Virus genome (UHGV): UHGV-1351772
Source of the DNA: a virus
Length of the DNA: 64,000 nucleotides
Direction: 5' to 3' (one strand)
Shown: one piece after another, positions 1 through 64,000 of the stretch
Layout: every line of letters begins with the position of its first letter
Position numbering within the stretch: position 1 is the stretch's first letter
Made by a program: the position numbers and the translations under genes
Notes under the pieces: model-generated
Told to the model about the DNA's origin: nothing
Database searches by the model: none
What the model saw: the letters and a program-made list of their open reading frames with translations, nothing else

Positions 1-50
1 AACGACTTCAGAACTGGACGCGTGGCGAGCTAGAGAAAAACCCAGAAGTC

Positions 51-3000
51 ATGAAACGCCTACAGTTGGCGAAGTATGGCTTTGGAAATTTGTCGTCTAT
101 TTCTAACTCGGCAATAGCGGGAGAAACAAGCGGTCCGTTAGCTGATCTGTTTCGACTAATGCACGATTTGGGACTAGTTAACCCGCTACGTCGCGAAACC
201 TTAGCATTAGACGATCGTTCTGCGGAATCTCTTTCTGCGGCGGCGAAGTTCGATCGTAAAGCTTACCTTAGTATCACAGAAGTTATTCCGACGTTACTGT
301 CCGAGATTAACAAATCTATTCGTCGTGGGTATGGCGAACACCACGATCAGGTTTATGACCTGACCACGCGCGGTATGGTGGATCGCAAAGTTATTGGTAA
401 TCGTGTACGTAAGGCCGTTGCTAATGACGATCAGCGCAAACGTTTACAGACGTACATCAACGACACTGTCGACTTTATCGATAAAGATAAAACGCTCGAT
501 AGGAAAACACGTCAAGCGTTAGCGGACTACATCGAGTCTCGTGCCTCGGAAGGGAAAGCGTTCGATGTAGGGTCTTTATTGAAAGACCCGATGCACATGT
601 ATCGATACATGAACGCAAACGCTGTGGAAGCGATTCAGGGTGTTTTAGAAGCCCGTTCTGCGGAACTGGTTGGCGGACACCATGAACTGAGTAATGCGAT
701 TTCAAACAAAATCGCCGCTATCCAGTCAACGATTCGTGCACGTCAAGACACGGTTGATGCTGCGTCTGTGATTTACGGCGAGAACGCACTTCGTGATTCC
801 GGTATTTTTAAATACGATGCGAAGAAAGACATTTTCGAGGTCGATAAGGACATTAACGATCCCTATACGTTATTTAATGACCTGTCGATGGGTAAGACCC
901 GCTCTGGACGTTCGTTAACCCGTGAGCAAGAGATTCAGCGTAAATTGCAAAACGGTTCTGCGCTGGGTGATTACTTGCGACGGATGGGTGCAGGCGCAGA
1001 GCCGAGCTTTGAAGACAAAGAACTGTCCAATGTACGTGGCGGTGGAAAAGGAGGTCGTGGTCGCGGTTTAAGCGCACGCCAACTCGCTGCGGTACTTTAT
1101 GGAGAGAAATCCACTAACTTTGTTGAACTGTTAAGCAGTCGTCCAGACACGAACGCCGGGTTGGAACAGCAATTCGACCGTTTGATTGATGCTGTACGTA
1201 AACAGCCCGAATCTAGCACAGTGCAAGATATCCTCAAACACGTTAAGAACATGGATGAGGAAGGTATTCTCCTAGCCAGTTTAGGCGGTAGTCGTGATGA
1301 CGGTGACGAATCTGAAAGTTCGAGTGACTCGGGTCGTAAACGTCGTCGTAAACGCAAACGTATTGTGCTAGGCGAGACAGGCTTGTTACGCCGTTGGGCT
1401 GGGGTGCTTTGGGATACCGGTTCAGGTGTAGGGCGGTTTGGTAAGAATCTGTTCCTACGTGGGAAAGATCGTCTGCAGGCTTTAGGTGGTTTTATCCGTG
1501 GGAAATTCTCAGGCGGCTCCTCCGAAGGACCCGGTGTATTTAGCCGACTGAAAGGGTTAGTAACAGGTACTCTATCGACAGGTTGGAATTCTGCTGTAGC
1601 TTTCGGTAAAGGCGTTTTAGGTGTTCGTGATATTTACGATGAACGTGGCAACGTCGTATTACAAGGAAGTCGTTTAGAAGCTGGGGAATATTACCAGGCT
1701 GACCCGAAAACTGAGAAGCTGATTCAACTTAAAACCCTCGACGATATTAAACTGGGACGTGATATTGTCGATGAAGCGGGTAATTTAATCTTAGCTGCTG
1801 CTGATTTGGCTGCCGCAGGTAAACTGCGTTTCTACAAAGGTGGTAAAGTTCAAGCGCTTTTCCAGTACATTTCTGGGAAAGCAGGAACGGCGGTAAACAA
1901 AGCTGTGACTTTACCGAAGAAACTTTTAGGCTTCATTTCACCTAAAGCGGCTTCGTTGTTCGAGAAAGCACGTGAGTGGCTAAATGAGGTTCCAGAGGGC
2001 GCAGAGAAAACCCGTTTACAAAGCATGATTTCCCGTGTAACGGGAATGCCAGCGCGTTTGTGGAACAATGCAAAACGCGGGTTTGAGAAGCTCAAAGAGT
2101 TGGCTTCTGATAACCCTCTGACACGTTGGTGGCAGAACCGTAAGGAAGGGGGTTCTGGTGGTGGGTTTAGTGTGTTCTCATGGTCGAACGGCCGTAAAAC
2201 TAACCACATCTTAATCCGTATCTACAAACTCCTTAACCGGAGATTGCCAGGTGAACCAGAAGATGATACCTGGACAGAACAGATGGAGCGGAATACGGGA
2301 GCCAGTTCAGTTAAAGGATTATTCCAACGTGCTAAAGACATACGCGATGGGTTCCGTGAACATTTTCAGGGGTTCCGGGATTGGCGCGGTCGGATGCGTG
2401 ACAGAATGTCCCGTTATCGCGGTGCGGTAGGCGATCGTCTTTCTCGTTGGGGCGGTACCGCACGTGGTTGGTTTGATCGTTTCCGTGGCCGTGCAAGCGA
2501 TATGGTCGATACTTTCCGCGATCCGCGTTACGATATCGGCACACGTTATCGAATGGAGAGTCGTTTAGCAGGACGCGATGACGATGTTGCTGAGTTTTAT
2601 CGTCAACACATCTACGCAAGAGGTAAGGTGTCTAAAACACGTATCATCGATGCGGCAAAAGAAGACTTAGACACCGTAACGGATAGCGCTGGACGTGTGA
2701 TTAATAAAGGGAAACAGAAAGCCCGTAGCGTTGGGTCAGCTTTACTGGAACGCCTGAACCGAATGGTTAATCTTCAGGAAATGTCATGGTTTAACACCAT
2801 GCGTGATTCTGCGGAAAAAGCAGGTGCTTCGGATGGTTTGTTAAGAACTATGTTCAGTAAGTTCGGCCAACGCAATAAACCGCCTGCCAGTGATGAAAAA
2901 CGTGATTACTTCCAGTTCTTCCGACGCCGTCGTCGTTCTAAGGAAGAGGAAAAGGCTAAGAAAGAAGCCGAGAAGAAAGGTGGTAAGCGCGGGGTGATGG

Positions 3001-6000
3001 ATTTCCTTAAAGGACTGCCGTTGGTAGGACCGATTGTGAGTATTTTAGGCACAGTAGGTTCAATCTTAGGTAAAGTCGCGAAATGGGGAATCTTTAAGCC
3101 GGTTGGGTTTGCAGGCAAAGCGTTGTGGAACGTTGGTAAGTTTGCTGTGACTCGTTTGGCTGTCCCTGCGGTGAGTGCTGTCGCGACGGCAGCATCTGCA
3201 GTGGTAACTGCGGTTGGCTGGCCGATTATCGGTTTGGTCGCTGCAGGCGCTGCGCTATCTTGGTTTGCATATAAAACTGCAACCCGTGTGAATGCTCAGT
3301 ATTTGGATAACATGCGATTGGCACAGTACGGATTTAGAGATCACGATGAGTGGTCTTCCGACGATGGCGCAAAAGCACGTTATTTAGAAGACAACTTGAA
3401 ACCGTACATCTCTTATACAGAGAATGGCCAAGCACAGTTGCGTGGTTTGTCCGGTGACGACGTGAAGAAACTGGCCGAAGGGTTTGGTACTAACGTAGAA
3501 GACAAAGGCGAAATGCTGGCGTTTAGTGCGTTTATGCTACAACGTTTTGTGCCGATCTATTTACGTTGGATTACGGCACTGAAATCCATGGATAATGATA
3601 TCGCGTTAGCAGATGTCGGTAATCCTGCGAAAGTGTCGAAGGCAGACATGTTGAATATCTTCAACAAAATGAAGATGTCGAAAGATGCGCCTGCATTCCG
3701 TGCATTAGAAGATCCCCGCAAGGTTAACCAAGGTTGGTTCTCTAAAGCGTGGGATTTCGTAACGTTTACCCCGGCCGAGTTTTTGTCAGGCGAAGAAGTC
3801 GTTGAAGCGCAAGAACGCGTGCTTCGTTCGATTAACATGCGTCGTGATGAAAAACGTAAGGATGTAAATGCTACAGGCGGTGTGGCCGAAGGACACAAAG
3901 TTGCTTCTGTGGCAGAATCGACCCAAGCGTTGGCTCAAGCGGATGCGGAACGCAACAAAGAAGTTGCGAAAGTCGAAGGTTGGGAAGACGGCACCGAACA
4001 AGTTCAGGTTCAAGTCGACTGGAGAAGCTTACCTAAAGAAACCGATCTCCGTGATTTGGAGTCCGTAAGGTTGAAAGCTTATGGTGCGGTGAGTATTACT
4101 CAAACAACCCGTAACCTCTATACGCTCTTGGAACGTCAAGTGTTGCAAGACACCGATGTGAAAAGCTGTACGTATAAAGGCGACTGGAAACGTGCGATTG
4201 CGGTGATTGCGCCTGACGCCATTGGTGGGCCAAAAGAAGATCGGTACAAGAACTGGTTCTATAACCGCTTCTTACCTGTCTTCATGACGTACGTGGTTGG
4301 GGTGAAACGTTATGTCCCTGCTGCCGATCCGATGGACCTACGCGTTACGGGTGGGTTCTTGTATGAAATCGCACTGATGATGCGTGGTGCATACAACCTG
4401 AAAGGGGGTATTCGTCAGTCAGTGTGGGAGGTACCGTTTAACCCGTTAGGGGGAGACGCTAACACCGACGCCGGTTCAGTTGCAACGGAGTTAGAGAACC
4501 TGAAAGAACTGTCTAAGGAAGCTGATTTGGCAGTACGTAAAACGCTGCGTGCTACGCCTTCTGCGGGTTTCCGTGTGAACTGGCAGCGAAAAGATCGCGC
4601 GACTCAGATGTTCTTGACCGACGATGAGAAGGAGCAACCGTCTCGACCACAGATGAACACCTCCTCCTCTTATCGTGACCTATTGCAACCAGCGGCAAAC
4701 GACGGTGGGAATTACGGCACACCAAACGATTTGGCCGGTGCTTACGGTCAGATGGGAGCTAAGAATTACGCTGCATTTACTACCGGTAACTTCGGCGTGA
4801 AACTTGGCGATATGCAAGACGGTGACTATAAAACGTTAGCGGCTAAGTATCCAATTTCAACGTTGGGTGACGGATTGAAGCCTAACTTGAATGCGGTTGC
4901 AGCACTGATTACAGACGTAGCGAAGATGATGGGTGTTCCTCCAGCGTTAGCACTGGGAATGGCACAAGCAGAATCTGGGCTTAGATACGGTATCAAAGCT
5001 AAAGGAAGTTCTGCGGCTGGCTTGTTCCAGTTCATCAACGATACCTGGGGTGCGCAGATGAAAGCTTATGCGAGACGTTATGGTATCCCGCAAACCAACC
5101 AGTATGACCCGTGGGCGAATGCTCTGCTTGGCGTCCGTCATATTCGTGATAATATCGAGAAAGCCAGAAAGGATTTAGGTGGTATCGATCCTCCAGGTGC
5201 AGCTGTTTACCTCTACCACTTCTTAGGACAAGGTGGCGGTAAGAAATTCCTGCAAGAATGGAAGCGTGATCCGAACGGGCCATCGTCGCGTGGTGCGTCG
5301 GCCGATCAAATCGCGGCAAACAGCACAATTTTCTACAAGAATGGAAAATTGCGTAGTTTGGATGAAGTGCTCAACATCATGGGTGGTAAGATTGGTGCTG
5401 TAGGAACAAACGCGATCGCGGCTAACCAGGCATCGCTGAAAGACTTGACGACAGGCGTAACACCAATGCCGTCTTCCCCGGCTATCGCTGCAGGCGCTGC
5501 TAACGATCCGTCTATCACAGGCCCGGCAGATAACCTGCCAGCCGCGAACGAGGCGAATCGCGACTCCGCTTTAGCAGACAAAGGCGCGATGGGTGCTGAA
5601 GATATTAAAGCTGCAACTGGTGGTGGTCCGGCTGTGCCGAGTCCTGGCGGCGATGTCACGCCGAGCGATGCGTCAGTTGTTGTAGAGACGGTGGGTCAAA
5701 ATGCACGTGCTGATGGCCTGGCCGAAGAAGAGGTTGCTAAAGTAAAAGAAGGTGCTAGACAGCAGATGGAGAAATCGGCCCGTCCTGCACCAACGGTAAC
5801 TTCCGATGCTCAGAGCGGTTCTACAGTGAACAGTGGTGATCCGATCAGTGTACAACAGCTGGCGGTTGCAAAAGAGTCTGCAGGCTATCTGAAAGAGATT
5901 GTAACAATTCTTCGCCAGCGGCCACAGGCTATGCAAAACGGTCCGGCTAACCCGGCGTCAACCGCTCCGGGTTCGGCGTCACGTAACGTGTCAATAACTC

Positions 6001-6041
6001 AACCCGCGCCGCAACTCGACGTTAGTCGTAAATCAGCGTAA
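51..6041 (+). CDS. Giant virion-associated protein with lytic transglycosylase (SLT) domain; possibly 5'-partial at window edge
   Basis: 1996-aa ORF; same frame has no stop between position 3 and the ATG at 51, so the gene may start upstream of the window. SLT motif MAQAESGL...SSAAGLFQF...YLYHFLGQGG at about nt 4926-5290. Hydrophobic segment cluster (GLPLVGPIVSILG...AVGWPIIGLVAAGAALSWFAY), basic stretch SGRKRRRKRKR, Ala/Pro/Gly-rich C-terminus. Intrinsic terminator immediately downstream. Confidence 0.7.
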   Translation: MKRLQLAKYGFGNLSSISNSAIAGETSGPLADLFRLMHDLGLVNPLRRETLALDDRSAESLSAAAKFDRKAYLSITEVIPTLLSEINKSIRRGYGEHHDQVYDLTTRGMVDRKVIGNRVRKAVANDDQRKRLQTYINDTVDFIDKDKTLDRKTRQALADYIESRASEGKAFDVGSLLKDPMHMYRYMNANAVEAIQGVLEARSAELVGGHHELSNAISNKIAAIQSTIRARQDTVDAASVIYGENALRDSGIFKYDAKKDIFEVDKDINDPYTLFNDLSMGKTRSGRSLTREQEIQRKLQNGSALGDYLRRMGAGAEPSFEDKELSNVRGGGKGGRGRGLSARQLAAVLYGEKSTNFVELLSSRPDTNAGLEQQFDRLIDAVRKQPESSTVQDILKHVKNMDEEGILLASLGGSRDDGDESESSSDSGRKRRRKRKRIVLGETGLLRRWAGVLWDTGSGVGRFGKNLFLRGKDRLQALGGFIRGKFSGGSSEGPGVFSRLKGLVTGTLSTGWNSAVAFGKGVLGVRDIYDERGNVVLQGSRLEAGEYYQADPKTEKLIQLKTLDDIKLGRDIVDEAGNLILAAADLAAAGKLRFYKGGKVQALFQYISGKAGTAVNKAVTLPKKLLGFISPKAASLFEKAREWLNEVPEGAEKTRLQSMISRVTGMPARLWNNAKRGFEKLKELASDNPLTRWWQNRKEGGSGGGFSVFSWSNGRKTNHILIRIYKLLNRRLPGEPEDDTWTEQMERNTGASSVKGLFQRAKDIRDGFREHFQGFRDWRGRMRDRMSRYRGAVGDRLSRWGGTARGWFDRFRGRASDMVDTFRDPRYDIGTRYRMESRLAGRDDDVAEFYRQHIYARGKVSKTRIIDAAKEDLDTVTDSAGRVINKGKQKARSVGSALLERLNRMVNLQEMSWFNTMRDSAEKAGASDGLLRTMFSKFGQRNKPPASDEKRDYFQFFRRRRRSKEEEKAKKEAEKKGGKRGVMDFLKGLPLVGPIVSILGTVGSILGKVAKWGIFKPVGFAGKALWNVGKFAVTRLAVPAVSAVATAASAVVTAVGWPIIGLVAAGAALSWFAYKTATRVNAQYLDNMRLAQYGFRDHDEWSSDDGAKARYLEDNLKPYISYTENGQAQLRGLSGDDVKKLAEGFGTNVEDKGEMLAFSAFMLQRFVPIYLRWITALKSMDNDIALADVGNPAKVSKADMLNIFNKMKMSKDAPAFRALEDPRKVNQGWFSKAWDFVTFTPAEFLSGEEVVEAQERVLRSINMRRDEKRKDVNATGGVAEGHKVASVAESTQALAQADAERNKEVAKVEGWEDGTEQVQVQVDWRSLPKETDLRDLESVRLKAYGAVSITQTTRNLYTLLERQVLQDTDVKSCTYKGDWKRAIAVIAPDAIGGPKEDRYKNWFYNRFLPVFMTYVVGVKRYVPAADPMDLRVTGGFLYEIALMMRGAYNLKGGIRQSVWEVPFNPLGGDANTDAGSVATELENLKELSKEADLAVRKTLRATPSAGFRVNWQRKDRATQMFLTDDEKEQPSRPQMNTSSSYRDLLQPAANDGGNYGTPNDLAGAYGQMGAKNYAAFTTGNFGVKLGDMQDGDYKTLAAKYPISTLGDGLKPNLNAVAALITDVAKMMGVPPALALGMAQAESGLRYGIKAKGSSAAGLFQFINDTWGAQMKAYARRYGIPQTNQYDPWANALLGVRHIRDNIEKARKDLGGIDPPGAAVYLYHFLGQGGGKKFLQEWKRDPNGPSSRGASADQIAANSTIFYKNGKLRSLDEVLNIMGGKIGAVGTNAIAANQASLKDLTTGVTPMPSSPAIAAGAANDPSITGPADNLPAANEANRDSALADKGAMGAEDIKAATGGGPAVPSPGGDVTPSDASVVVETVGQNARADGLAEEEVAKVKEGARQQMEKSARPAPTVTSDAQSGSTVNSGDPISVQQLAVAKESAGYLKEIVTILRQRPQAMQNGPANPASTAPGSASRNVSITQPAPQLDVSRKSA

Positions 6042-6048
6042 TAACAAC

Positions 6049-6077
6049 AGGGGGGTAGGAAACTACCCCCGTTTTTT
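6049..6077 (+). terminator. Intrinsic terminator after giant SLT gene
   Basis: Stem GGGGGTAG / CTACCCCC, loop GAAA, followed by TTTTTT. Confidence 0.7.
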
Positions 6078-6088
6078 AGAGGTATAAC

Positions 6089-8260
6089 GTGGACGCTAGA
6101 TCAGCTAACGACTCAAGCTGGGTCAGAAATCTATTTAAGGGAGAGTTGGAAGGCCGAGATGAACGTTTTCTGGCCTTGCGACGCTACTCTAACGGTATGA
6201 TGTCTTTTGAAGATACGACCATGGGCGGTAGCAAAGCGATTAATAGCCCTCCACAGTTTACGTGGTTTGCAGACCCCCCATCAACAGGGGCATTTGCACG
6301 ACCCGGTAATCGTGAAGCGGAGAAAAAGGCGTTGGCTAACGGTATGCCAACCTCTTCTTATCGCTTAGGGACGTATTATTACGAAAGCATTAACCAAAAT
6401 TCGTTTTACGTACATTGTCGCTTCGGCAAGCCGAAATATCTGGGAATGGCCGCATTCTTTGCGAATATGTACGATTCCAACTTAGCGTATTTAGCGCGTA
6501 CGGGCGATTATCCGGGAATGATCCGCACGATAGCAAGTTATATCGGTGCGGCAGCGATATGGGCCACTGTAGGCACTGTCGCTTTTGCGGTAATTTTAAT
6601 TACTCCTCGCATTCTCGCAGCAGCGTTGAATAAACAAACGTCGCGTTACTATTACGTTAAACCGACGATGCATCTGTATTTGCGTGCTGTACAGAACATC
6701 TTGAATACGCAGCTTGTTTATCGTCGTTTGGTTCCCACGGGTATCTTAGGTACCTTCCAGGTTAGTCAAGACGGCGATGGAAAAGGGAACAAAAAAGCAC
6801 GTGATGATGCTTTTGAAGCGTTGCCGGAGGTTTGGAAAAAAGACGGTGAATTCGATGTCTTTAAGATGATCAACCGTTATCAAACCCTGGCGAACTATCA
6901 GAATCAACGTTTAAAAGAACTTCGTAAGCAGTCCTCAAGTGACGATGATTTCGCCGAGCGGATACGAAATTTCTATTTGGACAGCACATATGGTGCGGCT
7001 TCGTATTCTGACGATGTGAGAAATTACGAAGTTTCTTTGCAAGACATGGAGCGGTTAGCTGCATCCGAGCGCGGTGGCTATGCGGCGAAAGACGCGTCGG
7101 GCAAAGATATTAATAGTGTTGATGAACTGGAAAAAGGGGTTCTCGATGCGTTTAGTTCCGGGCTACAAACTGGGGGAACGGCAAGCGACCTAGAGGCGCA
7201 GGCGGCAGAAATCCAAAACAAAATGAACGAGGATTTGGAAAATGCCGATGCGAGTAACCTCACCGAGGGACAACAGATTACGATACAGTCCTGGGCGGAT
7301 AAAGGTAAAGAATCGACTATGGAGACGTTCTTCGGCGACTTTGTTAAAGTGGTTGGCGAACAGATTGAAGGGATTAAAGCACAGGCGCTGTCCGAAATCT
7401 ACAACGGTTCTCAGTGGGTAACCTGGAGAATCGATGGGAAGGACACCGTCTCTCGTTCGTTCTCTAACTCTACAAAAGAGCCGGAGATCTCTAGCACAGT
7501 TAACTCAATGACAGCGAAAGCTCGTCAACTTGAAGTAAACTTGTCCGGCGGGCAAACCGGCTTCAACGCGGTCGATTCATTAATTACGGGCTTTAAGTCC
7601 GTAATGCGTGGGTTAGCAGATACGTTGCATCTAACGGGGATTATGTCGTTATATAATTCATCCGTCATTGACTTCCCAGAGGTGTGGGACAGTTCAGATG
7701 CCTCGGGCGATGATATTAACTTGACAATACCTTTACGTGCATGGTCTGGAAGTGACCTGGATATCTTCCAGGAAATTCTAGTGCCACTATCCTTTTGGAT
7801 CGCCGCAGTATGTCCAATTGCGACAGGTAAACAATCGTTCACTCATCCGTTTTATCTGGAGTGTTACTCGCAAGGTCGATTCTCGTTCCGTAATGCTATC
7901 GTAACATCTTTGTCTTTACAATTCGGTGTGGGTGGTTTAGGTTGGCGACCAGGTGATTCTGTTCCACTGTCTTGTGATATCAATGTTACCATCCGTGATT
8001 TGTCGCGTGTGATGTATATGCCCATCGTTACAGACACAGGTGTTTGGGACGACGATAATAAATTCAGTGAGTTTATGGCGTGTTTGGGTGCAGCGACGTT
8101 GTACGAACGTACGAACGGTATAGAGCGTGCCAAGATCCAAGGAAGCATTTGGGCGCAGAACTGGGCATCTGCGTGGTCACAGGGCAGTTTTATTAACTCT
8201 GCGTTTGATGTGCTTCCAGCACGCCAGATCGCGAACATCTTCTTGCCGCAAGCACGTTAA
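6089..8260 (+). CDS. Hypothetical protein with one predicted transmembrane segment (possible virion/ejection-module protein)
   Basis: 723-aa ORF starting at GTG with GAGGT upstream; hydrophobic segment IGAAAIWATVGTVAFAVILITP; directly follows the giant SLT gene. Confidence 0.5.
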   Translation: MDARSANDSSWVRNLFKGELEGRDERFLALRRYSNGMMSFEDTTMGGSKAINSPPQFTWFADPPSTGAFARPGNREAEKKALANGMPTSSYRLGTYYYESINQNSFYVHCRFGKPKYLGMAAFFANMYDSNLAYLARTGDYPGMIRTIASYIGAAAIWATVGTVAFAVILITPRILAAALNKQTSRYYYVKPTMHLYLRAVQNILNTQLVYRRLVPTGILGTFQVSQDGDGKGNKKARDDAFEALPEVWKKDGEFDVFKMINRYQTLANYQNQRLKELRKQSSSDDDFAERIRNFYLDSTYGAASYSDDVRNYEVSLQDMERLAASERGGYAAKDASGKDINSVDELEKGVLDAFSSGLQTGGTASDLEAQAAEIQNKMNEDLENADASNLTEGQQITIQSWADKGKESTMETFFGDFVKVVGEQIEGIKAQALSEIYNGSQWVTWRIDGKDTVSRSFSNSTKEPEISSTVNSMTAKARQLEVNLSGGQTGFNAVDSLITGFKSVMRGLADTLHLTGIMSLYNSSVIDFPEVWDSSDASGDDINLTIPLRAWSGSDLDIFQEILVPLSFWIAAVCPIATGKQSFTHPFYLECYSQGRFSFRNAIVTSLSLQFGVGGLGWRPGDSVPLSCDINVTIRDLSRVMYMPIVTDTGVWDDDNKFSEFMACLGAATLYERTNGIERAKIQGSIWAQNWASAWSQGSFINSAFDVLPARQIANIFLPQAR

Positions 8261-8276
8261 TGTTTGAGAGGAAATA

Positions 8277-8840
8277 ATGGCTAATACGCTATTAGGTAAA
8301 TCAGGAAAACAACTGGTTTATGAGTTATTAGTAAAAAAGAATCCTGGTTTGGTAGAGAAAGGTATTACAATCGATAAGTTGAATTTTGGTACACCGTCAC
8401 ATATTCCTGCGGTAGAAACACCAGAAACCCAATTTACACGATTAAATACCCAACTTAGCGTCCAGGGAATTATTGAACAGAAAACGTTTGGTAAAATCGA
8501 CGTTATTTATCGTCGATTGGATTTAGAGCACCTCTTAGGTGACTTTGTAGTTTCTGTTGCGGGTGTTAATGCGGCTACGGTATCTGAGGTACTACAGCTT
8601 TTCCGCAATAAGTACAATTTACAGATTACCGACGATGAAGTTGAGAACCCAACAGCTGCACCAGACAGCAAAGATAAAACCATCATTATCATGAATGGGA
8701 CATCTTTGGCATGGACAGGGCGGCTGGAAGTGTACTTAACAGAGCTGCCGTCCGACGGTAAGGATATTTCGAAGTTGATTAAAGTCACTGAACTTGACGG
8801 TTTGACGTATATCTCTTCTGGGATTGTTCCAGGCGCTTAA
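8277..8840 (+). CDS. Hypothetical protein
   Basis: 187-aa ORF, ATG preceded by GAGAGGAAATA; ends at bidirectional terminator. Confidence 0.5.
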   Translation: MANTLLGKSGKQLVYELLVKKNPGLVEKGITIDKLNFGTPSHIPAVETPETQFTRLNTQLSVQGIIEQKTFGKIDVIYRRLDLEHLLGDFVVSVAGVNAATVSEVLQLFRNKYNLQITDDEVENPTAAPDSKDKTIIIMNGTSLAWTGRLEVYLTELPSDGKDISKLIKVTELDGLTYISSGIVPGA

Positions 8841-8861
8841 AAAAGAAAAAAAATAAGAAAG

Positions 8862-8902
8862 TCTACCTACCTCCGAAAGGAGGTAGGTACTTTTATTTAT
8901 TT
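8862..8902. terminator. Bidirectional intrinsic terminator between convergent genes
   Basis: Stem TACCTACCTCC / GGAGGTAGGTA with GAAA loop, A-run upstream and T-run (TTTTATTTATTT) downstream. Confidence 0.7.
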
Positions 8903-9727
8903 CGCCAGATCTGCTTCTTTTACAAAGATACCGTCGGCGTTCAGATAACCTTTACGGTCTTTGATTTCGTGCCAGGCCAAAGAGAAACAATGGCGAATGT
9001 TAAGACGATAATAGAGAGCGAGTCGCGCAAGACGATGTAAAGCCCAACCTAACGTAACAGTACCCAGTTCAGTACGTAAGAACGCAGTAGCGAAGATTTC
9101 GGTAGCCTCTAAATACAACTGGTGTGGATATTTGGTATCGTTTAAACGTTCTTCAACGTCAGCGACATCATCTACCTGCAATTGTAAACCGCGTTCGATG
9201 ACTTCAGCGGTTGTCATTCCGCCAGTCACTCTGTCCTTATCCAGTTCCAGGATGTTTACCAGAACCACCAACGCATCGCCGATGCCGTCCATGATCAGTT
9301 CAGGTTTGTTTTTGCTGATACCTGTTGCAATCTCACCAAATTCTTCATAGAACTTTGTGATTTGAGTTTCCAGTTTACCGTTGTCGAGAATACCACGTTC
9401 TTTAGACCAACCTTTAACACGTTCTACACAGTTTTCAATAGAGTAGACCGGAACAGATTCTGTATGCATTACCGTGCCGTTGTAAACAGCATCGGTAAGC
9501 TTAATAGGCGCTACAATTGTTTCGATGTCCAGTTCTTGATTACCGGTGTGACGTTTACCTTCTACACGAATACGGTTGGTACCAGGGTTTACACCAATTG
9601 TGTAAATAGCATCGAACTGTACTGCATTCTCATTCAGAGCGCGCAGTTGTGCGTTAACTTCTTCCAGGTGCTGACCAGGATTAACCACGATGTTGTAAAT
9701 AGTGTTGATGTCAAAACGTTCGCCCAT
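8897..9727 (-). CDS. MazG-like nucleotide pyrophosphohydrolase domain protein with extra N- and C-terminal regions
   Basis: 276 aa; central segment YEEFGEIATGI...MDGIGDALVVLVNILE fits the MazG EExGE...D.hGD.L pattern; flanking regions unassigned. Confidence 0.4.
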   Translation of the reverse strand: MGERFDINTIYNIVVNPGQHLEEVNAQLRALNENAVQFDAIYTIGVNPGTNRIRVEGKRHTGNQELDIETIVAPIKLTDAVYNGTVMHTESVPVYSIENCVERVKGWSKERGILDNGKLETQITKFYEEFGEIATGISKNKPELIMDGIGDALVVLVNILELDKDRVTGGMTTAEVIERGLQLQVDDVADVEERLNDTKYPHQLYLEATEIFATAFLRTELGTVTLGWALHRLARLALYYRLNIRHCFSLAWHEIKDRKGYLNADGIFVKEADLAK

Positions 9728-9748
9728 CTTAAAACTCCATTAGTTTAA

Positions 9749-9788
9749 ACAAAAAGAATAAGGATTAGGGGTGCTACATAAGCACCCC
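9749..9788 (-). terminator. Intrinsic terminator (leftward)
   Basis: Hairpin GGGGTGCT-ACATA-AGCACCCC; on the minus strand it is followed by a T-rich run. Confidence 0.55.
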
Positions 9789-9796
9789 ATGAACTG

Positions 9797-10159
9797 TTAA
9801 ATTTTGCAAGCCCCGCCTGAGCAGTTATCGTCTTCCGTGGTTGGATCAGCACCCTTCTCTACGGTAGCTTCCGGGTCTAACCCAGGGATTGCAAATTCGT
9901 CAGTTTCTTTAACGTTTTCTACTTTAACTTCTTCAGACATTTTAGTTCCCAAATTTCTTACAAAGGGGTTAACAGTTTTGATTTTAAGATTGGCAAATGG
10001 TGATAGTAGCATTGCCAACCGTGGTAGACTTGGCGGTGCCTCTTTATATTGTACAACGCGCACCTTCGACCTACCAGGACCCTTACGTACACGGTTGTAG
10101 CCAATAAAATATACAGTACCTGTAAAGTATCTAAGGCTGTGAAAGCGTGGTTTCTTCAT
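9797..10159 (-). CDS. Hypothetical protein, basic N-terminal half and acidic C-terminal half
   Basis: 120-aa ORF; AAGGAAG ribosome-binding site just upstream of the ATG at 10159; overlapping plus-strand ORF 9804-10100 judged spurious. Confidence 0.4.
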   Translation of the reverse strand: MKKPRFHSLRYFTGTVYFIGYNRVRKGPGRSKVRVVQYKEAPPSLPRLAMLLSPFANLKIKTVNPFVRNLGTKMSEEVKVENVKETDEFAIPGLDPEATVEKGADPTTEDDNCSGGACKI

Positions 10160-10279
10160 CGCACTTCCTTTTCGACAACTAACCCATTAAATGTATTACG
10201 ACGTCTTTAGTTACTGAGTTTGCCAGTAAGCGGAAGAACTTCATGTAACGGAAAATGCTAAAGAAAACCCCAGCGTTAT

Positions 10280-10624
10280 CTACAATAACAAGACTGTATT
10301 TTTCTTTTCTGTACCCATTTGGTAACCGATGATTTGAGTGATACTCTTCGGTAAGTCTTCGAGACCCAAACGGAATAGCACATCGTCCTCTAAGAACCCT
10401 TTTGGATTAACGAACAATACTTTCCCTTTATGGTTCTTAGCTAACTCGACAGCAAAGTCTGTAAGTCCTGTCTGTCTACCTGTACCGTAGCGGATAGTAC
10501 GGAACTCAGATAAAGCTTTGGCTCCATAACGATCGGTAAACGGATTATCTTTAGAATCCAGATCAGTTAAACCTTTTGATAATTCTTCTACTACGATGTT
10601 ATAGTTAACATGAGTTTTAGACAT
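10280..10624 (-). CDS. Hypothetical protein
   Basis: 114-aa ORF in leftward operon. Confidence 0.45.
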   Translation of the reverse strand: MSKTHVNYNIVVEELSKGLTDLDSKDNPFTDRYGAKALSEFRTIRYGTGRQTGLTDFAVELAKNHKGKVLFVNPKGFLEDDVLFRLGLEDLPKSITQIIGYQMGTEKKNTVLLL

Positions 10625-10658
10625 TTCATTGTTCCTTTTAATTACAAGCGAAATAACT

Positions 10659-10955
10659 TTATTGAAAATCTCGTTTGGCCTTGCTGATGATTTGAGATAT
10701 TCGGCTTGGCGTCACTCCGTGTATTTCGGCCAATTTCTTGTTACTTAGGCCACCCAATTTACCAACAAGAATATTCAATACACGTAAGTCTTTTAACGTT
10801 GCCGAAATCTTTTCTAAGATTTCGATATCAGCTTGATCAAACTTACCTTTGGTCTGCAATGCTATCCCAGCACGCTCGGTAATAGTTTTTAGCTCAGCTA
10901 ATCGACTAATGCCGAAAGAAGTTAACTCCGCGTACGATTTCTCATTAATCATCAT
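10659..10955 (-). CDS. Small helix-turn-helix DNA-binding protein (sigma-70 region-4-like)
   Basis: 98 aa; C-terminal segment LSNKKLAEIHGVTPSRISQIISKAKRDF resembles sigma region 4 / HTH regulators. Confidence 0.4.
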   Translation of the reverse strand: MMINEKSYAELTSFGISRLAELKTITERAGIALQTKGKFDQADIEILEKISATLKDLRVLNILVGKLGGLSNKKLAEIHGVTPSRISQIISKAKRDFQ

Positions 10956-10962
10956 GTACCCC

Positions 10963-11997
10963 TTAGACAGCTATGGGAGCTTTAATTGTGTCGTGCGATT
11001 GATATCCAACCAATTCGAAGTCTTCGAATTTGTAATCGAAGATGGAATCAGGTTTACGTTTGATAACCAGTTTAGGTAGCGGGTAAGGTTCGCGAGTAAG
11101 TTGAAGTTTTGCCTGCTCCAGATGGTTAGAGTAAAGATGAACATCTACGCCACTATAAACCAACTCGTCTGGAACCATATTGAGTTGTTGAGCAATCATG
11201 TGAGTTAACAACGCGTAAGAAGCGACGTTAAACGGTGCGCCAAGTAGGTAATCGTTGCTCCGCATCATGTAAAAACACGAAAGTTTACGACGAGGGATAC
11301 CTTCACGATCTAAGGTTTCATGAAGTCGTTCTTCGTTATCGATATCTTCGTGGTTAATAAGCGGTGCGTTCGCAAACTTTTCCGGTTCGTTTACTTCGTA
11401 CCAATCCAGTCGTTCAAGCAACGTCATTTCTGTTGTGTAAAATTGGAAATAGTTGTGACATGGATTGAGTGCCATATCGTCCAGGTCACCTACATTCCAG
11501 GCACTAACGATAATACGGCGGGAGTCAGGGTCTTCACGAAGTTGTTGGATAACTTTACTGATCTGGTCATGTGCTTTTTCATAAACCAAATACGTCGTAC
11601 TATCTTCCTTCATATTCCCGATATACTTGTAACCCCGCTGCATTAGTTGTTGTGTACGTCTTACGTCATGACACTCCACAACTTTACAGTCGCGCCATTC
11701 CCGCCACTGGTGTCCGTAGACAGGACCTAAATTCCCTTCTTCATTCGCCCAAGCATCCCAGATTTTTACCCCGTTCTCTTGCAGGTACTTCACGTTAGTG
11801 TCACCGTTTAAGAACCACAATAGTTCATGAATGATACTTTTCAGGTGAACCTTTTTCGTAGTAACTAATGGGAAACCTTCTTTCAGGTCAAAACGTAGTT
11901 GACGACCAAATACAGAAAGTGTCCCTACACCTGTGCGGTCTTTCTTGACAACACCGTTATCCAGAATGTCTTGCATTAACGCTAAATACTGTTTCAT
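10963..11997 (-). CDS. thyA: Thymidylate synthase family enzyme (ThyA-like) with two internal insertions
   Basis: 344 aa; collinear with E. coli ThyA from N-terminus ([15 protein letters not shown]...DRTG.GTLS.FG) to C-terminus ([24 protein letters not shown]...IKAPIAV); catalytic PCH and [10 protein letters not shown] motifs present; about 35 and 45 extra residues after WREW and after FQFY. Confidence 0.85.
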
Positions 11998-12314
11998 TTG
12001 TTATTATTCCCCATTCGTTTCGTTAAAATGTCTAAATTACGTTGCGCTTGCTCAGGACTAAAAATAATGTTTTCCTGGCTATACGTTACATGGAAATGTT
12101 TTTTGTTAACAATCTCAACCTTAAGGCCACGAACTTCGAATTGCCGTTTAGCCTCTTCAACCTTTTTTGGTGAGATTCTAAGAAGACCCGGAAATAGTTC
12201 GTCTGCAGGAACGTAGTATTTGATTTCCTTAGTTTCGGGAATTAATTCGATTCTATCTAAACTGACGCTTATAATCTCGTCAATCTTTTTCTTTATATTG
12301 TCGTTCACAGTCAT
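11994..12314 (-). CDS. Hypothetical protein
   Basis: 106-aa ORF, 4-nt overlap with upstream gene. Confidence 0.45.
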
Positions 12315-12622
12315 TAGATTTTGTCCTTTTCGAGTTCAGTTAAAATTTCAAATAGGTCTGCGTTGGACTGCAGTACGATTTCACTGCCTTCTGCTACAAC
12401 GGTAATTGAAGGCTTCTTACCACGTAGCAAGAACTCCCAACGCATTGTTCTTACGTGGCTGTCGAGTAACTGCTTTAATTTGTGGTTAACTTCGACTTCC
12501 AATTTGCCCAGTAACTGAGGTGTAATAGCTTCGCCTGAGTTTTTGTTATAAAGTGTACGCACTAAAGAACGTAAAGAATAACCAATGCACTGCGAAATTG
12601 CCCAACCCGAATAGTTTTCCAT
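12314..12622 (-). CDS. Hypothetical protein
   Basis: 102-aa ORF in tightly packed leftward operon. Confidence 0.45.
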   Translation of the reverse strand: MENYSGWAISQCIGYSLRSLVRTLYNKNSGEAITPQLLGKLEVEVNHKLKQLLDSHVRTMRWEFLLRGKKPSITVVAEGSEIVLQSNADLFEILTELEKDKI

Positions 12623-12623
12623 G

Positions 12624-13169
12624 TTAATCCTTCAAAATGTCTTTAAGCTTTAGTTTTGTATAGAACGGAGAACTGCTTAGTTCTTCTGTCCAACTTATAC
12701 GTCCGTTCTGTAGAACCCGGTCGAAGATTAGGCCGTTCATCTTTACAATTCTAGCCAACTGATAAAAGAGCGTCGTGAGGTGTAGTCGACGCTCCATTTG
12801 TGCGCGTGCGGTACAACTACGTACCGCTTTGATAGCAAGTACCGCTTCCGGCATCAACGTCACCGCGATTGTCTCAGGATGTTCGTTTTTCCATTTCTTA
12901 ATGGCTAGTAGTCTGTGTAACGATTTTTCAAGGGGACGTAAATCCCCGTTATTCATCACGTAAACCAAAGCAGCAAGATCCCACAAGGCAATACCTACTG
13001 CTTTAGCAACAAACAGCCCGTCGTGTGTTGTCGTGGATTCACAGACTTTGCCAATACTTCCGTAAACACGTGCAGTCCATGCGTCTGTCTGTTCGCCAGG
13101 TTTTATACCCGCGTTATCCAGAAAGTGTTTAAACGCATTAACGTGTTCAGTTAACTGTATTTGTTTCAT
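12624..13169 (-). CDS. Hypothetical protein
   Basis: 181-aa ORF. Confidence 0.45.
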   Translation of the reverse strand: MKQIQLTEHVNAFKHFLDNAGIKPGEQTDAWTARVYGSIGKVCESTTTHDGLFVAKAVGIALWDLAALVYVMNNGDLRPLEKSLHRLLAIKKWKNEHPETIAVTLMPEAVLAIKAVRSCTARAQMERRLHLTTLFYQLARIVKMNGLIFDRVLQNGRISWTEELSSSPFYTKLKLKDILKD

Positions 13170-13183
13170 TTCCGATACCCGAT

Positions 13184-13648
13184 TTAGTCACGAGACTTTA
13201 TTTTAAGGTACGCAACCGCAGCTCCCATGATTGCAATACCGGCACCCCAACCTATCTTTTCTATTACACTCATATCGTCCCATCTTTTCTCTACGTTACG
13301 TCGTTTGGCCTCTTCTGCCCGTTCTCTCCACATCGCTTCGCGTTCCAGACAGCTGGGATTTATTTCCTCTTCACAACGACGTTTCCGTTCTTCTTCCCCA
13401 ATCAGTTCTTCTAAATAGAGTCTCGTTTCTTCCACAGCTTGTTCATAGACGTCTATGTGATCAGGAAGAACTCTCCTGTGAGCGGCTTTGTTGCGAACGG
13501 AAGCAATCATGTGGAGTTTCCGTTCGTATTTTGGTTCGAGAAGATGAGCTATGCTTTTGGTCTTCCCATGAAGCCCATGACCGGTACCGCCGAGTTTTTC
13601 CACAAGTTCTTCTACAGAAATTGCAAGATCGAGAATATATCCACGCAT
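13184..13648 (-). CDS. HEPN-like (DUF4145-like) protein with C-terminal transmembrane anchor
   Basis: Start set at MRGYILDL (GGAG upstream); motif LHMIASVRNKAAHRR matches the HEPN R-x4-H signature; coiled/charged linker; C-terminal hydrophobic segment IGWGAGIAIMGAAVAYL. Confidence 0.4.
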   Translation of the reverse strand: MRGYILDLAISVEELVEKLGGTGHGLHGKTKSIAHLLEPKYERKLHMIASVRNKAAHRRVLPDHIDVYEQAVEETRLYLEELIGEEERKRRCEEEINPSCLEREAMWRERAEEAKRRNVEKRWDDMSVIEKIGWGAGIAIMGAAVAYLKIKSRD

Positions 13649-13708
13649 AATTGTTTCTCCGCTTAAACGTAGTCTTGGGAGACATAAGTTTGTTCCCAAC
13701 TGTAAAAA

Positions 13709-14077
13709 TCATTTCAACAAAACAAGATGAATTTGGTATTCGTCATCCGCAGGAGAAGAATAATCGCCAGTTACAGGTAACGTTATATCTTCCAGTAGAG
13801 CGTGGAAGGGTAATCCACGAGCAGCCTCAACAATTCGTACAAGCGGAAAACCCGTTCTTTTAATCCAATTGTAATCGACAAACATAACACCGCCAGGATT
13901 TTCCGAACCTTCCCACACACGAATTTCCACAGTCTTTCCCGAAAAGTTGGCCAGAACGGTGCGCAGTCCTAATTGCACATAACGGGGGAAGGGTACTTCA
14001 ATAACTTGTTTTGGTAAAACAAATTCAGGGAATTTAAAACCGAAACCTTTGGGTGTACTAAAAAACTGAGCTTGCAT
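13709..14077 (-). CDS. Hypothetical protein
   Basis: 122-aa ORF. Confidence 0.45.
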   Translation of the reverse strand: MQAQFFSTPKGFGFKFPEFVLPKQVIEVPFPRYVQLGLRTVLANFSGKTVEIRVWEGSENPGGVMFVDYNWIKRTGFPLVRIVEAARGLPFHALLEDITLPVTGDYSSPADDEYQIHLVLLK

Positions 14078-14094
14078 GATAATTCTCCTTTAGG

Positions 14095-14136
14095 GTAAAA
14101 AATGAAAATACCCTACTCCTAGTCAGGAGTAGGGTA
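14095..14136 (-). terminator. Intrinsic terminator (leftward)
   Basis: Stem ACCCTACTCCT / AGGAGTAGGGT, loop AGTC; T-run on the minus strand. Confidence 0.7.
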
Positions 14137-14140
14137 GATG

Positions 14141-14800
14141 TTACATACGGGTAACTGAATCCCAGTAATCACGAAGATATTCTTGGTCTTCTGGGTCTTT
14201 CGGTGTAGCAGGGATATGACCGTCAAACTCAAACGGAATCACAGACAGAACATCGGCAATCTCGTAACGTTCGACTTCCAGTTCAACTTTCACCCAGTCA
14301 CCGACGCTGGTACTGCTACGCATTTCGGTGAGGAGATCGTTAAAGTCACCCGAAACCTCAATTGCTGGGTGTCCGGTGGTGACAGTGAAAATATCAATAT
14401 CCCAATGCTTAGCACCCTTATCGGCTAATTCACCCGGTTCTAAGTGAATACGTTTCACCAGGTGCGCCAAATAACCGTCCTTGTAAAAAGAGAGTGCAGA
14501 ACTAATCCCGATATCCGAATTCTCTTCAACCTTTCCGTCCAGGAATTTACGCTTAAGCGTTAGCTGTGCTGTACCGTCTTCTTTAATACGGATACGGCGA
14601 CGCCCACCTTCTATCGGCATGAGAATGTCCATGAACATCTTAGTGGACTGTGCGTGTAGCCAATCCCATCCCGCTTGCGTAGGTTTAACCCAGACGCAAT
14701 ATTCCTTTTCCACTTCGCGTTTAATGGATTCGCCCGCAACGCGAATAACCTCTTCTTCCTGCGCTTTTTCCAATTGCGCAAGGGTATCGAATAATCCCAT
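14141..14800 (-). CDS. Hypothetical protein
   Basis: 219-aa ORF; TAATG stop-start overlap with upstream gene. Confidence 0.5.
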   Translation of the reverse strand: MGLFDTLAQLEKAQEEEVIRVAGESIKREVEKEYCVWVKPTQAGWDWLHAQSTKMFMDILMPIEGGRRRIRIKEDGTAQLTLKRKFLDGKVEENSDIGISSALSFYKDGYLAHLVKRIHLEPGELADKGAKHWDIDIFTVTTGHPAIEVSGDFNDLLTEMRSSTSVGDWVKVELEVERYEIADVLSVIPFEFDGHIPATPKDPEDQEYLRDYWDSVTRM

Positions 14801-15642
14801 TAGATTAATCCCATACTTTCACTGACGCTCGTAATGTCGAACGTTGTGTCGTTAAAGTCGATGTTTTCTACAATAGAAACCACCAGATTAGGAAGCCATT
14901 CCGAATGGGGTGGTGTAATAACCCGGCCGTTCATAACGTAGTAATGCAAGAACGGTAATCCCATCGAATGGCAGTACGATAACACATTACCTAAGCAGCT
15001 TCCGTCAAACTTCAAGAGTCGGAGCTTACGCAATAATGCGTTTTGAAATGCACCGTTCGCGTAATCGCTAAACTCGCCAGGCCGATAATCCGTGCCCCCG
15101 TAGATACTCGCCTTTAATCGTCGTCCGTGTTGTATACATTCAGCCCCAGTCAGGGTGCGTAATAAACGGATGTCAGGATATTCAGTTTCCAAACGACCCA
15201 AAGCGTTTATTCCGTAGCCTTTGTAGAACAGATAGTCTACGATCCTTAAATAATGATAGTAGCCTTCTAACGTTAAAAACTGACCGTGAATTGTGTCGAA
15301 TTTCGCACCGTTAGGTTGCGCGTAGAAGTTACTGATCATTTTCCCTACGGTAGTACGACCGTTAGAGTAAAGGTTAAGATGGTTGATACCATCGGTAAAA
15401 GGGAGTTTTTCGGGTAACGCACAAACGTAGCCTAAACGACGAAGGTATAGGACATAAACAAAGCGCTCATCAGGAGTAAGCACGATGTTTGACGCGTTAA
15501 CGTATCCATTAGGATTATTTCGCCCAGGTTGATAACCCAGCGTTAATGCCAAAGCTTGATTGTCTTCGCCCTGGCTTTTGATCTTCTTTAATACGGAACG
15601 CAGTAATTGTGGTTCGGACATAACCGGCCTCTTAAATTGCAA
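14800..15642 (-). CDS. Hypothetical protein
   Basis: 280-aa ORF. Confidence 0.5.
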   Translation of the reverse strand: MQFKRPVMSEPQLLRSVLKKIKSQGEDNQALALTLGYQPGRNNPNGYVNASNIVLTPDERFVYVLYLRRLGYVCALPEKLPFTDGINHLNLYSNGRTTVGKMISNFYAQPNGAKFDTIHGQFLTLEGYYHYLRIVDYLFYKGYGINALGRLETEYPDIRLLRTLTGAECIQHGRRLKASIYGGTDYRPGEFSDYANGAFQNALLRKLRLLKFDGSCLGNVLSYCHSMGLPFLHYYVMNGRVITPPHSEWLPNLVVSIVENIDFNDTTFDITSVSESMGLI

Positions 15643-16906
15643 AATAGTCTTCCACGATTTTATCGGTAGACTGGTAACTTACACTGCCTGCAGCAATCAC
15701 GTAATTACGTTTCTCGGTGGTTAGTAGCGCCTGAATCGCATTTACGCCCGCATAGGTGTAAAGTTTAAGTTCAGTCATTTCTGGCGTGATGTTTTTCGCT
15801 TTGTCCCATTTTGCATCTAATCCTTTAAATAGCGTTAATAGACGAGTGCCATACGTTTTGAAACTGACACCGGGTTCAACCCGAAGGTTAGCCATAAGGT
15901 TCTGGATAACGGTGGTTGCGATCTGAGTCCCTTGCCCCGGTTGGAGTTTATCCAGATAGTATTCCGTTGAATCCAGATTACCTGTCGCTGCTGCCTGAAT
16001 CATCAGCTCGCCGTACAGTACCTCTTTCGCTTGTGCATCAGTAATCGCTTGAAGCATCGGTTCGATTTTAGCCGGTAAACCATAACTGTTCAGTTTAGTA
16101 GACAGGCCATAAATCAGCGCTGAAGAGGTATTAATGTCTAACGTGGAGAAACTGTTGCTGCCTTTAAAGCTGTTAATCAGGTTATCGATGGCTAGGAAGT
16201 CGTCTAAGTCTTTGTAGCTGTCGAAAGTATGCTGTACGTCATCAACGATCGAGGTGATTTGATAACGCATACTGTTGACTTCGGACATAAAGCCGTTGAC
16301 TTCTTGACTAACTTCCGAGGGGAGTTTAGCCAGTTGCCCAGCAATGTTCATCGTCCCTTCGAGACGTTTTTTCACTGAGTTAAAGTCGGTGCCGATACCT
16401 GATAAAACAGAGTCGGTTAAGCTGCCGATGCTGTCCCACCCTTTATTTAACAGTTTCCCCATCCCACCCGGACTTAGGTAGTCTAGCGCTTTTAGACCAT
16501 CTTCATCCTTTTTCTTAAAAGGTTCAGAAACGTCACGCTTTTGTGGATCGAGGACAGGAAGTGTTTCTTTGGTATTAGATGCAAACCCGGGAACTTTTTG
16601 TCCCGGAGATACACCGGAAGCCGAACTCCCAGCAGTCTTACTTCCGCCAACACTGGCGGTATCACTACCGCCAAAAAGGTTACCAATTTTGCTGGTCAGT
16701 TCGTTACCACCGCCAATCAGTTTGTTGAATGTTTCACCCGCACGTTCTGACAATCGGTTGACGCTATCGACCGTGCTTTTAATACCACGCTCCGCATTCT
16801 CCACCGTCGATTGTACGCGGTTTGCGGCGTTCTTTGCCGTATTAACGGAATTATCGATTGCTGACTGACCTTTATTTATCTGACTGGTTATTTGGTCGAT
16901 TTTCAT
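15632..16906 (-). CDS. Hypothetical protein with N-terminal coiled-coil and Gly/Ser-rich region
   Basis: Long ORF; start placed at MKIDQ (TGGAGA upstream) rather than the ORF-finder maximum at 16933. Confidence 0.45.
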   Translation of the reverse strand: MKIDQITSQINKGQSAIDNSVNTAKNAANRVQSTVENAERGIKSTVDSVNRLSERAGETFNKLIGGGNELTSKIGNLFGGSDTASVGGSKTAGSSASGVSPGQKVPGFASNTKETLPVLDPQKRDVSEPFKKKDEDGLKALDYLSPGGMGKLLNKGWDSIGSLTDSVLSGIGTDFNSVKKRLEGTMNIAGQLAKLPSEVSQEVNGFMSEVNSMRYQITSIVDDVQHTFDSYKDLDDFLAIDNLINSFKGSNSFSTLDINTSSALIYGLSTKLNSYGLPAKIEPMLQAITDAQAKEVLYGELMIQAAATGNLDSTEYYLDKLQPGQGTQIATTVIQNLMANLRVEPGVSFKTYGTRLLTLFKGLDAKWDKAKNITPEMTELKLYTYAGVNAIQALLTTEKRNYVIAAGSVSYQSTDKIVEDYFAI

Positions 16907-17717
16907 TCTGGTCTCCAATTTGGTATTCGTCAAGGTTTACCGTGACCTGAACTTCGTAGATTTTATTGTCTTTCTGACGCCTTAAGGTCAGAAGGATTTC
17001 GAAACTACGAACATCAATTGCCTTGAGTACCCTCATAAACCATTTCCAGGAAAACTTCTTTTTTAACCTTAGATTGTGCTGCATGTTGTGCCGCAAATCA
17101 TTTCGTTTCGACGGTGTCTGCTCACAGTTAGCAGGATCGTTAACGAAGTTTGTGGAAAGACGGTACCACCAATCCGCATTCATTTTCATGTTTGCGAAGA
17201 TAGTCCAAGTTAGCCGAGATAACGGATGCACCATCATCTTTGCGGTCTCACCACAGTTCTGGAAATAACGGTTCAATTGCGCAGTTGCAGACTCTTTAGG
17301 TCGTTCGTCGTTATCTTCGAACAAATCCCGAGCGAGATCTTCACGCACGCGTGTGGTAATTTCAGATACGGTTTTTGTTTTGAAGTGTCCTCGGTAAGTG
17401 GTTACACAAATCCGCAGTGTCTCCACTCCGGTAATCACCAACCCTTCTGTAAAACCTCGCCAGGTAAGATCGACAGGTAGTGCAGGAATGTTACCTGAAC
17501 TCAGCTTCGTGGAGATACGTTGTATTCGATCGTCCATCGTTGCTTTTGAACGTGTTTTAAATTCCGGAGACAGAATATGTTTGGCGACGGCGAGTTTATA
17601 ATCCGAAGGCTTCCATCCGATCAATTCTTTATAATTCCAATATAGTGTTTGAAGTGGTCCGCCTGCACGTTCGTCTTCAGCGTCCACGACCACACTTACT
17701 TTTTTGCTATCCATCAC
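16872..17717 (-). CDS. Hypothetical protein
   Basis: 281-aa ORF. Confidence 0.45.
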   Translation of the reverse strand: MMDSKKVSVVVDAEDERAGGPLQTLYWNYKELIGWKPSDYKLAVAKHILSPEFKTRSKATMDDRIQRISTKLSSGNIPALPVDLTWRGFTEGLVITGVETLRICVTTYRGHFKTKTVSEITTRVREDLARDLFEDNDERPKESATAQLNRYFQNCGETAKMMVHPLSRLTWTIFANMKMNADWWYRLSTNFVNDPANCEQTPSKRNDLRHNMQHNLRLKKKFSWKWFMRVLKAIDVRSFEILLTLRRQKDNKIYEVQVTVNLDEYQIGDQNENRPNNQSDK

Positions 17718-17747
17718 ATCACCTTGTTACAAGGGGTTACTGGTTTA

Positions 17748-18296
17748 TTAAATAGGACGTTCTAAAAGGTAGTGTTCAATCAACGTTTCCAACTCCCGGA
17801 ATAAATGCGCAGTTTGATTTACCAGCGCTTTGTCTTCGTCGGACTCCGGTTTAAGGAACGCCGATTCATAGGGTTGAATTAGCGCGAGTAATTTACCCAG
17901 CTTATAAGCGGCAACCTCAGGACTGGACGTCCCAAAATAAGTGTCTAGCCATCGGTATTCCGCCAAGTCGTTTCGTTTATTTAAAGCGTCAGGTAATGGC
18001 AGCCATTCGATTGAACTCCTGTTAATTGCTCGTTGGTATTCATTAATGAGAAATGCCAAACGTTGATAAACGAGGTCAATGTTATTGATACGCAATTCGA
18101 GGAAACCGCGAAGGCTGGGACGAAAGGGTTCTTCATTTATGTTTAAAGGCAACGTAAGCAATTGTAAGCCGGTAAAGACTCTGACATAGGGGTTGTGGGT
18201 GTTCTTATGGAACTCCTGCTTCAGAGACTCTCTGAGGGCTTTTAAACGATTATTCTCTAACCGTTGTTTAAAACGAGTTATTATTCCTGTTAACAT
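17748..18296 (-). CDS. Hypothetical protein
   Basis: 182-aa ORF. Confidence 0.45.
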   Translation of the reverse strand: MLTGIITRFKQRLENNRLKALRESLKQEFHKNTHNPYVRVFTGLQLLTLPLNINEEPFRPSLRGFLELRINNIDLVYQRLAFLINEYQRAINRSSIEWLPLPDALNKRNDLAEYRWLDTYFGTSSPEVAAYKLGKLLALIQPYESAFLKPESDEDKALVNQTAHLFRELETLIEHYLLERPI

Positions 18297-18367
18297 AATT
18301 CACTCCTAAAGAATGTCTCACGTAGATAATATCTGTCTGACTTCTTTTTGAAATTGAGGTAGTAAGA

Positions 18368-18832
18368 ATGGCTGACGAAGAAGTGAAATATCAGGCGTTT
18401 GATGGAGATGTGGACGACGAAGAATCGCTTCTCCGCCAAACGCAACAAGCCCGTGTACGGATTGTGAATCTCATCTTAGACGATCCACAAGCACACAAAG
18501 ACTTGAAAACGGTAGACCGATTAGGGTCTTTGCTTAACGACGTTGACAAACAAATCATTTCCAAACGTCGCGTCGCTGCTGCACAGAAAAACAGCGAAGC
18601 TAACCAAGATTTGGCGAATGCACTTAATAGCATCCTCATGCAACGTGGTAATATCAAAATACGTCGTCACGATGAGGAAGTCGAAGAAACCCAGGGCTAC
18701 CAGCCCCCCGTTCCTGTTATTCCGGATGTTGAAGTAACAGAAGGGGAGCTGGCACCAGTAGGCGAACAAATCGATGTTAGGTCCATTATGACGGCGGCGT
18801 TTGCACGTCCTGAGCAGGGCGAGCAAGACTAA
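18368..18832 (+). CDS. Acidic hypothetical protein (rightward island)
   Basis: 154-aa ORF rich in Asp/Glu (MADEEV..., DGDVDDEES, HDEEVEETQ, EQGEQD); opposite in orientation to flanking genes. Confidence 0.45.
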   Translation: MADEEVKYQAFDGDVDDEESLLRQTQQARVRIVNLILDDPQAHKDLKTVDRLGSLLNDVDKQIISKRRVAAAQKNSEANQDLANALNSILMQRGNIKIRRHDEEVEETQGYQPPVPVIPDVEVTEGELAPVGEQIDVRSIMTAAFARPEQGEQD

Positions 18833-19508
18833 ATAAAGCGGCATCTCGTGGGTCGACACCGACCCACTCTGCCATAAACCGGATATGTTCCTTAAACGGG
18901 TTAACCCCGTCTTGTTTGATTTGTTCAACCAATTCCCCGGTCAGTTCTGGTGTGAGCATGGCAGGGTGTGTGATGGTAAAGCTCGGAATCGGTTTTTTCA
19001 AGTGCGTAGCATTAAGCTTAATCCACTCGAACCAATCGTACATTATCCAGCAATCCCACGCCAACGACAATCTCCCCGGTGTGAGATCTTCTAACGACCA
19101 AGACACTAATTCAACTTGTACGTTATTGTAGTACATCCGAAACAGATTCAAAAAGGCTTGAAGTTCTTCGCCCGTTAAATCCGTATAAGGCCACGTATTG
19201 ATGGTCAGAGTGGGTTTTTCAATTGGCGAATGCATTTCGATTTCAAGCAACATACACTCGAATTCGTTTTTCATTGTTGCCAATAATTCAGTAGGCTGCG
19301 CATTAATCAACGCGCGCTTATCCCGCTTCCGCCACACTTCATCCCATTTTTCAAATCCAAGTACGCCAGCCCAAGCTTCTGTATAGCGACGACGATAAAC
19401 GTCGTAGTCTAGCAATGTTAAGCTTTCAGGCTTAACGGCTTTTACCCAACCTAAACGCGTATCAAATAACGTATCAATATCGATTAAGAAACGCCGAGAT
19501 AATCTCAT
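18786..19508 (-). CDS. Hypothetical protein
   Basis: 240-aa ORF; 3' end overlaps the convergent acidic-protein gene. Confidence 0.45.
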   Translation of the reverse strand: MRLSRRFLIDIDTLFDTRLGWVKAVKPESLTLLDYDVYRRRYTEAWAGVLGFEKWDEVWRKRDKRALINAQPTELLATMKNEFECMLLEIEMHSPIEKPTLTINTWPYTDLTGEELQAFLNLFRMYYNNVQVELVSWSLEDLTPGRLSLAWDCWIMYDWFEWIKLNATHLKKPIPSFTITHPAMLTPELTGELVEQIKQDGVNPFKEHIRFMAEWVGVDPRDAALFSLARPAQDVQTPPS

Positions 19509-20173
19509 GACGGATGGCCTATGTTGTTACCGATATGCATCGCTTTTAGGTACGCCGACCACGTACGCGTTGCTTTAGAACTCGTTCGCTCCGCCCCAGG
19601 CAAATCAATACGCCCTTTACCGGTTTGGCGTAGCGACTGATAGAAAGCACGTTGTAATGCGTCGTTACCACCACGCGCCCACAAGAACTCTTTCAGCGTC
19701 CAGTCGTGACCATCGGAATACATGATGTATGCTTCTGGGAAGGACACCCCAGATGCTTTGGAAGGACCAACGACTTGACCGGAGAGCTTATCGCGGACTT
19801 TGTCGTTTTTCGCAACCGCCATTTTCTTTTCTTGCATCTGTGTCTGACGACGGACAGGCAAGCGTAAGACTAAGTGAGGGTAACGAGTACGGTGATAGAC
19901 ACCCGTTTTTGGTTCTGTTAACCAGAGTCGTTGCTCCAGGTTTACCCCGAGAATTTTGCACACCTCGATATTGCGCAGGTGGTCAATTTCGACTTTACTT
20001 CCCACCGGGTTGTAAATAGGTAAACCGTTACGAAGTCGATTAAACTGTTCGTCGGTCATTCGTGCGAAGGCTTTCTTCGCGGCTTCAGCATTAATGCCAG
20101 AAGGGTCTACCAACTTTAAGATTTGTAAGGCGTAGGCTTCCGCCTTTTTACGCCGTGCTGGTTCGAGTTTCAT
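19505..20173 (-). CDS. Hypothetical protein
   Basis: 222-aa ORF. Confidence 0.45.
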   Translation of the reverse strand: MKLEPARRKKAEAYALQILKLVDPSGINAEAAKKAFARMTDEQFNRLRNGLPIYNPVGSKVEIDHLRNIEVCKILGVNLEQRLWLTEPKTGVYHRTRYPHLVLRLPVRRQTQMQEKKMAVAKNDKVRDKLSGQVVGPSKASGVSFPEAYIMYSDGHDWTLKEFLWARGGNDALQRAFYQSLRQTGKGRIDLPGAERTSSKATRTWSAYLKAMHIGNNIGHPS

Positions 20174-20447
20174 TGTCTACCGCCTTACGTAAATTGGATA
20201 ACGTTTCTGCTTCAAGCAGGTCAATCCAGTAGCTGATAGCTTCCGTGTTTTCAGGAAGTTCGGAACGTACTGGCGCATACCCGTAACGTACTAATAGATT
20301 CGAGTAATACTCAGCGACCTTTAAACAAAAAGATTCCAGATCGGGAAACGGAAGAGTGAAGGCTTCACGAAATTCGGCCGCTGTTTCTAAATTAACACTT
20401 GCCAATCCTTCACTTAAGCGTTCCACAATCTCCGTTTGATAACGCAT
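20148..20447 (-). CDS. Hypothetical protein
   Basis: 99-aa ORF with AGGAG upstream. Confidence 0.4.
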   Translation of the reverse strand: MRYQTEIVERLSEGLASVNLETAAEFREAFTLPFPDLESFCLKVAEYYSNLLVRYGYAPVRSELPENTEAISYWIDLLEAETLSNLRKAVDNETRTSTA

Positions 20448-20491
20448 GATGACTCCTTAGGTCGGGTAGGGTTTACCCTACCCGAGCCTAT

Positions 20492-21988
20492 TTATTTCTT
20501 TTTCGTCAGGAACTTCGGTTCTAGTCCATCGACAGCCATACCCAGAATGGTACGTGCAGTCAGTGTACGTTTACCACCTTTGGTTTCCTGGTCTTTAAAC
20601 ATCCAGTATTCTACCGTGTTGTCCAGAATTTCATTCCAGTCCCACTTCTCGTCAATCATTTTGTAAATCTCACCCATGCTGAGATGATACTTCATTTCAA
20701 GACGATGGTAGTTGTTTTGCATATAAGCAATTGCCGCCGTGATCTCTAAAGCGCGACGTAAGCGTGCGTTATCAGAAATCATATCACGGATTGTCGTGCG
20801 TTGGAATTTCACACCAGGTAGAATGTCCAGTTCTTTGATGGAGCCGCCACTACCGCTTGACGTAAAACCAAAGTCTGACTTCTTCAGCGTGTCACTTAAA
20901 TAGTGCCACAGGCTCAGGTGATATAACAGACCCATTTCCTGAGAGAAGATCATCTGGAATTTCACACCAGTGTGACCACCCTTCGCACGATACTGAGTAA
21001 AGGTGATAATCTTCAAGTCGTTTACCGAAGCATTCATCGCTTTAGAACGTGACGTCGGATAAAGTTCTTCGTTAACACCGGTCTGCGCGTTATAGCTCTG
21101 GTCTTTTTTCAGCTCCCCTGATTTCGTCGCGACGATAAAAGAGTTTGTTAAAAAGCTAAGCTGACGGCGAGGAATACCTGCGAATTTTAAATCGTCGTTG
21201 GCATCGTCAAGAATTTTCGCATTTGCTTTTTGTGCCTGACGGCCACCTGCCATCGCTTTCCCAGAGTCATCGGCCATCTGTGCCACGAAGCCCATGTAAA
21301 AACCACCACGTGCAAACGCAGACGGCCAGCGGCTCATCATATTCGATTTTTGCAGCGCATCGTGGGCGTTCAGGATGTTCTGATCAGAATCCCCAATATC
21401 CGTTTTTGCGTGCTTGTCTTCCAGCGAACTGGAATGCCACTCTGACAGGGAGTCGATAGAATAAAGCCAGGGGTCCAGGATTTCTTTTAACTTACGACGA
21501 ACCGGATCGGGGAACGGTGTTACGCGGGTTTTACCAGACATATACTGTTTGAAGCGTTTTTCAACTTCATCACGAATATAATCACTGTAATACTGTTCCC
21601 CAGGCATTACGTCAGAACCGACCAGGTTATAACGACCTTCGTGGATAAGTTCCAGTACGGATGTTCCGTCGTCGATACCGTTGGCGTTCATGGCAGAGAT
21701 GTACCCAGTTTCTAAACGATCGAGGGCAGCTGACACTTCTGTATCGTACTTAGAACCCCACTCTGCTTTATAACGTTGCAGGATTTGGAAAATACAGAAA
21801 TCTAACAAGGTGGATTTAAAAGTGTTACCGCGCCCTGCGAAACCCATGATGTGGGCAAAACCACCGTTAAGGTAGTACAAACCATCTTCACCTTTTTCGT
21901 AGTTACCTAAGGCATGATCCATGATGGTGTAAACGTTAAAACGTGGACGAATTACTTCACCGATAACTTGCTTAGTTGGGCCTGCCAT
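20492..21988 (-). CDS. Hypothetical protein with degenerate P-loop-like motif
   Basis: 498 aa; GGAG ribosome-binding site; N-terminal GFAGRGNTFKST resembles but does not match a Walker A box. Confidence 0.5.
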   Translation of the reverse strand: MAGPTKQVIGEVIRPRFNVYTIMDHALGNYEKGEDGLYYLNGGFAHIMGFAGRGNTFKSTLLDFCIFQILQRYKAEWGSKYDTEVSAALDRLETGYISAMNANGIDDGTSVLELIHEGRYNLVGSDVMPGEQYYSDYIRDEVEKRFKQYMSGKTRVTPFPDPVRRKLKEILDPWLYSIDSLSEWHSSSLEDKHAKTDIGDSDQNILNAHDALQKSNMMSRWPSAFARGGFYMGFVAQMADDSGKAMAGGRQAQKANAKILDDANDDLKFAGIPRRQLSFLTNSFIVATKSGELKKDQSYNAQTGVNEELYPTSRSKAMNASVNDLKIITFTQYRAKGGHTGVKFQMIFSQEMGLLYHLSLWHYLSDTLKKSDFGFTSSGSGGSIKELDILPGVKFQRTTIRDMISDNARLRRALEITAAIAYMQNNYHRLEMKYHLSMGEIYKMIDEKWDWNEILDNTVEYWMFKDQETKGGKRTLTARTILGMAVDGLEPKFLTKKK

Positions 21989-22003
21989 TTAGCGCTCCGA
22001 TAA

Positions 22004-22303
22004 TTAACGATTCTTGGTCGGAAGAAGAAGACGGCGGTTGTGCCAGAATTCAAAGTAGGTCTCTACCCACTCAGTAACTTCTTCCGCATTTTCAGGATAA
22101 GGGTTTTCAATAGACTCGAAACGGCGTTTATTACGCTCGTCAATTTCCAGTTCCATAACACGTTTACCGCTCGGGCACGACGTTACGCTCAAGACTTTTC
22201 CAACTTGAATAGGTTTACCGTTCTGACCTTTTTTAACAGGGGTCAGATAAATTTCCGGTTCTAAACGCGGTGTGGTGTTTCGAGTCAGTAATTTGATTTT
22301 CAT
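22004..22303 (-). CDS. Hypothetical protein
   Basis: 99-aa ORF. Confidence 0.4.
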   Translation of the reverse strand: MKIKLLTRNTTPRLEPEIYLTPVKKGQNGKPIQVGKVLSVTSCPSGKRVMELEIDERNKRRFESIENPYPENAEEVTEWVETYFEFWHNRRLLLPTKNR

Positions 22304-22341
22304 CGAGCTTTACCTTTATGGAAGAGTCTCGGTCATAAGGT

Positions 22342-22371
22342 TTGGGTGAACTGTAAAAAGACTTTACTATG
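22342..22371 (+). promoter_or_regulatory. Candidate sigma70-like promoter for rightward island gene
   Basis: TTGGGT - 18 nt - TACTAT about 30 nt upstream of the ATG at 22402; a perfect TATAAT also lies at about 22383-22388. Confidence 0.25.
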
Positions 22372-22401
22372 TAACCCTGACTTATAATCCGAGGTTTTAG
22401 A

Positions 22402-23190
22402 ATGAATGTAAATCCACTTGCAGCGTTATCTAGCTTCGCCGCTAAAGCGTCTGCAATCTTACCGAAAGGGTTTAGTGGCCCTCAACAAGAGATTGCATTA
22501 ACCACTTATGACGAGATGTCGGACGTTTCCAAGTGGATGCAACAAGAAAAATTCCTACACTTTGCGGGAATGTTGGTTATCGTTCCACCTGGGTTTAATA
22601 CCTACGTGATGGATCACTTGAACCGCTTAGAATCTGTATGGAGTTCACTACAAAACATCTATACGGGTATTCTGCTACCGGTCGATAAACAACTTTCGGC
22701 CCTTACACATGATGTGGGGGTACTGTCATTACCGATTGGTTTCCGTTACAAAAACGTTAATTTACCGTTACGTAATGTTAACCCGAAAGACCTGGTTAAC
22801 TTATTAGCGAAATCGTACACTAATAACGTTATTGACCAGCGACCAATTGAGAAGACGTACCACAGCGCGTCTGAGATTGACGTTGCGTTCAATCGTGCTA
22901 AAGCCCTGAACGTTGAAATTACGAAACGTTTACGGACGAATATCGACAAGTCAATCGAGTCCATTCGCACTACGTCAGAAATCTTGTCCGAACAAAACAT
23001 TCATCCGAATGTAGCAAAAGAACTGACGATGATGTTAGATTTTGCATCCGATTGGGTGGAGCTGTTTGGTCTGTTCATGAAACAGGTTAACGAGTTAATC
23101 GAATGCCTGAACGTTACTGCCGAACGCTTAAAAGCGCTTAAGGCAAACAAAAATAAAAAAGTAAAGTTACCCCTAGACCGTGTGGTCTAG
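22402..23190 (+). CDS. Hypothetical protein (rightward island)
   Basis: 262-aa ORF; GAGG upstream; terminator hairpin overlaps its 3' end. Confidence 0.5.
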   Translation: MNVNPLAALSSFAAKASAILPKGFSGPQQEIALTTYDEMSDVSKWMQQEKFLHFAGMLVIVPPGFNTYVMDHLNRLESVWSSLQNIYTGILLPVDKQLSALTHDVGVLSLPIGFRYKNVNLPLRNVNPKDLVNLLAKSYTNNVIDQRPIEKTYHSASEIDVAFNRAKALNVEITKRLRTNIDKSIESIRTTSEILSEQNIHPNVAKELTMMLDFASDWVELFGLFMKQVNELIECLNVTAERLKALKANKNKKVKLPLDRVV

Positions 23191-23210
23191 GGGTAAACTA
23201 TTTATTTCCC
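23170..23210. terminator. Bidirectional intrinsic terminator
   Basis: Stem CCCCTAGACC / GGTCTAGGGG, loop GTGT, A-run upstream and T-rich run downstream; sits between convergent genes. Confidence 0.6.
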
Positions 23211-24101
23211 ACGATAAAATCCAGAAATGTAACTCGGCGCTATCCATCGCCATTCGCGCCAGCGCATTTCTGACATCTTACCACACCATACACGCTTCCA
23301 ATGCGCACGACGGATATGTGCGGCGCAATAAATCGCCAAACAAACCTCGTGTCCTTCCTTGCGTTGCTGTTCTATATCTTCCCATTGTACCGGACTTACA
23401 TCTAAAACGACTGCTTCACTACGTGGGCGAATCTCTGTATCGGGAACATAACGAATGGTCCTTCCGCGAAATTCTTTCTTCTCACGTTCAGTACGTTTAA
23501 TTCGTGACGAAAGGTATAGTCCGATATAGACAGCGTCGAGTAGTCGTTGATTCTCCTTAACCGAAATAAGGAGCGGCTTTAGCTCGACGAAATCATCTTT
23601 ACTTTTATCGATTTTGTAAATCTCAAACTCCATGTATACCGATTCTTCACGTTCTTCGCATGACATCACAAAGAGAACTTCTTCGCCTTCGTAAAGACGT
23701 CTTCCGATAAATAACGTGATTGGACTTTCGTCGAGATTTACAGTAACCGAGAAAGTAAATGAAGGGATGGTTTCTATCCAGAAGTACGGGATGTTTTTTA
23801 GTCTCTCAGTTTTTGCTAAGAGTGCCATCAGTTCTTCATCCGAGATGATTTCAACAGCAGCGTATTGCCATCCTAGTCCCAGGGACTGCTTAATCAGTCT
23901 GGGAATCTGTTCGGTAACGCCATACTCTCGATAGGTCGGATCTTTAACTGGCATAAACGTTACGGGTATTTGACGTTTATGCTCGTTAATGAACCGAATA
24001 AAGCGGCACTGATCTAATCCGTGAATTGTTTGGTGTGCCTTTTCTATTTGTTCGCTCATGCGTCTTAGCGCTTTCCCGTAAAGTCTATTATTCGTTGTCA
24101 T
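23202..24101 (-). CDS. Hypothetical protein, paralog of 24127-25053 (shared basic Trp-rich C-terminal motif)
   Basis: Start set at MTTNNR with AGGAG upstream; C-terminus CAAHIRRAHWKRVWCG...WIAPSYISG. Confidence 0.5.
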   Translation of the reverse strand: MTTNNRLYGKALRRMSEQIEKAHQTIHGLDQCRFIRFINEHKRQIPVTFMPVKDPTYREYGVTEQIPRLIKQSLGLGWQYAAVEIISDEELMALLAKTERLKNIPYFWIETIPSFTFSVTVNLDESPITLFIGRRLYEGEEVLFVMSCEEREESVYMEFEIYKIDKSKDDFVELKPLLISVKENQRLLDAVYIGLYLSSRIKRTEREKKEFRGRTIRYVPDTEIRPRSEAVVLDVSPVQWEDIEQQRKEGHEVCLAIYCAAHIRRAHWKRVWCGKMSEMRWREWRWIAPSYISGFYRGK

Positions 24102-24126
24102 TTTAATACTCCTAAACACTTTTAGC

Positions 24127-25053
24127 TTAATTGTGGGGTACGTAGCCACGGACAAATGTAGGTGGAATCCAACAAAGTTTTCTCTTTCTTTCACCATTTC
24201 TAGGGCCGACCCAATATCTGCGCCAGTGAGCGCGACGGATGTGGGCAGCCTTAGCATGTTTGATACCCTGCATGGTTTTCAAGTCAGTGTTAAACCCTTT
24301 TAGATAATTCACTTGTCCTGGCGTGATATCTATCTTAACATCGCGTTCACGAGGTTTAACGTCGTAGCTAATACTACCGTTCTTTTTGATTTCTTTGAAC
24401 TTAATATCATTAAAAGACTCCCTGTAATTGGGCGGGATTAGCGTACACAGAAATATCATCGAAGTAGCGGCTTTGGCCAGAGATAACCATAGCATCTTTT
24501 CTTGTTCGTTCTCCACACCGTCGGCATAGTCGATTTCCACAAGCCCGTTTCCTGCGCTACGAAGCTCTAACGAACAAGTGGCAATTGTGGTAACGCCTTC
24601 TGTTAACCCGTAATCAGTATTTGTAGCAATTATAATAAACCTTCTCTTCCCGTTTTTTCGATAGCCGAGAAAGAAAGTCTCATCCTCTTTACCTACGTCG
24701 ATTGCTACAGTCCAAGTAGGTATAAAGTCCAACCATTCTTCAGGGAATTTACTGGGCATCTCAGTCTCGAAAACAAGTTCTCTAAGTGCTTGGTTGGATA
24801 TTAAGGAAGCACCACCGTATAGCCATCCAATTGCCAATGTTTGAGCGTGAAGGGAACGGGGATCTTTGAGACCTAACTCAGCGTCGTAAGGTATAAAGGC
24901 ATTGGTTAAATGGTTACGATTCTTTTTTATCCATTTCGAGACAGGATTTTCCTTTATTCGGTTTTCTTCCATGACATTTTCAAGATGCTGAGACCCCATT
25001 TGTCTAAGGCAGTCTTTAATACCTTTTACTTTTTTACTTTTGTACAAATACAT
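24127..25053 (-). CDS. Hypothetical protein, paralog of 23202-24101
   Basis: 308 aa; AGGAG upstream; C-terminus AAHIRRAHWRRYWVG...WIPPTFVRG. Confidence 0.5.
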   Translation of the reverse strand: MYLYKSKKVKGIKDCLRQMGSQHLENVMEENRIKENPVSKWIKKNRNHLTNAFIPYDAELGLKDPRSLHAQTLAIGWLYGGASLISNQALRELVFETEMPSKFPEEWLDFIPTWTVAIDVGKEDETFFLGYRKNGKRRFIIIATNTDYGLTEGVTTIATCSLELRSAGNGLVEIDYADGVENEQEKMLWLSLAKAATSMIFLCTLIPPNYRESFNDIKFKEIKKNGSISYDVKPRERDVKIDITPGQVNYLKGFNTDLKTMQGIKHAKAAHIRRAHWRRYWVGPRNGERKRKLCWIPPTFVRGYVPHN

Positions 25054-25068
25054 GGTTTATTCTCCTAA

Positions 25069-25107
25069 AATGGTTAAAAATAAAGTAACCCTAGCCGAAG
25101 CTAGGGT
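25069..25107 (-). terminator. Intrinsic terminator (leftward)
   Basis: Stem ACCCTAGC / GCTAGGGT, loop CGAA; T-run on the minus strand. Confidence 0.65.
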
Positions 25108-25112
25108 GTCTA

Positions 25113-25598
25113 TTAATCGATTTGGACGTAGTTCGGATAATTGGCTTTTAACCACTCCCACAACTGATATGCAAGTTGACTTTGATCGGCACTGATAAGA
25201 GCTACTATTTCAAGATAAACGCTTTCATTACTCCAAATCTGGCTATAAAAGCGTCGCCATTCAGGAGCAGTGTAGGGTACTATTACGTCAGGCATGTACC
25301 CGTTGTGCCAGCCATTAACTATCGAACGTAGGGTTTCGATACGGATGTCGTAAAACCGACGTCTGATAGAAGTCCATGTAATAGGCCCTGGCTGATCGAA
25401 GAAATTGTCCAGATTCATTAGTAATGTCGCACGATATCTCGCAACGATAACGCCAGCTGCCTGTGAAGCTATCCAAACAGCGTCCACTGTTTTTGGAGCT
25501 AACAAGTTACGTATCGACTGTTCCATGCGATCGCAGTGGTTCAGAAACTCATGGACAATGTCGCTATTAGAGAGATTGATAATTGCATTTACGTTCAT
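25113..25598 (-). CDS. Hypothetical protein
   Basis: 161-aa ORF. Confidence 0.45.
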   Translation of the reverse strand: MNVNAIINLSNSDIVHEFLNHCDRMEQSIRNLLAPKTVDAVWIASQAAGVIVARYRATLLMNLDNFFDQPGPITWTSIRRRFYDIRIETLRSIVNGWHNGYMPDVIVPYTAPEWRRFYSQIWSNESVYLEIVALISADQSQLAYQLWEWLKANYPNYVQID

Positions 25599-25599
25599 T

Positions 25600-26124
25600 T
25601 TATTGTCCTAAAATTGGGGAGAGTTTGTCTGCGGTGTTTAACAACGCTTTTGTAATTTCGTGGTTGGTCTCTTTTAGGATGGCGCAACAGAGAGTGGTAT
25701 AAACCTCGATTGCTAACGCGATTTCTTGTTCAGTCAGGCACGGTTCGGTACCGTCAATCCCGTAACGTTGCGCCGCATATTCAATTTCAAGTTTCAAACG
25801 TTTTCGTAGTGCCTCATCGTTAGTTAAACGCGTACACGCCCGATCGAAACGTCTATTGTAAGCCTCGATCTTGTGGACAATTTCGCGTCGCAGTTGGTCG
25901 ACATTTACGTTATCATCAAGAGTGATGGTGACGTTGTCAACTAAACAGTAATGTACTGTGTGTCGTAAGTTGTGTAATGTGGCGACAGTAACGACCCGCT
26001 CCTGATGGTCGCTAAAGCCATGAGCACCACAGAGCTTGCGTGCAACCGCGCCAGAGATTTTCTCCTCTAACGCTATCGGCGTGGCAATGGTTGTTTTCTT
26101 ACGAAGCTGAATTAAAATATCCAC
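25600..26124 (-). CDS. Hypothetical protein
   Basis: 174-aa ORF. Confidence 0.45.
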   Translation of the reverse strand: MDILIQLRKKTTIATPIALEEKISGAVARKLCGAHGFSDHQERVVTVATLHNLRHTVHYCLVDNVTITLDDNVNVDQLRREIVHKIEAYNRRFDRACTRLTNDEALRKRLKLEIEYAAQRYGIDGTEPCLTEQEIALAIEVYTTLCCAILKETNHEITKALLNTADKLSPILGQ

Positions 26125-26126
26125 GA

Positions 26127-26669
26127 TTATACTCCTTTAGGTTGACCGTATTTTGATGACAGGTAGATGAGCTCGGCATGGCAGATTTTCTCAACTAACC
26201 CGAGTGTTTCAAGGAAAATATCCCGGATACGGGACATTGTTTCGTTGGTAAGAATATCGCTCCAACACGTTGTGTCTATTATATCCGTCGTTGAAGATTG
26301 CCGCTGCAATATGGCGACATACACTTCGTCGAGGGTATCTGGAGCATTATTCTGTAAGTAATGCGCGGCATGTAGAAAGGCTTTCTCAAGAATCAGGTGA
26401 ATATCCGTATCGGGATCAGTTACCCGCACCAAATGTGGGTATGTCATGGCCGAATGGATTTTTCGCTCTAACTGTTCAATGAGATTATTCACCATCGCTT
26501 CTGAATCCAGGATAGTAATTTCGACCCCACTGTGTTCTTCAGAAATCTTGTTCTCATGTACTGCTATCGCGTCGTGCAGTTCAAACGCAACGCGGCTACG
26601 CATCCCACTTAACAGTTTGTTTAATTTACCCCGTGACTCGCTGAGTGAGAAATCGATAAGTATTTTCAT
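26127..26669 (-). CDS. Hypothetical protein
   Basis: 180-aa ORF. Confidence 0.45.
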   Translation of the reverse strand: MKILIDFSLSESRGKLNKLLSGMRSRVAFELHDAIAVHENKISEEHSGVEITILDSEAMVNNLIEQLERKIHSAMTYPHLVRVTDPDTDIHLILEKAFLHAAHYLQNNAPDTLDEVYVAILQRQSSTTDIIDTTCWSDILTNETMSRIRDIFLETLGLVEKICHAELIYLSSKYGQPKGV

Positions 26670-27412
26670 TATGCATATTCCTGATAAATTGCCCGACCCC
26701 GATCTTCTCGAATCTGGCAGTAAGTTACAACAGCACCATTAGGGATTTGTGCTCCGCTGTCTTCAAGGTAAATAACGCCCGTAGCTTCACAGAGATAAAA
26801 CGACCACAATCGTGAGATACCAAGCCGTGCGTTCTCGTAGTCACTGAATGGCCAGAAACCACAGTGAAGCTCAACATAGTCTCCACGTTCTATCCCGTAA
26901 GCAATCAATTCTTTTTCCCACAACGTACATTCGGCGTCGTAAATCGAAAACCAGAAACCAACGAGGTTCTTTGTTTGTTTAACGTTGAGCAAGTCGTTAT
27001 AAATGGGGAAGAGTGCTTTATTGAAACTTTCTAACATCTCTGGAGAGAATAGAAAATTCATGTAGTATTCTAGCCATTGATAAACGGCCTCCCAGACATC
27101 TTCAGAAGAGAAATGTTCGAATACAGCGTCATCGCAATCGTAGTTATCGAAGATCCCTGAGAGATCTATTTCGACTACGCCGCGAAGGTCAAAGTTTCGG
27201 TTGGTATTGACAGCCTCGATAACTTCGGAGATGAGACGAGTAAAGACGATTGTGCAAGCCGTCTGTGCGGTATAAAAGAATTCTCCTTGTACGGTTGACC
27301 ACTTCGGGTCCTTCAAGTGTTCATTGAAGTATTGTGGCCAAATTTTATAAAAGATTCCCTCGAACAACGAGGGATTGATACGTTGTAATTGAGGGACATA
27401 AACTTTTAGCAT
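26669..27412 (-). CDS. Hypothetical protein
   Basis: 247-aa ORF. Confidence 0.45.
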   Translation of the reverse strand: MLKVYVPQLQRINPSLFEGIFYKIWPQYFNEHLKDPKWSTVQGEFFYTAQTACTIVFTRLISEVIEAVNTNRNFDLRGVVEIDLSGIFDNYDCDDAVFEHFSSEDVWEAVYQWLEYYMNFLFSPEMLESFNKALFPIYNDLLNVKQTKNLVGFWFSIYDAECTLWEKELIAYGIERGDYVELHCGFWPFSDYENARLGISRLWSFYLCEATGVIYLEDSGAQIPNGAVVTYCQIREDRGRAIYQEYA

Positions 27413-27448
27413 TTTAATAACTCCAATGGTGTTACACCTGGATAATAT

Positions 27449-28117
27449 CTATCTAAGAATATTTTTAGCGAAAAAAGGATCGACTGTAAACTCCCTCACC
27501 TGTGAGTCATAACCCGAATGTATCTGATCGCTACTGAGCAAATACCCGTCTAAATCGTGTGGAAGAATCCAAGAATCGCCTTGTTTAAAAATACCATAAT
27601 CTGTTGTTCCAGAGGAAAAAACGATTTCCTCTGGAGACGAATAGATGTGGCGTAAGGCAAGATCTGACGGCTTTAACACGATTAATCGAACGGGATGTTG
27701 ACTGACTGCCTCTTTAATAAACTGTTCACGATTAAACCAAATTATTTTTTCGGGGTAAGTTTCGAATTCAGCCCATGTCCGCGTGATAACTAATTTGGAA
27801 ATCTTTCTCAATTCTTCAGAATGCTCTGCGTAGCCGATACACTCCTTGCGCACTTCATGATTTTCTACCGATGCTGTGAATTTTTGGAATAGGTGTTGTT
27901 GGAAAAAGCCGTTCTCCGGGATATCACAACCCGCGTTGTATAGTGCAATGATCTCCCACAACAACGAAAGAGAAAACACAAATGCTAACTTTTCCACAAC
28001 TTCCCAATCTTCGGAGTAAGGGGCTTTAAAGCCCCAATACTGCCGTGCGTTATACATAAAGTGAGTTTGTAAAAACCGAGGGGCTTTTGACAAGACCTCA
28101 CTATAAACGATCAGCAT
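27449..28117 (-). CDS. Hypothetical protein
   Basis: 222-aa ORF. Confidence 0.45.
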   Translation of the reverse strand: MLIVYSEVLSKAPRFLQTHFMYNARQYWGFKAPYSEDWEVVEKLAFVFSLSLLWEIIALYNAGCDIPENGFFQQHLFQKFTASVENHEVRKECIGYAEHSEELRKISKLVITRTWAEFETYPEKIIWFNREQFIKEAVSQHPVRLIVLKPSDLALRHIYSSPEEIVFSSGTTDYGIFKQGDSWILPHDLDGYLLSSDQIHSGYDSQVREFTVDPFFAKNILR

Positions 28118-29631
28118 TCAAGCTCCTTATCCGTCAATATTCGTTTGTTTGAATAATAGCCGCACCACAACCCATGATATTTTTCCCCAATATAAACCAA
28201 CGCGTACTCGATATACTGCCGTTCTGGACGCCGTACCGCCACGTAGAATCGTCCTTCTGGTTCTTTCATACGGTTGATTTCCGTACGCGTCGGTATGTCG
28301 ATACCACGAGTAAGGATAGTTTTAACCTTGTTTTTACTACCAGGGATATGGATGGTTACGTCAAAACCTTTATCTACGTTACGATAAAAATCTTTCTTCG
28401 GCTTACCTTTCTCATCGTAAAGCAGGTCAGTAATGTCGTTCATCACGACTGAGTTTTTCCCTTCCATGGCATCGCGTAACCAACCTGCAAGCTCATCACG
28501 AATCGTAATGCAGCGATAAGACAATAACGCGGGACGAAGAATTCGTGTAATCGAAAGATCTTCAAACATCCATAGGTTTTTGTCTTCGCTAAAATGCATC
28601 CGATCGACAGGAATACCGTTACCTGCGGCTTCTGCGAACTTCTTACGTTTTACGAATAAGTTAAAAACAACGGCGATGGGATCAAACTGACGTAAACGGG
28701 GCACCCCTTCCCACGCTTTCGCAGAGTGGGTATTTACCAACTCGTATACGTTGTTCCATGGTTCTTTGGTAAACATTACGCAGAATTGCGCGTCTGGAAT
28801 GTACTTACCAACGAAGACGATATCGTCCTTCTGTTTTGCATGGTTCCCACCGAACATGTAATAAAGTTTATTACCGTTAACTGTAACAGTGGGATGCGGT
28901 TCGTTCACCATCGGGTAACAGAACTTCGTAACACAGATATCGGGAAAAGCAGACAAATTGACGCCTTCACCAACAACTTCTGGTTGCTGATCTTCCTCAG
29001 GCATCTCGTCTTTTGACCAATACGGTGTATAGTCTAGCCCATCGCCTCGTGCCGAGATACTTGAACCCTTCCGTGCTAACTCGTCGGCACGCTCGTTTCC
29101 ATAACGTCCTGAATGCCCTTTAATTTTAAGGACACGAACACCTTTCCCTTCTTTCTTTAACCGCTGTTTAACCTCCCACATCCGTTGGATTAATTCCAAG
29201 TTCGCAATGGGCGTACCGTCTGCGCGACGCCAACCGCGTGCAGCCCAACCATCAATCCAATCGTTATACGTGTTGACAACGTAAGATGCGTCGATATAGA
29301 TAACATAGTTTTTAGCAACGAAAGGTGCATGTTCGAAAACGGTCAGGAAAGCCACGAGTTCTGCAACGTCGGAGTGTGACATTTTTGGTACAGGCACAAC
29401 ACCGTCAATAAACTCCACAGCTTCTGGTAAAGATGGAAGTTTTTCATCCTTGTTTATCTGGCGGTATCCTGACGTCGTAATCCCCTCGGGAATAGAGGGA
29501 TGGCGGTAAACCCGACCATCCTCAATCGTTTCACGATTAAATAAGTATCCATGAATCCCCGCTCCTGTACCGAGCGGGGAGGTCAAATGGCTACCATCCG
29601 TGTAAATTACTGCAACATCAACGTTCTTCAT
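28111..29631 (-). CDS. Type-1 RNase H domain protein with ~300-aa C-terminal extension
   Basis: N-terminal ~190 aa: VAVIYTDGS, YIDASYV, IKGHSGRYGNERADELARKG match the RNase HI catalytic core; remaining ~316 aa unassigned. Confidence 0.75.
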   Translation of the reverse strand: MKNVDVAVIYTDGSHLTSPLGTGAGIHGYLFNRETIEDGRVYRHPSIPEGITTSGYRQINKDEKLPSLPEAVEFIDGVVPVPKMSHSDVAELVAFLTVFEHAPFVAKNYVIYIDASYVVNTYNDWIDGWAARGWRRADGTPIANLELIQRMWEVKQRLKKEGKGVRVLKIKGHSGRYGNERADELARKGSSISARGDGLDYTPYWSKDEMPEEDQQPEVVGEGVNLSAFPDICVTKFCYPMVNEPHPTVTVNGNKLYYMFGGNHAKQKDDIVFVGKYIPDAQFCVMFTKEPWNNVYELVNTHSAKAWEGVPRLRQFDPIAVVFNLFVKRKKFAEAAGNGIPVDRMHFSEDKNLWMFEDLSITRILRPALLSYRCITIRDELAGWLRDAMEGKNSVVMNDITDLLYDEKGKPKKDFYRNVDKGFDVTIHIPGSKNKVKTILTRGIDIPTRTEINRMKEPEGRFYVAVRRPERQYIEYALVYIGEKYHGLWCGYYSNKRILTDKELEC

Positions 29632-29633
29632 TC

Positions 29634-30368
29634 TTAATCCCTGGTTAATTGATCACGAATCTGCGGCGCAACATACTCGCCCGTTTTCAGTTCTTCGTGA
29701 CAGGCTTTGGCGCGTTCAAACCCGTATTGGCGAGTGACCAAAGCGAGGTGATAAATACGTGCCGTGGTGTAGGCTTCTTTTGCTGCATCCCACATAGCGT
29801 GGTGCTCAAAAGCGGGCTTACCGCGTGTCCAGTAAATTTGCTCTACGGTTAGGTCAGGCTCGAAACCAAATGCAAAGGCTAAACGTTCTGCGGTACGATC
29901 GCTATCCAGTGCACTGAATTTACGGAACTTCCCTGGCGGAATATCACATTGTGCGAACGCGTTCATGAAAATAGGTGCATCGAAGTCAGGACCACGCATG
30001 GTAATAACAAACTCATGTTTTGCGGTGATCTCCCCGAGCCATTTTTGCATCGCCCACAGCGCGTCTGGCAATGCTGTCGTCCCACCCCATGCTTCCGCAT
30101 AGGCTTCACGAGACGGTGCGTATTCGGGTTCGCCTTTACCTTCCCACCAACCAACGGTTTGTGGGTCTTCGTGGAAAATGGCTTTTGCTTTAGGATCGTT
30201 AGGATCGATCCTGATGTATGAGGAACCGACCATTTTCAATGTAGGGACGTCAAAAGCCACTAAACCTGCACTTAACAGATAAGCATCGGGACGTAATGAT
30301 TTGGTTTCAGCATCAGCGCCAATAACCAGCGTCGGTGTGTACGGGGTGACAATTTTTGGGTAGGTCAT
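29634..30368 (-). CDS. DEDDh-type (DnaQ-like) 3'-5' exonuclease
   Basis: 244 aa; Exo I LVIGADAET, Exo II GPDFDAPIF, Exo III HHAMWDAAKEAY. Confidence 0.6.
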   Translation of the reverse strand: MTYPKIVTPYTPTLVIGADAETKSLRPDAYLLSAGLVAFDVPTLKMVGSSYIRIDPNDPKAKAIFHEDPQTVGWWEGKGEPEYAPSREAYAEAWGGTTALPDALWAMQKWLGEITAKHEFVITMRGPDFDAPIFMNAFAQCDIPPGKFRKFSALDSDRTAERLAFAFGFEPDLTVEQIYWTRGKPAFEHHAMWDAAKEAYTTARIYHLALVTRQYGFERAKACHEELKTGEYVAPQIRDQLTRD

Positions 30369-30407
30369 GTTGAATTCTCCTGTTAGTCTACATTAAAATA
30401 GTTGCAA

Positions 30408-30455
30408 ACGTTAAAAAGAAAGACCCTCCTGTACCACGAAAGGGTACAGGAGGGG
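30408..30455 (-). terminator. Intrinsic terminator (leftward)
   Basis: Stem CCCTCCTGTACC / GGTACAGGAGGG; T-run on the minus strand. Confidence 0.65.
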
Positions 30456-30458
30456 GTG

Positions 30459-30917
30459 TCAGTACAAACACGATGTCAAGTATTGGTTGTACGAATCGAG
30501 TAGTGTCTGACGGTCGGAGCGGTAATTCCACAACAAATTATTGAGTTTACGCGATAGGTCACGGCTAATCTCCTGGGGCGTTAAAGAGCTTTCGTCAAGA
30601 GATAAGCGTTCAGGTACAACATGTAACTTCGGTAACTCATAACGCTCACAAAGTGGAGCCAGCATTGGTGGGCTCCAGCCACGTTTAACGGCTTGTTGGT
30701 TTAAATTTCGGGTGTAGACATAAACGTAGTAAGCATAGGTGTTGACATCCGCAACATACTCACGCATTGCGTTATTGTCAATTTTCCAATTCACCATTAT
30801 TGGTGGTGTAGGAGGAAGTTCCAGTGGCCTATAAGCTGGACGTTTAACTTCGTCGCCGTAGCTATTACTCACCAACCCCACGAACACCATCATGATGAAT
30901 AACAGCATTTTCATCAA
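30459..30917 (-). CDS. Secreted protein (Sec signal peptide)
   Basis: 152 aa; N-terminal MMKMLLFIMMVFVGLVSNSYG; no lipobox. Confidence 0.45.
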   Translation of the reverse strand: MMKMLLFIMMVFVGLVSNSYGDEVKRPAYRPLELPPTPPIMVNWKIDNNAMREYVADVNTYAYYVYVYTRNLNQQAVKRGWSPPMLAPLCERYELPKLHVVPERLSLDESSLTPQEISRDLSRKLNNLLWNYRSDRQTLLDSYNQYLTSCLY

Positions 30918-31421
30918 TCACTCCTTAGAAGACGTTAACGTCTTTATGATCTCCTGTCGAAAACTGTTCGCATTTAAATTGCCAACAGGTCTCGCCGAAG
31001 CCTCTTTACGTTGTTCTGGTGTTGAAGCTGGATTAACAGGAGTTTCTGGTTTTGTCGAAGACAGATCCTTCGCCGTACCGCTCGCTTTCGATGAATTAAA
31101 CGTGCTTTCATATGGCGGTTTCTGGCCGAGGCAAACGAAGAGCCTGTCGTATAACTTCCCATTATCTTCTTTTAGTTTATCTCGATCTTGTTTCATCTCT
31201 TGGTAAGACTGCGACATATACGTGTCATGAGACTGCACTGCAACGAGCGCGTGAAACTGTTGTACATAGGCGTAGGAGACGAAGCCAGAATACGACAACA
31301 AGATCGTGATGATTAAAGTCATTATCTTGCTTGCTCTTGATACGTTTTCTCCTTCTCCTGGTTTAAATGCTTCCATTAACATCTGAAGGAAGAACGGAAG
31401 CACTTTAAAAAATGAACCCAT
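30918..31421 (-). CDS. Membrane protein with one TM segment and Pro/Thr-rich C-terminal region
   Basis: 167 aa; hydrophobic IMTLIITILLSYSGFVSYAYV; coiled-coil-like segment after the TM. Confidence 0.45.
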   Translation of the reverse strand: MGSFFKVLPFFLQMLMEAFKPGEGENVSRASKIMTLIITILLSYSGFVSYAYVQQFHALVAVQSHDTYMSQSYQEMKQDRDKLKEDNGKLYDRLFVCLGQKPPYESTFNSSKASGTAKDLSSTKPETPVNPASTPEQRKEASARPVGNLNANSFRQEIIKTLTSSKE

Positions 31422-31446
31422 TGCTCACCTCGGAGTATTTTTAATT

Positions 31447-32820
31447 ATGTTAGACTTACAAGGTTTTATTCAGATACCGGCACTGTTTGACAATCAGGAC
31501 GGCGTCACCGCTCCGGTGGGCGAGCTGTCGGATTTGACACTCTCGTACGCGAAGAGTAAACAGACGTTTACTAAAACCAATTTGCAAGTTCAATTGGTGA
31601 CTTTTACGTCTAAACGAGAAAAACAGACGGTTGTTGTACCAGCCGAATTTTCTGATCATATTCTAACCGTTTCTCAATGGATTTACCAGCAAGCCATCTT
31701 GGGGAATCTGAGAAATGACGAACTCGAATTCCAGCGCCTGTTATTAGGCCAATTCCAATCAACCATTTCTGGTGTTCAGTCTGGTGCGATGATACAGACG
31801 AACAGTAACTGGTTCCCACGTTGGGTGAGCTGGAAATATGAAGTAACGGCAGATCAAGTACAAGATGACACTGATGTAGATAATCAGATCATTGTTTGGT
31901 TCTCGGATGAAGACTTCGATCAAGATTACACAGGGTTCGAAATCGAAGTACAGATGCCGATTTCGCCAATCGACACATTTTTGTCGACCAAGTCAGTCGT
32001 TGAAAAGGCGATGGAAGGGTTTAACCTTACCGAACACCATAAGAAAATCAATGAGTTAATGGCAGGGTTTCCTTATACCGCCATCCAAACCAACTACTAT
32101 ACTTGGCACGATCAAGAAAACTACGAGTCTACCCTAGTTGTCCCAATGTCGGTTATTATCTACGGACGTGCGGGAAAAAACCCAACGAAAATAAAGCAAG
32201 CGTTGCGAGAACATATTCTCGCTAATTCTAGCTTTACTGTCCCTATCGGGGTAAAAGTATTTCCCGAAATTTTCACTACCACGAAATTTACAATTGTCCC
32301 TGGATGGAAAATTCGTGGGATACCCAATGAGGAAGATGTGGCGGCGCTTTATTCCCCCATCCTTCCATATGATTTCTGGGTCAAAGCTATCAGTCGGTTT
32401 GGAGAATGGGCAGACCAGACGGTAGCAGAAAGAAATACTAAAACGATCAGTAAACCTACAACAGACGTAACTGACTTACCAACAGTTTATAAATCATTAA
32501 ACTGTGTTGTAATCAGTGGGCCGGAAAACGATACACGGAAAGCGACCTTACACGAAACTATCCCGGATTATGCGTTAATTGCGACGACTAACCCTGATAT
32601 TGCGCGTATGTCGAAAACAACGACCGAATGGTTGGCGTTATTCTTCCAGGCACTTATTGCTGCGGAAGAATACCACCCGTATCAAACCAGCTTAGATGTT
32701 GTAAAACTGGTCGATGAGGCTGACCCTGATAACTACTTCTGGGTGTTTGAATACGACAACGTAGAATATCGTATCCTGTCTCGGAAAGCGAAATGGTACA
32801 CCGAGTTAGACGAGGAGTAA
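31447..32820 (+). CDS. Hypothetical protein (rightward island)
   Basis: 457-aa ORF. Confidence 0.5.
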   Translation: MLDLQGFIQIPALFDNQDGVTAPVGELSDLTLSYAKSKQTFTKTNLQVQLVTFTSKREKQTVVVPAEFSDHILTVSQWIYQQAILGNLRNDELEFQRLLLGQFQSTISGVQSGAMIQTNSNWFPRWVSWKYEVTADQVQDDTDVDNQIIVWFSDEDFDQDYTGFEIEVQMPISPIDTFLSTKSVVEKAMEGFNLTEHHKKINELMAGFPYTAIQTNYYTWHDQENYESTLVVPMSVIIYGRAGKNPTKIKQALREHILANSSFTVPIGVKVFPEIFTTTKFTIVPGWKIRGIPNEEDVAALYSPILPYDFWVKAISRFGEWADQTVAERNTKTISKPTTDVTDLPTVYKSLNCVVISGPENDTRKATLHETIPDYALIATTNPDIARMSKTTTEWLALFFQALIAAEEYHPYQTSLDVVKLVDEADPDNYFWVFEYDNVEYRILSRKAKWYTELDEE

Positions 32821-32823
32821 TGA

Positions 32824-33348
32824 ATGGCTACGCGTTTACCACTCCAGGTACCAGTCAACACCACGGGACTGTTTAAAGTAAAAACACCATTTACTTTGGC
32901 CGAGACCGTCATTTATACGGTAGAAGCGTCACGTACCTTCCCAGATTTAGTACGTCAGAATATTGACGTTTATAACTCGTATTACCAGCCAGTAGGGCTA
33001 GGACGTGAAGAATATTTAGCAGATGCGAATGTTAGTGCGTCGATTCTGACATTTAAATCTCGGGACGGTCAAGTTGTATACATACCTGACACCTACCTGG
33101 AATCATACCCAGGTTTATCCGGGATCACGTATCAACGAAATGTGTTAGTGGTAGATTTGGCACTGGTACCGGATTACGTGAAAGTGTCGTCTATAACAAA
33201 AGACGTTTCAGATATTCTCACGCATACACTAGGGATTGAGCCGAAAGTTGAAATTACAACGCTCGAGTATGAGGGGAAGGTAACGGAGGAACAACACTTG
33301 CAGATGGAAGCGGCACGAAAAATAAAATTCGTGAATCTATTCCATTAG
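32824..33348 (+). CDS. Hypothetical protein (rightward island)
   Basis: 174-aa ORF immediately after 31447-32820. Confidence 0.5.
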   Translation: MATRLPLQVPVNTTGLFKVKTPFTLAETVIYTVEASRTFPDLVRQNIDVYNSYYQPVGLGREEYLADANVSASILTFKSRDGQVVYIPDTYLESYPGLSGITYQRNVLVVDLALVPDYVKVSSITKDVSDILTHTLGIEPKVEITTLEYEGKVTEEQHLQMEAARKIKFVNLFH

Positions 33349-33452
33349 GTGAGAAAGTTGCTGCGTTGACAGAAGAGAACAAAAATTAAAAGAGTTAAAC
33401 AACCAAATGTTAGAGATTCTTAAAGCTAACGGGTTAGTTAACTAAAAAAGAT

Positions 33453-33490
33453 TACCCTACTCCTTCGGGAGTAGGGTAGCTTTTATTTTA
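33453..33490. terminator. Bidirectional intrinsic terminator
   Basis: Stem CCCTACTCC / GGAGTAGGG, loop TTCG, T-run TTTTATTTT downstream and A-run upstream. Confidence 0.75.
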
Positions 33491-34039
33491 AATGTCAACT
33501 TCTAGTTTACGGTAATCGATGACGCCTTGAGCAATCATAGCAGCAACATCGTTCCAGGTACGAAAAATGAAGTAAACTGTGTCTCCGTTTAAAAAGATGT
33601 TAGATTCTTTATCCGGAAAATCGTCTTCGCTGAGGTAGTAGTAGGGTTTGTCGAAAGGGAAGTCGCGCTCATCAGAGGAACCAAGTACCGCATAACGATT
33701 GCCACAATCAAAAAGAATCTTCCAACCAGACATTTCACTATTAGCGTCAATACGATCGTCGATTTCAACGGTAATAGGAGAACGATCAAGAAAGCTGATT
33801 GTAACCTCCCCGTTATGCTGTCGTTTAAATCGACGAATATCCGTAGGCACAATTTCAGATGCTGCTATAAGGGAATAAAGTTGTGTTACGGTGATCTTTT
33901 TGTAAACACTATCGCCATCCCACAAACGATCAAATAAGAAATTAGCCAGGAAATTTATATCCTTTAAACGTGAACGGAAAACAGAACCACGACGAATACC
34001 GTAAGCCAGATGAGTTAAATATTCAGACGATGGAAACAT
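33488..34039 (-). CDS. Hypothetical protein, possible paralog of 34101-35033
   Basis: 183 aa; shares MxFPSE... N-terminus and NGDTVYFIF.W-like segment with the next gene. Confidence 0.45.
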   Translation of the reverse strand: MFPSSEYLTHLAYGIRRGSVFRSRLKDINFLANFLFDRLWDGDSVYKKITVTQLYSLIAASEIVPTDIRRFKRQHNGEVTISFLDRSPITVEIDDRIDANSEMSGWKILFDCGNRYAVLGSSDERDFPFDKPYYYLSEDDFPDKESNIFLNGDTVYFIFRTWNDVAAMIAQGVIDYRKLEVDI

Positions 34040-34054
34040 TTTAATACTCCTAAG

Positions 34055-34092
34055 GTGGAAAAAGAATTAACCCTACTCCCGGAGGAGTAGGG
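34055..34092 (-). terminator. Intrinsic terminator (leftward)
   Basis: Stem CCCTACTCC / GGAGTAGGG, loop CGGA; T-run on the minus strand. Confidence 0.7.
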
Positions 34093-34100
34093 GATTTAAA

Positions 34101-35033
34101 TTACTTTTTGGTTTGACCCAGGTTTTCAAGAACCAGTTCACGAATGTACTTCTGAGTACGTTTCTTCGGCGGTAAAGCCATAAGGGTGTCAACGATTCCC
34201 TGCCCACCGATAACCTTGCTGACGAGTTGTTGAACTTGGAAGAGTTCTGCTTCTTCGTCACTGATTTCATTAGCTTGGTCTTTCTGACACAATGCTTCTA
34301 CCAGGTCAGCTACGGATATTTCATTTTCGTCACCAGGGAAATCCAGGTTTAACGATTCGAAAACATCACGCTTAACGAGCACAGATTTCAGATCATCGTA
34401 GTTTTCACAAACGGCGACTTCTGTGCCAGGTACCGTTTCTTCTTCGTCTTGATCTTCATTCTCAGCGGAGAGGTAACTTACTTCTGTTGCGTGGAATGTT
34501 GCGTCAGCTTTTCTCAGGACGTAGCTCACATGCGACCAATTGCTCAGGATGAAGTAGACAACACCCCCATTTAATCCGATATTGCCCTGGCGAAGTTCGA
34601 GAGCAATTTCCAGGCGGCGTGAAATCTGCCCCAAGTCAAAGAAAGACTCGTCGCGTGCCGCAACAACTTCGTACTGATTCACCCCTTGTTCTACAACAAC
34701 GAACCAGTTATCCGGGAGAGGATACGGGTTGCGCATGAAAGAAAGTTCGTTCCCTACGCCTGGGTCAACAGTAACGGATGTATGGCGCATTCCCATGGAG
34801 AAGTTGAACGTATCCCCATTTAGAACCGCAATTGCACCGTCAATCGGAAGAATTTTGGTGGTACGATCAATAGAGAAAATCTCTTTCTGCGTAATTGAAG
34901 GCTGATTACTGCCTAGGAAGTGATTACGCAGAAAAGCAGCGGTTGGGCCTACGCTGGCTTGCAGTATATGGTGGTTATAACGACGACGCAGTGTGTTAGC
35001 CAGTTCGTAAATTACTTCTGATGGAAAAGTCAT
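34101..35033 (-). CDS. Hypothetical protein with acidic C-terminal region
   Basis: 310-aa ORF. Confidence 0.45.
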   Translation of the reverse strand: MTFPSEVIYELANTLRRRYNHHILQASVGPTAAFLRNHFLGSNQPSITQKEIFSIDRTTKILPIDGAIAVLNGDTFNFSMGMRHTSVTVDPGVGNELSFMRNPYPLPDNWFVVVEQGVNQYEVVAARDESFFDLGQISRRLEIALELRQGNIGLNGGVVYFILSNWSHVSYVLRKADATFHATEVSYLSAENEDQDEEETVPGTEVAVCENYDDLKSVLVKRDVFESLNLDFPGDENEISVADLVEALCQKDQANEISDEEAELFQVQQLVSKVIGGQGIVDTLMALPPKKRTQKYIRELVLENLGQTKK

Positions 35034-35086
35034 TTTAATAGTCCTCTTTTAGGTTTGTTCAAATCAACTAAGGGTTATGTAAAAAG

Positions 35087-35566
35087 TTAAAATAATGGCA
35101 AGTTACGCCATTGTCCTACCGAGTAAAAAGCTTTTGGATGTTTACGGATATACGCTTTCGCTTCTTCTGGCAACCAACGGTCACCTACCAGTTTTTGTTG
35201 TGCAACAATTACTGCCATCAACAAATAAGGGTTTTTCGCACCGGGAAACTTTGCATTGGTTTCTAGCGCAATATCCAACATTGACGACCAGCCCAGTAAT
35301 TTATGCTGCGCCGGTAAACGTTCTTCAATATACATCAGCCAGTTCATGATTTGTTTAGGTTTATACGGACAGGTATAATTCGCCCAACACACCATGACGA
35401 ACTTAATAGCCTTCGCAATCACCCATACAGGGACAGTCACGAAAAGGCAGAAAATAGCCAACTGCGATGCGGGCGCTTCGACAAAAGTAATCGCCACAAG
35501 GACCATAAACAATTCAAGTACCACAAACCAAAAACGCGTTGGATAACGCCAAATGAACTTTATCAT
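35087..35566 (-). CDS. Membrane protein (two predicted N-terminal TM segments)
   Basis: 159 aa; FWFVVLELFMVLVAITFV and LAIFCLFVTVPVWVIAKAI. Confidence 0.45.
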   Translation of the reverse strand: MIKFIWRYPTRFWFVVLELFMVLVAITFVEAPASQLAIFCLFVTVPVWVIAKAIKFVMVCWANYTCPYKPKQIMNWLMYIEERLPAQHKLLGWSSMLDIALETNAKFPGAKNPYLLMAVIVAQQKLVGDRWLPEEAKAYIRKHPKAFYSVGQWRNLPLF

Positions 35567-35587
35567 AACTCTGCTCCTTTAGGGAAT

Positions 35588-35628
35588 GAAAATAAAAGTA
35601 CCCCTTACTCCACAAAGGGTAAGGGGTA
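35588..35628 (-). terminator. Intrinsic terminator (leftward)
   Basis: Stem CCCCTTAC(C) / GGTAAGGGG; T-run on the minus strand. Confidence 0.6.
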
Positions 35629-35632
35629 GGGA

Positions 35633-36142
35633 TTAGAAGAACGGCTGATTTGGAATGACAGCGTACTCTAAAATGAACATGTGTTCTGGGGCGTCTTCTT
35701 TACGCCAGACCTTGTGTGTCGACACAAGTTTTTCCAGAATCGTTAGAAAACTACGCTGGCAGTATGTGTTTTCACCAAGCAGTAGATTTTGAAGTTCTAC
35801 AGTAGCGTCCATATACGCCTGTTTAAAGACTAAATTACGGTTATACTGCCCGGTAAAATTCCAAAGCAAGACTTTCCCTTCTTCGGTTTCTTTTACCGTT
35901 GGTCGTAAACCACAAATCCACAGTAAGGCAAGGTTGACGTTCCAGTCAAACTCTAAACCTTCTTCTTCGTCATCACCGAATGCTGTGGGTAAAGCATCGT
36001 AAAATTCGTGTTTCTCTGCGAATTCTTCATCCGACTTAATCTCGTCTTCGATACTGCTTCGGACGATACTGTAAACGTCTTTCGCGGTCAATTGTGCGGC
36101 TTTTGTAATGCCTTTATACCAATCGGTTACTACGATGCTCAA
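35633..36142 (-). CDS. Hypothetical protein
   Basis: 169-aa ORF. Confidence 0.45.
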   Translation of the reverse strand: MSIVVTDWYKGITKAAQLTAKDVYSIVRSSIEDEIKSDEEFAEKHEFYDALPTAFGDDEEEGLEFDWNVNLALLWICGLRPTVKETEEGKVLLWNFTGQYNRNLVFKQAYMDATVELQNLLLGENTYCQRSFLTILEKLVSTHKVWRKEDAPEHMFILEYAVIPNQPFF

Positions 36143-36864
36143 AGGGTAACTCCTCTATTGATTGGAAAACTCGTGTTTATCGTATCCCAAATTCTACTAA
36201 CTTCCGCCAGTTGAATCTGACGTGGTGTTTTCTTCGCAAACGCAAGCTGACGTGGGGCCGAGCCCACAACAACAGGCACATCGATTTTCGCGCTATAGAA
36301 CGCGGCGTCTTTCATAAAGCCTGCCATTTCTCGTTGTGCTGCTCGAGATTTGCTTTTGATTCGCGTGTGAGCGCCACTTTCACCCCAGTGGTAAGCTAAC
36401 GCAATTTCAGCCATGGTGGGCTTGCGTTTGAGTCGTTTGGTTAACCCCTTCTCAAGATGTTTAACATACGCGGCAGCCAGCAAAACAGCATTACGCGGAT
36501 TATATAAATCGGCGTTCTGACTAAGACCTAATTCTTTTCCATAAAGCCTTAGCAGATTACGCTTGGTACTTGGAAGCATCTGTACCAGGCTGTGTGCTCG
36601 TGAGCTTTTGTTGTAAGCCTTGGGATCAAAACGTGATTCGCGATAAATCAGCGTAATCATCAGCTTAGGATCAACGCCTTGCTTTCGTGAGATTTCCACA
36701 ATTAACGGGCTGACTTTTTCGAACCGATGTTGGATTTGTGCAAACTCACGCTGATGCTTAGAATGTGGCGTTGACGTTGACGCCTGTGCGTTAAACGCGA
36801 AAAGTGTTACCAGTAAAAGAAAGAAGATACGAAACATTTTGTTTCTCCAGTTGGATTTATACAT
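36139..36864 (-). CDS. Secreted lytic transglycosylase (SLT domain with signal peptide)
   Basis: 241 aa; signal peptide MFRIFFLLLVTLFAFNAQAS; SLT motif YRESRFDPKAYNKSSRAHSLVQMLPST and ALAYHWGESG. Confidence 0.65.
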   Translation of the reverse strand: MYKSNWRNKMFRIFFLLLVTLFAFNAQASTSTPHSKHQREFAQIQHRFEKVSPLIVEISRKQGVDPKLMITLIYRESRFDPKAYNKSSRAHSLVQMLPSTKRNLLRLYGKELGLSQNADLYNPRNAVLLAAAYVKHLEKGLTKRLKRKPTMAEIALAYHWGESGAHTRIKSKSRAAQREMAGFMKDAAFYSAKIDVPVVVGSAPRQLAFAKKTPRQIQLAEVSRIWDTINTSFPINRGVTL

Positions 36865-36937
36865 TTCCGTATTCCGTAAGACGAAATGACGGCGCGGACA
36901 GCTAATACTCCTTTGTTGTGTGCCCTAATGATAATAT

Positions 36938-37498
36938 CTATTTAAAAGAGTTTGGAATTAATGACTCTGCTTCTTGATACAACTTATCAGGTAAGTATAA
37001 CGTGTAGCGTTGCCTCCTCGGTTCAAGTTTTTTGTAAAGCCACAAAAAGATTTCTTGTCTTTCCCAGGAATCTAACCACCCGTTTGCCATTCCAAGTGGA
37101 GGGATAGCAACGCTGGTATCCAGATCCTCAGCACAATCCGCCAGTGCGGTAATGCCCGCAGTAACATAAGAAACCTGGGACTTTAAGCGCCAATGGGTTT
37201 TCGTGGGGAGCAAGATACACTTTTCGTCAGAGTAAACGTAAACGTTTCCAATCTTAATTTCGTTTTCACGACACCGCTTACGATAATTCTGGTAAAGGTT
37301 GGGGTAGCGTTCACGACACGCGAGTGCAATGCCGCGACCCATCGCTCCTACGCAGTTAATGGTAACGACTTTATAGTCTTCGGGCGCATTAAAAAGATCG
37401 TTATCAATTTCAGATTCTTTACGTACCGTTAACATAACGAAACGCCCGGAGTTGATGTGTAGTATTAAAACGTGTACCGCCGATTGATAGCTCGACAA
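36938..37498 (-). CDS. Macro domain protein (TARG1/OARD1-like, Macro_2 type)
   Basis: DLFNAPEDYKVVTINCVGAMGRGIALACRERYP and VAIPPLGMANGWLD fit the TARG1-like macro-domain pattern; ORF-finder start is TTG, a more likely ATG is at about 37435. Confidence 0.5.
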   Translation of the reverse strand: MSSYQSAVHVLILHINSGRFVMLTVRKESEIDNDLFNAPEDYKVVTINCVGAMGRGIALACRERYPNLYQNYRKRCRENEIKIGNVYVYSDEKCILLPTKTHWRLKSQVSYVTAGITALADCAEDLDTSVAIPPLGMANGWLDSWERQEIFLWLYKKLEPRRQRYTLYLPDKLYQEAESLIPNSFK

Positions 37499-37522
37499 GT
37501 ATAGCGATATATGTTTTACCCA

Positions 37523-37891
37523 TTATCGATTTTTCGTAATCCATTGCTTGACCGCCGCTTCTAAACCCTCGTGTTGTAAGCCCAGGCGTTGCATAGTCAG
37601 TGCCAAGTTAAGCGTGTGTACGACCTGCTCACGGAACCGATGATCGTTCATACGGTCCCAGACCTTCTCTACTGAAATATTGTGTTTCCAGAGCAAATAA
37701 GCTTCACGACACGATGCACGACGAACTAAGCTAGGTTTAACAAAAGGCAACTCGATTTCAGGCAAGTAACCTAAAAGCTTAACTAACGGCGTTACTTGTG
37801 TCTTACCGAAGTCGCCACACTGATAACAAATTTGTAGAATATCAATTTCATTCAACGGTATACCGTAAATTGATGGGTTCTCTGTGAACAT
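37523..37891 (-). CDS. Hypothetical protein
   Basis: 122-aa ORF with GAGGAG ribosome-binding site. Confidence 0.45.
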   Translation of the reverse strand: MFTENPSIYGIPLNEIDILQICYQCGDFGKTQVTPLVKLLGYLPEIELPFVKPSLVRRASCREAYLLWKHNISVEKVWDRMNDHRFREQVVHTLNLALTMQRLGLQHEGLEAAVKQWITKNR

Positions 37892-38093
37892 TCATATTCT
37901 CCTCAGGCTCGAAATGTGTTTCGGGTGGCAACGTCCCTAAAGCCCCTTGGATACAAGCCGTCAGTGAAGGTTTGCCGAAACAGACCTTACCTATTGTCCC
38001 CACATTGGGATGCTGTAAGAACGCTTTCGCACGTTCGTATTCCTTCCAACAAATACTCGTATCCAAACCACCCACTCCGTACGATTTTAACAT
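37848..38093 (-). CDS. Hypothetical protein
   Basis: 81-aa ORF with AGGAGAG upstream; 44-nt overlap with the downstream gene. Confidence 0.35.
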   Translation of the reverse strand: MLKSYGVGGLDTSICWKEYERAKAFLQHPNVGTIGKVCFGKPSLTACIQGALGTLPPETHFEPEENMNVHREPINLRYTVE

Positions 38094-38159
38094 AATTAGC
38101 TCTCCTGACGTAAATTTCTCACACTCATAGTGAGGTACGCCAAGAGAGCTTTATTGTTT

Positions 38160-38609
38160 TTAGAATGTTTTGCTAAAATCGACCCACTCACGATCGCGTG
38201 AGTAAACCGCCTGATAGCCGCGTCGGATGAAATACTCTTTTGCTTCTTTACATTTCGCATACATGCCAGTAACAATCTCGCCGAAAACTTCATCAGCTGC
38301 AATTGCTTTGAAAATCTCTTTCATTACACCCCGTTGACGATAGTCTGGGAGCACGTATACCGAACGTATCTTAAGTGAACCGTTACGATTCCGATAACTA
38401 CAGTATCCTACCGCGACATCATCCTGATACACCAGAACTATGCAGTTACCTTCGATCAGCTGTCGCGCATTTAACTTCGGCACCGACGTTTTGATTTTCA
38501 GTAACGTGGCCTGGTGGTCTAAGTAACGGTAGTGTAGTTTGAGTAAATCGGCAGCTTGTCGCTCACCGACTTTAGAAGATGCGTTCAACAAATAAATTTC
38601 CATTTGCAA
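38160..38609 (-). CDS. GNAT-family N-acetyltransferase
   Basis: 149 aa; motif A-like IRSVYVLPDYRQRGVMKEIFKAI. Confidence 0.55.
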   Translation of the reverse strand: MQMEIYLLNASSKVGERQAADLLKLHYRYLDHQATLLKIKTSVPKLNARQLIEGNCIVLVYQDDVAVGYCSYRNRNGSLKIRSVYVLPDYRQRGVMKEIFKAIAADEVFGEIVTGMYAKCKEAKEYFIRRGYQAVYSRDREWVDFSKTF

Positions 38610-38635
38610 ACCTTAGAGACGCAAAAAAAGTAAAA

Positions 38636-38764
38636 TTAAAACCAACGCGCGATGACGAAAGCCGCAGCGGCTAATATGGCTGTGGTGATTATTAATCCAC
38701 CCCATGAAAGTTCCGCGTCGTATAGTGCGGATATCGCTACATTCGTAGCGTTTATCGTGGTCAT
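38636..38764 (-). CDS. Small hydrophobic peptide (42 aa, C-terminal TM)
   Basis: Hand-translated: MTTINATNVAISALYDAELSWGGLIITTAILAAAAFVIARWF; AGGAG upstream; below ORF-finder length cutoff. Confidence 0.35.
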   Translation of the reverse strand: MTTINATNVAISALYDAELSWGGLIITTAILAAAAFVIARWF

Positions 38765-38821
38765 TTTCTGCTCCTGTCAATACCCTCACACCGGAGGGTA
38801 TCTTCTGGATTATCTGGGTGG

Positions 38822-38920
38822 TTAATCTTCGAATGCCCAACGGTGACGTTTAATCAGCCAGTTTAAACCTTTACCAATTAACCACAACGAGCCAAGTGTT
38901 AACAGAACCCCTACAACCAT
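38822..38920 (-). CDS. Small hydrophobic peptide (32 aa, N-terminal TM, basic tail)
   Basis: Hand-translated: MVVGVLLTLGSLWLIGKGLNWLIKRHRWAFED; AGGAGAGGG upstream. Confidence 0.35.
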   Translation of the reverse strand: MVVGVLLTLGSLWLIGKGLNWLIKRHRWAFED

Positions 38921-38930
38921 ATTCCCTCTC

Positions 38931-39116
38931 CTAATTCCGCCATTCGCATTCGCGTTGACGCCAAATTGAACCCCACGATAGTTTAATCAGATAAGATGAA
39001 ACTACCCATAAAATCATCACCACACAAAACATGACATAAAGAACCGCTAGAATGGACATGAAGCCAAACCCTGCCGCATCCACAATATGACGGAACCAAT
39101 CAGTTTGCATAAACAA
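38931..39116 (-). CDS. Small membrane protein (61 aa)
   Basis: Hydrophobic core FGFMSILAVLYVMFCVVMILWVV; start overlaps the stop of the SbcC-like gene. Confidence 0.35.
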   Translation of the reverse strand: MFMQTDWFRHIVDAAGFGFMSILAVLYVMFCVVMILWVVSSYLIKLSWGSIWRQRECEWRN

Positions 39117-41604
39117 TTTTTACTCCTTCGTTATACACCGCAGGCAATGTCACCCCTTCCGGTTCGATGACACAGTACGATGCTTCATTAAGTTTAGAAT
39201 GAACCTCGGCTTCGTGGGAGACTACCAACAGTTGAGAAAATTCTCCCGAGTTTGCTAACGTTTTAATAAAGCCGACCAGGTTGTTACGGTGCTCCTCATC
39301 CATGCCTTCCGAAGGCTCATCCAAAAGCAATGGAAACTGATGCAACTTCAGCGCTTTGTACGCAGTCAGCCTGAACATCAGATTAAATATCGCACGCTGC
39401 GCCTTAGACCCTTTACGCACGTCAGGAACAGGCTCAGGATGCGTTTTTAGCTGGACAGGAAAAGTATAATCCAAATCGCCGTCAGTGAGGTCACAAGGCA
39501 TAACGCGCATGGGGTACGTCCAGACCTGTTCGATATAACGCGTCATTAACTCTGTGATTCTAACGATAGCGTTGTAAAAATACTTTCTAAGTACACCCTT
39601 TTCTGGAGAGAAGGCTTGAATCATCAGTTTGTTATTGAACTGCTGGGCTTGTAAGTCAGCAAGTTCGCGTTCCAAACTGTTGAGCTGATTCAATTCATTT
39701 TCCATCTGACGATAACGTTCGCGTGCGGTTGTAAAAGCATCCAGCTTCCCTTCTCGTGCACGTAAGAGTTCCTCGACGACCGTATTTGTCAACGTAACCT
39801 TAACATCACTCTCTAACCGTTCGAATAACGCACTGAAATCATCTACAGCACGTTTAACATTCACCAGATAGGTAAGTGTCGTGTTAGCCAGTTCGTGCTC
39901 TCTACGACGCATTGAGAGCATTTCTGTGGCTTTACCTAATCGTGACTGTTGGAAAGCGATTTTCTGTTGTAAAGCACCATCGACGTTACCAACGGCCGCC
40001 ACGGCATCCTGCCATTCTTTTTCCGCCTTCACTAACCGTTGTCGGGTTTCATGGTACTCAATAGCAGAGTACAACTCGCTGTCAAACGCTGCGCATAGAC
40101 TCCCGAACTGTTCACGTGATTCTGTGAAAACGTTACGTTCTTGCAAACGCTTAAAGAACATGCTCAATACCGGGTCCTTTGAATACGTCAGTACAATCTC
40201 ACGAACCTGCCGCATATAAGTTACATCAGATTCTAATTCAACACGATCGCGTAATAAGGTCTCTAACTGCGTTTGCAGTTCCGTGCGCTGCTGTTGTTGT
40301 CCGCGAATCGAAGACTCAAGTTCAGGTAAAGAACGCGTAACACCAGGCCGAAACTTAAACCGACACTGCGGGCAATCCACTTCCGCTGTTTCTAAGTAGT
40401 GATTACGTTCGTGATTTAAATTCTGTAAAACGTTCTCCACTCGCTGGAGTCTATCCCGCAACCCTGCGGTTTTTTGATCCATCACCAGAAGCCGTTCTTC
40501 CAAAACATTGAGTTTTTCAGTTGAATGAATTGCGTCCAGTGTTGTTCCTAACCGTTGCCCCCAGACACGCGCATCGGTAGCCGCACGAAGTTGGTCTAAA
40601 TTGACGTTGTCGTTAAATAGACCCGGAAAGAGATGCTCGGTGTCCCATTTGGTAAGTAACTCACGTAAACGCGCCAATGTATTCTTGAGACCTTCGTGAT
40701 TCCGCATCAGGTAGTCTTGTCGTGTCGATTCATCCATCAATAACGACAAGTCTTTATTCAACATCGATACCTCTGTTTCAGTAGACACGACAGCTTCGCG
40801 GGCCGTCGCTTCGTTTTGTCGCGCGGCCAGTATCTGTTCATCAGTAGGCAGTCCACCACGATGTTGTAATATTGCGTCGATGGTTGGGCCCAAGCTGTTT
40901 AATAACGCTTGGATTGTTTCGATGGTGACGGCACGATTTAATCCTGGCAACTGTTCGATTTCTCGGTTCAGTTCACGTAAATCCGATTCCAAACCTTTTA
41001 ATCTCGTCGCCAACTGCTGCCGTTCTTCCTCGTTCTCAATAACACGCGTCCGCAATTCGGCGATTTTACGGCTGGTGATTTCAATACCCCCATTTAAGGC
41101 AGTAAGGTTTTTACGTAAACGTTGATAAAACCCTAACGCGTAGGTGAGGTCAGAGGTACTTAAACGGTAAAACCACTTACGACGCAGTTCCGTTCCTGCA
41201 TCCGTTAAAAGCACTTCTCCGTTCAGTAGTTCTTTAATCTCTTTTGTAATGCCTGTGATTTCTTCAACACGGGAGTTGTAGACTTTCGCATTACCTTGCT
41301 CGACGATCTTTGCCCCCGTGGTCAAGTTCTCAATATCACAAACCAGTGAGTTCCCTTTACGGGCAACTTTGAATCGATAGCGTTGATCACCAACTAAACA
41401 GTAGTTCGTGTAAGAACCGCCGTCCCTGAATTCGGTTTTGGCCGGTGCTAAGGGTAAGAATACAGACAGTAGACTGGTTTTCCCGCAACCGTTTCCACCC
41501 AGGATAATTGTTGTTGGGGACTGGATAGTGAAATCGAATGTTTCAATTTCATGTAACCCCATCCCCGTAAAACCTTTGAGTATAATGCGTTCAACTTTTA
41601 GCAT
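39100..41604 (-). CDS. SbcC/Rad50-like ATPase (SMC-type, coiled-coil)
   Basis: Start set at MLKVERIILKGF with GGAGGTG upstream; Walker A ILGGNGCGKTSLL; long coiled-coil middle; Walker B/D-loop LLLDEPSEGMDEEHR and LLVVSHE. Confidence 0.65.
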   Translation of the reverse strand: MLKVERIILKGFTGMGLHEIETFDFTIQSPTTIILGGNGCGKTSLLSVFLPLAPAKTEFRDGGSYTNYCLVGDQRYRFKVARKGNSLVCDIENLTTGAKIVEQGNAKVYNSRVEEITGITKEIKELLNGEVLLTDAGTELRRKWFYRLSTSDLTYALGFYQRLRKNLTALNGGIEITSRKIAELRTRVIENEEERQQLATRLKGLESDLRELNREIEQLPGLNRAVTIETIQALLNSLGPTIDAILQHRGGLPTDEQILAARQNEATAREAVVSTETEVSMLNKDLSLLMDESTRQDYLMRNHEGLKNTLARLRELLTKWDTEHLFPGLFNDNVNLDQLRAATDARVWGQRLGTTLDAIHSTEKLNVLEERLLVMDQKTAGLRDRLQRVENVLQNLNHERNHYLETAEVDCPQCRFKFRPGVTRSLPELESSIRGQQQQRTELQTQLETLLRDRVELESDVTYMRQVREIVLTYSKDPVLSMFFKRLQERNVFTESREQFGSLCAAFDSELYSAIEYHETRQRLVKAEKEWQDAVAAVGNVDGALQQKIAFQQSRLGKATEMLSMRRREHELANTTLTYLVNVKRAVDDFSALFERLESDVKVTLTNTVVEELLRAREGKLDAFTTARERYRQMENELNQLNSLERELADLQAQQFNNKLMIQAFSPEKGVLRKYFYNAIVRITELMTRYIEQVWTYPMRVMPCDLTDGDLDYTFPVQLKTHPEPVPDVRKGSKAQRAIFNLMFRLTAYKALKLHQFPLLLDEPSEGMDEEHRNNLVGFIKTLANSGEFSQLLVVSHEAEVHSKLNEASYCVIEPEGVTLPAVYNEGVKIVYAN

Positions 41605-41630
41605 ACCCACCTCCATAAAGACGGAGTGTG

Positions 41631-41676
41631 GTGTAAAAAGAAAAAAATAAAGAAAGGGAGAACCCGAAGGTTCTCC
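41631..41676 (-). terminator. Intrinsic terminator (leftward)
   Basis: Stem GGGAGAACC / GGTTCTCCC, loop CGAA; long T-run on the minus strand. Confidence 0.7.
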
Positions 41677-41682
41677 CAAACG

Positions 41683-42291
41683 TTATTTGGTGTACAGGTG
41701 ATAACCCATTGAAGTCCAATAATCGACGTTCTTCGTGTTTTCTACCCAAACCTGTCCCGCCTTTGTGGCTAAGACTTCCATTGTCAATGTACAGATCAGA
41801 TTTGTTACCGGGATACAATTTCCAGGTGTAACATCATCCAGATAAACCGGATATAAAAACGGCGATTTAATGGATTGGTACGGGTAAGAATAGTGGCTAC
41901 CGACCTTCCACCCTTCTTCTACAGGACAGAGATTAAAAGTGCGTGTTTCAGGAACTGCGTTTTCAGAGATCCAGTTAACAACATCGGCTTTAATTCGATC
42001 GTGGTCGATATAGTAGAACACAACACGTTGTGGGATACTTGTGGTACCAGCCGGGTCTAAAGCCTCCAGCGCCTTGAAAGGCGACGTCAACAACGTTGTA
42101 CTGTTTTCAAGCGCGTAAACCAACTTTTCGTAAGCGGTCGGCGTTTTGCGTTTAAAATATTCCCGTAAGCGAGGGTATGCCAGGAAGCCCTCTACTTCTT
42201 CTTCCATTAAGTCAATGAATAAAGGCGTATGTGAAAAGCGCTCTGCATTTTGCATCGCTTCAAGAAAACGAACTAATGTAATTTCGTTCAT
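41683..42291 (-). CDS. Hypothetical protein
   Basis: 202-aa ORF; no metallophosphatase motifs, so not an SbcD/Mre11 partner. Confidence 0.45.
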   Translation of the reverse strand: MNEITLVRFLEAMQNAERFSHTPLFIDLMEEEVEGFLAYPRLREYFKRKTPTAYEKLVYALENSTTLLTSPFKALEALDPAGTTSIPQRVVFYYIDHDRIKADVVNWISENAVPETRTFNLCPVEEGWKVGSHYSYPYQSIKSPFLYPVYLDDVTPGNCIPVTNLICTLTMEVLATKAGQVWVENTKNVDYWTSMGYHLYTK

Positions 42292-42310
42292 CTGGTCTTT
42301 CCTTTTAGAT

Positions 42311-42339
42311 CAAAAAAAGAAGCCCCGAGTAAACGGGGC
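42311..42339 (-). terminator. Intrinsic terminator (leftward)
   Basis: Stem GCCCCG / CGGGGC; T-run on the minus strand. Confidence 0.6.
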
Positions 42340-42347
42340 CGGGCTAA

Positions 42348-42824
42348 TTACAGCCCTAAGTGCGTGAGTGATAAAATAGGTTGTGTTTCACCTTTAATCG
42401 TCGCGAAGGAACGATACATTTCTGCGTTACTTGAAAAAACTTCGTTAGCAACGATACATTCACCCGTCTCTAAAGAAAGGAGATAAATGTAGTCGCTCCA
42501 TACGCTTTGTACCAATACCCACTCAAGTGCGGTGTCATTTTCGCGTGTTGTTCGCAGGTGATGAAAGTAAGGACGGATCGCATCAACTGCCGCATTAAAA
42601 CGACGGTGATAAATTCGGGTTAAATCAAAGGTCCAGATTGTTTCCAGGTCGACTGGATGTAGTGTGCGCACCGTTTCGATAATTGTCGACTGATCGTTAA
42701 GGCGCGAGGCTTCGGCGATACGCAGCAGTTTCCAGGCCACCGTTAAGTTGTGGCGAATTTGTTCAGGTTTAGCCGACAGGTCATGATGAAATTGCGCAGC
42801 TTGGTAAACGTTAGATAATTGCAT
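42348..42824 (-). CDS. Hypothetical protein
   Basis: 158-aa ORF. Confidence 0.45.
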   Translation of the reverse strand: MQLSNVYQAAQFHHDLSAKPEQIRHNLTVAWKLLRIAEASRLNDQSTIIETVRTLHPVDLETIWTFDLTRIYHRRFNAAVDAIRPYFHHLRTTRENDTALEWVLVQSVWSDYIYLLSLETGECIVANEVFSSNAEMYRSFATIKGETQPILSLTHLGL

Positions 42825-42850
42825 TTTAATACTCCTTTAGGTAAACATGT

Positions 42851-42880
42851 CGTAAAAAGGACCCCGGACGTACCGGGGTC
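42851..42880 (-). terminator. Intrinsic terminator (leftward)
   Basis: Stem GACCCCGG / CCGGGGTC; T-run on the minus strand. Confidence 0.6.
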
Positions 42881-42890
42881 AAGACTACAC

Positions 42891-43280
42891 TCAATGATCT
42901 AATTCAATAGCACCAGCCATCTTGCCCCGTTCTTCGATAACAATCAGATAACGGTCGCGAGATTTGCTTTTAGCGAGAGTTAAGACAACAGTAGGGTCGC
43001 ATGTTTTCGTGGTGATAGGAAGAACCTCTCTTTCGACGGAATCGAGCAGAAAGTAATAACCTGCGGGACACATTGTGCCACCGTCAGCTTTTACCAGAAT
43101 ATAGCGCCCGTCTGCGCCGACTTCTTGGCAGATTGTTTCACCGACTTCGCAAACTTCAAACCCCGGAGGATTGTACTGATAATCGGTATTGTTGTTTGGG
43201 GTTAGCAGTAAATCGTTAACTTGAGTAGATGCTGCTACACTCAGGGAGAAGAAGAATGCTAAAACGCAGACGAGACGCAT
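42891..43280 (-). CDS. Small secreted Cys-containing protein (signal peptide), member of tandem cluster
   Basis: 129 aa; signal peptide MRLVCVLAFFFSLSVAAS; pattern C.E.G..CQ...RY...GG..C shared with 43291-43701. Confidence 0.5.
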   Translation of the reverse strand: MRLVCVLAFFFSLSVAASTQVNDLLLTPNNNTDYQYNPPGFEVCEVGETICQEVGADGRYILVKADGGTMCPAGYYFLLDSVEREVLPITTKTCDPTVVLTLAKSKSRDRYLIVIEERGKMAGAIELDH

Positions 43281-43290
43281 GAGTTACTCC

Positions 43291-43701
43291 TTAAATTTTA
43301 AGTTTATCCATAGCTACAACGATAGGTTTTTCCGAAGTGTCTAATATCCCTACCATTGGCACACCATCTACGACTTCGAAGAATGGTTTGTTATTACCAG
43401 AGCATAGACGTTTGTCGTTGTATTCGAGACGTTGGGCCTTCCACGTTTCGAGGTTGAGTACAGACATTGGGCTGTCGTAGCACCAGGCACCACCTTGCTC
43501 AACGATGAATACGTATCTGCTACCTTTGTATTTAAACAGACTCTTCGCCTGACAGTACAACCCGTCAATTTCCGTACAATAGAAATCATCGGTGCTATTG
43601 ACGTACTTAATATTGTCTGGCAACTGTATTGTCTTTGCTGTAGCGTTGACAGAGAACAGAACAGCCATTGCAATGAGAAGAGTATTAATGATAGTTTTCA
43701 T
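43291..43701 (-). CDS. Small secreted Cys-containing protein (signal peptide), member of tandem cluster
   Basis: 136 aa; signal peptide MKTIINTLLIAMAVLFSVNATA. Confidence 0.5.
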   Translation of the reverse strand: MKTIINTLLIAMAVLFSVNATAKTIQLPDNIKYVNSTDDFYCTEIDGLYCQAKSLFKYKGSRYVFIVEQGGAWCYDSPMSVLNLETWKAQRLEYNDKRLCSGNNKPFFEVVDGVPMVGILDTSEKPIVVAMDKLKI

Positions 43702-43712
43702 GATAAAAGTCC

Positions 43713-44198
43713 TTAGTATTTAGATTGTTCTACGTACTTCTTAACCAGGTAAGCGAATTCGGCAACACCGATATCACCGAACCAAATCAGGTAACCGGGG
43801 TCGATGTTGTAGTAATAACCGACGAGTTTCTTGGTGTGTGGGTTGTATAGCGTTACGATGTATTCCCAACCACAAGCGTTAGCTTTACAACCACCGCTTT
43901 CAATCCAGATTTTGTTGTTGATGTTTACCGGATACATGTTACCGCCAGGGCCATCCATGTAACCTTTAGAGCCGAACATACCATCCAGTCCCACAGGGTC
44001 TAGTGTTTTATCAACAACGGCTTTAAACGACTTATCGGTATCGTACAAGTCGTTGATGTTTGGGCACGCATTTGGCTGACCTTCCCAAGCGTTTCCATCA
44101 CAGGTAAGCAATTCGTCTGCGGAGGCCGCATCTACAGTTGGTGTGACACCGATAAACAAGAAAACCAGAAAGAACATCAGTGCATGTAAACGTTTCAT
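43713..44198 (-). CDS. Small secreted protein (signal peptide), member of tandem cluster
   Basis: 161 aa; signal peptide MKRLHALMFFLVFLFIGVTPTVDA. Confidence 0.5.
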   Translation of the reverse strand: MKRLHALMFFLVFLFIGVTPTVDAASADELLTCDGNAWEGQPNACPNINDLYDTDKSFKAVVDKTLDPVGLDGMFGSKGYMDGPGGNMYPVNINNKIWIESGGCKANACGWEYIVTLYNPHTKKLVGYYYNIDPGYLIWFGDIGVAEFAYLVKKYVEQSKY

Positions 44199-44216
44199 TG
44201 TAACTACTCCTTTAGA

Positions 44217-44609
44217 TTATTCAGCAGGGCGATTCAAGGTAACACGTCCGATTAATTCGGCGTTGTGAAAGAAGTCCACAGCGGTATAGTTACCAACGGA
44301 TAGCGGATGGATACTAACTGACATTACTTTTGGTTGTTCGCAGGCGATATCCGTCAGACGTTGGTAGACTTGCGCACGGGTGTCAGCAATGAGTAACCCC
44401 GTACACGCTTCACCACGCACTAAACGATAAACTTGCAGTTTACCGAAACTGCGCATTAACGTAGGCGTCTCATCCGGGTTGATAATCGGTGAGTCAGGAG
44501 CCGGTTCGTAATAGCGGACATCCGAATCACCGAAAGCATAAGTGCCAGTAATTCCGACCGCACAGAAAATAATGATGGTATAAAGTATAGTTCTGATATT
44601 CATTTTCAC
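44217..44609 (-). CDS. Small secreted protein (signal peptide), member of tandem cluster
   Basis: 130 aa; signal peptide MKMNIRTILYTIIIFCAVGITGTYA. Confidence 0.5.
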   Translation of the reverse strand: MKMNIRTILYTIIIFCAVGITGTYAFGDSDVRYYEPAPDSPIINPDETPTLMRSFGKLQVYRLVRGEACTGLLIADTRAQVYQRLTDIACEQPKVMSVSIHPLSVGNYTAVDFFHNAELIGRVTLNRPAE

Positions 44610-44631
44610 GCACTCTAAAAAAGATTAATAG

Positions 44632-45093
44632 TTATTTGTTAGGACGGGTGTGTCCACAGTTCTGGAAGAAAGTTTCAGACAGACGTTCGCCTTCTACGGT
44701 AAAGTTAGCGGTGTCGTTACCATTGATACTCACACTGAAAGTTTTGGCATTACCGATAGCATTAACGAAAGCAACCCAAGCGTGTTCTGCTTTGTCACTA
44801 CCGTCCACGGTAGGGATGTTATAGGTCTTGCCGTTTACGACAATATCCAACGTGTTATCTTCCGCGTTAGTTGCACCTACGGGTTCACCGTAATACCAAA
44901 CCATGTGACCGTAAAATTTGCGATTCGCAGTTTCTGTGTCACAGTTGATAGACAGTCCGTTTCCGGCGGTGTCTTCAATTTCGTAAACTGCCTGGCCAGG
45001 GTTTTGTATTTGTTCCCAGCTGTTGATAGCGGCGTGTGCGCTATTGAGGCCGAAAGTTAAAATGGTTATTAAGAAAGTGATAAAGGTTTTCAT
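44632..45093 (-). CDS. Small secreted protein (signal peptide), member of tandem cluster
   Basis: 153 aa; signal peptide MKTFITFLITILTFGLNSAHA. Confidence 0.5.
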   Translation of the reverse strand: MKTFITFLITILTFGLNSAHAAINSWEQIQNPGQAVYEIEDTAGNGLSINCDTETANRKFYGHMVWYYGEPVGATNAEDNTLDIVVNGKTYNIPTVDGSDKAEHAWVAFVNAIGNAKTFSVSINGNDTANFTVEGERLSETFFQNCGHTRPNK

Positions 45094-45139
45094 TGAAATG
45101 CTCCTTCGGGTTATGGGGAAATTCCCACAAATTATGAAA

Positions 45140-45511
45140 TTAAATAACTGTGTTGGGTAATGCTTTAATCTGTGTATAACTATCTCCGATACCTCTTATC
45201 ATTTCCAGACGCTCTTCTGTAGAAAGGCTTTGGTTAATGTCTTTGTCAAGATTGAACAGTGTCAAGAGTTTTGCAATTGCAACCGTCAAGTTGTCGGACA
45301 GCTCGTTGTTTTTACGCCATTCTTCGTTACGGAAAATAGAGATAAGGTCTTTCGCCTGGCCTTCAGCGTGCGGTTTGGCTAACTGCGCGTCACGCTGTTC
45401 GATAAGGTATGCTTCGTTAGTAAGTAAACGTTTCAGGTTTTCTGGGTTAGTGGCAGCGCGAGTAACGATCATTAATACAACAAACGGGTCTTTAAATAAT
45501 TCGTTTTTCAT
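45140..45511 (-). CDS. Hypothetical protein
   Basis: 123-aa ORF, first gene of the operon that contains the secreted-protein cluster. Confidence 0.45.
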   Translation of the reverse strand: MKNELFKDPFVVLMIVTRAATNPENLKRLLTNEAYLIEQRDAQLAKPHAEGQAKDLISIFRNEEWRKNNELSDNLTVAIAKLLTLFNLDKDINQSLSTEERLEMIRGIGDSYTQIKALPNTVI

Positions 45512-45541
45512 CTTTAGTTCTCCTAAAATGGTTTTCGTTAA

Positions 45542-45585
45542 GTGAGAGCTTTTGTACTCTCACCTAAGTAATATATATCTGAAAT
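45542..45585 (+). promoter_or_regulatory. Conserved hairpin + 22-bp AT-rich motif (copy A), candidate phage-specific promoter/regulatory element
   Basis: Hairpin GTGAGAG-CTTTTGTA-CTCTCAC followed by CTAAGTAATATATATCTGAAAT; 20 of 22 positions identical to copy B at 49851-49872. Confidence 0.4.
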
Positions 45586-45603
45586 TATTTTTAATAATAA
45601 CGA

Positions 45604-45636
45604 ACAAAAAATAAAAGGTGGGGGTAAACCCCCACC
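45604..45636 (-). terminator. Intrinsic terminator (leftward)
   Basis: Stem GGTGGGGGT / ACCCCCACC, loop AA; T-run on the minus strand. Confidence 0.7.
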
Positions 45637-45640
45637 GATG

Positions 45641-46219
45641 TTATACATCGAACCGGTACTGCCGGGAGTTAATGAGGAACTCGGTATTCAGCTCAATCCA
45701 TTCGAGTAAATCGCCCAACGGTAATCGGTTTGGGTTTTCTAACTCAATAGACGCTACCGGATAAGAGTTTACTAATTCCGTAATTGCCTCAATACCCTCT
45801 TGCGTTCCATCGTCTTCTAAGGTGATTGTAAACGGCATATCGGTACGATCCGCATTAGGATTGTACAAACTGACTTTCGTTGCTTGGACAAACGCAGTCA
45901 GGTCGTCACGTATAATGCGTGTATCAGGCGCTAGAACTACCCAGAGATGTTGTCCAGGCTGGAGTTTACGTTTTGCGTAGTTTAAGAACGGATTAGCCGG
46001 TAAGCTTTCCAAACCACTGCAAATGTTCCGTAAATGAATACCTCGTGGGTCTTTATAGTCCACGCTGAAGATTCCTACCGGTTCCTTCGCTGCCTGTTTT
46101 ATCAGAAAGACCAATACCGTGTCCGCTCTTTCTGGTAAGGAAAGCTCTATTCCCTCAAGCTCCCCATCGACGAGGTTTTCCAACCAAACGTCTTTTCGCA
46201 TTTCTATTAATCGGTACAC
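45641..46219 (-). CDS. Hypothetical protein
   Basis: 192-aa ORF. Confidence 0.45.
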   Translation of the reverse strand: MYRLIEMRKDVWLENLVDGELEGIELSLPERADTVLVFLIKQAAKEPVGIFSVDYKDPRGIHLRNICSGLESLPANPFLNYAKRKLQPGQHLWVVLAPDTRIIRDDLTAFVQATKVSLYNPNADRTDMPFTITLEDDGTQEGIEAITELVNSYPVASIELENPNRLPLGDLLEWIELNTEFLINSRQYRFDV

Positions 46220-46231
46220 GGTACCACCTCA

Positions 46232-47005
46232 CTATTGATTAAGTTTTACATCGGCAATAAACAGCAATTGTTTACCATGTTGCTGCACTTCTTTCCAACC
46301 CAGTTTCATAGCAGCGTCAACAACATCTAACATGCTGTAACGGGACATCAACGCGGTTGATTTTGTTCCTGACATTAAATAAAGTGGCTCATTAGGGCAA
46401 CGGTCTCGAGCATCAGGAAGTTCTCGAATAACCACTGAGCCTTCGGGTACGGTAACAACATGAATCACGGTAAATGGTCTCTTGTGTGTTAAGTAGATAC
46501 GGAACCCAACGTGTTCAGATTCATGAAAGATTTTCTTCACGACCACATCTTTCAGTGTCGTCTGAACATCAGCCCCAGGTAATATCGTGGTTTCACGTGA
46601 AACGAAGCAACGACTATTTTCAATCGTGGAGAAATAATTACGTATCGGCAAACTGGCGTTATGATCGCGCAGTTTTTTGCTCAGTAGATCGAAGTTCAGT
46701 TCTTTAACTTTTTCTAACCACTCTTTGGCTTGTTGAATGTAATAACTACCGACAGCGCGATAAGTTAATACCTTACCTGTGCTCACTTGCCAAAGCTTGA
46801 TGCTTAGTGAATTTGGCTTATAGCGACGATACTCACCCCGCGTATGGTTGATGCGCTCGTAACGCTCTACATCATCAACGGGTGCAGATTCGACCGATTG
46901 TAATTGCAGCGTACGATCTAATCTATCGGCAAATAGTAGTGATGTTAGCGAACCTTCGATCATATACGGTTCGGTTTTAAAGATATCGTCTAAATGGACT
47001 TTCAT
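46232..47005 (-). CDS. Member of tandem paralog family with conserved C-terminal module
   Basis: 257 aa; C-terminus AAMKLGWKEVQQHGKQLLFIADV; N-terminus MKVHLDDIF resembles that of 48841-49578. Confidence 0.5.
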   Translation of the reverse strand: MKVHLDDIFKTEPYMIEGSLTSLLFADRLDRTLQLQSVESAPVDDVERYERINHTRGEYRRYKPNSLSIKLWQVSTGKVLTYRAVGSYYIQQAKEWLEKVKELNFDLLSKKLRDHNASLPIRNYFSTIENSRCFVSRETTILPGADVQTTLKDVVVKKIFHESEHVGFRIYLTHKRPFTVIHVVTVPEGSVVIRELPDARDRCPNEPLYLMSGTKSTALMSRYSMLDVVDAAMKLGWKEVQQHGKQLLFIADVKLNQ

Positions 47006-47027
47006 TTCTATTTCCTTCTTAACAAAA

Positions 47028-47050
47028 GCCGCGACTAAAGCGCGGCAGTT
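47028..47050 (-). terminator. Possible intrinsic terminator (leftward, weak T-tract)
   Basis: Stem GCCGCG / CGCGGC, loop ACTAAA. Confidence 0.35.
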
Positions 47051-47072
47051 AGAGAAAGTGTAGTTTCACTTA

Positions 47073-48224
47073 TTAAATGTTGGCAACAAACAACAGTTGG
47101 CTGCCGTATTTTTGCACGTCAGCCCAACCGTAGTCTTTCCCGATTATAGGTAGATGTAAAGCATCCAGCTTCTCGTCTTTCGCCTTCAGTTTCGCCACTA
47201 ACGCATTGGACTCCTCAGCACCGAGCAGTAATGCGGGTTCTTTTTCAGTACGTCCTTCTGCGGTCGGGAAGAAATCGTAATAGCTGCGAGTAGGTAAATC
47301 GACAGAAAAACTACGATTGCCTATTGTGATGAAGAACGCAACTCCTTCACAGTTAACATCTACACTACACGACCACCCCGCCTCTGTTAAAAGGTCTTTT
47401 AACAGACACCACACTTTAAGTTGGTTCTTAGAAAGTGTACGGTAGATAGCAAGATGGTCAGGAAGTAAATGCACCGCCATAATCATGTTTTCACATTTCT
47501 CGTCAAGCAACCTTGGATGTTGAATCGGGAACAATAATTCACTGATACCCACGTTATCAATTTTGTTAACAAAATCAGTTAATTCATCTTTTAAGGTACG
47601 CACGGATTTTTCTCCTTCGACTTCAATAATCTGGTGGGGTTCGCCGCTAATTAAAATGTGGTAAACGATGTCGTCGGTAGAACGGTAAGTGAGTTTGATA
47701 GCTTTATCACTTAACATTTCGTAGCGGAAGAAACTTTCGTACCAAGTTGACCCGAAATCGTTTCGTGTAAGTTCCTGCTCAACTTTGATGGTTTTTGCTT
47801 CAAAGCCGATTAACCCGCTTAATAACGCGAGTTCTGGTTTAGTTAAAATGCCCGCACCGTGAAAGGGCACTTTCTCAAGCTGAAAACATAAATTACTGAC
47901 TTTACCACTTGGGAAGACCTTAAACATAATCTTCCGGCTGCTACTCTTTTCCCTAACAACGAGTTTACGGTAATTTAGTCCACAATTTGTGTAAACCGCG
48001 AACTTGTAACCTTCAATTTCTTCATCGTAAGTACAGACATCGACAGGTGCGATAATCTCATTGTATTCAGTAAGTACACAGCAGCCCAAGTTATAACCAA
48101 ACAACTCACGTTGTAATGAAGACTCGATGGTTAAGCTTGGTAGTGACCAAACCCGATTATAGCATCTGTCCATCAGTTCTTTTAGGATCTTGGCATGTCC
48201 TGGTTTAGAAATAATATTACGCAT
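47073..48224 (-). CDS. Member of tandem paralog family with conserved C-terminal module
   Basis: 383 aa; C-terminus IIGKDYGWADVQKYGSQLLFVANI. Confidence 0.5.
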   Translation of the reverse strand: MRNIISKPGHAKILKELMDRCYNRVWSLPSLTIESSLQRELFGYNLGCCVLTEYNEIIAPVDVCTYDEEIEGYKFAVYTNCGLNYRKLVVREKSSSRKIMFKVFPSGKVSNLCFQLEKVPFHGAGILTKPELALLSGLIGFEAKTIKVEQELTRNDFGSTWYESFFRYEMLSDKAIKLTYRSTDDIVYHILISGEPHQIIEVEGEKSVRTLKDELTDFVNKIDNVGISELLFPIQHPRLLDEKCENMIMAVHLLPDHLAIYRTLSKNQLKVWCLLKDLLTEAGWSCSVDVNCEGVAFFITIGNRSFSVDLPTRSYYDFFPTAEGRTEKEPALLLGAEESNALVAKLKAKDEKLDALHLPIIGKDYGWADVQKYGSQLLFVANI

Positions 48225-48254
48225 TTTTACTCTCCTTTAGTGTTTTTTCGTTAC

Positions 48255-48809
48255 TTAAGCAGGGTAAGCTAAGAACAACAGCTGCTGGCCGATTTTACGT
48301 ACGGTATACCAACCGTGGGCTTTAGCGACCGCGATCAACGTTTCCCAGTCGTCAACATCGCACTGTTCATTCCGAAGTCTTGTAAAGAGTGCCTCGGCTT
48401 CGCTTTGGTTTAATAACTTACCTGGGTTGTCTGGGGTGCAGTCAGTAGGGGTTGGAAAGAAAGTATACTGACGCGCTAGGAGAAAATCGACCAGATACTT
48501 GGTATTTTCTTTATAAACCAGCGTGGAAGACTTTCCTTCGTGGAAGAAGCTGCCTGTTTTCCAAGCGCTATCCCCCAGTAAGCTCTGAAGGTAATCTGTA
48601 AAGCCCGTTCTGAAAGGGATATGGTTTTTACGTGTGATGTTACGACGCAGCGGGGTTTCCTCTACAGCTTGTACACTTACCCCTACTATCATCGCACCTG
48701 GCTGAATAATGCTATTGGTCAGTACGGTATAAGGACGGACAAAGAAATGTTCGCCTACGCCCTTTTCAAGGGTTTGGATAATTTCATTTTTCAGTTCAGT
48801 TTGAAACAT
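48255..48809 (-). CDS. Member of tandem paralog family with conserved C-terminal module
   Basis: 184 aa; C-terminus VAKAHGWYTVRKIGQQLLFLAYPA. Confidence 0.5.
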   Translation of the reverse strand: MFQTELKNEIIQTLEKGVGEHFFVRPYTVLTNSIIQPGAMIVGVSVQAVEETPLRRNITRKNHIPFRTGFTDYLQSLLGDSAWKTGSFFHEGKSSTLVYKENTKYLVDFLLARQYTFFPTPTDCTPDNPGKLLNQSEAEALFTRLRNEQCDVDDWETLIAVAKAHGWYTVRKIGQQLLFLAYPA

Positions 48810-48840
48810 GGTATATTCTCCTTTTTTTCGGTTTTCTTAA

Positions 48841-49578
48841 TTACGCAGTTTTAATTAACAGCAGATAGTCCTTCGTAATCTCAGCACAACTCCACCCTCT
48901 CATCGTGGCGATTTTACGAAGATCAATTTTCTCGTGATATTTCAATAAGGGATCGTCCGGGTTAATTTCAACCAGGTGTGTGGCTTTAGAAATCGTTTCC
49001 ACATCTGGGATCTGTTTTGCTAAGTCGGATGCAATCAGTTCAATAACGCGGTATCCCTTTAACACAGAAACATAGATGCGCAAGCCATATAGCGTGCCCT
49101 CGTCTTCTAATGGACAAAGATCGATGCCGGGTCCAAGCAGTGATAACTCGACGTTATCGGGAAGGTTTTCTGCATTTCGGAGTAACCCTATCCCATTTCT
49201 AAACAGAGGGAAGTAAGAGAATAGTGGTGGTAAAGGCCAACCGTTCCCAATAAGCACATCATCGATACTAGTAGGCGTGTTCGCAAGAAGACGAATGTGG
49301 TCAGCCACAACTTCAAGTTCGGCATCACTGATCAACTTATAGATTAACATGACGCTGGTTTCGGTATTAAAAACAAAGAAGACGCGGTTGGCGTAACTAC
49401 CTATCACGTATTCGTCAATCAAGCAGTCGATAACGTCACTGTCTGGATAATCTTCAGGTTTAATTGTTCCAGCATCGATTAACTTAGCAGGTTGCGATTG
49501 TTTTATTAGTTCGTTAACCACCGTAGAAGAAAGTTCTAAACTGGTATTGGTAAAGATATCGTCTAATAATTCTCTCAT
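48841..49578 (-). CDS. Member of tandem paralog family (divergent C-terminal module), first gene of leftward block
   Basis: 245 aa; N-terminus MRELLDDIF; C-terminus IATMRGWSCAEITKDYLLLIKTA. Confidence 0.5.
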   Translation of the reverse strand: MRELLDDIFTNTSLELSSTVVNELIKQSQPAKLIDAGTIKPEDYPDSDVIDCLIDEYVIGSYANRVFFVFNTETSVMLIYKLISDAELEVVADHIRLLANTPTSIDDVLIGNGWPLPPLFSYFPLFRNGIGLLRNAENLPDNVELSLLGPGIDLCPLEDEGTLYGLRIYVSVLKGYRVIELIASDLAKQIPDVETISKATHLVEINPDDPLLKYHEKIDLRKIATMRGWSCAEITKDYLLLIKTA

Positions 49579-49672
49579 GATTTACTCGCTAATCCCAATG
49601 AAGGGAAGGCTATTATTATGGATTGTAAAAGAGGTATAAGGAAGTCACTACGTTCCTCTGGGAAGAGTATGT

Positions 49673-49712
49673 CGGTATACTCCGTATACCTCCGCTATTT
49701 ATATCCGTATAC
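49673..49712. promoter_or_regulatory. Three direct repeats of C(C/G)GTATAC in divergent control region (candidate operator)
   Basis: CGGTATAC at 49673-49680, CCGTATAC at 49682-49689 and 49705-49712; each contains the palindrome GTATAC. Confidence 0.35.
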
Positions 49713-49817
49713 ATAATGCCCCTACCCCTACCGGTATCCCGAGTAGCAGAATAAAGGGTCATAATGTAATTTTTTAGTAACCTTTAACGAAAGGTACTAA
49801 AAGGGTAACGTGTCCGT

Positions 49818-49872
49818 AGGGACTGAACTGGTACTTCAGTCCCTATTCACTTAAGTAAAATATATCTGAAAT
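49818..49872 (+). promoter_or_regulatory. Conserved hairpin + 22-bp AT-rich motif (copy B), candidate phage-specific promoter for gene 49898
   Basis: Hairpin AGGGACTGAA-CTGGTAC-TTCAGTCCCT, then TTAAGTAAAATATATCTGAAAT ending about 25 nt before the ATG; AAGGA ribosome-binding site between. Confidence 0.45.
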
Positions 49873-49897
49873 CAATTCCGATCTAAGGAACGTCCCG

Positions 49898-50863
49898 ATG
49901 GAGAAATCCAGTGTTGATTTTTTCTCAATTGGTATCGTCGCGGAAGACAAACCCCGTGGTACAGATCGGGTAAAAGTGATACCAATTGAAACTAACTTTG
50001 CTAACCCTACTGTGGTGCAATCTGTTTCTTCAGCAACTGAAAAGACGCATGAAACATCTGGTGCAACAGATAACCTAACCATTAAGACGGGAAACACGAT
50101 AACGGCAAAGTGGTGGAAGTTTAACTCCAACCGAATTAATTCCCCTGACGTTAAACGAGAAGATTACGTTATCTTGTTACGTTTGGGGAAAACCGATATT
50201 TATTTTTGGATTGATCTGAACTTCGCTAACGTTAAGCGATTAGAAGATGCGGTTTATGCGTGGTCGGCTGACCCTGAAAACCAAATGGCGGATGACTTGT
50301 CCAATGCGTATGTGTTGAACGTTTCGACGATTGACAAACATATCACGCTAAGAACAAGTATGGTGAACGGTGAGAAAGCGGCGTGGTTGTTTCAGTTTGA
50401 TAATGCAAACGGTACGTGGCAGTGCGTTGACCATAAAGGAAACAAGTATTACATTAACTCGGTTGAAGATGATCTCGGGTTTGAGAATGCGATGCTTTCA
50501 AAAGTGAACATCAACAAAGAAGATGCGTTCATTTATTCAAAGCGTTCTATTAACCTGGAAACGAAAACGATTAATGAAAAATGCGAAGTCCGCAATACGG
50601 AAGCAGCGAATTCCGTTACGTTTAAAACACAAACCTGGTTAACAGAAGCGGGCAGTTCGACAACGTTTAAAACGCCGAACTTTAAACAAGAAGGGAAGGA
50701 AGCGATGTTCACCGGTAATTTGGAAGTCGCTAAGAACTTCAAATACGGTGGTACGGGTGAGGGTGTGGGTGTCTTTACGGTTAAAGATGCCGTTATTTCC
50801 GGTATTACCTTTAGCGTTCACATTCACCAAGGTAAACATGGCCCGACATCACCTCCGCAGTAA
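49898..50863 (+). CDS. Hypothetical protein, possibly virion structural (beta-rich, repeated TFKT segments)
   Basis: 321-aa ORF; first rightward gene after the control region; C-terminal repeated TFKTQ/TFKTP motifs. Confidence 0.45.
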   Translation: MEKSSVDFFSIGIVAEDKPRGTDRVKVIPIETNFANPTVVQSVSSATEKTHETSGATDNLTIKTGNTITAKWWKFNSNRINSPDVKREDYVILLRLGKTDIYFWIDLNFANVKRLEDAVYAWSADPENQMADDLSNAYVLNVSTIDKHITLRTSMVNGEKAAWLFQFDNANGTWQCVDHKGNKYYINSVEDDLGFENAMLSKVNINKEDAFIYSKRSINLETKTINEKCEVRNTEAANSVTFKTQTWLTEAGSSTTFKTPNFKQEGKEAMFTGNLEVAKNFKYGGTGEGVGVFTVKDAVISGITFSVHIHQGKHGPTSPPQ

Positions 50864-51069
50864 TTCCCCTTTTTCTTACGTTGTTTTTATATATTGTGAC
50901 CTGACGTTGGTAAAGCTTTTTATCAACACTTTTCTTAAACCCATCGTTTAGTTAAGCAGGCCACTTTTTTCGCGCACTCTACTCCTCCCTACGGGGAGGA
51001 GCTATCTTATGCTTCGGTTGTAACACACGTCGGTCTTAGACCACCTTCCTTTTGAAATGGAGAGCTGTT

Positions 51070-51279
51070 ATGTCTATTAAAGAGTTCTCTTCTGCTGAGC
51101 ATATTCCAGAAGAGTTTAAGAAAATCGGTAACGTTAGCGCTTTCGGCGACACCGTTGATCATGTAACGGGTAAGCTGGCTGCTGAAGCTGAAAAAATTGG
51201 CGGCGACGCATTCAAAGTTATCGGTATTTCCGGCAACAACAAACTGCACGGTAACGCAATTGTCTACAAAAAAGACTAA
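51070..51279 (+). CDS. DUF1471 (YdgH/BhsA/McbA-family) domain protein lacking a signal peptide
   Basis: Start placed at MSIKEF (GGAGAG upstream); IGNVSAFGDTVDHVTGKLAAEAEKIGGDAFKVIGISGNNKLHGNAIVYK matches the DUF1471 core; own upstream hairpin and strong downstream terminator. Confidence 0.55.
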   Translation: MSIKEFSSAEHIPEEFKKIGNVSAFGDTVDHVTGKLAAEAEKIGGDAFKVIGISGNNKLHGNAIVYKKD

Positions 51280-51280
51280 G

Positions 51281-51340
51281 CGAAAAAAAAACGTGCTACT
51301 CCTACCCTCTTAGAGGGTAGGAGGTTACTTTATTTTTTTC
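51281..51340. terminator. Bidirectional intrinsic terminator
   Basis: 11-bp stem CTCCTACCCTC / GAGGGTAGGAG with 3-nt loop, flanked by A-run and T-run. Confidence 0.75.
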
Positions 51341-52592
51341 GTGCTCTAAAGCGATGCATTTCTAAATACACTTTTTCCCAGGGACCGAATGGACCGACGA
51401 TTGCTTGCGCGTCGTTAATCTTCTTCTGATTATACCACCGGGCTTCACGAAAGACGTAGTTTTGACTGTCGAACTCCGTGGTGTTAAATACCCACTCACC
51501 CTCCTCCCATGTAGGCCAATAGCCCACCGTCTTTCCGAAGCGATTATTTAAGTACCCTAATGGTTTTTCAGAATCAGGATCGCTAGGGTCCTTGAGATAA
51601 CAACGTCCCCAAACTGCGTTATGTGATACACCCACAACCTCTTCTTCTAAATACGGATTATCTACCGTAAAGATAAACGAAGACTCGTGGAGTAAAAGCG
51701 CCTTTAATGTTTCGGGGTTGCGAATACGTTGGACATTAGTAGGTGTTGATAAATCCCCCACACCGATGGCGTCCCAGTCGTAATAGCGACGGGTTTCCAG
51801 AACGGTCCGTGCAAGATCAAAATTCGGTAAAGAAATCATGATCGCACGGTCGGAGAAATAACCGCCAGGAGGCAACCAACGTAATAGTCCACCGATGACG
51901 AAACCCACCGTTTTTCCCGTGATAGATTCGGGCAGCGAAATCATTAACGTAGAGTAATAGTCGCGTGTAGTGTCGAGCTTGTTTAGGGTAAGGTTGGCAA
52001 TGGGGTAAGTTTTAACATTCCCTAACTGACCAAAAACCATACAGCCGATATCTGGCGTACAGGCTCTTCGTACGATTTTACCGGCCCCGGGTAATCGGAC
52101 ACCTACGGTATCTGTCTGGTGCGGTACCCATTGACCGTTAATGTTGTACAGTACACTATTACGGTATTTGTCCTTCCACTTGTCCTCACAAACGATGACA
52201 ACGTCATCAGCATCGTCTAAGCTGAAATCTTGACTGTGGTGGTACCCAGGCGGACACAGATATGTTTCAACGGGTACGTCAGCATTAATCGATTGGTAAT
52301 GTGCCCAACTGAATTCGAGTTTCGGCAATCCGGCTTTTAGAGTAGGGATGACGTTTCCGGCTTTTTCATTTAACCAATCTTGTAAAGTGTCTGTTCGGTT
52401 TTGTAGTTCGGCAAGATGGTATTGGCTGACTAACGTATAGTCTTTACCAAGTGCACTTAAACCGATCTCAAAGGTGTGGTAGTCTGAACACAACGTATTT
52501 AAGGGTTGCGTGACATCGATGGCTCCCCAGGTACGGGACTCTCGAGAGAAGCCAAAAGCGCTGTCGGGCCGCACTTGATAAGCAGTAGTCAC
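51330..52592 (-). CDS. Hypothetical protein (leftward gene inside rightward late block)
   Basis: 420-aa ORF, convergent with the DUF1471 gene and divergent from the first tail-fibre gene. Confidence 0.5.
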   Translation of the reverse strand: MTTAYQVRPDSAFGFSRESRTWGAIDVTQPLNTLCSDYHTFEIGLSALGKDYTLVSQYHLAELQNRTDTLQDWLNEKAGNVIPTLKAGLPKLEFSWAHYQSINADVPVETYLCPPGYHHSQDFSLDDADDVVIVCEDKWKDKYRNSVLYNINGQWVPHQTDTVGVRLPGAGKIVRRACTPDIGCMVFGQLGNVKTYPIANLTLNKLDTTRDYYSTLMISLPESITGKTVGFVIGGLLRWLPPGGYFSDRAIMISLPNFDLARTVLETRRYYDWDAIGVGDLSTPTNVQRIRNPETLKALLLHESSFIFTVDNPYLEEEVVGVSHNAVWGRCYLKDPSDPDSEKPLGYLNNRFGKTVGYWPTWEEGEWVFNTTEFDSQNYVFREARWYNQKKINDAQAIVGPFGPWEKVYLEMHRFRARKK

Positions 52593-52660
52593 AGCTCTTT
52601 TCCTCTATAGATTCAAGTCATAGTATGAACTTCGACGCCCACGGACTATAGGAGTAGAGA

Positions 52661-55600
52661 ATGGCTGTCGTCCTAGACCCACACTTCAAAAAACCGGGGA
52701 ATAAAATAACCGGTGAAGCGGTCGCCGTCATTGGTACGAAATACCGAATGTTGGTACCTGCCCACGCCCCTTTTTTCACCACATCCCTGGTGGTCAAGAG
52801 CGGCGGCAAAATACTGACCTTAGGCGACGATTACGTTATTACACACCCGTACGAGACCGGTATGTTGCGCACAGCCTATCTCATTCACGGGATGATTTGG
52901 ATTGTTAATGACAAATACAAATCGAATTTTACGGTAGATTACCACGCCGTTGGTTGTGGTCAGGCTACCCAACAACAGATTACCGCAGAACGCGAACTCA
53001 ATAAAGATAAATACCCGTCTGCGTGTCAGTGGGACACCGTCATCGGGGACGTTTACTTTCCGCCGGTCGATATTCAGTTCGATTGGGAGAATTGGAAAGG
53101 TGAACTGGAATTAATGCAGGCTATTGCTGGATTAGGCGATTCGTTAGGGGAAGTCGTGAGTCGGCTTAACCCCATCGCACGCAATACCCTGGATTTAGAA
53201 TACCGTGCTAATAGCAAGGTTATCACTTCCGAGCAGTATGCCGTATACGACAATAAAGGTGGCTTCACCTACAACACTGCCCGTCATCGTTATAGCTTGA
53301 GTTATAAAACTGCAACCTTTAACGACTACGCCCTGTCAGTGAAACACAGAATTCCTGCTATTCTGCCAGACATGACGAAATTGAATCCAAACGAACAGAT
53401 CGATTGGATGCTCTGTTATGCTAACGGCGGTGCAAGTATTCTACGGCTGCAGCTAAAACAGCGCAAAATCTCACTGGTCTTAACGGTCGCTATTGGTAGC
53501 GGTTCAACAAACTACGATTATACGTTAATCAACGGTTTAACTGACGATGAGTTAAAAAACGATATCGATTTTAGTGTAACCCGTCAACCCGGAAACGGTG
53601 TTTACGTCATCGTAGTAAAAACAAATAAACAGACCATGGATTACACATTCAACGTCGATACACCGCCTGATGAGTTCTCGGCAGGGTATTCGAAAACGGA
53701 TGTTGCTAAATGGTTGAAGTTTAAAACGAACATTAATTTAAACTGGTATGCGGCCGAAAACGATTATATCCAAATTCGTTCTTTACCCGGCGCACCAGAA
53801 CCTGACGTCGATAACGATGTTTACCAGTTAATAGTTAAATATCATCAGTTAGTTGAGCAGCTGTATCGTAACGCGCCTGCACACGAACACGTTACACGTA
53901 AGGACAACCCGCACACCGATACGTGGGGTCCGATCCGTGCGTTAGAGCTGAATGGTATTGCGTCGGATGCCGCGTTAGCTTACGGGAAAACGAAACAACA
54001 GTTAACGGATTACGTTAATGCTAAGTACCCAACACAAGCAACGTTAACCGCACAGAAAAAATTGCTTCGTGAATCGGCGAGCAAGAACGTTAACGGCACG
54101 ATTACCACACTTCCGGGTTTTACTTCGTTCACGACGGAAGTTGATCCGGTTTCGATGTCGAAATACGTGAGTCCTTATTTTAGCGAAAGCTATGTTAGTA
54201 GTGGACACAGATATCACGGTGCGCTTCGTTACACAGGAACGAAAAACGGTTTCAGTGCTAACTTTAATGCGGTGCCTGCCAACCTGCAAGATATTGACTT
54301 TATTGTTACTGGACGTAAGACAGCATCCGGTAATGAAGCGGTCGGTAGGGTTGGTTTACGTTTCTACGAAAACCCGGGTAGTAACTCCGGTAAGTTCGTA
54401 GAGATTACTGGCCAAATCTGGGGTGGTACCCTTACTATCAGTCTGACATTGAACGGTTACGGGAGTCCGTTACCGTCAGTACGTTATATTTCTCAAGCTC
54501 CTAATCCGGCAATACCGGATGGGGATTTTACGCTACGTTTTCAACTGAAGCGTACAGGGAACGTGTTTAACGTCGTTATTACCGTAAACGGTAAAACGTA
54601 TAGCGGTCGGATTAACTTCGATAACATGGACGCTGCGTTAGAAGCATTAGAGAATCAGCACCACTTTAAATCGCTGATCAATAATGTTGCTGACGCCGTC
54701 ACTATTAGTTCGCAAAACAAAGGTAACACGGTTACCATTAAGAAAGCACCGGATGTTGTTGATGGGGTTCGCTTAGGTGCCCAGTTTGTCGTTGATCCGA
54801 AATCCATTAAGTTTATTGGCCAAGGTTCAACTGATGTTAACGTAGGAAATAACCCCGTAACGTTCCAAGCAGGTACTAACCAGCTTATGTTGTATCCTGA
54901 TGATCGTGGGTTACAGTGGCGTGGTAAAAAACTCTTAGACCCCACCACCGTGGCCCCGTATCTACCAGGCAATACCGCAGGTGGCACAGGTTTATTCTAC
55001 GCAAGTTCGACAACAACGGTTACGATCACCGGTAGCGGGATAAAAGCCTCGCCGTTCGTAGCGACCTTTATTCTTCCTACCGCGACCGATACAACAGCTC
55101 TGGCAGCTTGGCAGTTGACCGATGAGTTCGGTACCGCTGAAAACCTTGCAGCAACGCCAGCACTGATTGAAAAACTCGATGCGGAGTTCACCGGTAAGTT
55201 AGTTGCAGTTAAATCGTACATTAACGACATGCAACTTACCAGCTCGGTTACTATCGATAAGATTACCTTTGGTTTAGGTAATGTTGCGAATACGCCCGAT
55301 GCCGATTTACCGATTTCTACAGCACAGCGTGCGGAGTTAGATAAATACTCGCCTAAAGTTCACCAACACCCGTTTACCGCTTTTGGTACTGGGAACGCAA
55401 CCACAGCGCAACGTGGTCTGATTAAATTTGGTCTGGATGTGGATGATGCGACTTTAGCACTCGATGGGAGTGTGGTAATGGCGCAGACTTCTCAGATTGA
55501 AAAATTGGAGCGCGCTGTCAGCGGTGTTGACTCGGAGGCACGTCTTGACATTATACGTTTTGGTGAGTCTGGTAACGACTTAATAGACCTTACGGTCAAA

Positions 55601-56983
55601 GACAAAATTCTGGTCACGCTTCCAGCTTCAACGTATTTTATCGGTGGTGAAACATACGACGTTCCGTTGATGACGATTAACGTCAGTGAACGTTTTCCGA
55701 AATTGAATACAGAAATCTACGCAGGGATTTTTGTTGACATCGTTGACAACAAAGCGAAGTATATTGTCCACGACAGCTACAGTCAGGCTGAAACGGATAC
55801 CATGACGCGTGTAGGGTTGATTGGTGTTAACGACATTTCTGAGGTGTTCGTTACGGAGATGCGTAATGTCACACGGTTGGGTGATTTCCGTGAACTGAAA
55901 GATCATAAAGCCGATGACAACGCACACATTCAGCGCTCCGCGTCACGTGCAGCGCTTGGGTTAGCTAACTTAACGGTAGGCGCGCCTTGCTGGGCTTCTG
56001 GACTCCAGGCAGTAGTACGCGGTGAAGCAGATTGGCGTTATGTTGCCGGTGGGCAGTATAAAGCTTTAGACGGGGTGAAATACGACCAGCTCGCATCCAA
56101 GTGGATTTTTGACGCGAAAGGGGTAAGCGATAACCTTCACGGGTTTATCCACAACATGTTCCCAGCTTTTAAGAACGCAGGAATGCGAGTCAGTTGGGAA
56201 ACAGAAAGCAACGCAAAAACCGGCACGGTGTTAGAAACTGTTTTAGGTTGTTGGAAAAACACCGACGGCGAGTTTATGCGGTTGTCGTTACTTATCACTC
56301 GTGGTTATCGTTTAACTGACAGCAACGGTGAATATTGTTACGCAGGGTTCGGTTTGAACTTCGGTAGCGGGAAATCGGTAGTGTTAGGTTTCACACCAAC
56401 GAAGCATGTTACGCCTGCACCGTGGAATACGTTACAACCTGACGTAACGTTTACCCACACCCGTGCTGCAAATAACGCAATAACGTTTAACGCAACATTG
56501 ACCTTAGCGGGCACTACGTATACCATCGTGGTGTTTTTATCTGCGACTGATAAATACGTAAGTTGCACGGCAGCAGGGGGAGCTACGCAGAAAATCCCTC
56601 TAACTGACCGTTTAACTGGGTTCAATATCGCACCTATCGTTAACGATCCGTATACCCCTATTTACTACGGTTTAGGGGGACTTTATGAGGATGAAGTTCG
56701 TGCCAACATCCGTTCTACGGCAGATAGCGCAACCGCGAATAAAGTCTATGGTACGTTGTTAGACTATATTAGCAACTATTCCTCATTAAATCGTGTGCGC
56801 GTTATGGAATTGACCGGTGTCAGTTCAGACCCCGAAACGCTTAATGCGTTAGTGGCAACTGAATTTAATAACAACCTGGCGGATTACGCTGCGTTACCGA
56901 TACCTCCTTATCTTAACAAGGAGCGCGTAATGTCGTTTATCGACACCAACAATAAAGTGCAGGCGGTAATCATTCGCGATTAA
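52661..56983 (+). CDS. Tail fibre protein
   Basis: 1440 aa; AGGAG ribosome-binding site; N-terminal module shared with 56994 and 61273 ORFs; fibre-repeat-like segment ATTAQRGLIKFG. Confidence 0.7.
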   Translation: MAVVLDPHFKKPGNKITGEAVAVIGTKYRMLVPAHAPFFTTSLVVKSGGKILTLGDDYVITHPYETGMLRTAYLIHGMIWIVNDKYKSNFTVDYHAVGCGQATQQQITAERELNKDKYPSACQWDTVIGDVYFPPVDIQFDWENWKGELELMQAIAGLGDSLGEVVSRLNPIARNTLDLEYRANSKVITSEQYAVYDNKGGFTYNTARHRYSLSYKTATFNDYALSVKHRIPAILPDMTKLNPNEQIDWMLCYANGGASILRLQLKQRKISLVLTVAIGSGSTNYDYTLINGLTDDELKNDIDFSVTRQPGNGVYVIVVKTNKQTMDYTFNVDTPPDEFSAGYSKTDVAKWLKFKTNINLNWYAAENDYIQIRSLPGAPEPDVDNDVYQLIVKYHQLVEQLYRNAPAHEHVTRKDNPHTDTWGPIRALELNGIASDAALAYGKTKQQLTDYVNAKYPTQATLTAQKKLLRESASKNVNGTITTLPGFTSFTTEVDPVSMSKYVSPYFSESYVSSGHRYHGALRYTGTKNGFSANFNAVPANLQDIDFIVTGRKTASGNEAVGRVGLRFYENPGSNSGKFVEITGQIWGGTLTISLTLNGYGSPLPSVRYISQAPNPAIPDGDFTLRFQLKRTGNVFNVVITVNGKTYSGRINFDNMDAALEALENQHHFKSLINNVADAVTISSQNKGNTVTIKKAPDVVDGVRLGAQFVVDPKSIKFIGQGSTDVNVGNNPVTFQAGTNQLMLYPDDRGLQWRGKKLLDPTTVAPYLPGNTAGGTGLFYASSTTTVTITGSGIKASPFVATFILPTATDTTALAAWQLTDEFGTAENLAATPALIEKLDAEFTGKLVAVKSYINDMQLTSSVTIDKITFGLGNVANTPDADLPISTAQRAELDKYSPKVHQHPFTAFGTGNATTAQRGLIKFGLDVDDATLALDGSVVMAQTSQIEKLERAVSGVDSEARLDIIRFGESGNDLIDLTVKDKILVTLPASTYFIGGETYDVPLMTINVSERFPKLNTEIYAGIFVDIVDNKAKYIVHDSYSQAETDTMTRVGLIGVNDISEVFVTEMRNVTRLGDFRELKDHKADDNAHIQRSASRAALGLANLTVGAPCWASGLQAVVRGEADWRYVAGGQYKALDGVKYDQLASKWIFDAKGVSDNLHGFIHNMFPAFKNAGMRVSWETESNAKTGTVLETVLGCWKNTDGEFMRLSLLITRGYRLTDSNGEYCYAGFGLNFGSGKSVVLGFTPTKHVTPAPWNTLQPDVTFTHTRAANNAITFNATLTLAGTTYTIVVFLSATDKYVSCTAAGGATQKIPLTDRLTGFNIAPIVNDPYTPIYYGLGGLYEDEVRANIRSTADSATANKVYGTLLDYISNYSSLNRVRVMELTGVSSDPETLNALVATEFNNNLADYAALPIPPYLNKERVMSFIDTNNKVQAVIIRD

Positions 56984-56993
56984 GGAGATTTTT

Positions 56994-59900
56994 TTGATGA
57001 AAGCGTATCCTTACGATCCTCGGGGGACGAAAGCCGAGAATCACTTCTTAGAGGAGCGTATCATCGGGTCAGAGAACAACAACGATCGGGTGGTGATTTT
57101 AGACCACCGCCCGTTCTTTGAAGATTTGGTCGTCAGACAACCAGGTTCAACCACCCCACTGAGTCGTGGGGTGGACTACGAACTGCAATATCAGCTGACG
57201 GAACTGGATGACTCGGTAGCAGCCAACGTGTATTGTGGGGTACACCTTATCAACCCATCCATCAAGGGTATCGTAACCTTTGAAGGACAAATGCTCGGCG
57301 GTACGTTCTACGACCCGTTTGTTGATATTCTCGATGAACTGGTGAAATATTTGAATAACCCAGTCAGTGCTGACTGGCTGTTATTAGACGGTAGACCATC
57401 GTTATATCCAGCGACGCCAGCAGCAACGTCCTGGGCGGATTTGCTGAACAAAAAATATTTAGCGTCGGCAGTTCACGATATTGAATTGAAAACCGACGAC
57501 GCTAACCAGCTAATTAAAGACAAATTAGCTGAAGTTAAAGCGTTAGTGACTGCGTTGGGTAAAGAAATCGAAGCATTTAACTACCCGGCACATATCGCAG
57601 CGAAGAACCCGCACGAAACCACATCCGCGCAGATTAACGCGCATCCTGTTAACTTGAAAACACCCGACACCTTTATGGCGTACGGGTTAAAGTTGAAAGC
57701 ACTGACGGATGAGCTGAAAGCGTTTCGTTTACCGCAGTCGGTTATCGATACGTATATCTCTCACTGGATTTCTTCGGAAGTGCGGGGCGTGTTTAACTGT
57801 ACGGTGTCAGGAAACCGCGCACAGTTCCGTTCGAAAAACGGTGAGTCCGAAATCATTTTTGCCAACGATGGTTTTACGTTAAAATCCAACGGTTCTGTGG
57901 TGTTAGCGGTAGGGCATCTGGAAGGCACAGGTGCAGGACGCTATATCAACTGGCGTGCCGGTAAAAACACATTACGCATCGAGTCAACAGGCGATGCTTT
58001 AGGGATGAACAAACTCACCCTGAACGGTAACCCGTTACTGACTACCACGGCGTTGATGGAATACCAACAAGATCCAGATGCGGGTTCTGGTGGCGGTGGC
58101 GACCCTGATGACTCGAAGGTGTACATTGAAGGTCGTAATGGGATTAGCTTTACCGGTAAAGGTTCTCGCGCCGACCCTATCGTGGGGACTATCGACCCAA
58201 CAAAAGCGACAACCGCCGAAAAAGGCGTCGCTAAACTTAAAACAGGTAAAGGTACAGAAACGACTGGGGTTGCTGCAACACCGGCTTCGTTAGCACCATA
58301 CTCGACTGACCTATCGGGGTATGTGGCTAAAACGACCATGATTAACGGTAAGCCGATGAATGACGGCTCCAGGACAATCACGAAAGCTGATCTGGGGTTA
58401 GGGCAAGCGGATAACACCGCAGACGTTGACAAGCCGTTGTCTACCGAGTTAAATACGGCGCTTAGTGGTTTAGCGGATGCGGGTCACCACCACGATTGGT
58501 CGGAACTAGGCATTTATAAAGCCTCGCAAACCGTTTACGGTATCGGTCGTTACGCAACTAACCAGAACGGTTTGGTTGAAAACCGTGCTGTGGTGCCGAA
58601 CATCTTAAAAGAACTTTCGGCGCGATTAGATGTGGTTGCTGCGGCAATTGCAAACGCGAAAGAAGGATCGGTAACGGATTTCGCTGCGGTAAAAGGCGCA
58701 GACTGGCGCTTTAATAGTCAGGGTACGGCAATTTCCGTTCAGGATTTGAAATATTTTTATTTGCTGAACGGTACGAAAGCTGATAGCACCGTTACTGGAG
58801 CGATTGACCTGCAAACTACCCCGATGTTTAACTGGTTCTCGCCGAACAACCAAATTGAGACGACGTGGCCTACGGGGAAAGTGAGCGCTGGTAAGGGTAT
58901 TAACTGGACAGGTATTGAAGAACCGCCACTAATGGGTTTCCAATCTGTTCCTGTAGGTAAAACTGCCTCACAGATGGGTGACCAGTCAGTTGTTACTGTG
59001 TTGGCAAAAACACGGGTAAGGGCACGCCAGTCGAAGCTTTGGGTTTATGCCGCAGGGGGTGGTCCGGTTACAGTTTACATTAACGGTATCCAGGCAGCCA
59101 CAGGCCAGTCTCCACTCGTTGCAGTGTACGAAACATCAGCAGACGTTGAAAACTACACCGTAGCGGTTAAAGCTGAGTGTAGCGACACGGCTAAATCCGC
59201 AGCGGTGCAATTCGAAATTTACGACGGTGACTACCCCGTTTATTTCAGTGGCCCTGAAACGCACGTAGAGCTTCTCCAAGAGTTTGTTACAACACACGTA
59301 GGCATTCGTCATTATCTGTACGTTAACATGCTCACAGGCTCTCTGTATTCGCGTACTGAGCCAATTCAGAGTATTGCAGTTGACCCTGAGCGCGGTTATA
59401 TCGGCTACGTTGATATTGTTGCCGGTGAATCTTACTCGAATAAAACCGTGAGTTTTGAAACCACGTTTGATTTCGGGAAAAGTACCGAGGTTAGTGAGCA
59501 CATCGACGCTCGTAAAGCACACGGACTCAGTTCTGTAGACTGGACGTTAACGGATAACCCACGGTTGCCGTTATTAAATCGTGCGATTGCTGAACCGAGA
59601 ACGTGTATTTTTAGAAAAGCGTTAACGGCCGGTACTGGTGATGTTTTTCATCTGGTAAGTCGTGGTCTTTATACCTACGCACACAACCAAAACGTGAAGT
59701 CCAGTCTTCAATACGTTGTGATACCTGAGGGTGCTACACCGTATTGCTGGTTTACACCGTTTAACCCGAAAGAAAACAACGCGCCGACGTTCGAAGGTTC
59801 GTTTGCGTTCGACGTTGACGATGTCGGTGGAACACAAGCGCTCACGGCTGCACCGGATTTGGTGCTGTGTACGTCAACACAAGGTAGCAGCGTTAAACGT

Positions 59901-61178
59901 CGTTACGTACGTATTGACCTAACTGCCAAAGCGTGTAAGCTGGGGATTGGTTCTCGTTCAGATTCTGCTGTTACGGATATCCCGTTAGTGATGGAGGAAT
60001 CTGGGGAAACGGCGGTGGTGGCAACGTTTAAGGATGTGTTGTTCAACGGCGAGGAAACCAACGCAGCGATACTCGACTTGATAGGCTGGGGTCCAAATAA
60101 AGACAAAATCTCTGCAAACCATGCGCCACGTGGTATGATTCGTTATCGTTACAACGTAAACACTCGGGTATTACGTTTAGCACTGTCATTCTCACAGTTC
60201 GGAACGACAACAGTTAAGCAACGTCAGTTGGAAATTCAATTCCCGTTTGATTTAGTGGATTACTTCACCGGTGACGGTGTAGGGTTGTCGTTTAAAGAAC
60301 TGTCTGCGAAATGCCGTGTAACGATTAGCCACGCACTGATTGATCCGGTCACGACTAAAATCGATATTGATAAGTACCATTACTTACGCTCGTTATTTGA
60401 GTCGTATTTGGACGCATCTGTTGGTTATTTGGCTGATACCAAAGACGTCGACTTTAGTCAGTCTGTGATTGACCCAGCGACTTATGAGATTAGTCAGAAA
60501 TACCGCGTTACCGAAAGCATTGCGCTGCCGACCGGCCAGGGAAGTGTTGCTGTTTCCCATGACGGCCAGTTACCTGCGCAGTTCTTTGACCGTAAGCTTT
60601 CTCGTGGTGCTTTGATGGCCAAGAAAGGTGAACTTCATGCCTCCTGGAACAATGAGTGGAGTACATCCAAAGCTGCCGCAAACCGGTATCGGCATAAACT
60701 CATTCTACGCTTTGCACAAGGTGCTGATAAACAGCAGTACCGTGTTGCAAAAGTGACAGGAACGGTGAAGTGTAACTGGCCGGGTAAGGTGATTATCGGT
60801 GATGCTGGGAAGGACGCGTATGTATCAGCTATTGATAGCGTGCCGTTTGCGCTTTCGACCGCCTCTGATACAGGTAAAGCAATTACTCTTACGCCAAAGG
60901 ACTTACGTGTAGGTCAGGACATTTATATTGTCTTAGAACCACCAGGCAATAATCCAGAAGGTTACGAGCTTAACTTTACCTGTTCGTTAGATGTCACTGA
61001 CGAGAAAGGTGTCCGCCAAGATCAACTCAATGCGCAGAGCTTCGAACTCCGTAGCGGCGAAAGTCAGTTCTTAATGGAAAAACGCAATCCGTACCATATC
61101 ACGAGTAAAGCGTGGAAGTGGATTTTGGCTGTACTGAAACGAGAACTTAACGGGAAGCAGTTAGGGGATCGTACTTAG
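56994..61178 (+). CDS. Tail fibre protein
   Basis: 1394 aa; shared N-terminal module (RPFFEDLVV...GVDYELQY); tail-fibre repeat ATTAEKGVAKLKTG...ATPASL; Gly-rich hinge GSGGGGDPDD. Confidence 0.7.
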   Translation: MMKAYPYDPRGTKAENHFLEERIIGSENNNDRVVILDHRPFFEDLVVRQPGSTTPLSRGVDYELQYQLTELDDSVAANVYCGVHLINPSIKGIVTFEGQMLGGTFYDPFVDILDELVKYLNNPVSADWLLLDGRPSLYPATPAATSWADLLNKKYLASAVHDIELKTDDANQLIKDKLAEVKALVTALGKEIEAFNYPAHIAAKNPHETTSAQINAHPVNLKTPDTFMAYGLKLKALTDELKAFRLPQSVIDTYISHWISSEVRGVFNCTVSGNRAQFRSKNGESEIIFANDGFTLKSNGSVVLAVGHLEGTGAGRYINWRAGKNTLRIESTGDALGMNKLTLNGNPLLTTTALMEYQQDPDAGSGGGGDPDDSKVYIEGRNGISFTGKGSRADPIVGTIDPTKATTAEKGVAKLKTGKGTETTGVAATPASLAPYSTDLSGYVAKTTMINGKPMNDGSRTITKADLGLGQADNTADVDKPLSTELNTALSGLADAGHHHDWSELGIYKASQTVYGIGRYATNQNGLVENRAVVPNILKELSARLDVVAAAIANAKEGSVTDFAAVKGADWRFNSQGTAISVQDLKYFYLLNGTKADSTVTGAIDLQTTPMFNWFSPNNQIETTWPTGKVSAGKGINWTGIEEPPLMGFQSVPVGKTASQMGDQSVVTVLAKTRVRARQSKLWVYAAGGGPVTVYINGIQAATGQSPLVAVYETSADVENYTVAVKAECSDTAKSAAVQFEIYDGDYPVYFSGPETHVELLQEFVTTHVGIRHYLYVNMLTGSLYSRTEPIQSIAVDPERGYIGYVDIVAGESYSNKTVSFETTFDFGKSTEVSEHIDARKAHGLSSVDWTLTDNPRLPLLNRAIAEPRTCIFRKALTAGTGDVFHLVSRGLYTYAHNQNVKSSLQYVVIPEGATPYCWFTPFNPKENNAPTFEGSFAFDVDDVGGTQALTAAPDLVLCTSTQGSSVKRRYVRIDLTAKACKLGIGSRSDSAVTDIPLVMEESGETAVVATFKDVLFNGEETNAAILDLIGWGPNKDKISANHAPRGMIRYRYNVNTRVLRLALSFSQFGTTTVKQRQLEIQFPFDLVDYFTGDGVGLSFKELSAKCRVTISHALIDPVTTKIDIDKYHYLRSLFESYLDASVGYLADTKDVDFSQSVIDPATYEISQKYRVTESIALPTGQGSVAVSHDGQLPAQFFDRKLSRGALMAKKGELHASWNNEWSTSKAAANRYRHKLILRFAQGADKQQYRVAKVTGTVKCNWPGKVIIGDAGKDAYVSAIDSVPFALSTASDTGKAITLTPKDLRVGQDIYIVLEPPGNNPEGYELNFTCSLDVTDEKGVRQDQLNAQSFELRSGESQFLMEKRNPYHITSKAWKWILAVLKRELNGKQLGDRT

Positions 61179-61216
61179 GACAGACTGCCTGCGGGCAGTT
61201 GTGTGTCCGTAGGTAA

Positions 61217-61254
61217 CCCCTCCCTGTAACGGGGAGGGGTATCCATTTTATTTA
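61217..61254 (+). terminator. Intrinsic terminator (rightward)
   Basis: Stem CCCCTCCC / GGGGAGGGG, loop TGTAAC, then TATCCATTTTATTT. Confidence 0.65.
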
Positions 61255-61272
61255 AAAGTAGGAGTCTTTACG

Positions 61273-62751
61273 ATGCCGAGAGAAGACGCGGCGCAGTTTA
61301 ACGGTACGTTAAGCACAGCGACGTACCCTAACCGATTTAATGTGGTCATTCCGCCTGAAGGACCTTTTTATCGTATCGGATTAAAACTCACAGTAGCCGA
61401 CGATACCGCGCCTAACGGACGTCGTACTCTGATTGAGGGGTTGGACTACTATTTAGGCTATTACTTTAAAGAACTCGCAGAAGCTGAACAAGATCAGATT
61501 TATGGCGGGTTCATGTTGTTAACCGCAACAGAAATCGAATATGAGATTTTAGGGGCGGCACGTCAGTATCGTGTACCGCAATCTGAAATCGGAAAGTTCT
61601 TAGTTCGTACTGACCTGGAAGACCCACGTAACGTGGATTGGTCAGAGTTAATGGCGTATGCGCCAGTTATTCAACCTATCGACCCGCCCGCTAACTTAGA
61701 AGAAGCGATTCTGAGGGACGAGGTCGTTAAAGCGTTGAACGACATTCGTAAGAAAATCACTCAACGTTCAGCAGAGTTAGACGCGGCTTTCACCGAAGTC
61801 ACTAACCTGATTTACGAGAACGGTAAAAAGGTTTTCGATGAAGAGTTATACCAGCATCATCGTAACCCTAACGCACATCAGTATACGACCAACGATGTTG
61901 GTGCCCTTCCAGTTTTAGGGCGTGCTGTTGACGCGACAAAAGCGTTTGGGCTGACGATCGACGAATTGGCTACGCTGATGGGTTCGGCGGGCATTGAGCA
62001 ATCCGAAGTTGATCAGTTAATGGGTGAAGCCCTCGGTACCGTTTACGGTCGTTGGGGTAGCACGAACGGTAATGAATTAACGTTTAAAACAGCAGGCGGA
62101 CACATCATCAGTATCCGTGGTGATAAGTGGTTAATTACCTCACCGCAACCGTTAGTGATTAAAGCAGACCAGGACAACAACGAATCTGGCTTAGCGGTTG
62201 AGTTTAGTGCGGGGCTGAATACGCTTTGGGTACACTCTGGGTCAGAACAGGAAGTATTAGCGCCGGTTTATAACTCCGTCTATCTCGTTACACCAGAAAT
62301 GGTGAACATGTACCTGACGTCTGTAACGTTACTTGAAGCGAACGCCTATTTCAAACCGTCAGACACCGTAAAACCGTACGGTACAGCGAAGCAGTCTAAC
62401 CCACTAACGTTGAACGCGAATATTCCCACAGCAACCGAGTCGGTTTATGGGGTGTTTTCGATTACGAATATCGCAACCTCCGTAGCGCTAGGCACTGCTA
62501 TTTCCCAAAAGGCGGTGACCGAATTAAAAGACCGGTTAGACTTGTACGTTGACGATGACTACACGGTTAACGGTAAAGGGTTTGTTAAGACAGGCGATAA
62601 AATGGTGTTAACCTTAACGAAAACCGATTTCGGTATCGATAAGATGGATAACACCATGCCGATCGCTAAACCGGTAACAAAAGCGTTAGCGAATGTGCTG
62701 AAAAATAAAAAGTGTGAAGGAGCACACGCACACTACCGCCGATTTGGATAA
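61273..62751 (+). CDS. Tail fibre protein, proximal part (shared N-terminal anchor module)
   Basis: 492 aa; N-terminus PPEGPFYRIGLKLTV...EGLDYYLGYYF aligns with the other two fibres; ends at a single TAA that is in frame with the next ORF. Confidence 0.6.
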   Translation: MPREDAAQFNGTLSTATYPNRFNVVIPPEGPFYRIGLKLTVADDTAPNGRRTLIEGLDYYLGYYFKELAEAEQDQIYGGFMLLTATEIEYEILGAARQYRVPQSEIGKFLVRTDLEDPRNVDWSELMAYAPVIQPIDPPANLEEAILRDEVVKALNDIRKKITQRSAELDAAFTEVTNLIYENGKKVFDEELYQHHRNPNAHQYTTNDVGALPVLGRAVDATKAFGLTIDELATLMGSAGIEQSEVDQLMGEALGTVYGRWGSTNGNELTFKTAGGHIISIRGDKWLITSPQPLVIKADQDNNESGLAVEFSAGLNTLWVHSGSEQEVLAPVYNSVYLVTPEMVNMYLTSVTLLEANAYFKPSDTVKPYGTAKQSNPLTLNANIPTATESVYGVFSITNIATSVALGTAISQKAVTELKDRLDLYVDDDYTVNGKGFVKTGDKMVLTLTKTDFGIDKMDNTMPIAKPVTKALANVLKNKKCEGAHAHYRRFG

Positions 62752-62772
62752 TGTTCCGATTGTAGTGCGACC

Positions 62773-63972
62773 GTGGATGGTATCTTACAGCTGTGGGATG
62801 CGATTGATACCACGAACGATAAAGCTGTCACTTCACGTCAAGGCTGGTTGTTCGCAAAAGAGATCAAGAAGGTTTCCGATAAACTGAATACCATCTTACC
62901 TGCGTGGACTGTCGGTGGGGCGAAGTTCGGTAACAAAAACTTCTTACCCATTCCGGCACTTGGTAATTATTCAGGTTTTACAAAGAATCAGTCTTATCAG
63001 AAAGGTGTCGTAGGTTATCAGCAAGGTAAAGTTTATTCGTTACGTAATGCTTCTAATGGTGTACCTGGTACAGAGGCTATTTACTACGGTTATGCTGATA
63101 TCAATACGTCGAATGCGTTTGTGAACCCTCAGCAAACTTCGGTGAAATACCATCCTGTTGGGATGAGTAAATACCCTGGAGTGACCTTAAAAGCGATTTT
63201 GATCGGTGGCCAGGAAGCGATTATTTGTCTGGGTTCTGACAATAACCGTTATTTGGTGTTGTTCAATGGTTCAATGGACCACAGTAAACACACGGTGGTA
63301 TGTCGTGTTACAATGCCTAAATACCGTAATGGCAACCCCAGCGGTACTACGGAACAAACCTGGAATCCTTGGCCAGAAGCTGACGATGTTGTGTTAGTTG
63401 ACGACCACGTTTATCTTCTTCGTTCTACGGTAAATAACGCTGCTTATGCCGTGGCGGCATGGCGTTTACGTAAAGCCGATTTGACTACCAATACTGAGTT
63501 AGAATTTGAACGTGTAACCCTAACCGGAGAAATGGGGCAATTCGGAGATAACCTCTGTTTACAAATTGGTCAGAAGACCGAAGAGTCGCAAACAGGTCAG
63601 TTCTTTACGTATTACCCGCCAGAGGCACGGGCTAAATGGACAATCGGTCACAACTTTGTTCACGGTCCAGAATGTAACCATGCTTGTGCGGTACGCGACA
63701 GCGTGATTCGTGTGAACCATGTACCCAGCGTGTGGTTTGCGGCTGCCGACGGTACGACGATTAATTTCCGTCAATGGTCAACAAGTTTCACAATCGATAC
63801 GTTAACGGGCAGAGTTACGTTAGAGGGTGCCGAACGTTTCCCCATTAAGGTTGATGCTACCAGACTATCGTACGCGGATGGCTCAACTGTAGAAACCAGT
63901 CGTAAGTGGGGTGCGGCCAAGCAAACAATCGTGTTTGCGACGTATGCTAAACCTAATGTACTCAGGAAATGA
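62773..63972 (+). CDS. Tail fibre distal part / receptor-binding candidate (GTG start or in-frame continuation of 61273-62751)
   Basis: 399-aa ORF in the same frame as the upstream ORF, separated by one TAA plus 7 sense codons; no convincing ribosome-binding site before the GTG. Confidence 0.5.
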   Translation: MDGILQLWDAIDTTNDKAVTSRQGWLFAKEIKKVSDKLNTILPAWTVGGAKFGNKNFLPIPALGNYSGFTKNQSYQKGVVGYQQGKVYSLRNASNGVPGTEAIYYGYADINTSNAFVNPQQTSVKYHPVGMSKYPGVTLKAILIGGQEAIICLGSDNNRYLVLFNGSMDHSKHTVVCRVTMPKYRNGNPSGTTEQTWNPWPEADDVVLVDDHVYLLRSTVNNAAYAVAAWRLRKADLTTNTELEFERVTLTGEMGQFGDNLCLQIGQKTEESQTGQFFTYYPPEARAKWTIGHNFVHGPECNHACAVRDSVIRVNHVPSVWFAAADGTTINFRQWSTSFTIDTLTGRVTLEGAERFPIKVDATRLSYADGSTVETSRKWGAAKQTIVFATYAKPNVLRK

Positions 63973-64000
63973 TGCTTTCCTGCTGGCAGATTAACGATGC

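Follow-up and report, generated by a model that had tools for sequence, protein, structure and literature searches.

The left end of the window (the whole stretch of 64,000 nt analysed here, from virus genome UHGV-1351772) carries a very large reading frame that is open to the edge, and this raises the questions of where the gene begins and what its product does. Nucleotides 51 to 6041 of the plus strand form a single ORF of 1996 aa, and the same frame continues without a stop codon through nt 3–50; the chance of 2012 stop-free codons, computed from base composition, is about 1e-47. Antisense ORFs within nt 51–6041 are each no longer than 119 aa, start with TTG or GTG in most cases, and were treated as chance. 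The feature as we now describe it is as follows.

3..6041, plus strand: the C-terminal 2012 codons and the stop codon of a giant tail protein of the SPN3US gp239 / phiKZ gp181 type, 2374 aa as a whole

The window thus holds the last 85% of this protein, and the first 362 of its 2374 residues lie outside. The 16 codons to the 5′ side of nt 51 (RLQNWTRGELEKNPEV) align with internal residues of an SPN3US-type homologue (KLQKWTREEMEKNPEV), and, judging from this and from the comparison below, the ATG at nt 51 encodes a methionine in the interior of the giant protein. The metagenome contig L008 matches window nt 3–8840 at 99.56% identity with no gaps, and its giant gene product differs from the window protein at 1 of 1996 residues. 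In L008 the gene spans 641..7765 and encodes 2374 aa, in-frame stops precede its start, and the N-terminus of the product (MAKKGKDDFDEIDLD...) agrees with that of the SPN3US-type protein. Because the L008 frame continues for 378 codons and has an SPN3US-like N-terminus, the true start is placed 1134 nt upstream of nt 51, with these 378 codons being taken from the 99.56% identical contig and not from the window's own genome. The original prediction, of an open frame of at least 1996 aa that may extend beyond the window, is therefore borne out in both parts by the single frame open back to nt 3 and by the additional L008 codons, and the combination of a stop and a ribosome-binding site just before nt 51 is not seen.

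The family to which the protein belongs is readily recognized. It matches PHROG 3201 with an E value of 0 (1574 bits), SPN3US-type proteins of 2372–2373 aa share 57% identity with it over 100% of the query, and phiKZ gp181 is collinear with it (E 2e-34 for the C-terminal part and 2e-17 for the N-terminal part). On these alignments we regard it as the collinear orthologue of SPN3US gp239 and phiKZ gp181. When clustered at 50% identity the gp181/gp239 family gives at least 1281 clusters, and 40 homologues of 2260–2623 aa have identities as low as 21% in alignment A1. Among the collected family members 173 of 180 are longer than 2000 aa, the median being 2327 aa and the 5–95% range 2152–2541 aa, and the full length of 2374 aa seen in L008 fits the family length of about 2200–2500 aa. 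A megablast search of nt 1–8000 against the phage collection gave a 60–140-nt patch as the sole match, so no closely related isolate is represented there; the phage is a Seoulvirus relative, so far known from metagenome assemblies only.

Most database records of this family, including GenBank/RefSeq entries and the label of PHROG 3201, read 'putative tail fiber protein', and a tail fibre is the first alternative to be weighed. It is scarcely credible. The label is a propagated annotation and not a tested function, phiKZ fibres are assigned to the gp131 family, and the protein lacks fibre-like beta structure and any receptor-binding or chaperone domain; its features are instead helices, a hydrophobic cluster and an enzyme domain. 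These parts are arranged from left to right as follows.

3..2990, plus strand: N-terminal and central region, mostly alpha-helical, the presumed ruler and tube-lumen part (AlphaFold2 model and homology to the phiKZ gp181 N-terminal part)
1335..1361, plus strand: poly-basic run RKRRRKRKR, aa 429–437, in a predicted disordered acidic/Ser-rich linker
2991..3284, plus strand: hydrophobic Gly/Ala-rich cluster of about four helices, aa 981–1078 (Kyte-Doolittle 19-aa windows of 1.5–2.0; helices in the model)
3294..3614, plus strand: repeat domain 1, aa 1082–1188, with motifs R-x3-Y-G ... E ... R-F-x-P
4047..4337, plus strand: repeat domain 2, aa 1333–1429, with the same motifs (VRLKAYGA ... NRFLPVFMTY)
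4896..5399, plus strand: lytic transglycosylase (SLT / GH23-type) domain, aa 1616–1783, from alignment to phiKZ gp144 (E 3e-19)
5400..6038, plus strand: Ala/Pro/Gly-rich C-terminal part, from composition, with a conserved extreme C-terminus TQPxPxLxVSR

The AlphaFold2 model of the N-terminal segment (m882fd7dfe34f) contains 66% helix and 5% strand at a low-confidence mean pLDDT of 55, with one confident helical domain (about aa 1–315) followed by long low-confidence helices. The poly-basic run, the hydrophobic multi-helix segment and the Ala/Pro/Gly-rich tail had all been noted previously and are present, the last with an A+P+G fraction of up to 0.43 at aa 1801–1900 and three predicted helices at model residues 751–776, 794–829 and 852–875. 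The RKRRRKRKR run is retained in close relatives only, its SPN3US equivalent being KRRR, and a second basic run, RRRRR (aa 958–962, nt 2922–2936), lies in a highly charged stretch before the hydrophobic cluster. This cluster is a candidate membrane-inserting segment. It was found at the equivalent position in 17 of 20 family proteins scanned, SPN3US among them, and in the same scan none exceeded the threshold in phiKZ gp181 or in relative P0036, while relative P0039 has a cluster at 1324–1373 and an extra hit at 1550–1568. The Goslar giant protein also has a hydrophobic cluster; that of phiKZ gp181 is weaker, with a maximum hydropathy of about 1.2 compared to 2.0 here.

Between the hydrophobic cluster and the SLT domain is a tandem pair of domains of about 100 aa that is conserved across the family. 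The profiles of the two repeats align by hhalign with 98.1% probability (E 1.4e-13, 97 columns), the motif residues are invariant across 29 homologues, and repeat domain 1 is modelled at pLDDT 81–91. Single-sequence BLASTP of one repeat against the other is not significant (E 1.0, 17% identity), so the duplication is visible by profile-profile comparison only.

The SLT domain, previously placed at about nt 4926–5290, is confirmed by a Pfam PF01464 match at aa 1621–1707 (nt 4911–5171; 30.2 bits against a cut-off of 21.3) within the longer gp144 alignment at nt 4896–5399. It has a lysozyme-like alpha-helical fold, with the catalytic Glu at aa 1641 (GAA, nt 4971–4973) in the motif AQAES aligned to gp144 Glu115, a downstream SLT motif AAGLFQF of the G-L-x-Q type, and the invariant Tyr at aa 1720 (nt 5208–5210) aligned to gp144 Tyr197; in 29 homologues the Glu is nearly invariant and the Tyr invariant. 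We therefore consider it a gp144-type putative lytic transglycosylase with its catalytic Glu and conserved Tyr intact, and muralytic activity has been measured for the orthologue phiKZ gp181 (PMC5380687). The wall-cutting module is swapped among relatives, which carry SLT, GH19-type, VanY plus SLT, or SLT plus DUF5675 modules; in relative P0033 a GH19-type module stands in place of SLT, supported by a Pfam Glyco_hydro_19 match. This swapping and the tandem domain pair are additional to what had been described for this gene. Pfam searches at E values up to 0.1 found nothing but SLT in the protein and NCBIfam gave no match, there being no hit to the tape-measure models of either database. Neither Pfam nor PHROG gave an RNA polymerase match, in keeping with the earlier reading that RNA-polymerase motifs are absent. 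Searches of PDB sequences by phmmer and with a family profile matched SLT-type enzymes only, with no solved structure of a gp181 relative.

Taken with what is reported for its orthologues, the giant protein is very probably the tail tape measure protein (TMP) of a jumbo myophage of the phiKZ/SPN3US type. The N-terminal segment is predominantly helical, as in TMPs (66% helix in the pLDDT 55 model). T5 Pb2 and the TMP of mycobacteriophage TM4 are examples of TMPs with wall hydrolases, and lambda gpH is the archetypal ruler. In known TMPs a ruler is followed by a hydrophobic segment and then a wall hydrolase, and the order in the giant protein matches (PMC12617516). SPN3US gp239 (259 kDa) is described as that phage's tail tape measure protein; mass spectrometry finds it in virions, whereas in tailless particles it is missing or reduced more than 10-fold (PMC5105663, PMC10052503). 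PhiKZ gp181 is a muralytic virion protein, now viewed as a likely tape measure, and is essential by Tn-seq (PMC5380687, PMC12676376).

The gp181 orthologue was originally proposed to be something else, a needle of the baseplate that punctures the cell as a trimeric spike like T4 gp5, and a review table lists it as a 'needle-like cell-puncturing device, putative trimer' with muralytic activity (PMC5380687). The published maps disfavour this, as in the phiKZ cryo-EM atlas gp164 is the spike, gp163.1 the tip, gp101 the hub and gp182 the spacer, and the Goslar spike and cap are separate proteins (gp13 and gp48). With no predicted beta-helix or OB-fold, and models of 54–66% helix and 5% strand, a needle is very unlikely for the giant protein.

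The published structures also bear on the ruler role. The giant protein is neither modelled nor mentioned in the phiKZ atlas (40 modelled proteins) or the Goslar structure, and in these published structures no gp181/gp239 family member is seen inside the tail tube. The phiKZ tube has 43 layers of 37.73 Å (1622 Å) for a protein of 2237 aa, and the Goslar tube 46 layers of 39.16 Å (1801 Å) for one of 2252 aa; tube and protein lengths are not proportional between these two structures, the only ones available, and of the two proteins Goslar's has, if anything, the shorter segment ahead of the hydrophobic cluster. At 1.5 Å per residue about 1100–1200 of roughly 2300 residues would be needed. One could propose from this that the protein is not a ruler, and instead rides in the tail lumen or baseplate and on ejection cleaves peptidoglycan and breaches the inner membrane, with some other factor setting tail length: its length does not scale with that of the tube between phiKZ and Goslar, it is about twice as long as a 1.5-Å-per-residue ruler requires, and globular or linker regions make up large parts of it. 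However, two data points are too few for a scaling test, these phages have no other known tape-measure candidate, the family length is tight (2152–2541 aa for the 5–95% range) although identities fall near 20%, and the SPN3US and phiKZ authors both name the protein a tape measure. We consider the non-ruler interpretation unlikely.

The genes around the giant gene provide further context.

6051..6080, plus strand: terminator-like hairpin GGGGGTAG-GAAA-CTACCCCC followed by GTTTTTT, in the 47-nt gap 3′ of the giant gene (putative, a consensus match only)
6089..8260, plus strand: phiKZ gp182 homologue, 723 aa (BLASTP E 3e-35 and 2e-22; PHROG 3181 E 3.4e-249)
8277..8840, plus strand: DUF7941 virion structural protein, 187 aa, syntenic with an SPN3US virion structural protein of 183 aa

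In the phiKZ tail, the tail-tube initiator is separated from the baseplate hub by a 'spacer', a hexameric ring of gp182 (PMC13250141). In L008 the gene upstream of the giant gene is 89% identical to the N-terminal part of SPN3US vRNAP beta, and the order of a divergent vRNAP-beta gene, the giant gene and the gp182-like spacer gene is common to SPN3US, SaP7, phiKZ and Goslar. With this divergent vRNAP gene as the L008 neighbour, there is no frameshifted tail-assembly-chaperone pair upstream of the giant gene.

The original prediction was of a protein that crosses the envelope and cuts peptidoglycan; it had left the choice between an ejection protein and a tape-measure-like virion protein, and it is the latter part that stands, through orthology to SPN3US gp239 and phiKZ gp181. 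The former would have a parallel in T7 gp16, which belongs to the internal core, carries a transglycosylase domain and builds a tube across the envelope once it has left the capsid. Such a head-packaged protein is highly improbable here, since DNA-filled heads without tails lack SPN3US gp239, which behaves as a tail protein, the giant gene adjoins a baseplate hub gene, and the likeness to gp16 is confined to the lysozyme-like fold.

If the giant protein is the TMP, a few copies would occupy the tail-tube lumen while the tail is being assembled, with the long, mostly helical N-terminal two-thirds stretched out inside the tube and the conserved C-terminus fixed to the baseplate hub beside the gp182-like spacer ring; the C-terminal part may accordingly be the anchor to the hub. 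Upon sheath contraction and shedding of the spike the giant protein would be first out of the tube, and the SLT domain could then cleave glycan strands locally. The Gly/Ala-rich hydrophobic helices would presumably insert into the inner membrane and may help to form a conduit for DNA and co-injected proteins. When nucleus-forming jumbo phages infect, the genome is injected first into a membrane-bound 'EPI vesicle'. A speculative extension, which we view as quite unlikely, is that the hydrophobic cluster and the tandem domains, a combination present across the family and with no PDB counterpart, insert in the inner membrane and shape or gate this vesicle; in that case the TMP would be the earliest phage factor to act in making the early infection compartment, a role beyond that of ruler and wall-cutter.

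Several comparisons place the giant protein among known proteins. First, SPN3US gp239 and its Seoulvirus and Erwinia phage orthologues (Asesino, phiEaH2, Stratton) are collinear over the full length at 57% identity (2374 compared to 2372–2381 aa), and share the N-terminus, hydrophobic cluster, twin repeat, SLT domain, C-terminal motif and both neighbours; the giant protein is 57% identical to its SPN3US counterpart, whereas the neighbouring vRNAP subunit fragment is 89% identical. Secondly, phiKZ gp181 (2237 aa, 137 aa shorter, and about 22–25% identical) shares the twin R-x3-Y-G/R-F-x-P repeats, an SLT domain with the E-S motif, and synteny with vRNAP beta and gp182. Goslar_00232 (2252 aa, 'putative chitinase') has the same synteny, hydrophobic cluster and twin repeats, but its muralytic module is annotated as COG3179 instead of SLT, which we take to be a GH19-type lysozyme/chitinase module. 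Thirdly, the phiKZ endolysin gp144 (PDB 3BKH) is a family-1-like lytic transglycosylase of 260 aa with an N-terminal peptidoglycan-binding domain, in contrast to the SLT domain here, which lies within a tail protein of 2374 aa, close to its C-terminus. Finally, T5 Pb2, the TM4 TMP and lambda gpH are delivered first through the tail and have the same order of parts (a long helical region, then hydrophobic or Gly-rich, then muralytic near the C-terminus), although outside SLT there is no detectable homology and the giant protein is two to three times longer. It further differs from these TMPs of smaller phages in belonging to a contractile-tailed phage, in lacking an upstream frameshifted chaperone pair, and in having a ruler role that is putative.

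The giant gene is thus an ordinary member of a known jumbo-phage family of probable TMPs, cut by the window edge, and the significance is mainly for annotation. A fitting label is 'tail tape measure protein with lytic transglycosylase domain (phiKZ gp181 / SPN3US gp239 family), 5′-truncated by the window'; neither 'tail fiber protein' nor 'RNA polymerase-like giant protein' is a correct name for this gene. The twin repeat, conserved from here to phiKZ and Goslar, could be drawn on in experiments on how jumbo phages cross the envelope, and the interchangeable wall-cutting module and the absence from both published virion atlases are further leads; all three concern the family and none is specific to the window. 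Scans of the window for Rfam families and tRNAs were empty. The 187-aa DUF7941 protein has no detectable similarity to phiKZ gp184, and an identical copy of it is present on 23 metagenome contigs.

The giant gene at the left end of the window is an ordinary jumbo-phage structural gene, cut by the window edge. The ORF listing of the window recovers it as a single + strand ORF at 51..6041 encoding 1996 aa, in agreement with the original prediction of at least that length, and the same frame is also free of stops from nt 3 to nt 50. With the local base composition, the probability of 2012 stop-free codons in a row is ~1e-47, and the antisense ORFs within the gene are at most 119 aa long, most of them with TTG or GTG starts. 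Immediately before the nt 51 ATG, 16 codons read RLQNWTRGELEKNPEV; Salmonella phage SaP7, an SPN3US-type phage, has a 2373-aa homologue with KLQKWTREEMEKNPEV-MKRLQ inside it, 379 residues in from the N-terminus. The Met at nt 51 is thus internal. The exact 187-aa product of the gene at nt 8277-8840, a neighbour of the giant gene, occurs on 23 contigs of public assemblies, and the source phage is seen only in metagenome assemblies. Metagenome contig L008 aligns with nt 3-8840 of the window without gaps at 99.56% identity, and its giant protein differs from that of the window at 1 of 1996 residues. The L008 gene (641..7765, 2374 aa) is preceded by in-frame stops, and its N-terminus, MAKKGKDDFDEIDLDNMDDWDDF..., matches the SPN3US-type N-terminus, MAKRGKDGFDDIDLDRLDDWDDF... 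From this gene extent and N-terminal match, the window would carry the last 2012 of 2374 codons, judged from a near-identical relative that is a different molecule. The suggestion that the protein may run past the window edge is therefore borne out, and the proposed check for a stop just before nt 51 gives an open frame in L008, with the start farther upstream.

A tblastn search of 50,697 phage records matches 248 of them, 61 with one place covering at least 80% of the query, and the top matches are SPN3US and its relatives, with 57% identity to the giant protein and 100% query coverage. In these records the gene bears the label 'tail fiber protein', 'lytic transglycosylase' or 'virion associated peptidoglycan hydrolase'. 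The 2372-aa SPN3US gene is flanked by divergent virion RNA polymerase (vRNAP) beta-subunit genes and a 740-aa gene, an order that recurs in SaP7, phiKZ (gp178/180, gp181, gp182) and Goslar. The window and its twin contig L008 keep this gene order: the upstream gene of L008 shares 89% identity with the N-part of SPN3US vRNAP beta, and the downstream gene (nt 6089-8260, 723 aa) matches phiKZ gp182 (E 3e-35). phiKZ gp181 is collinear with the giant protein (N-part E 2e-17, C-part E 2e-34), which by every testable criterion belongs to the gp181/gp239 family and to the lytic transglycosylase (SLT) enzymes. The features of the giant protein are as follows, in residues of its 1996-aa window part; full-length positions are higher by 378.

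aa 1 to ~980, + strand: helical N-terminal part (AlphaFold2: 66% helix, 5% strand, mean pLDDT 55, low confidence)
aa 429-437, nt 1335-1361, + strand: poly-basic run RKRRRKRKR, from the translation
aa 981-1078, nt 2991-3284, + strand: hydrophobic cluster of about four Gly/Ala-rich helices, after a highly charged stretch
nt 3294-3614 and 4047-4337, + strand: twin repeat of ~100-aa domains, following the hydrophobic cluster and preceding the SLT domain
aa 1616-1783, + strand: lytic transglycosylase domain (phmmer against phiKZ gp144, 3BKH, E 3e-19)
aa 1784-1996, + strand: Ala/Pro/Gly-rich C-terminal part, with three predicted helices and the conserved end TQPxPxLxVSR

Every feature named in the original prediction (the SLT domain, the poly-basic stretch, the hydrophobic multi-helix segment and the Ala/Pro/Gly-rich tail) is present in the translation. 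The model of the N-terminal part, built on a 29-sequence alignment, contains a single helical domain predicted with confidence (~aa 1-315), plus one small beta unit (~aa 527-590). The poly-basic run is placed in a predicted disordered acidic/Ser-rich linker and is retained in the closest relatives only, SPN3US having just KRRR at the site. Of 20 family proteins scanned, 17 have a comparable hydrophobic cluster 55-65% of the way along the sequence, as does the Goslar protein; that of phiKZ gp181 is weaker. The two repeat domains share the motifs R-x3-Y-G ... E ... R-F-x-P and are homologues of one another by hhalign (98.1%, E 1.4e-13). Every homologue examined, phiKZ gp181 and Goslar among them, keeps both; none of the solved structures compared is similar to them. 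Pfam places SLT (PF01464) at aa 1621-1707, scoring 30.2 bits where the curated cut-off is 21.3, and the family profile matches 3BKH with E 2.8e-53. In the alignment Glu1641 (codon GAA at nt 4971-4973) corresponds to gp144 Glu115, and Tyr1720 to Tyr197. The Ala+Pro+Gly content of the C-terminal part peaks at 43% at aa 1801-1900.

The family is large and of uniform length. A word-indexed search yields 40 homologues, every one 2260-2623 aa long, with identities to the window protein down to 21% among those aligned. A twin-repeat profile run against 1.84 billion cluster representatives matches at least 1281 proteins at E <= 0.001 and 536 at E <= 1e-30; nearly all of the 150 best matches have lengths of 2085-2763 aa, and in them the module keeps its relative position. 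Among the 180 members collected, 173 are longer than 2000 aa (median 2327 aa, 5-95% range 2152-2541 aa). The wall-cutting module is exchangeable within the family, with the remaining architecture retained: homologue P0033 has a Pfam Glyco_hydro_19 (GH19) match where others have SLT, P0036 has VanY plus SLT, P0038 has SLT plus DUF5675, and the Goslar protein (Goslar_00232, L013 4418-11176) carries the annotation 'putative chitinase', COG3179. Both the twin repeat and the swapping of modules, undescribed in the literature reviewed, are properties of the family and not particular to the window, and leave the assessment of the giant gene unaffected.

SPN3US gp239 (259.1 kDa) is named the tail tape measure protein; mass spectrometry detects it in virions, and one mutant's tailless particles lack it while another's contain more than 10-fold less (PMC5105663, PMC10052503). 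Muralytic activity has been measured for phiKZ gp181, and the first proposal for this protein was a needle-like device for puncturing (PMC5380687). In the 2026 phiKZ cryo-EM atlas, gp164 is assigned as the spike, gp163.1 as the tip, gp101 as the hub and gp182 as the spacer, and gp181 is neither modelled nor mentioned (PMC13250141); in the Goslar structure the spike and cap are again separate proteins. Because these parts are assigned to other proteins, the 'needle' reading is superseded. A tape measure is the current view for the gp181/gp239 proteins and probably applies here, and the predicted ejection or tape-measure-like role is supported in its tape-measure form by orthology to them. The giant protein matches none of the curated tape-measure sequence models and the classical upstream chaperone pair is absent at its gene, so the name is assigned by orthology and not by signature. 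Orthology, synteny, an intact transglycosylase active site and helical character are shown for the protein itself; its putative tail location, essentiality and muralytic activity are carried over from the orthologues.

In the mechanism that we propose, the giant protein would lie inside the tube lumen (68 A) with its C-terminus at the hub, beside the gp182-like spacer. On sheath contraction and spike release it would exit first and then cut glycan strands, and its hydrophobic helices may enter the inner membrane and there form or prime a DNA conduit. Tape measure proteins with hydrolase modules (T5 Pb2, TM4, lambda gpH) are generally pictured as taking the same course. The proposed mechanism follows this general picture, also given in PMC12617516. 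The weakest step is the role as a ruler. Tube length and protein length are 1622 A and 2237 aa in phiKZ, and 1801 A and 2252 aa in Goslar, with no simple proportionality between the two, and a ruler at 1.5 A per residue would require only about half of the residues; for these reasons the main rival to the tape-measure reading is that the protein is delivered through the tail yet is not a ruler. A more novel but improbable reading would have the hydrophobic cluster and twin domain help to build the early-infection vesicle of nucleus-forming phages.

Among solved structures, the nearest relative of the SLT domain is the phiKZ endolysin gp144 (PDB 9xps chain S), itself a virion component, which wedges the neck whiskers to the sheath (PMC13250141); with gp144 at the neck, phiKZ-type virions would carry two related transglycosylases at opposite tail ends. 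The 47-nt gap separating the giant gene from the gp182-like gene contains a strong terminator-like hairpin (nt 6051-6080; 8-bp stem with 6 G-C pairs, GAAA loop, T-run), and the gp182-like gene has a GTG start at nt 6089 preceded by AGAGG. Its 723-aa product (6089-8260) has no match in Pfam or NCBIfam; phiKZ gp182 is a hexameric spacer ring joining the tube initiator to the baseplate hub (PMC13250141). A perfect 11-bp hairpin with T-runs on both strands (nt 8864-8889), between the convergent 187-aa DUF7941 gene and a MazG-like gene (8897-9727, minus strand), resembles a bidirectional terminator. The thymidylate synthase gene (10963-11997, minus strand) is intact in the window (344 aa), interrupted by a GIY-YIG/NUMOD3 homing-endonuclease gene in related contig L005 (12890-15008), and called as a 511-aa product in related contig L003 (13497-15032), which points to mobile-element polymorphism among near-identical phages. 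Neither tRNA genes nor Rfam families at gathering score are present in window 1-64000. The right part of the window contains a group of large structural genes:

52661-56983, 56994-61178, 61273-62751 and 62773-63972: paralogous giant virion structural proteins (PHROGs 7557, 8078, 7449, 2163)

The final two reading frames of this group, of 492 and 399 aa with 21 nt between them, align to successive segments (1-478 and 495-876) of a single profile of 1714 positions; a stop or frameshift may have divided one gene, or one gene may run on beyond the end of the window. The sign of the GC skew flips near 9-10 kb and again near 42-44 kb, tracking the strand switches of the gene blocks.

Follow-up and report, generated by a model that had tools for sequence, protein, structure and literature searches.

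A ThyA homologue with two folded insertions is probably an ordinary thymidylate synthase of a nucleus-forming jumbo phage

The 64,000-nucleotide stretch of viral DNA analyzed here (virus genome UHGV-1351772; the window) encodes a ThyA homologue with two large insertions, which raises the question of whether this enzyme is a thymidylate synthase (TS) or a dUMP hydroxymethylase. A first-pass annotation, made from the sequence alone, had considered both readings possible and had held that sequence alone does not separate them. Our analysis argues that the gene, with a probability of about 0.88, codes for a working thymidylate synthase of the ThyA type (EC 2.1.1.45) in a jumbo phage of the Bapsvirus type (Chimalliviridae), and that the insertions of this enzyme would be surface sub-domains that probably leave the chemistry unchanged. 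The coordinates of the relevant features are collected in Table 1.

Table 1. Features of the thyA locus, in window positions; protein residues are in query numbering unless marked Ec (E. coli ThyA).
Feature	Position	Strand	Remarks
thyA, putative 344-aa ThyA-type thymidylate synthase	10963..11997	(-)	ATG start; stop codon 10963-10965
Insertion 1, residues 103-142 (DCKVVECH...LVYEKA)	11572..11691	(-)	boundaries from phmmer alignment to E. coli ThyA
Insertion 2, residues 190-236 (ending ...REGIPR)	11290..11430	(-)	boundaries from phmmer alignment to E. coli ThyA
PCH motif: catalytic Cys180 (Ec C146) and His181 (Ec H147)	11455..11463	(-)	residue comparison
13-residue segment with R246, S247 (phosphate binding), D249 (folate), N257 (uracil specificity)	11227..11265	(-)	residue comparison
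C-terminal lid IKAPIAV (Ec IKAPVAI)	10966..10986	(-)	ends at the E. coli ThyA end position (Ec 264)
106-aa ORF upstream of thyA	11994..12314	(-)	without family match; TGA overlaps the thyA ATG (ATGA)
276-aa ORF	8897..9727	(-)	sub-threshold MazG match (Pfam PF03819, E 9e-4, 19.9 bits, cut-off 22)

The family membership of the protein is clear. Pfam PF00303 spans it from end to end (positions 1-266 of 266, E 4.7e-110), and a phmmer search of the PDB aligned it with E. coli ThyA in three collinear blocks (E 4e-109), in which residues 1-102 match Ec 1-102, 143-189 match Ec 109-155 and 237-344 match Ec 157-264. These matches are far beyond chance, and they bear out the collinearity described in the first-pass annotation. 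Over the 264 shared positions the core identity to E. coli ThyA is 65%. The boundaries of the insertions follow from the three blocks: insertion 1 takes the place of Ec 103-108, after W101 (120 nt), and insertion 2 that of Ec D156 (141 nt), both in frame. The net gains of 34 and 46 residues, which the E. coli enzyme lacks, agree with the earlier estimates of about 35 and 45. The protein also passed the NCBIfam TS equivalogs NF002499 (414.1 bits, cut-off 405), NF002497 (396.7 bits, cut-off 327) and TIGR03284 (341.3 bits, cut-off 108.35). The AlphaFold2 (AF2) model has a pLDDT of 95.8 and matches E. coli TS best among PDB entries (TM 0.96, normalized by target); a Foldseek search of the PDB with this model retrieved TS structures exclusively. 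Each of 120 close homologues is exactly 344 aa long, and the dN/dS of the core among close homologues (0.05-0.08) indicates purifying selection.

Comparison with E. coli ThyA (PDB 2TSC, 1TYS and others) revealed that the catalytic, dUMP-binding, folate-binding and lid residues all match. In E. coli numbering, the protein retains R21, E58, W80, W83, Y94, R126, R127, L143, C146, H147, Q151, R166, S167, D169, G173, P175, F176, N177, D205, H207, Y209, N211 and H212. The catalytic and phosphate-binding set is therefore complete (C180, E58, Y94, R21, R246, R160, R161 and S247 in query numbering), as is the set that excludes solvent during hydride transfer (W80, W83, L177, which is Ec L143, D249 and the C-terminal lid). 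The first-pass annotation had rightly pointed to the catalytic Cys of PCH and the uracil-specifying Asn of PFNVASY, here C180 and N257 (Ec N177). Among the best 150 cluster representatives C146 is invariant and H147 is found in 148. The Asn at Ec 177 also sets the protein apart from dCMP hydroxymethylases and methylases of the T4 gp42 and XP12 type, since T4 gp42 has at this position the Asp of cytosine specificity. Positions 147 and 177 are those that, in the MetaGPA study, separate the TS homologues of cytosine-modified contigs from those of unmodified ones (PMC8670742).

With the E. coli machinery fully conserved, the reaction would begin with the attack of Cys180 on C6 of dUMP, after which the methylene of 5,10-CH2-H4folate would be passed to C5. 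With the C-terminal lid closed over the active site, a hydride from the folate would then yield dTMP and dihydrofolate, and the latter would be recycled by the phage's own dihydrofolate reductase (DHFR). The protein is almost certainly an ordinary thymidylate synthase of a nucleus-forming jumbo phage, with dTMP as its product.

The source phage is a "Bapsvirus"-type chimallivirus of about 220 kb, a group already described from bacterial assemblies; E. coli 98232 and Enterobacter ludwigii have entries of this phage type that are labelled 'plasmids'. It is absent from the phage collection that we searched by megablast, where the thyA region gave a single match of 228 bp with 74% identity. A collinear relative of 222 kb, NZ_CP173450.1, covers 81% of the window with a nucleotide identity that averages 83%. 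This relative, a genome other than the window's own, encodes DHFR_1 at positions 97030-97566 (Pfam E 5e-47), and DHFR is required by TS and dispensable for a hydroxymethylase (PMC4528723). Close to thyA in the window, the overlap of the 106-aa ORF with the thyA start suggests that the two are probably translationally coupled. The 276-aa MazG-like ORF, whose syntenic counterpart in phage SPN3US is annotated as MazG, may be part of the same nucleotide-pool module as thyA.

The closest described enzymes come from related jumbo phages. The TS of Seoulvirus SPN3US (ACQ60_gp037, named gp100 in PMC5694885), of Goslar and of Erwinia jumbo phages are full-length, single-piece matches with 58-64% identity and carry both insertions at the same sites. 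The thyA neighbourhood of the SPN3US group is syntenic as well, with the MazG-like gene, virion proteins and a tail fibre. In SPN3US the insertions diverge far more than the core (74% identity in the core vs 64% over the full length). The enterobacterial-like core, with 65-75% identity to E. coli ThyA, might go back to the capture of a host gene. Among viral models the best structural match is the TS of Pseudomonas phage 201phi2-1 (UniProt B3FJL1, 457 aa; TMq 0.92, 33% identity), so most of the protein including the insertions is matched; this phage is also nucleus-forming, and its TS is 113 aa longer. In Pseudomonas chimalliviruses TS-GFP fusions are kept out of the nucleus (PMC9067925).

Insertion 1 follows helix 94-99 (Ec ~93-100) and precedes the DQI helix. 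It is modelled by AF2, with a pLDDT of 96-97, as a strand (101-108), a helix (112-120) and a beta-hairpin (124-131/134-143), and its dN/dS is 0.03-0.08. An insertion of the same length and register is present in the ThyA of Burkholderia thailandensis (3V8H; NCBIfam PRK13821-type, ~323 aa), which has the top TMq among solved structures (0.78) at ~32% overall identity; residues 97-187 of the phage protein align without gaps to its residues 113-203. Insertion 1 is thus a small alpha/beta module found also in Burkholderia-type bacterial ThyA. The B. thailandensis protein is a cellular enzyme and has no sequence resembling insertion 2.

Insertion 2 extends from the tip of the beta-hairpin by which the Cys146 and Arg166 strands are joined. 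The AF2 model gives helices at 193-203, 205-210 and 222-231 and a lower-confidence loop at ~211-220; the sequence is acidic (14 D+E vs 5 K+R) and its dN/dS is 0.02-0.05. Neither a sequence search nor a Foldseek search of the PDB gave a counterpart, no Foldseek match covering insertion 2. Among ThyA homologues it is nevertheless common: 109 of the best 150 cluster representatives carry it, with a conserved entry motif E-R and exit motif V/I-P-K/R-R, of which an Arg (97/109) and a Pro (101/109) are nearly invariant. It is anchored in the phage protein by ...LLERLDW... and a 12-residue exit segment and in SPN3US by ...IDERLDW... and ...EIPRRILSC, and it is also found in Goslar and 201phi2-1. Residues 100-240 are covered to at least 80% by 122 phage records, and most of the clusters bearing insertion 2 come from metagenomic contigs, ten representatives being on contigs of up to 370 kb. 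The insertions are thus conserved surface additions common to many relatives, and the protein is no singleton. With insertions at both Ec 101-108 and Ec 155-157 and the anchors of insertion 2, it belongs to an informal Chimalliviridae lineage of insert-bearing ThyA.

Bona fide TS are known to tolerate surface insertions, as in T4 Td (47% identity to the phage protein; td adjoins the DHFR gene frd), L. casei TS and human TS. For the human enzyme, the offsets between query and chain imply extra residues on the N-terminal side of query residue 101 and also where insertion 1 lies, consistent with the reported insertions of 12 aa and 8 aa (PMC5929524). The inserts of L. casei (50 aa) and human TS (12 aa) in the small domain (Ec ~83-89) occupy a third hot spot, at which the phage protein has no insertion, and the Ec 155-157 hairpin is free of inserts in all three enzymes. 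The two phage insertions would be surface sub-domains with a stable fold, placed where the TS fold is known to take up indels, and insertion 2 would lengthen the Cys146/Arg166 hairpin by acidic helices.

We weighed three other explanations against that of an ordinary TS, two of which concern the chemistry. In a dUMP hydroxymethylase the exocyclic methylene would be quenched by water rather than hydride, and the formation of 5-hmdUMP would open a pathway of thymidine hypermodification. To assess this reading we compared residues, identities and a neighbour-joining tree for SPO1 gp29, M6 gp58, T4 gp42 and manually spliced T4 Td. The three hydroxymethylases share with the phage protein the superfamily, the Cys/Glu/Arg/Tyr catalytic scaffold and the tetrapeptide RSND, and the ThyA fold with N177 would also suit a dUMP hydroxymethylase. 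The phage protein further differs from E. coli ThyA by Q165M, C168N, G204V, I178V and E82A, of which Q165M, C168N and G204V lie near the nucleotide site and are unlike the TS majority. The resulting motif MRSND is that of T4 dCMP hydroxymethylase; N168 is also present in both dUMP hydroxymethylases, SPO1 gp29 and M6 gp58. However, M165 and N168 occur in 28 and 23 of the 150 representatives (15-19%), related ThyA clusters with TS-like residues in other respects, and N at Ec 168 is the sole overlap with the dUMP hydroxymethylase signature. That signature, consisting of N at Ec 147, G-A in place of P175-F176 and no TS lid, is absent, and the phage protein has H, P-F and a full lid. At Ec 147 SPO1 gp29, M6 gp58 and T4 gp42 have N, N and T; all three also differ at L143, P175-F176 and K48, where the phage protein is of the TS type, and have no TS-type lid, this segment being missing from the alignment for SPO1 gp29 and T4 gp42. 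W80 and W83, which the dUMP hydroxymethylases likewise lack, are kept. TS mutants leak 5-hmdUMP when W80 or the lid is lost. Identity to the three hydroxymethylases is 20-25% (20% and 22% for the dUMP enzymes) vs 65% to E. coli ThyA, and blastp against the dUMP hydroxymethylases gave short local matches only (E 3e-4 and 0.01). The neighbour-joining tree, the kind of phylogeny with characterized enzymes that the first-pass annotation had proposed as a check, places the protein in one group with E. coli ThyA and the TS of SPN3US, at a great distance from SPO1 gp29, M6 gp58 and T4 gp42. Some of the genomic context would fit this reading: the relative has a gene for a deoxy-pyrimidine 5'-nucleotidase of the NT5C type, the window has the weakly matching MazG-like ORF close to thyA, and enzymes of these kinds deplete dTMP and dTTP in SPO1-type phages (PMC8989533). 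On the other hand, the relative has DHFR, and the genomes of the SPO1, M6 and T4 hydroxymethylases carry genes for dCMP deaminase, 5-HMUDK, aGPT-Pplase or glucosyltransferase that were not found in the window or the relative. Our tblastn search of these two sequences with M6 gp51-55, gp59 and gp65, SPO1 gp21.8 and gp22.1 and the T4 beta-glucosyltransferase gave nothing below E 0.3, although tblastn is insensitive to remote homologues. A Pfam scan of 62 of the 72 window ORFs (thyA, its ten neighbours and 51 further ORFs concatenated into pseudo-proteins, leaving aside the ten largest ORFs and those between 48841 and 52592) detected no kinase, glycosyltransferase or aGPT-Pplase. The earlier observation that the window has no obvious 5-hmdU kinase or glycosyltransferase gene thus holds, and extending the tblastn search to the 222-kb relative did not change it. 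DNA-modification systems are also reported to be rarer in Chimalliviridae (PMC13282480). Residues, identities and tree being all TS-like, we reject the dUMP hydroxymethylase as very improbable, and in this case sequence comparison does separate the two activities clearly, by identity, equivalog cut-offs, H147, L143, P175-F176, K48 and the lid. A TS with relaxed specificity or product partitioning is also improbable, if marginally less so. In L. casei TS the Gln at the position of Ec 165 orients the specificity Asn, and loss of the Q165-N177 hydrogen bond by Q165M, together with C168N and G204V, might let the enzyme accept dCMP or release some 5-hmdUMP. The three substitutions are fixed in all 120 close homologues, Q165M and C168N being specific to the lineage, and SPN3US TS has the canonical QRSAD and GGDTH, with Q, A and G at 165, 168 and 204. 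Against this reading, N177 and H147 are unchanged, many relatives also have M165, the searches described above found no downstream enzymes for modified nucleotides, and purifying selection is strong, as one would expect of an ordinary essential gene.

The third explanation concerns the insertions, which might lie outside the mature enzyme if the ORF caller had read through small introns, remnants of inteins or decayed mobile-element DNA. T4 td does contain a group I intron, and some metagenomic ThyA homologues have insertions of 100-260 aa at the same hot spots; Pfam found no domain in these except for one weak match to a homing-endonuclease NUMOD-like (I-HmuI) domain. The insertions studied here, however, are in frame and too small for self-splicing elements or inteins, an Rfam search gave no intron match, and their length is identical in all 120 close homologues. 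Both are folded confidently onto the core by AF2 (pLDDT ~96) and are under purifying selection (dN/dS ~0.04), and insertion 1 is visible as protein in the 3V8H crystal structure. On size, reading frame, dN/dS and the Rfam result we reject this explanation.

For the ordinary TS that we favour, the insertions probably leave the chemistry unaltered, because a bacterial TS of solved structure has insertion 1, and insertion 2 is found in many ThyA clusters that otherwise keep TS residues. Their role would most likely be structural, which would mean dimer stabilization or a docking surface for a partner protein. A more specific proposal, which we regard as unlikely but not far-fetched, is that insertion 2, perhaps with insertion 1, is a docking module that ties TS to its partners in dNTP synthesis, such as DHFR, or else to the import or shell machinery of the phage nucleus. 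A variant in which insertion 2, Q165M and C168N change substrate or product specificity is less likely than docking.

These results suggest that the dTMP supply of this phage is most likely ordinary, through its own TS and DHFR pair, and the ThyA homologue gives no ground to list the group as a candidate for thymidine hypermodification. They also show that, although TS is both highly conserved and very well studied, a large set of phage and metagenomic ThyA proteins carries a conserved insertion of 36-50 aa at the tip of the Cys146/Arg166 hairpin. A docking module, if true, would be a jumbo-phage counterpart of the T4 dNTP-synthetase complex, and protein contacts mediated by insertion 2 would bear on how jumbo phages organize nucleotide supply around the phage nucleus.

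The open reading frame of the ThyA homologue begins with an ATG that overlaps the TGA of an upstream 106-aa ORF (ATGA), which places the gene in an operon of tightly packed genes on the minus strand. The 344-residue protein matches the Pfam PF00303 profile over its entire length (E 4.7e-110), and the top phmmer match among all PDB sequences is E. coli ThyA (E 4e-109). The phmmer alignment consists of three collinear blocks, in which residues 1-102, 143-189 and 237-344 correspond to E. coli (Ec) residues 1-102, 109-155 and 157-264; in a global alignment 174 of the 264 shared positions are identical (66%). The first-pass annotation had described a ThyA homologue collinear with the E. coli enzyme, keeping the PCH and PFNVASY motifs and interrupted by two large insertions. 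All of this was confirmed, and the block boundaries place insertion 1 at residues 103-142 (net +34) and insertion 2 at residues 190-236 (net +46). Directly downstream of thyA lies a 98-aa ORF that, judged from its profile matches, may encode a small DNA-binding regulator co-transcribed with it.

Positions of thyA and of other features in the window and in the relative genome NZ_CP173450.1
Feature	Position	Strand	Remarks
thyA	10963-11997	-	ATG start, 344 aa
MRSND region, residues 245-257	11227-11265	-	Ec Q165 to M, C168 to N
ORF with helix-turn-helix and sigma-70 region 4 matches, sub-threshold	10659-10955	-	98 aa; C-terminal, E ~1e-3
Rv2179c-like 3'-5' exoribonuclease	29634-30368	-	E 2e-10
SLT transglycosylase	36139-36864		adjoins Macro ORF
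Macro domain ORF (ADP-ribose binding or hydrolase)	36938-37498	-	186 aa; Pfam E 2.8e-5, 24.5 bits (cut-off 22)
Small GNAT acetyltransferase	38160-38609	-	E 4e-7
NT5C-type deoxy(pyrimidine) 5'-nucleotidase	L005 19521-20072		relative genome; Pfam E 4e-6
Radical-SAM pair and D12 methyltransferase/GNAT operon	L002 28603-30724 and L003 11340-13134		relative genome, outside window

Full-length, single-piece tblastn matches with 58-64% identity were obtained to annotated phage thymidylate synthases (TSs) of SPN3US and other Seoulvirus phages, Goslar, Proteus phage 7 and Erwinia jumbo phages. Seoulvirus belongs to Chimalliviridae, the nucleus-forming jumbo phages, and in SPN3US the thyA neighbourhood has the same order as in the window (MazG-like gene, virion protein, tail fibre). 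Proteins with 94-99% identity are encoded on 220-226-kb contigs from Salmonella, Shigella and E. coli assemblies and from metagenomes, and the thyA region is about 92% identical in two complete circular 'plasmids' (NZ_CP173450.1 and NZ_CP134650.1), of 221.9 kb in E. coli 98232, a urine isolate from Egypt, and of 222.4 kb in Enterobacter ludwigii from a gull cloaca. Of the window, 81% aligns collinearly with the E. coli record, with an average identity of 83%. The window comes from a chimallivirus genome of about 220 kb that is related to, and collinear with, SPN3US. At the DNA level, no member of this phage type occurs in the phage collection; Salmonella and Shigella assemblies, as well as metagenomes, commonly contain it. 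The type fits the proposed genus 'Bapsvirus' (Chimalliviridae), with genomes of about 220-249 kb from Salmonella, E. coli and Shigella assemblies that are syntenic with Seoulvirus (PMC12768965), so the occurrence of lytic jumbo phages in assemblies of isolates had been described before. The protein itself belongs to the ThyA thymidylate synthase family and, within it, to a lineage with insertions that typifies chimalliviruses and many metagenomic contigs. The annotation 'thymidylate synthase' is already attached to its orthologues in SPN3US, in Goslar and in the RefSeq 'plasmid' records.

Four lines of evidence, namely curated models, comparison with characterised enzymes, a residue audit and the pathway context, point to a thymidylate synthase. 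The protein passes the NCBIfam TS equivalog models NF002499 (414, cut-off 405), NF002497 (397, cut-off 327) and TIGR03284 (341, cut-off 108). Over the E. coli columns it is 74% identical to the SPN3US TS, 65% to E. coli ThyA and 47% to T4 Td, and 25% to T4 gp42 (a dCMP hydroxymethylase), 22% to M6 gp58 (the dUMP hydroxymethyltransferase of a hypermodifying phage) and 20% to the dUMP hydroxymethylase SPO1 gp29; blastp against the hydroxymethylases gave short local matches only. A neighbour-joining tree groups it with SPN3US and E. coli. The dUMP hydroxymethylase activity that the first-pass annotation had considered is disfavoured by these results.

The residue audit, based on an alignment of 150 diverse representatives and 120 close homologues, revealed that the protein keeps Ec R21, E58, W80, W83, Y94, R126, R127, L143, C146, H147, Q151, R166, S167, D169, G173, P175, F176, N177, D205, H207, Y209, N211 and H212, and that its C-terminus, IKAPIAV, ends at the same position as that of E. 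coli ThyA. SPO1 gp29, M6 gp58 and T4 gp42 depart from TS at H147 (N, N and T, respectively), L143, P175-F176 and K48, and all are devoid of the C-terminal lid. Positions 147 and 177 were reported by MetaGPA to distinguish TS homologues on cytosine-modified and unmodified contigs (PMC8670742). Three substitutions, Q165M, C168N and G204V, are present in 120/120 close homologues; SPN3US has the canonical Q, A and G (QRSAD). The resulting MRSND is exactly the motif of T4 gp42, and both dUMP hydroxymethylases also have N168, which would favour a hydroxymethylase. However, M165 is found in 28 and N168 in 23 of the 150 representatives, or 15-19% of the related ThyA clusters. Those proteins otherwise retain H147, N177 and the lid, and the change looks like a recurrent natural TS variant. 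In TS, W80 and the C-terminal lid keep the exocyclic methylene intermediate from water, and mutation of either leads to leakage of 5-hmdUMP. Both are intact here.

The pathway context bears on the same question. TS requires DHFR, since it oxidises its folate, whereas a hydroxymethylase needs none (PMC4528723), and DHFR is encoded in the complete relative genome (by annotation; Pfam DHFR_1, E 5e-47; T4 Frd match, 7e-12). A sub-threshold MazG-like gene 1.2 kb from thyA and an NT5C-type nucleotidase in the relative genome, which also encodes TS and DHFR, could be read in favour of a hydroxymethylase, as these kinds of enzyme deplete dTMP and dTTP in SPO1-type phages (PMC8989533), but they are uninformative unless accompanied by the other genes of a hydroxymethyl-dU pathway. 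Counterparts of M6 gp51-55 (aGPT-Pplase, PLP enzyme, radical-SAM enzyme, 5-hmdU DNA kinase and one further protein), of the SPO1 nucleotide enzymes and of T4 beta-glucosyltransferase were not found below E 0.3 in the window or the 222-kb relative. Pfam searches of 62 of the 72 window ORFs yielded no kinase, glycosyltransferase or aGPT-Pplase. The earlier remark that the window shows no obvious 5-hmdU kinase or glycosyltransferase is supported, and the search for the kinase was likewise negative in the relative. Chimalliviridae are reported to carry DNA-modification systems less often (PMC13282480). Altogether, we consider a dUMP hydroxymethylase highly improbable and a TS of relaxed specificity very unlikely.

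The relative genome also contains an adjacent pair of radical-SAM genes (265 and 444 aa) and, about 30 kb away, genes for a D12-class adenine methyltransferase and a 328-aa GNAT protein, fused into one operon. None of them resembles the radical-SAM hypermodification enzyme of M6, and nucleic-acid modification functions unrelated to thymidine are possible for them. Within the window, the Macro ORF could, from its domain match, be an anti-defence enzyme reversing ADP-ribosylation. The Rv2179c-like ORF adjoins a 506-aa ORF, and PGAP names the relative's counterpart an RNase H family protein. Two regions between minus-strand gene blocks, 17023-17750 and 24258-25112, contain only short low-complexity plus-strand ORFs and may be intergenic or regulatory, or encode small RNAs.

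Both insertions are translated and constrained: the length is exactly 344 aa in 120/120 close homologues, comparison of the window with three relatives gives dN/dS values of 0.02-0.08 for the insertions and 0.05-0.08 for the core, and Rfam gave no intron matches. Both are also folded according to an AlphaFold2 model built from a 150-sequence alignment (mean pLDDT 95.8, pTM 0.93), the core of which superposes on E. coli TS with a TM of 0.96. Insertion 1 is predicted to form a strand (101-108), a helix (112-120) and a beta-hairpin (124-131/134-143), and insertion 2 three helices (193-203, 205-210 and 222-231) around a single lower-confidence loop. Neither insertion is peculiar to this protein. 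Across insertion 1, residues 97-187 align without gaps with residues 113-203 of the solved Burkholderia thailandensis TS (3V8H); this insertion is that of PRK13821-type bacterial ThyA. Human TS also has extra residues at this position according to the phmmer alignment offsets, in agreement with its reported 8-aa insertion at position 146 (PMC5929524).

Insertion 2 has no PDB counterpart. It is found in SPN3US and other jumbo-phage TSs, and probably in that of 201phi2-1, the best BFVD structural match (TMq 0.92). Among the 150 best 50%-identity cluster representatives, 109 carry it, with an entry motif T-[R/E]-[E/P]-[L/M]-[S/T]-x-x-E-R (Arg in 97/109) and an exit motif [V/I]-P-[K/R/T]-[R/Y/H]-x-L-S (Pro in 101/109) bordering a hypervariable middle of 20-60 residues. 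Among the 144 representatives scorable at both sites, 53 have both insertions, 33 insertion 2 only, 16 insertion 1 only and 15 neither. In the annotated phage collection, residues 100-240 are covered to at least 80% in 122 of 2,880 matching records. The small-domain site of the L. casei and human 12-aa TS insertions (Ec ~83-89) is a third hot spot, empty in this protein and often filled in relatives. Many metagenomic ThyA homologues (P0121-P0270) measure 400-590 aa and have insertions of 100-260 aa at the same three hot spots, Ec ~83-89, ~101-108 and ~152-158. In these insertions Pfam detected nothing but a NUMOD-like match to I-HmuI, a weak one, in P0150; N-terminal extensions of about 140 aa are present in some homologues (P0123, P0143 and P0165).

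Judged from the alignments and the model, the ThyA active site is complete and selectively maintained. By the standard TS mechanism, Cys180 would add to C6 of dUMP, CH2H4folate would donate the methylene, and hydride transfer would then yield dTMP and DHF, the folate being regenerated by the phage DHFR. Both insertions would lie at loops where many TSs tolerate insertions, and insertion 2, which is strongly acidic (14 D+E versus 5 K+R), would lengthen the hairpin between the strand starting at the catalytic Cys and the strand ending at Arg166. No published description of these insertions was found in the literature, and insertion 2 is a structural variant of a very well-studied enzyme, a modest curiosity and not a surprise. 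Our best guess is that the insertions have a structural or docking role and not a catalytic one, similar to that of the T4 Td surface insertions, for which a part in contacts within the dNTP-synthetase complex has been proposed.

What the first reader, a model, noticed from the sequence alone, without database searches (positions are those of the whole stretch)
23202..25053. Tandem paralog pair ending in a basic Trp-rich motif H-I-R-R-A-H-W-[RK]-R-x-W
Genes 23202-24101 and 24127-25053 are both about 300 aa, with a shared central region (GW.Y...IS; WxxxIPxxT) and near-identical C-termini: AAHIRRAHWRRYWVGP...WIPPTFVRG versus AAHIRRAHWKRVWCGK...WIAPSYISG. The invariant His/Arg/Trp string looks like a nucleic-acid-binding or catalytic motif, but I cannot place it in a family I know. 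The pair is separated from downstream genes by its own terminator.
Basis: seen in the sequence. Interest (0 to 1): 0.5.

Follow-up and report, generated by a model that had tools for sequence, protein, structure and literature searches.

The report
Tandem AcrVA2-like genes in jumbo phage
The two neighbouring genes are real paralogs, and both belong to the known AcrVA2/FinQ family (Pfam PF26125), whose founding member shuts off a bacterial immune protein (Cas12a) by destroying its mRNA; the "mystery" His-Arg-His-Trp string is that family's essential motif, so this is a new pair of members rather than a new kind of protein.

Summary
On the minus strand, gene A (25053..24127, 308 aa) and gene B (24101..23202, 299 aa) are paralogs (BLASTP E=9e-21, 26% identity). 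Both end in HIRRAHW[RK]RxW.

The family is known: AcrVA2/FinQ, Pfam PF26125 "AcrVA2-like".
- Gene A alone hits the AcrVA2 crystal structure 7CI1 (E=5.6e-5).
- A 60-member family profile hits 7CI1 over its full length (E=3.4e-43).
- A profile built only from distant relatives scores gene A at 107 bits and gene B at 74 bits.

Those residues are needed for translation-dependent Cas12a mRNA knock-down, not for target binding (Marino et al., bioRxiv 2022.11.29.518452).

The window comes from a Seoulvirus-like jumbo phage of family Chimalliviridae. The locus holds 0 copies in SPN3US, 1 in EC001 and 2 in this lineage, and the pair is bracketed by terminator hairpins. Among gene A orthologs the C-terminal third is 80–100% identical, while residues 126–200 are only 32–56% identical.

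Most likely the two genes are polypeptide-directed mRNA silencers with two different targets, probably not Cas12a. That mechanism is inferred, not shown. Verdict: new members of a known kind, of modest interest.

The parts
24127..25053 (-). Gene A, 308 aa, AcrVA2/FinQ-family (PF26125) protein; the upstream member of the pair
23202..24101 (-). Gene B, 299 aa, a divergent AcrVA2/FinQ-family paralog; the downstream member of the pair
24223..24243 (-). Gene A motif H271-I-R273-R-A-H276-W, equivalent to AcrVA2 H286/R288/H291
   Evidence: Regex location. Residue mapping in the family alignment, columns invariant in 61 of 61 sequences. AcrVA2 mutagenesis data.
23298..23318 (-). Gene B motif H262-I-R264-R-A-H267-W, equivalent to AcrVA2 H286/R288/H291
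24454..24678 (-). Gene A residues 126-200: fast-evolving middle (beta-sheet plus helix) region, the candidate target-specificity determinant
   Evidence: Identity to orthologs P0002/P0003 is only 32-56% here, against 80-100% for residues 201-308. The region contains E185, which aligns with the AcrVA2 peptide-contact residue D195.
25088..25107 (-). Upstream hairpin (8-bp stem, TTCG loop) plus T-run, between the preceding gene (stop at 25113) and gene A
   Evidence: Conserved in the related 224-kb contig L003. EC001 has a different hairpin at the equivalent place.
23167..23196 (.). Bidirectional terminator hairpin (13-bp stem) between gene B and the convergent + strand gene 22402..23190
   Evidence: An equivalent hairpin is present in L003, EC001 and SPN3US.
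25062..25066 (-). AGGAG ribosome-binding site of gene A
   Evidence: Sequence read.
24109..24113 (-). AGGAG ribosome-binding site of gene B (supports the start at 24101)
   Evidence: Sequence read.

Best explanation
Genes A and B are two anciently diverged paralogs of the AcrVA2/FinQ family (Pfam PF26125). They sit as an accessory, terminator-bracketed two-gene cassette in a Seoulvirus-like (Chimalliviridae) jumbo phage of Enterobacteriaceae.

By analogy with AcrVA2, each protein would use its variable N-terminal and middle domains to recognise a specific polypeptide. For AcrVA2 that polypeptide is the nascent N-terminus of the target on the ribosome. Each would then use its conserved, very basic C-terminal H-x-R-x-x-H-W module to trigger destruction of the mRNA being translated, so the target protein is never made. 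Two divergent paralogs imply two different targets. Given the phage and its likely host, these are more probably host defence or competitor-element proteins than Cas12a.

SHOWN: paralogy; family membership by sequence profile and fold; conservation of the residues essential in AcrVA2; the 0/1/2 copy-number polymorphism at one locus; the conservation gradient.

INFERRED: that the proteins act by translation-coupled mRNA knock-down; that the variable region sets specificity; that the targets are not Cas12a.
For: Family membership:
- Gene A alone hits AcrVA2 7ci1_A at E=5.6e-5, with the motif aligned (HIRRAHWRRYW against HIRRGHWHGYW).
- The A2 profile (60 sequences) hits 7ci1_A over residues 8-318 of 323, E=3.4e-43.
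- An HMM built from 47 distant members only scores AcrVA2 at 158 bits, gene A at 107 bits and gene B at 74 bits.
- Precomputed Pfam hits label both genes PF26125 AcrVA2-like.

Functional residues:
- AcrVA2 H286/R288/H291 map to A H271/R273/H276 and B H262/R264/H267, invariant in 61 of 61 sequences.
- AcrVA2 W79 maps to A W77 and B W78.
- In AcrVA2 these His/Arg residues are required for Cas12a mRNA and protein knock-down but not for binding.
- The C-terminal 42 aa have pI 11.8 (A) and 10.6 (B).

Accessory, arms-race character:
- SPN3US has no copy, EC001 of the same species has one, and the window lineage has two, all at the same site upstream of the UvsX-like gene.
- Gene A orthologs are 80-100% identical over residues 201-308 but only 32-56% over residues 126-200.
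- Marino et al. report that homologs are usually found without Cas12a, occur in megaphages, and probably act on other targets.
- Only one of the three AcrVA2 contact residues for the Cas12a 620-636 peptide (E98, D129, D195) is kept.
Against: - No experiment exists on these proteins or on any jumbo-phage member.
- Identity to AcrVA2 is only 13-16%, so the activity could have diverged.
- The biochemical step after target binding is unknown even for AcrVA2.
- Gene A has N87 where AcrVA2 has D89, whose mutation partly impairs AcrVA2. Gene B and the gene A orthologs P0002/P0003 have D there.
- The host, and whether it carries Cas12a, were not established here.
- Fast evolution of residues 126-200 could reflect relaxed constraint rather than target tracking.
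- Only gene A was modelled in 3D.
Confidence: 0.6

Rival explanations
1. Both proteins are true type V-A anti-CRISPRs that knock down Cas12a of the phage's host, as AcrVA2 does.
For: Same family, same fold and same essential HxRxxH motif. Huge-phage proteins that cluster with AcrVA2 have been proposed as Acrs (PMC7162821).
Against: - Identity to AcrVA2 is 13-16%.
- The Cas12a-peptide contact residues D129 and D195 are not conserved.
- Most family members occur in hosts without Cas12a.
- Relatives infect Salmonella, E. coli, Erwinia and Enterobacter, where Cas12a is rare (my own knowledge, not tested here).
- The phage belongs to Chimalliviridae, whose phage nucleus already shields DNA from DNA-targeting CRISPR (PMC7162821).
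- Two divergent copies are hard to explain with a single target.
Confidence: 0.12
2. FinQ-like weapons between mobile elements: the pair silences genes of co-resident or co-infecting plasmids or phages (exclusion or competition) rather than host immunity.
For: [quoted passage not shown] The accessory presence/absence pattern among near-identical phages fits a competition gene.
Against: There is no direct evidence. The proteins are no closer to plasmid homologs: tblastn against 72,556 plasmids found only a mis-filed jumbo-phage genome. This reading is a sub-case of the best explanation (same mechanism, different class of target) and cannot be separated from it in silico.
Confidence: 0.2
3. A previously unknown nuclease or replication-initiator family defined by a new catalytic His/Arg/Trp motif.
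For: The invariant His-x-Arg-x-x-His in a very basic tail would suit catalysis on nucleic acid. AcrVA2's effector chemistry is unknown, so a direct RNase activity of the family is not excluded.
Confidence: 0.05

Closest known systems
AcrVA2 (Moraxella bovoculi prophage; PDB 7CI1/7CI2; Pfam PF26125 AcrVA2-like)
   Same: - Length about 300-320 aa.
- Full-length profile match, E=3.4e-43.
- Same extreme C-terminal H-x-R-x-x-H-W motif, and the conserved Trp (W79) in the N-terminal half.
- Encoded on a mobile element.
   Different: - Only 13-16% identical.
- Found in a lytic nucleus-forming jumbo phage of Enterobacteriaceae rather than a Moraxella prophage.
- No acrVA1-like neighbour was identified.
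- Peptide-contact residues D129 and D195 are not conserved.
- Two tandem paralogs instead of one gene.
- The target is unknown and probably not Cas12a.
FinQ (fertility inhibition protein of I-like/F-like E. coli plasmids)
   Same: Marino et al. place it in the same family, with the HxR motif and a similar predicted C-terminal domain. It lowers mRNA of specific target genes (F tra) in a host that lacks Cas12a. This is precedent for non-CRISPR targets in Enterobacteriaceae.
   Different: FinQ is plasmid-borne and single-copy. It was not compared directly here because I had no FinQ sequence. tblastn of gene A against the plasmid collection did not reach plasmid homologs.
Single-copy homologs in other Chimalliviridae (E. 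coli phage EC001 MGA_211 = P0011; Erwinia phages Asesino, ChrisDB, Yoloswag, RisingSun; Dickeya AD1/JA13); PHROG 6160
   Same: Same subfamily in the tree. Same syntenic site in EC001. 26-33% identity, with the HxRRAHW motif (HMRRAHW in EC001). All are annotated as hypothetical.
   Different: Those phages carry one copy. Only the window's roughly 220-225 kb lineage carries the A-then-B tandem: 8 of 67 loci examined, all from that lineage.

Membership tests
AcrVA2/FinQ family (Pfam PF26125 AcrVA2-like) | Significant full-length sequence-profile similarity to AcrVA2 | tested here: met
   The A2 profile hits 7ci1_A at E=3.4e-43 over residues 8-318 of 323. An independent HMM built without window proteins or AcrVA2 scores AcrVA2 at 158 bits, gene A at 107 bits and gene B at 74 bits. 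Precomputed PF26125 hits cover both genes. The local Pfam copy lacks this model: AcrVA2 itself hits nothing in it.
AcrVA2/FinQ family (Pfam PF26125 AcrVA2-like) | AcrVA2 three-domain fold | tested here: met
   [not shown]
AcrVA2/FinQ family (Pfam PF26125 AcrVA2-like) | C-terminal H-x-R-x-x-H motif (AcrVA2 H286/R288/H291), essential for mRNA knock-down | tested here: met
   A H271/R273/H276 and B H262/R264/H267; the columns are invariant in 61 of 61 aligned members.
AcrVA2/FinQ family (Pfam PF26125 AcrVA2-like) | Conserved N-terminal-half residues W79 and D89 (partial loss of function when mutated in AcrVA2) | tested here: met
   The W79 equivalent is present in both (A W77, B W78). At the D89 position, gene B has D88 and gene A has N87; the column is D in 38 of 61 and N in 7 of 61.
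AcrVA2/FinQ family (Pfam PF26125 AcrVA2-like) | Translation-dependent, polypeptide-specific knock-down of a target mRNA | not testable with these tools
   Needs expression with RNA-seq or qRT-PCR, and start-codon and synonymous-codon controls as in Marino et al..
Type V-A anti-CRISPR (functional inhibitor of Cas12a) | Recognises Cas12a (N-terminal LSKT peptide; 620-636 peptide through E98/D129/D195) | tested here: inconclusive
   Only E98 is conserved. D129 falls in an insertion absent from A and B, and D195 aligns with E185 (A) and S180 (B). That interface is dispensable for AcrVA2 in vivo, and the residues that bind LSKT are not defined, so sequence alone cannot settle this.
Type V-A anti-CRISPR (functional inhibitor of Cas12a) | Host of the element carries a type V-A CRISPR-Cas system | not tested
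   The host was not identified directly. Relatives infect Salmonella, E. coli, Erwinia and Enterobacter. That Cas12a is rare in these hosts is my own knowledge.
Type V-A anti-CRISPR (functional inhibitor of Cas12a) | Sits in an acr locus (next to other acr genes such as acrVA1, or an aca regulator) | tested here: inconclusive
   The flanking genes give no informative PHROG: 25113-25598 has none, and 22402-23190 falls in phrog_4682 of unknown function. No Acr- or Aca-specific search was run.
Nuclease / HUH or HNH endonuclease / replication initiator | Recognisable nuclease or initiator fold or profile | tested here: not met
   [not shown]

The most novel reading that the evidence does not exclude
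The two paralogs form a matched pair of polypeptide-addressed mRNA silencers in a nucleus-forming jumbo phage. Each would be aimed at a different non-Cas12a protein, either host cytoplasmic defence or a competitor element. The hypervariable middle region (gene A residues ~126-200) would act as the programmable 'address', and the invariant HxRxxHW tail as the common effector. If so, the 0/1/2-copy Seoulvirus locus would be a tractable enterobacterial system for finding the unknown targets and the unknown mRNA-decay step of the whole AcrVA2/FinQ family.
Probability: 0.4. Interest if true: 0.6.

Novelty: new member of a known kind. Interest (0 to 1): 0.33.

Why it matters
AcrVA2 is so far the only bacterial-system protein reported to destroy a specific mRNA after recognising the nascent polypeptide. 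Its roughly 1,800 homologs mostly occur where Cas12a is absent, and their targets are unknown (Marino et al.). This locus adds three things:
- Two divergent copies side by side in a phage lineage seen repeatedly in metagenomes.
- Natural 0-, 1- and 2-copy variants in phages of genetically tractable hosts (E. coli, Salmonella, Enterobacter).
- A clear split between a near-frozen effector tail and a fast-evolving middle region.

This is useful material for finding non-CRISPR targets of the family. It is not a new class of protein. Practically, these genes and their RefSeq and GenBank orthologs, all labelled 'hypothetical protein', can be re-annotated as AcrVA2-like.

Tried and rejected
- Local Pfam-A scans of A, B and P0001-3 gave nothing. 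This is a library gap, not a negative: AcrVA2 itself also hits nothing there, while the precomputed tables list PF26125.
- NCBIfam gave no hit. PADLOC gave only a chance-level Csx19 match (E=0.018) for gene B.
- Gene B alone found nothing in PDB sequences.
- The shallow 7-sequence profile A1 hit AcrVA2 more weakly (E=0.025) than gene A alone.
- The first AF2 model, built from the 7-sequence alignment, was unusable (pLDDT 47). It was replaced by the 60-sequence model.
- Megablast of 22000-26000 against INPHARED phages found no match. Protein-level searches were needed.
- The sigma-70 promoter scan around the pair found fewer sites than in shuffles (3 against 6.9). No promoter is assigned, since chimalliviruses use their own RNA polymerases (my knowledge).
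- The endonuclease and replication-initiator idea was rejected.
- A third family copy elsewhere in the window was rejected.
- The longer 351-aa reading of gene B from 24257 was rejected, because it overlaps gene A and lacks support.

Full report
**1. What is in the sequence.**
The region holds two co-oriented minus-strand ORFs.
- Gene A is 25053..24127 (308 aa).
- Gene B is 24101..23202 (299 aa), 25 nt downstream of gene A.
- Each is preceded by an AGGAG ribosome-binding site 8 nt before its ATG.

The two proteins align over 286 residues at 26% identity, BLASTP E=9e-21. HIRRAHW[RK]RxW occurs exactly twice in the six-frame translation of the whole window.

A perfect 13-bp-stem hairpin at 23167-23196, with T-runs on both strands, follows gene B. 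It is a bidirectional terminator shared with a convergent + strand gene (22402..23190). A second hairpin plus T-run (25107-25088) separates gene A from the preceding gene, so the pair is bracketed on both sides.

**2. What family it is.**
- PHROGs places both proteins in phrog_6160 (unknown function), at 4.5e-36 and 7.3e-18.
- phmmer of gene A against all PDB sequences returns one real hit, AcrVA2 (7CI1/7CI2), E=5.6e-5.
- A profile of A, B and their five close relatives was run against 1.84 billion cluster representatives. It found 616 proteins at E<=1e-3, mostly 300-380 aa with the match at their C-terminal end.
- A 60-sequence alignment of full-length members (A2) has H271, R273, H276 and W295 invariant. 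W77, P104, P112, W277, W281, G283 and P298 are nearly invariant.
- The A2 profile matches AcrVA2 over residues 8-318 of 323, E=3.4e-43.
- The precomputed Pfam tables attached to the protein collection label gene A, gene B and all their orthologs PF26125 "AcrVA2-like".
- The local Pfam-A library does not contain that model. AcrVA2 itself hits nothing in it, which explains the empty scans.

**3. What the motif is.**
I reconstructed AcrVA2 residues 7-317 from the printed HMMER alignment and added them to the family alignment.

| AcrVA2 residue | Gene A | Gene B | Family column |
|---|---|---|---|
| H286 / R288 / H291 | H271 / R273 / H276 | H262 / R264 / H267 | invariant, 61 of 61 |
| W79 | W77 | W78 | W in 55 of 61 (rest Y or F) |
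| D89 | N87 | D88 | D in 38 of 61, N in 7 of 61 |

Marino et al. (bioRxiv 10.1101/2022.11.29.518452) showed three things:
- AcrVA2 lowers Cas12a mRNA and protein more than ten-fold, independently of promoter and codon sequence but dependent on translation.
- H286A, R288A and H291A abolish the knock-down while keeping stable binding to Cas12a.

Its chemistry remains unknown, whether direct RNase, ribosome contact or recruitment of a host RNase. The last 42 residues are strongly basic, with pI 11.8 in A and 10.6 in B. That is compatible with RNA or ribosome contact, but this is an inference.

**4. Genomic setting.**
- The window belongs to a jumbo phage. It encodes a 1,996-aa tail fibre/transglycosylase, paralogous giant virion proteins, an RNase H-like ribonuclease, an SbcC-like protein and a UvsX-like recombinase.
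- The UvsX-like protein is 81% identical to that of Salmonella phage SPN3US and its relatives. These belong to genus Seoulvirus, family Chimalliviridae.
- Gene order around the pair is collinear with SPN3US and EC001: RNase H, five or six small genes, [the site], a convergent 251-aa gene, a 99-aa gene, then the UvsX-like gene.
- At that site SPN3US has nothing, only 62 bp containing the downstream hairpin.
- E. coli phage EC001, classed in the same species, has one 307-aa homolog, MGA_211 (= P0011, motif HMRRAHW), preceded by its own hairpin.
- The window has two copies, and so do several related elements: related metagenome contigs of about 220-225 kb (L003, L007-L015) and a 222-kb circular "plasmid" of Enterobacter ludwigii 51A:C that is plainly a phage of this lineage.
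- Of 67 family loci examined (63 of them from a scan of IMG/VR), 58 have one family gene within ±4 kb. All 8 loci with two copies belong to this lineage, always in the order A then B.
- In a neighbour-joining tree, the gene A clade, the single-copy chimallivirus clade (P0008-13) and the gene B clade form one jumbo-phage subfamily, with gene B branching outermost. Identities between the three clades are 21-30%, and AcrVA2 is 13-16% identical to both window proteins. The duplication is old and is retained.

**5. Pattern of conservation.**
- Between gene A and its 69-71% identical orthologs, residues 201-308 are 80-100% identical. Residues 126-200 are only 32-56% identical.
- Gene B against P0005 shows a dip at residues 151-175 (28%).
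- The variable stretch covers the middle beta-sheet and the following helix of the model. It includes the position aligned with AcrVA2 D195, one of the contacts to a Cas12a peptide in 7CI2.
- This is what a conserved effector tail joined to an evolving target-recognition surface would look like. Relaxed constraint is an alternative I cannot exclude.

**6. Most likely mechanism.**
- Shown: both proteins are AcrVA2/FinQ-family members with the essential residues intact, in an accessory, insulated cassette.
- Inferred: each recognises a specific (nascent) polypeptide and triggers loss of the mRNA encoding it, and the two paralogs have different targets.
- Reasons to think the target is probably not Cas12a:
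  - The family is mostly found without Cas12a, and its plasmid member FinQ lowers F tra mRNA in E. coli.
  - Only one of the three mapped AcrVA2 contact residues for Cas12a is kept.
  - Relatives infect enterobacteria, where Cas12a is rare (my own knowledge).
  - The chimallivirus phage nucleus already shields the genome from DNA-targeting CRISPR (PMC7162821).
- Rivals: a true anti-Cas12a function (about 0.12); FinQ-like competition between mobile elements (about 0.2, same mechanism with a different class of target); an unrelated new nuclease or initiator (about 0.05, contradicted).

**7. Novelty and verdict.**
AcrVA2 homologs in "megaphages" and huge phages have already been noted, and the family is curated in Pfam. 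These are therefore new members of a known kind. What may be new is modest:
- the conserved A-then-B tandem specific to one Seoulvirus-like lineage;
- the 0/1/2-copy polymorphism at a single hairpin-flanked site;
- the sharp contrast between the effector and recognition regions.

Interest is about 0.33. It lies mainly in offering a tractable enterobacterial system for the open question of what non-Cas12a AcrVA2 homologs target.

Noticed in passing
L006 = NZ_CP134650.1 28517-39434 (Enterobacter ludwigii 51A:C 'plasmid unnamed1', 222,441 bp, circular): This RefSeq 'plasmid', typed as non-mobilizable, is collinear with the window's phage locus: RNase H, small genes, the tandem AcrVA2-like pair, the convergent gene, then the UvsX-like gene. 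It is almost certainly a Seoulvirus-like jumbo phage genome carried in, or co-assembled with, the isolate. It is also a hint that the host is Enterobacter.
   Followed up: partly
L001 4735-5800 (EC001) compared with L002 5700-5795 (SPN3US): Two phages of the same species differ by a cassette made of [hairpin + AcrVA2-like gene]. SPN3US keeps 'CGG..TCCG' and 'AAATAAAATAAAGCC', which look like remnants of EC001's upstream hairpin and of the gene's 3' end. That suggests a deletion in SPN3US rather than an insertion in EC001.
   Followed up: partly
window 52661-56983, 56994-61178, 61273-62751 (+): Three consecutive large ORFs (1440, 1394 and 492 aa) hit the same set of PHROGs (7557, 8078, 7449, 2163; virion structural proteins). 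This is a tandem paralog family of giant virion proteins.
   Followed up: no
window 51-6041 (+): A 1,996-aa ORF matches a tail-fibre PHROG (phrog_3201), with an embedded transglycosylase match at residues 1614-1843.
   Followed up: no
window 20492-21988 (-): A 498-aa protein matches the UvsX-like recombinase PHROG (phrog_97, 1.5e-55). Its orthologs, 81% identical, are annotated 'hypothetical protein' in SPN3US-like genomes.
   Followed up: no
[not shown]
   Followed up: yes
BFVD hit A0A223LH45 (Erwinia phage vB_EamM_RisingSun): This family member is named 'Putative mycothiosynthase' in UniProt. That is probably a mis-annotation of an AcrVA2-like protein.
   Followed up: no
L016-L073 (IMG/VR loci): The exact heptapeptide HIRRAHW, or a close variant, ends single-copy family genes on many 10-100 kb viral contigs unrelated to jumbo phages. 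The effector tail is far more conserved than the rest of the protein across very different phages.
   Followed up: partly
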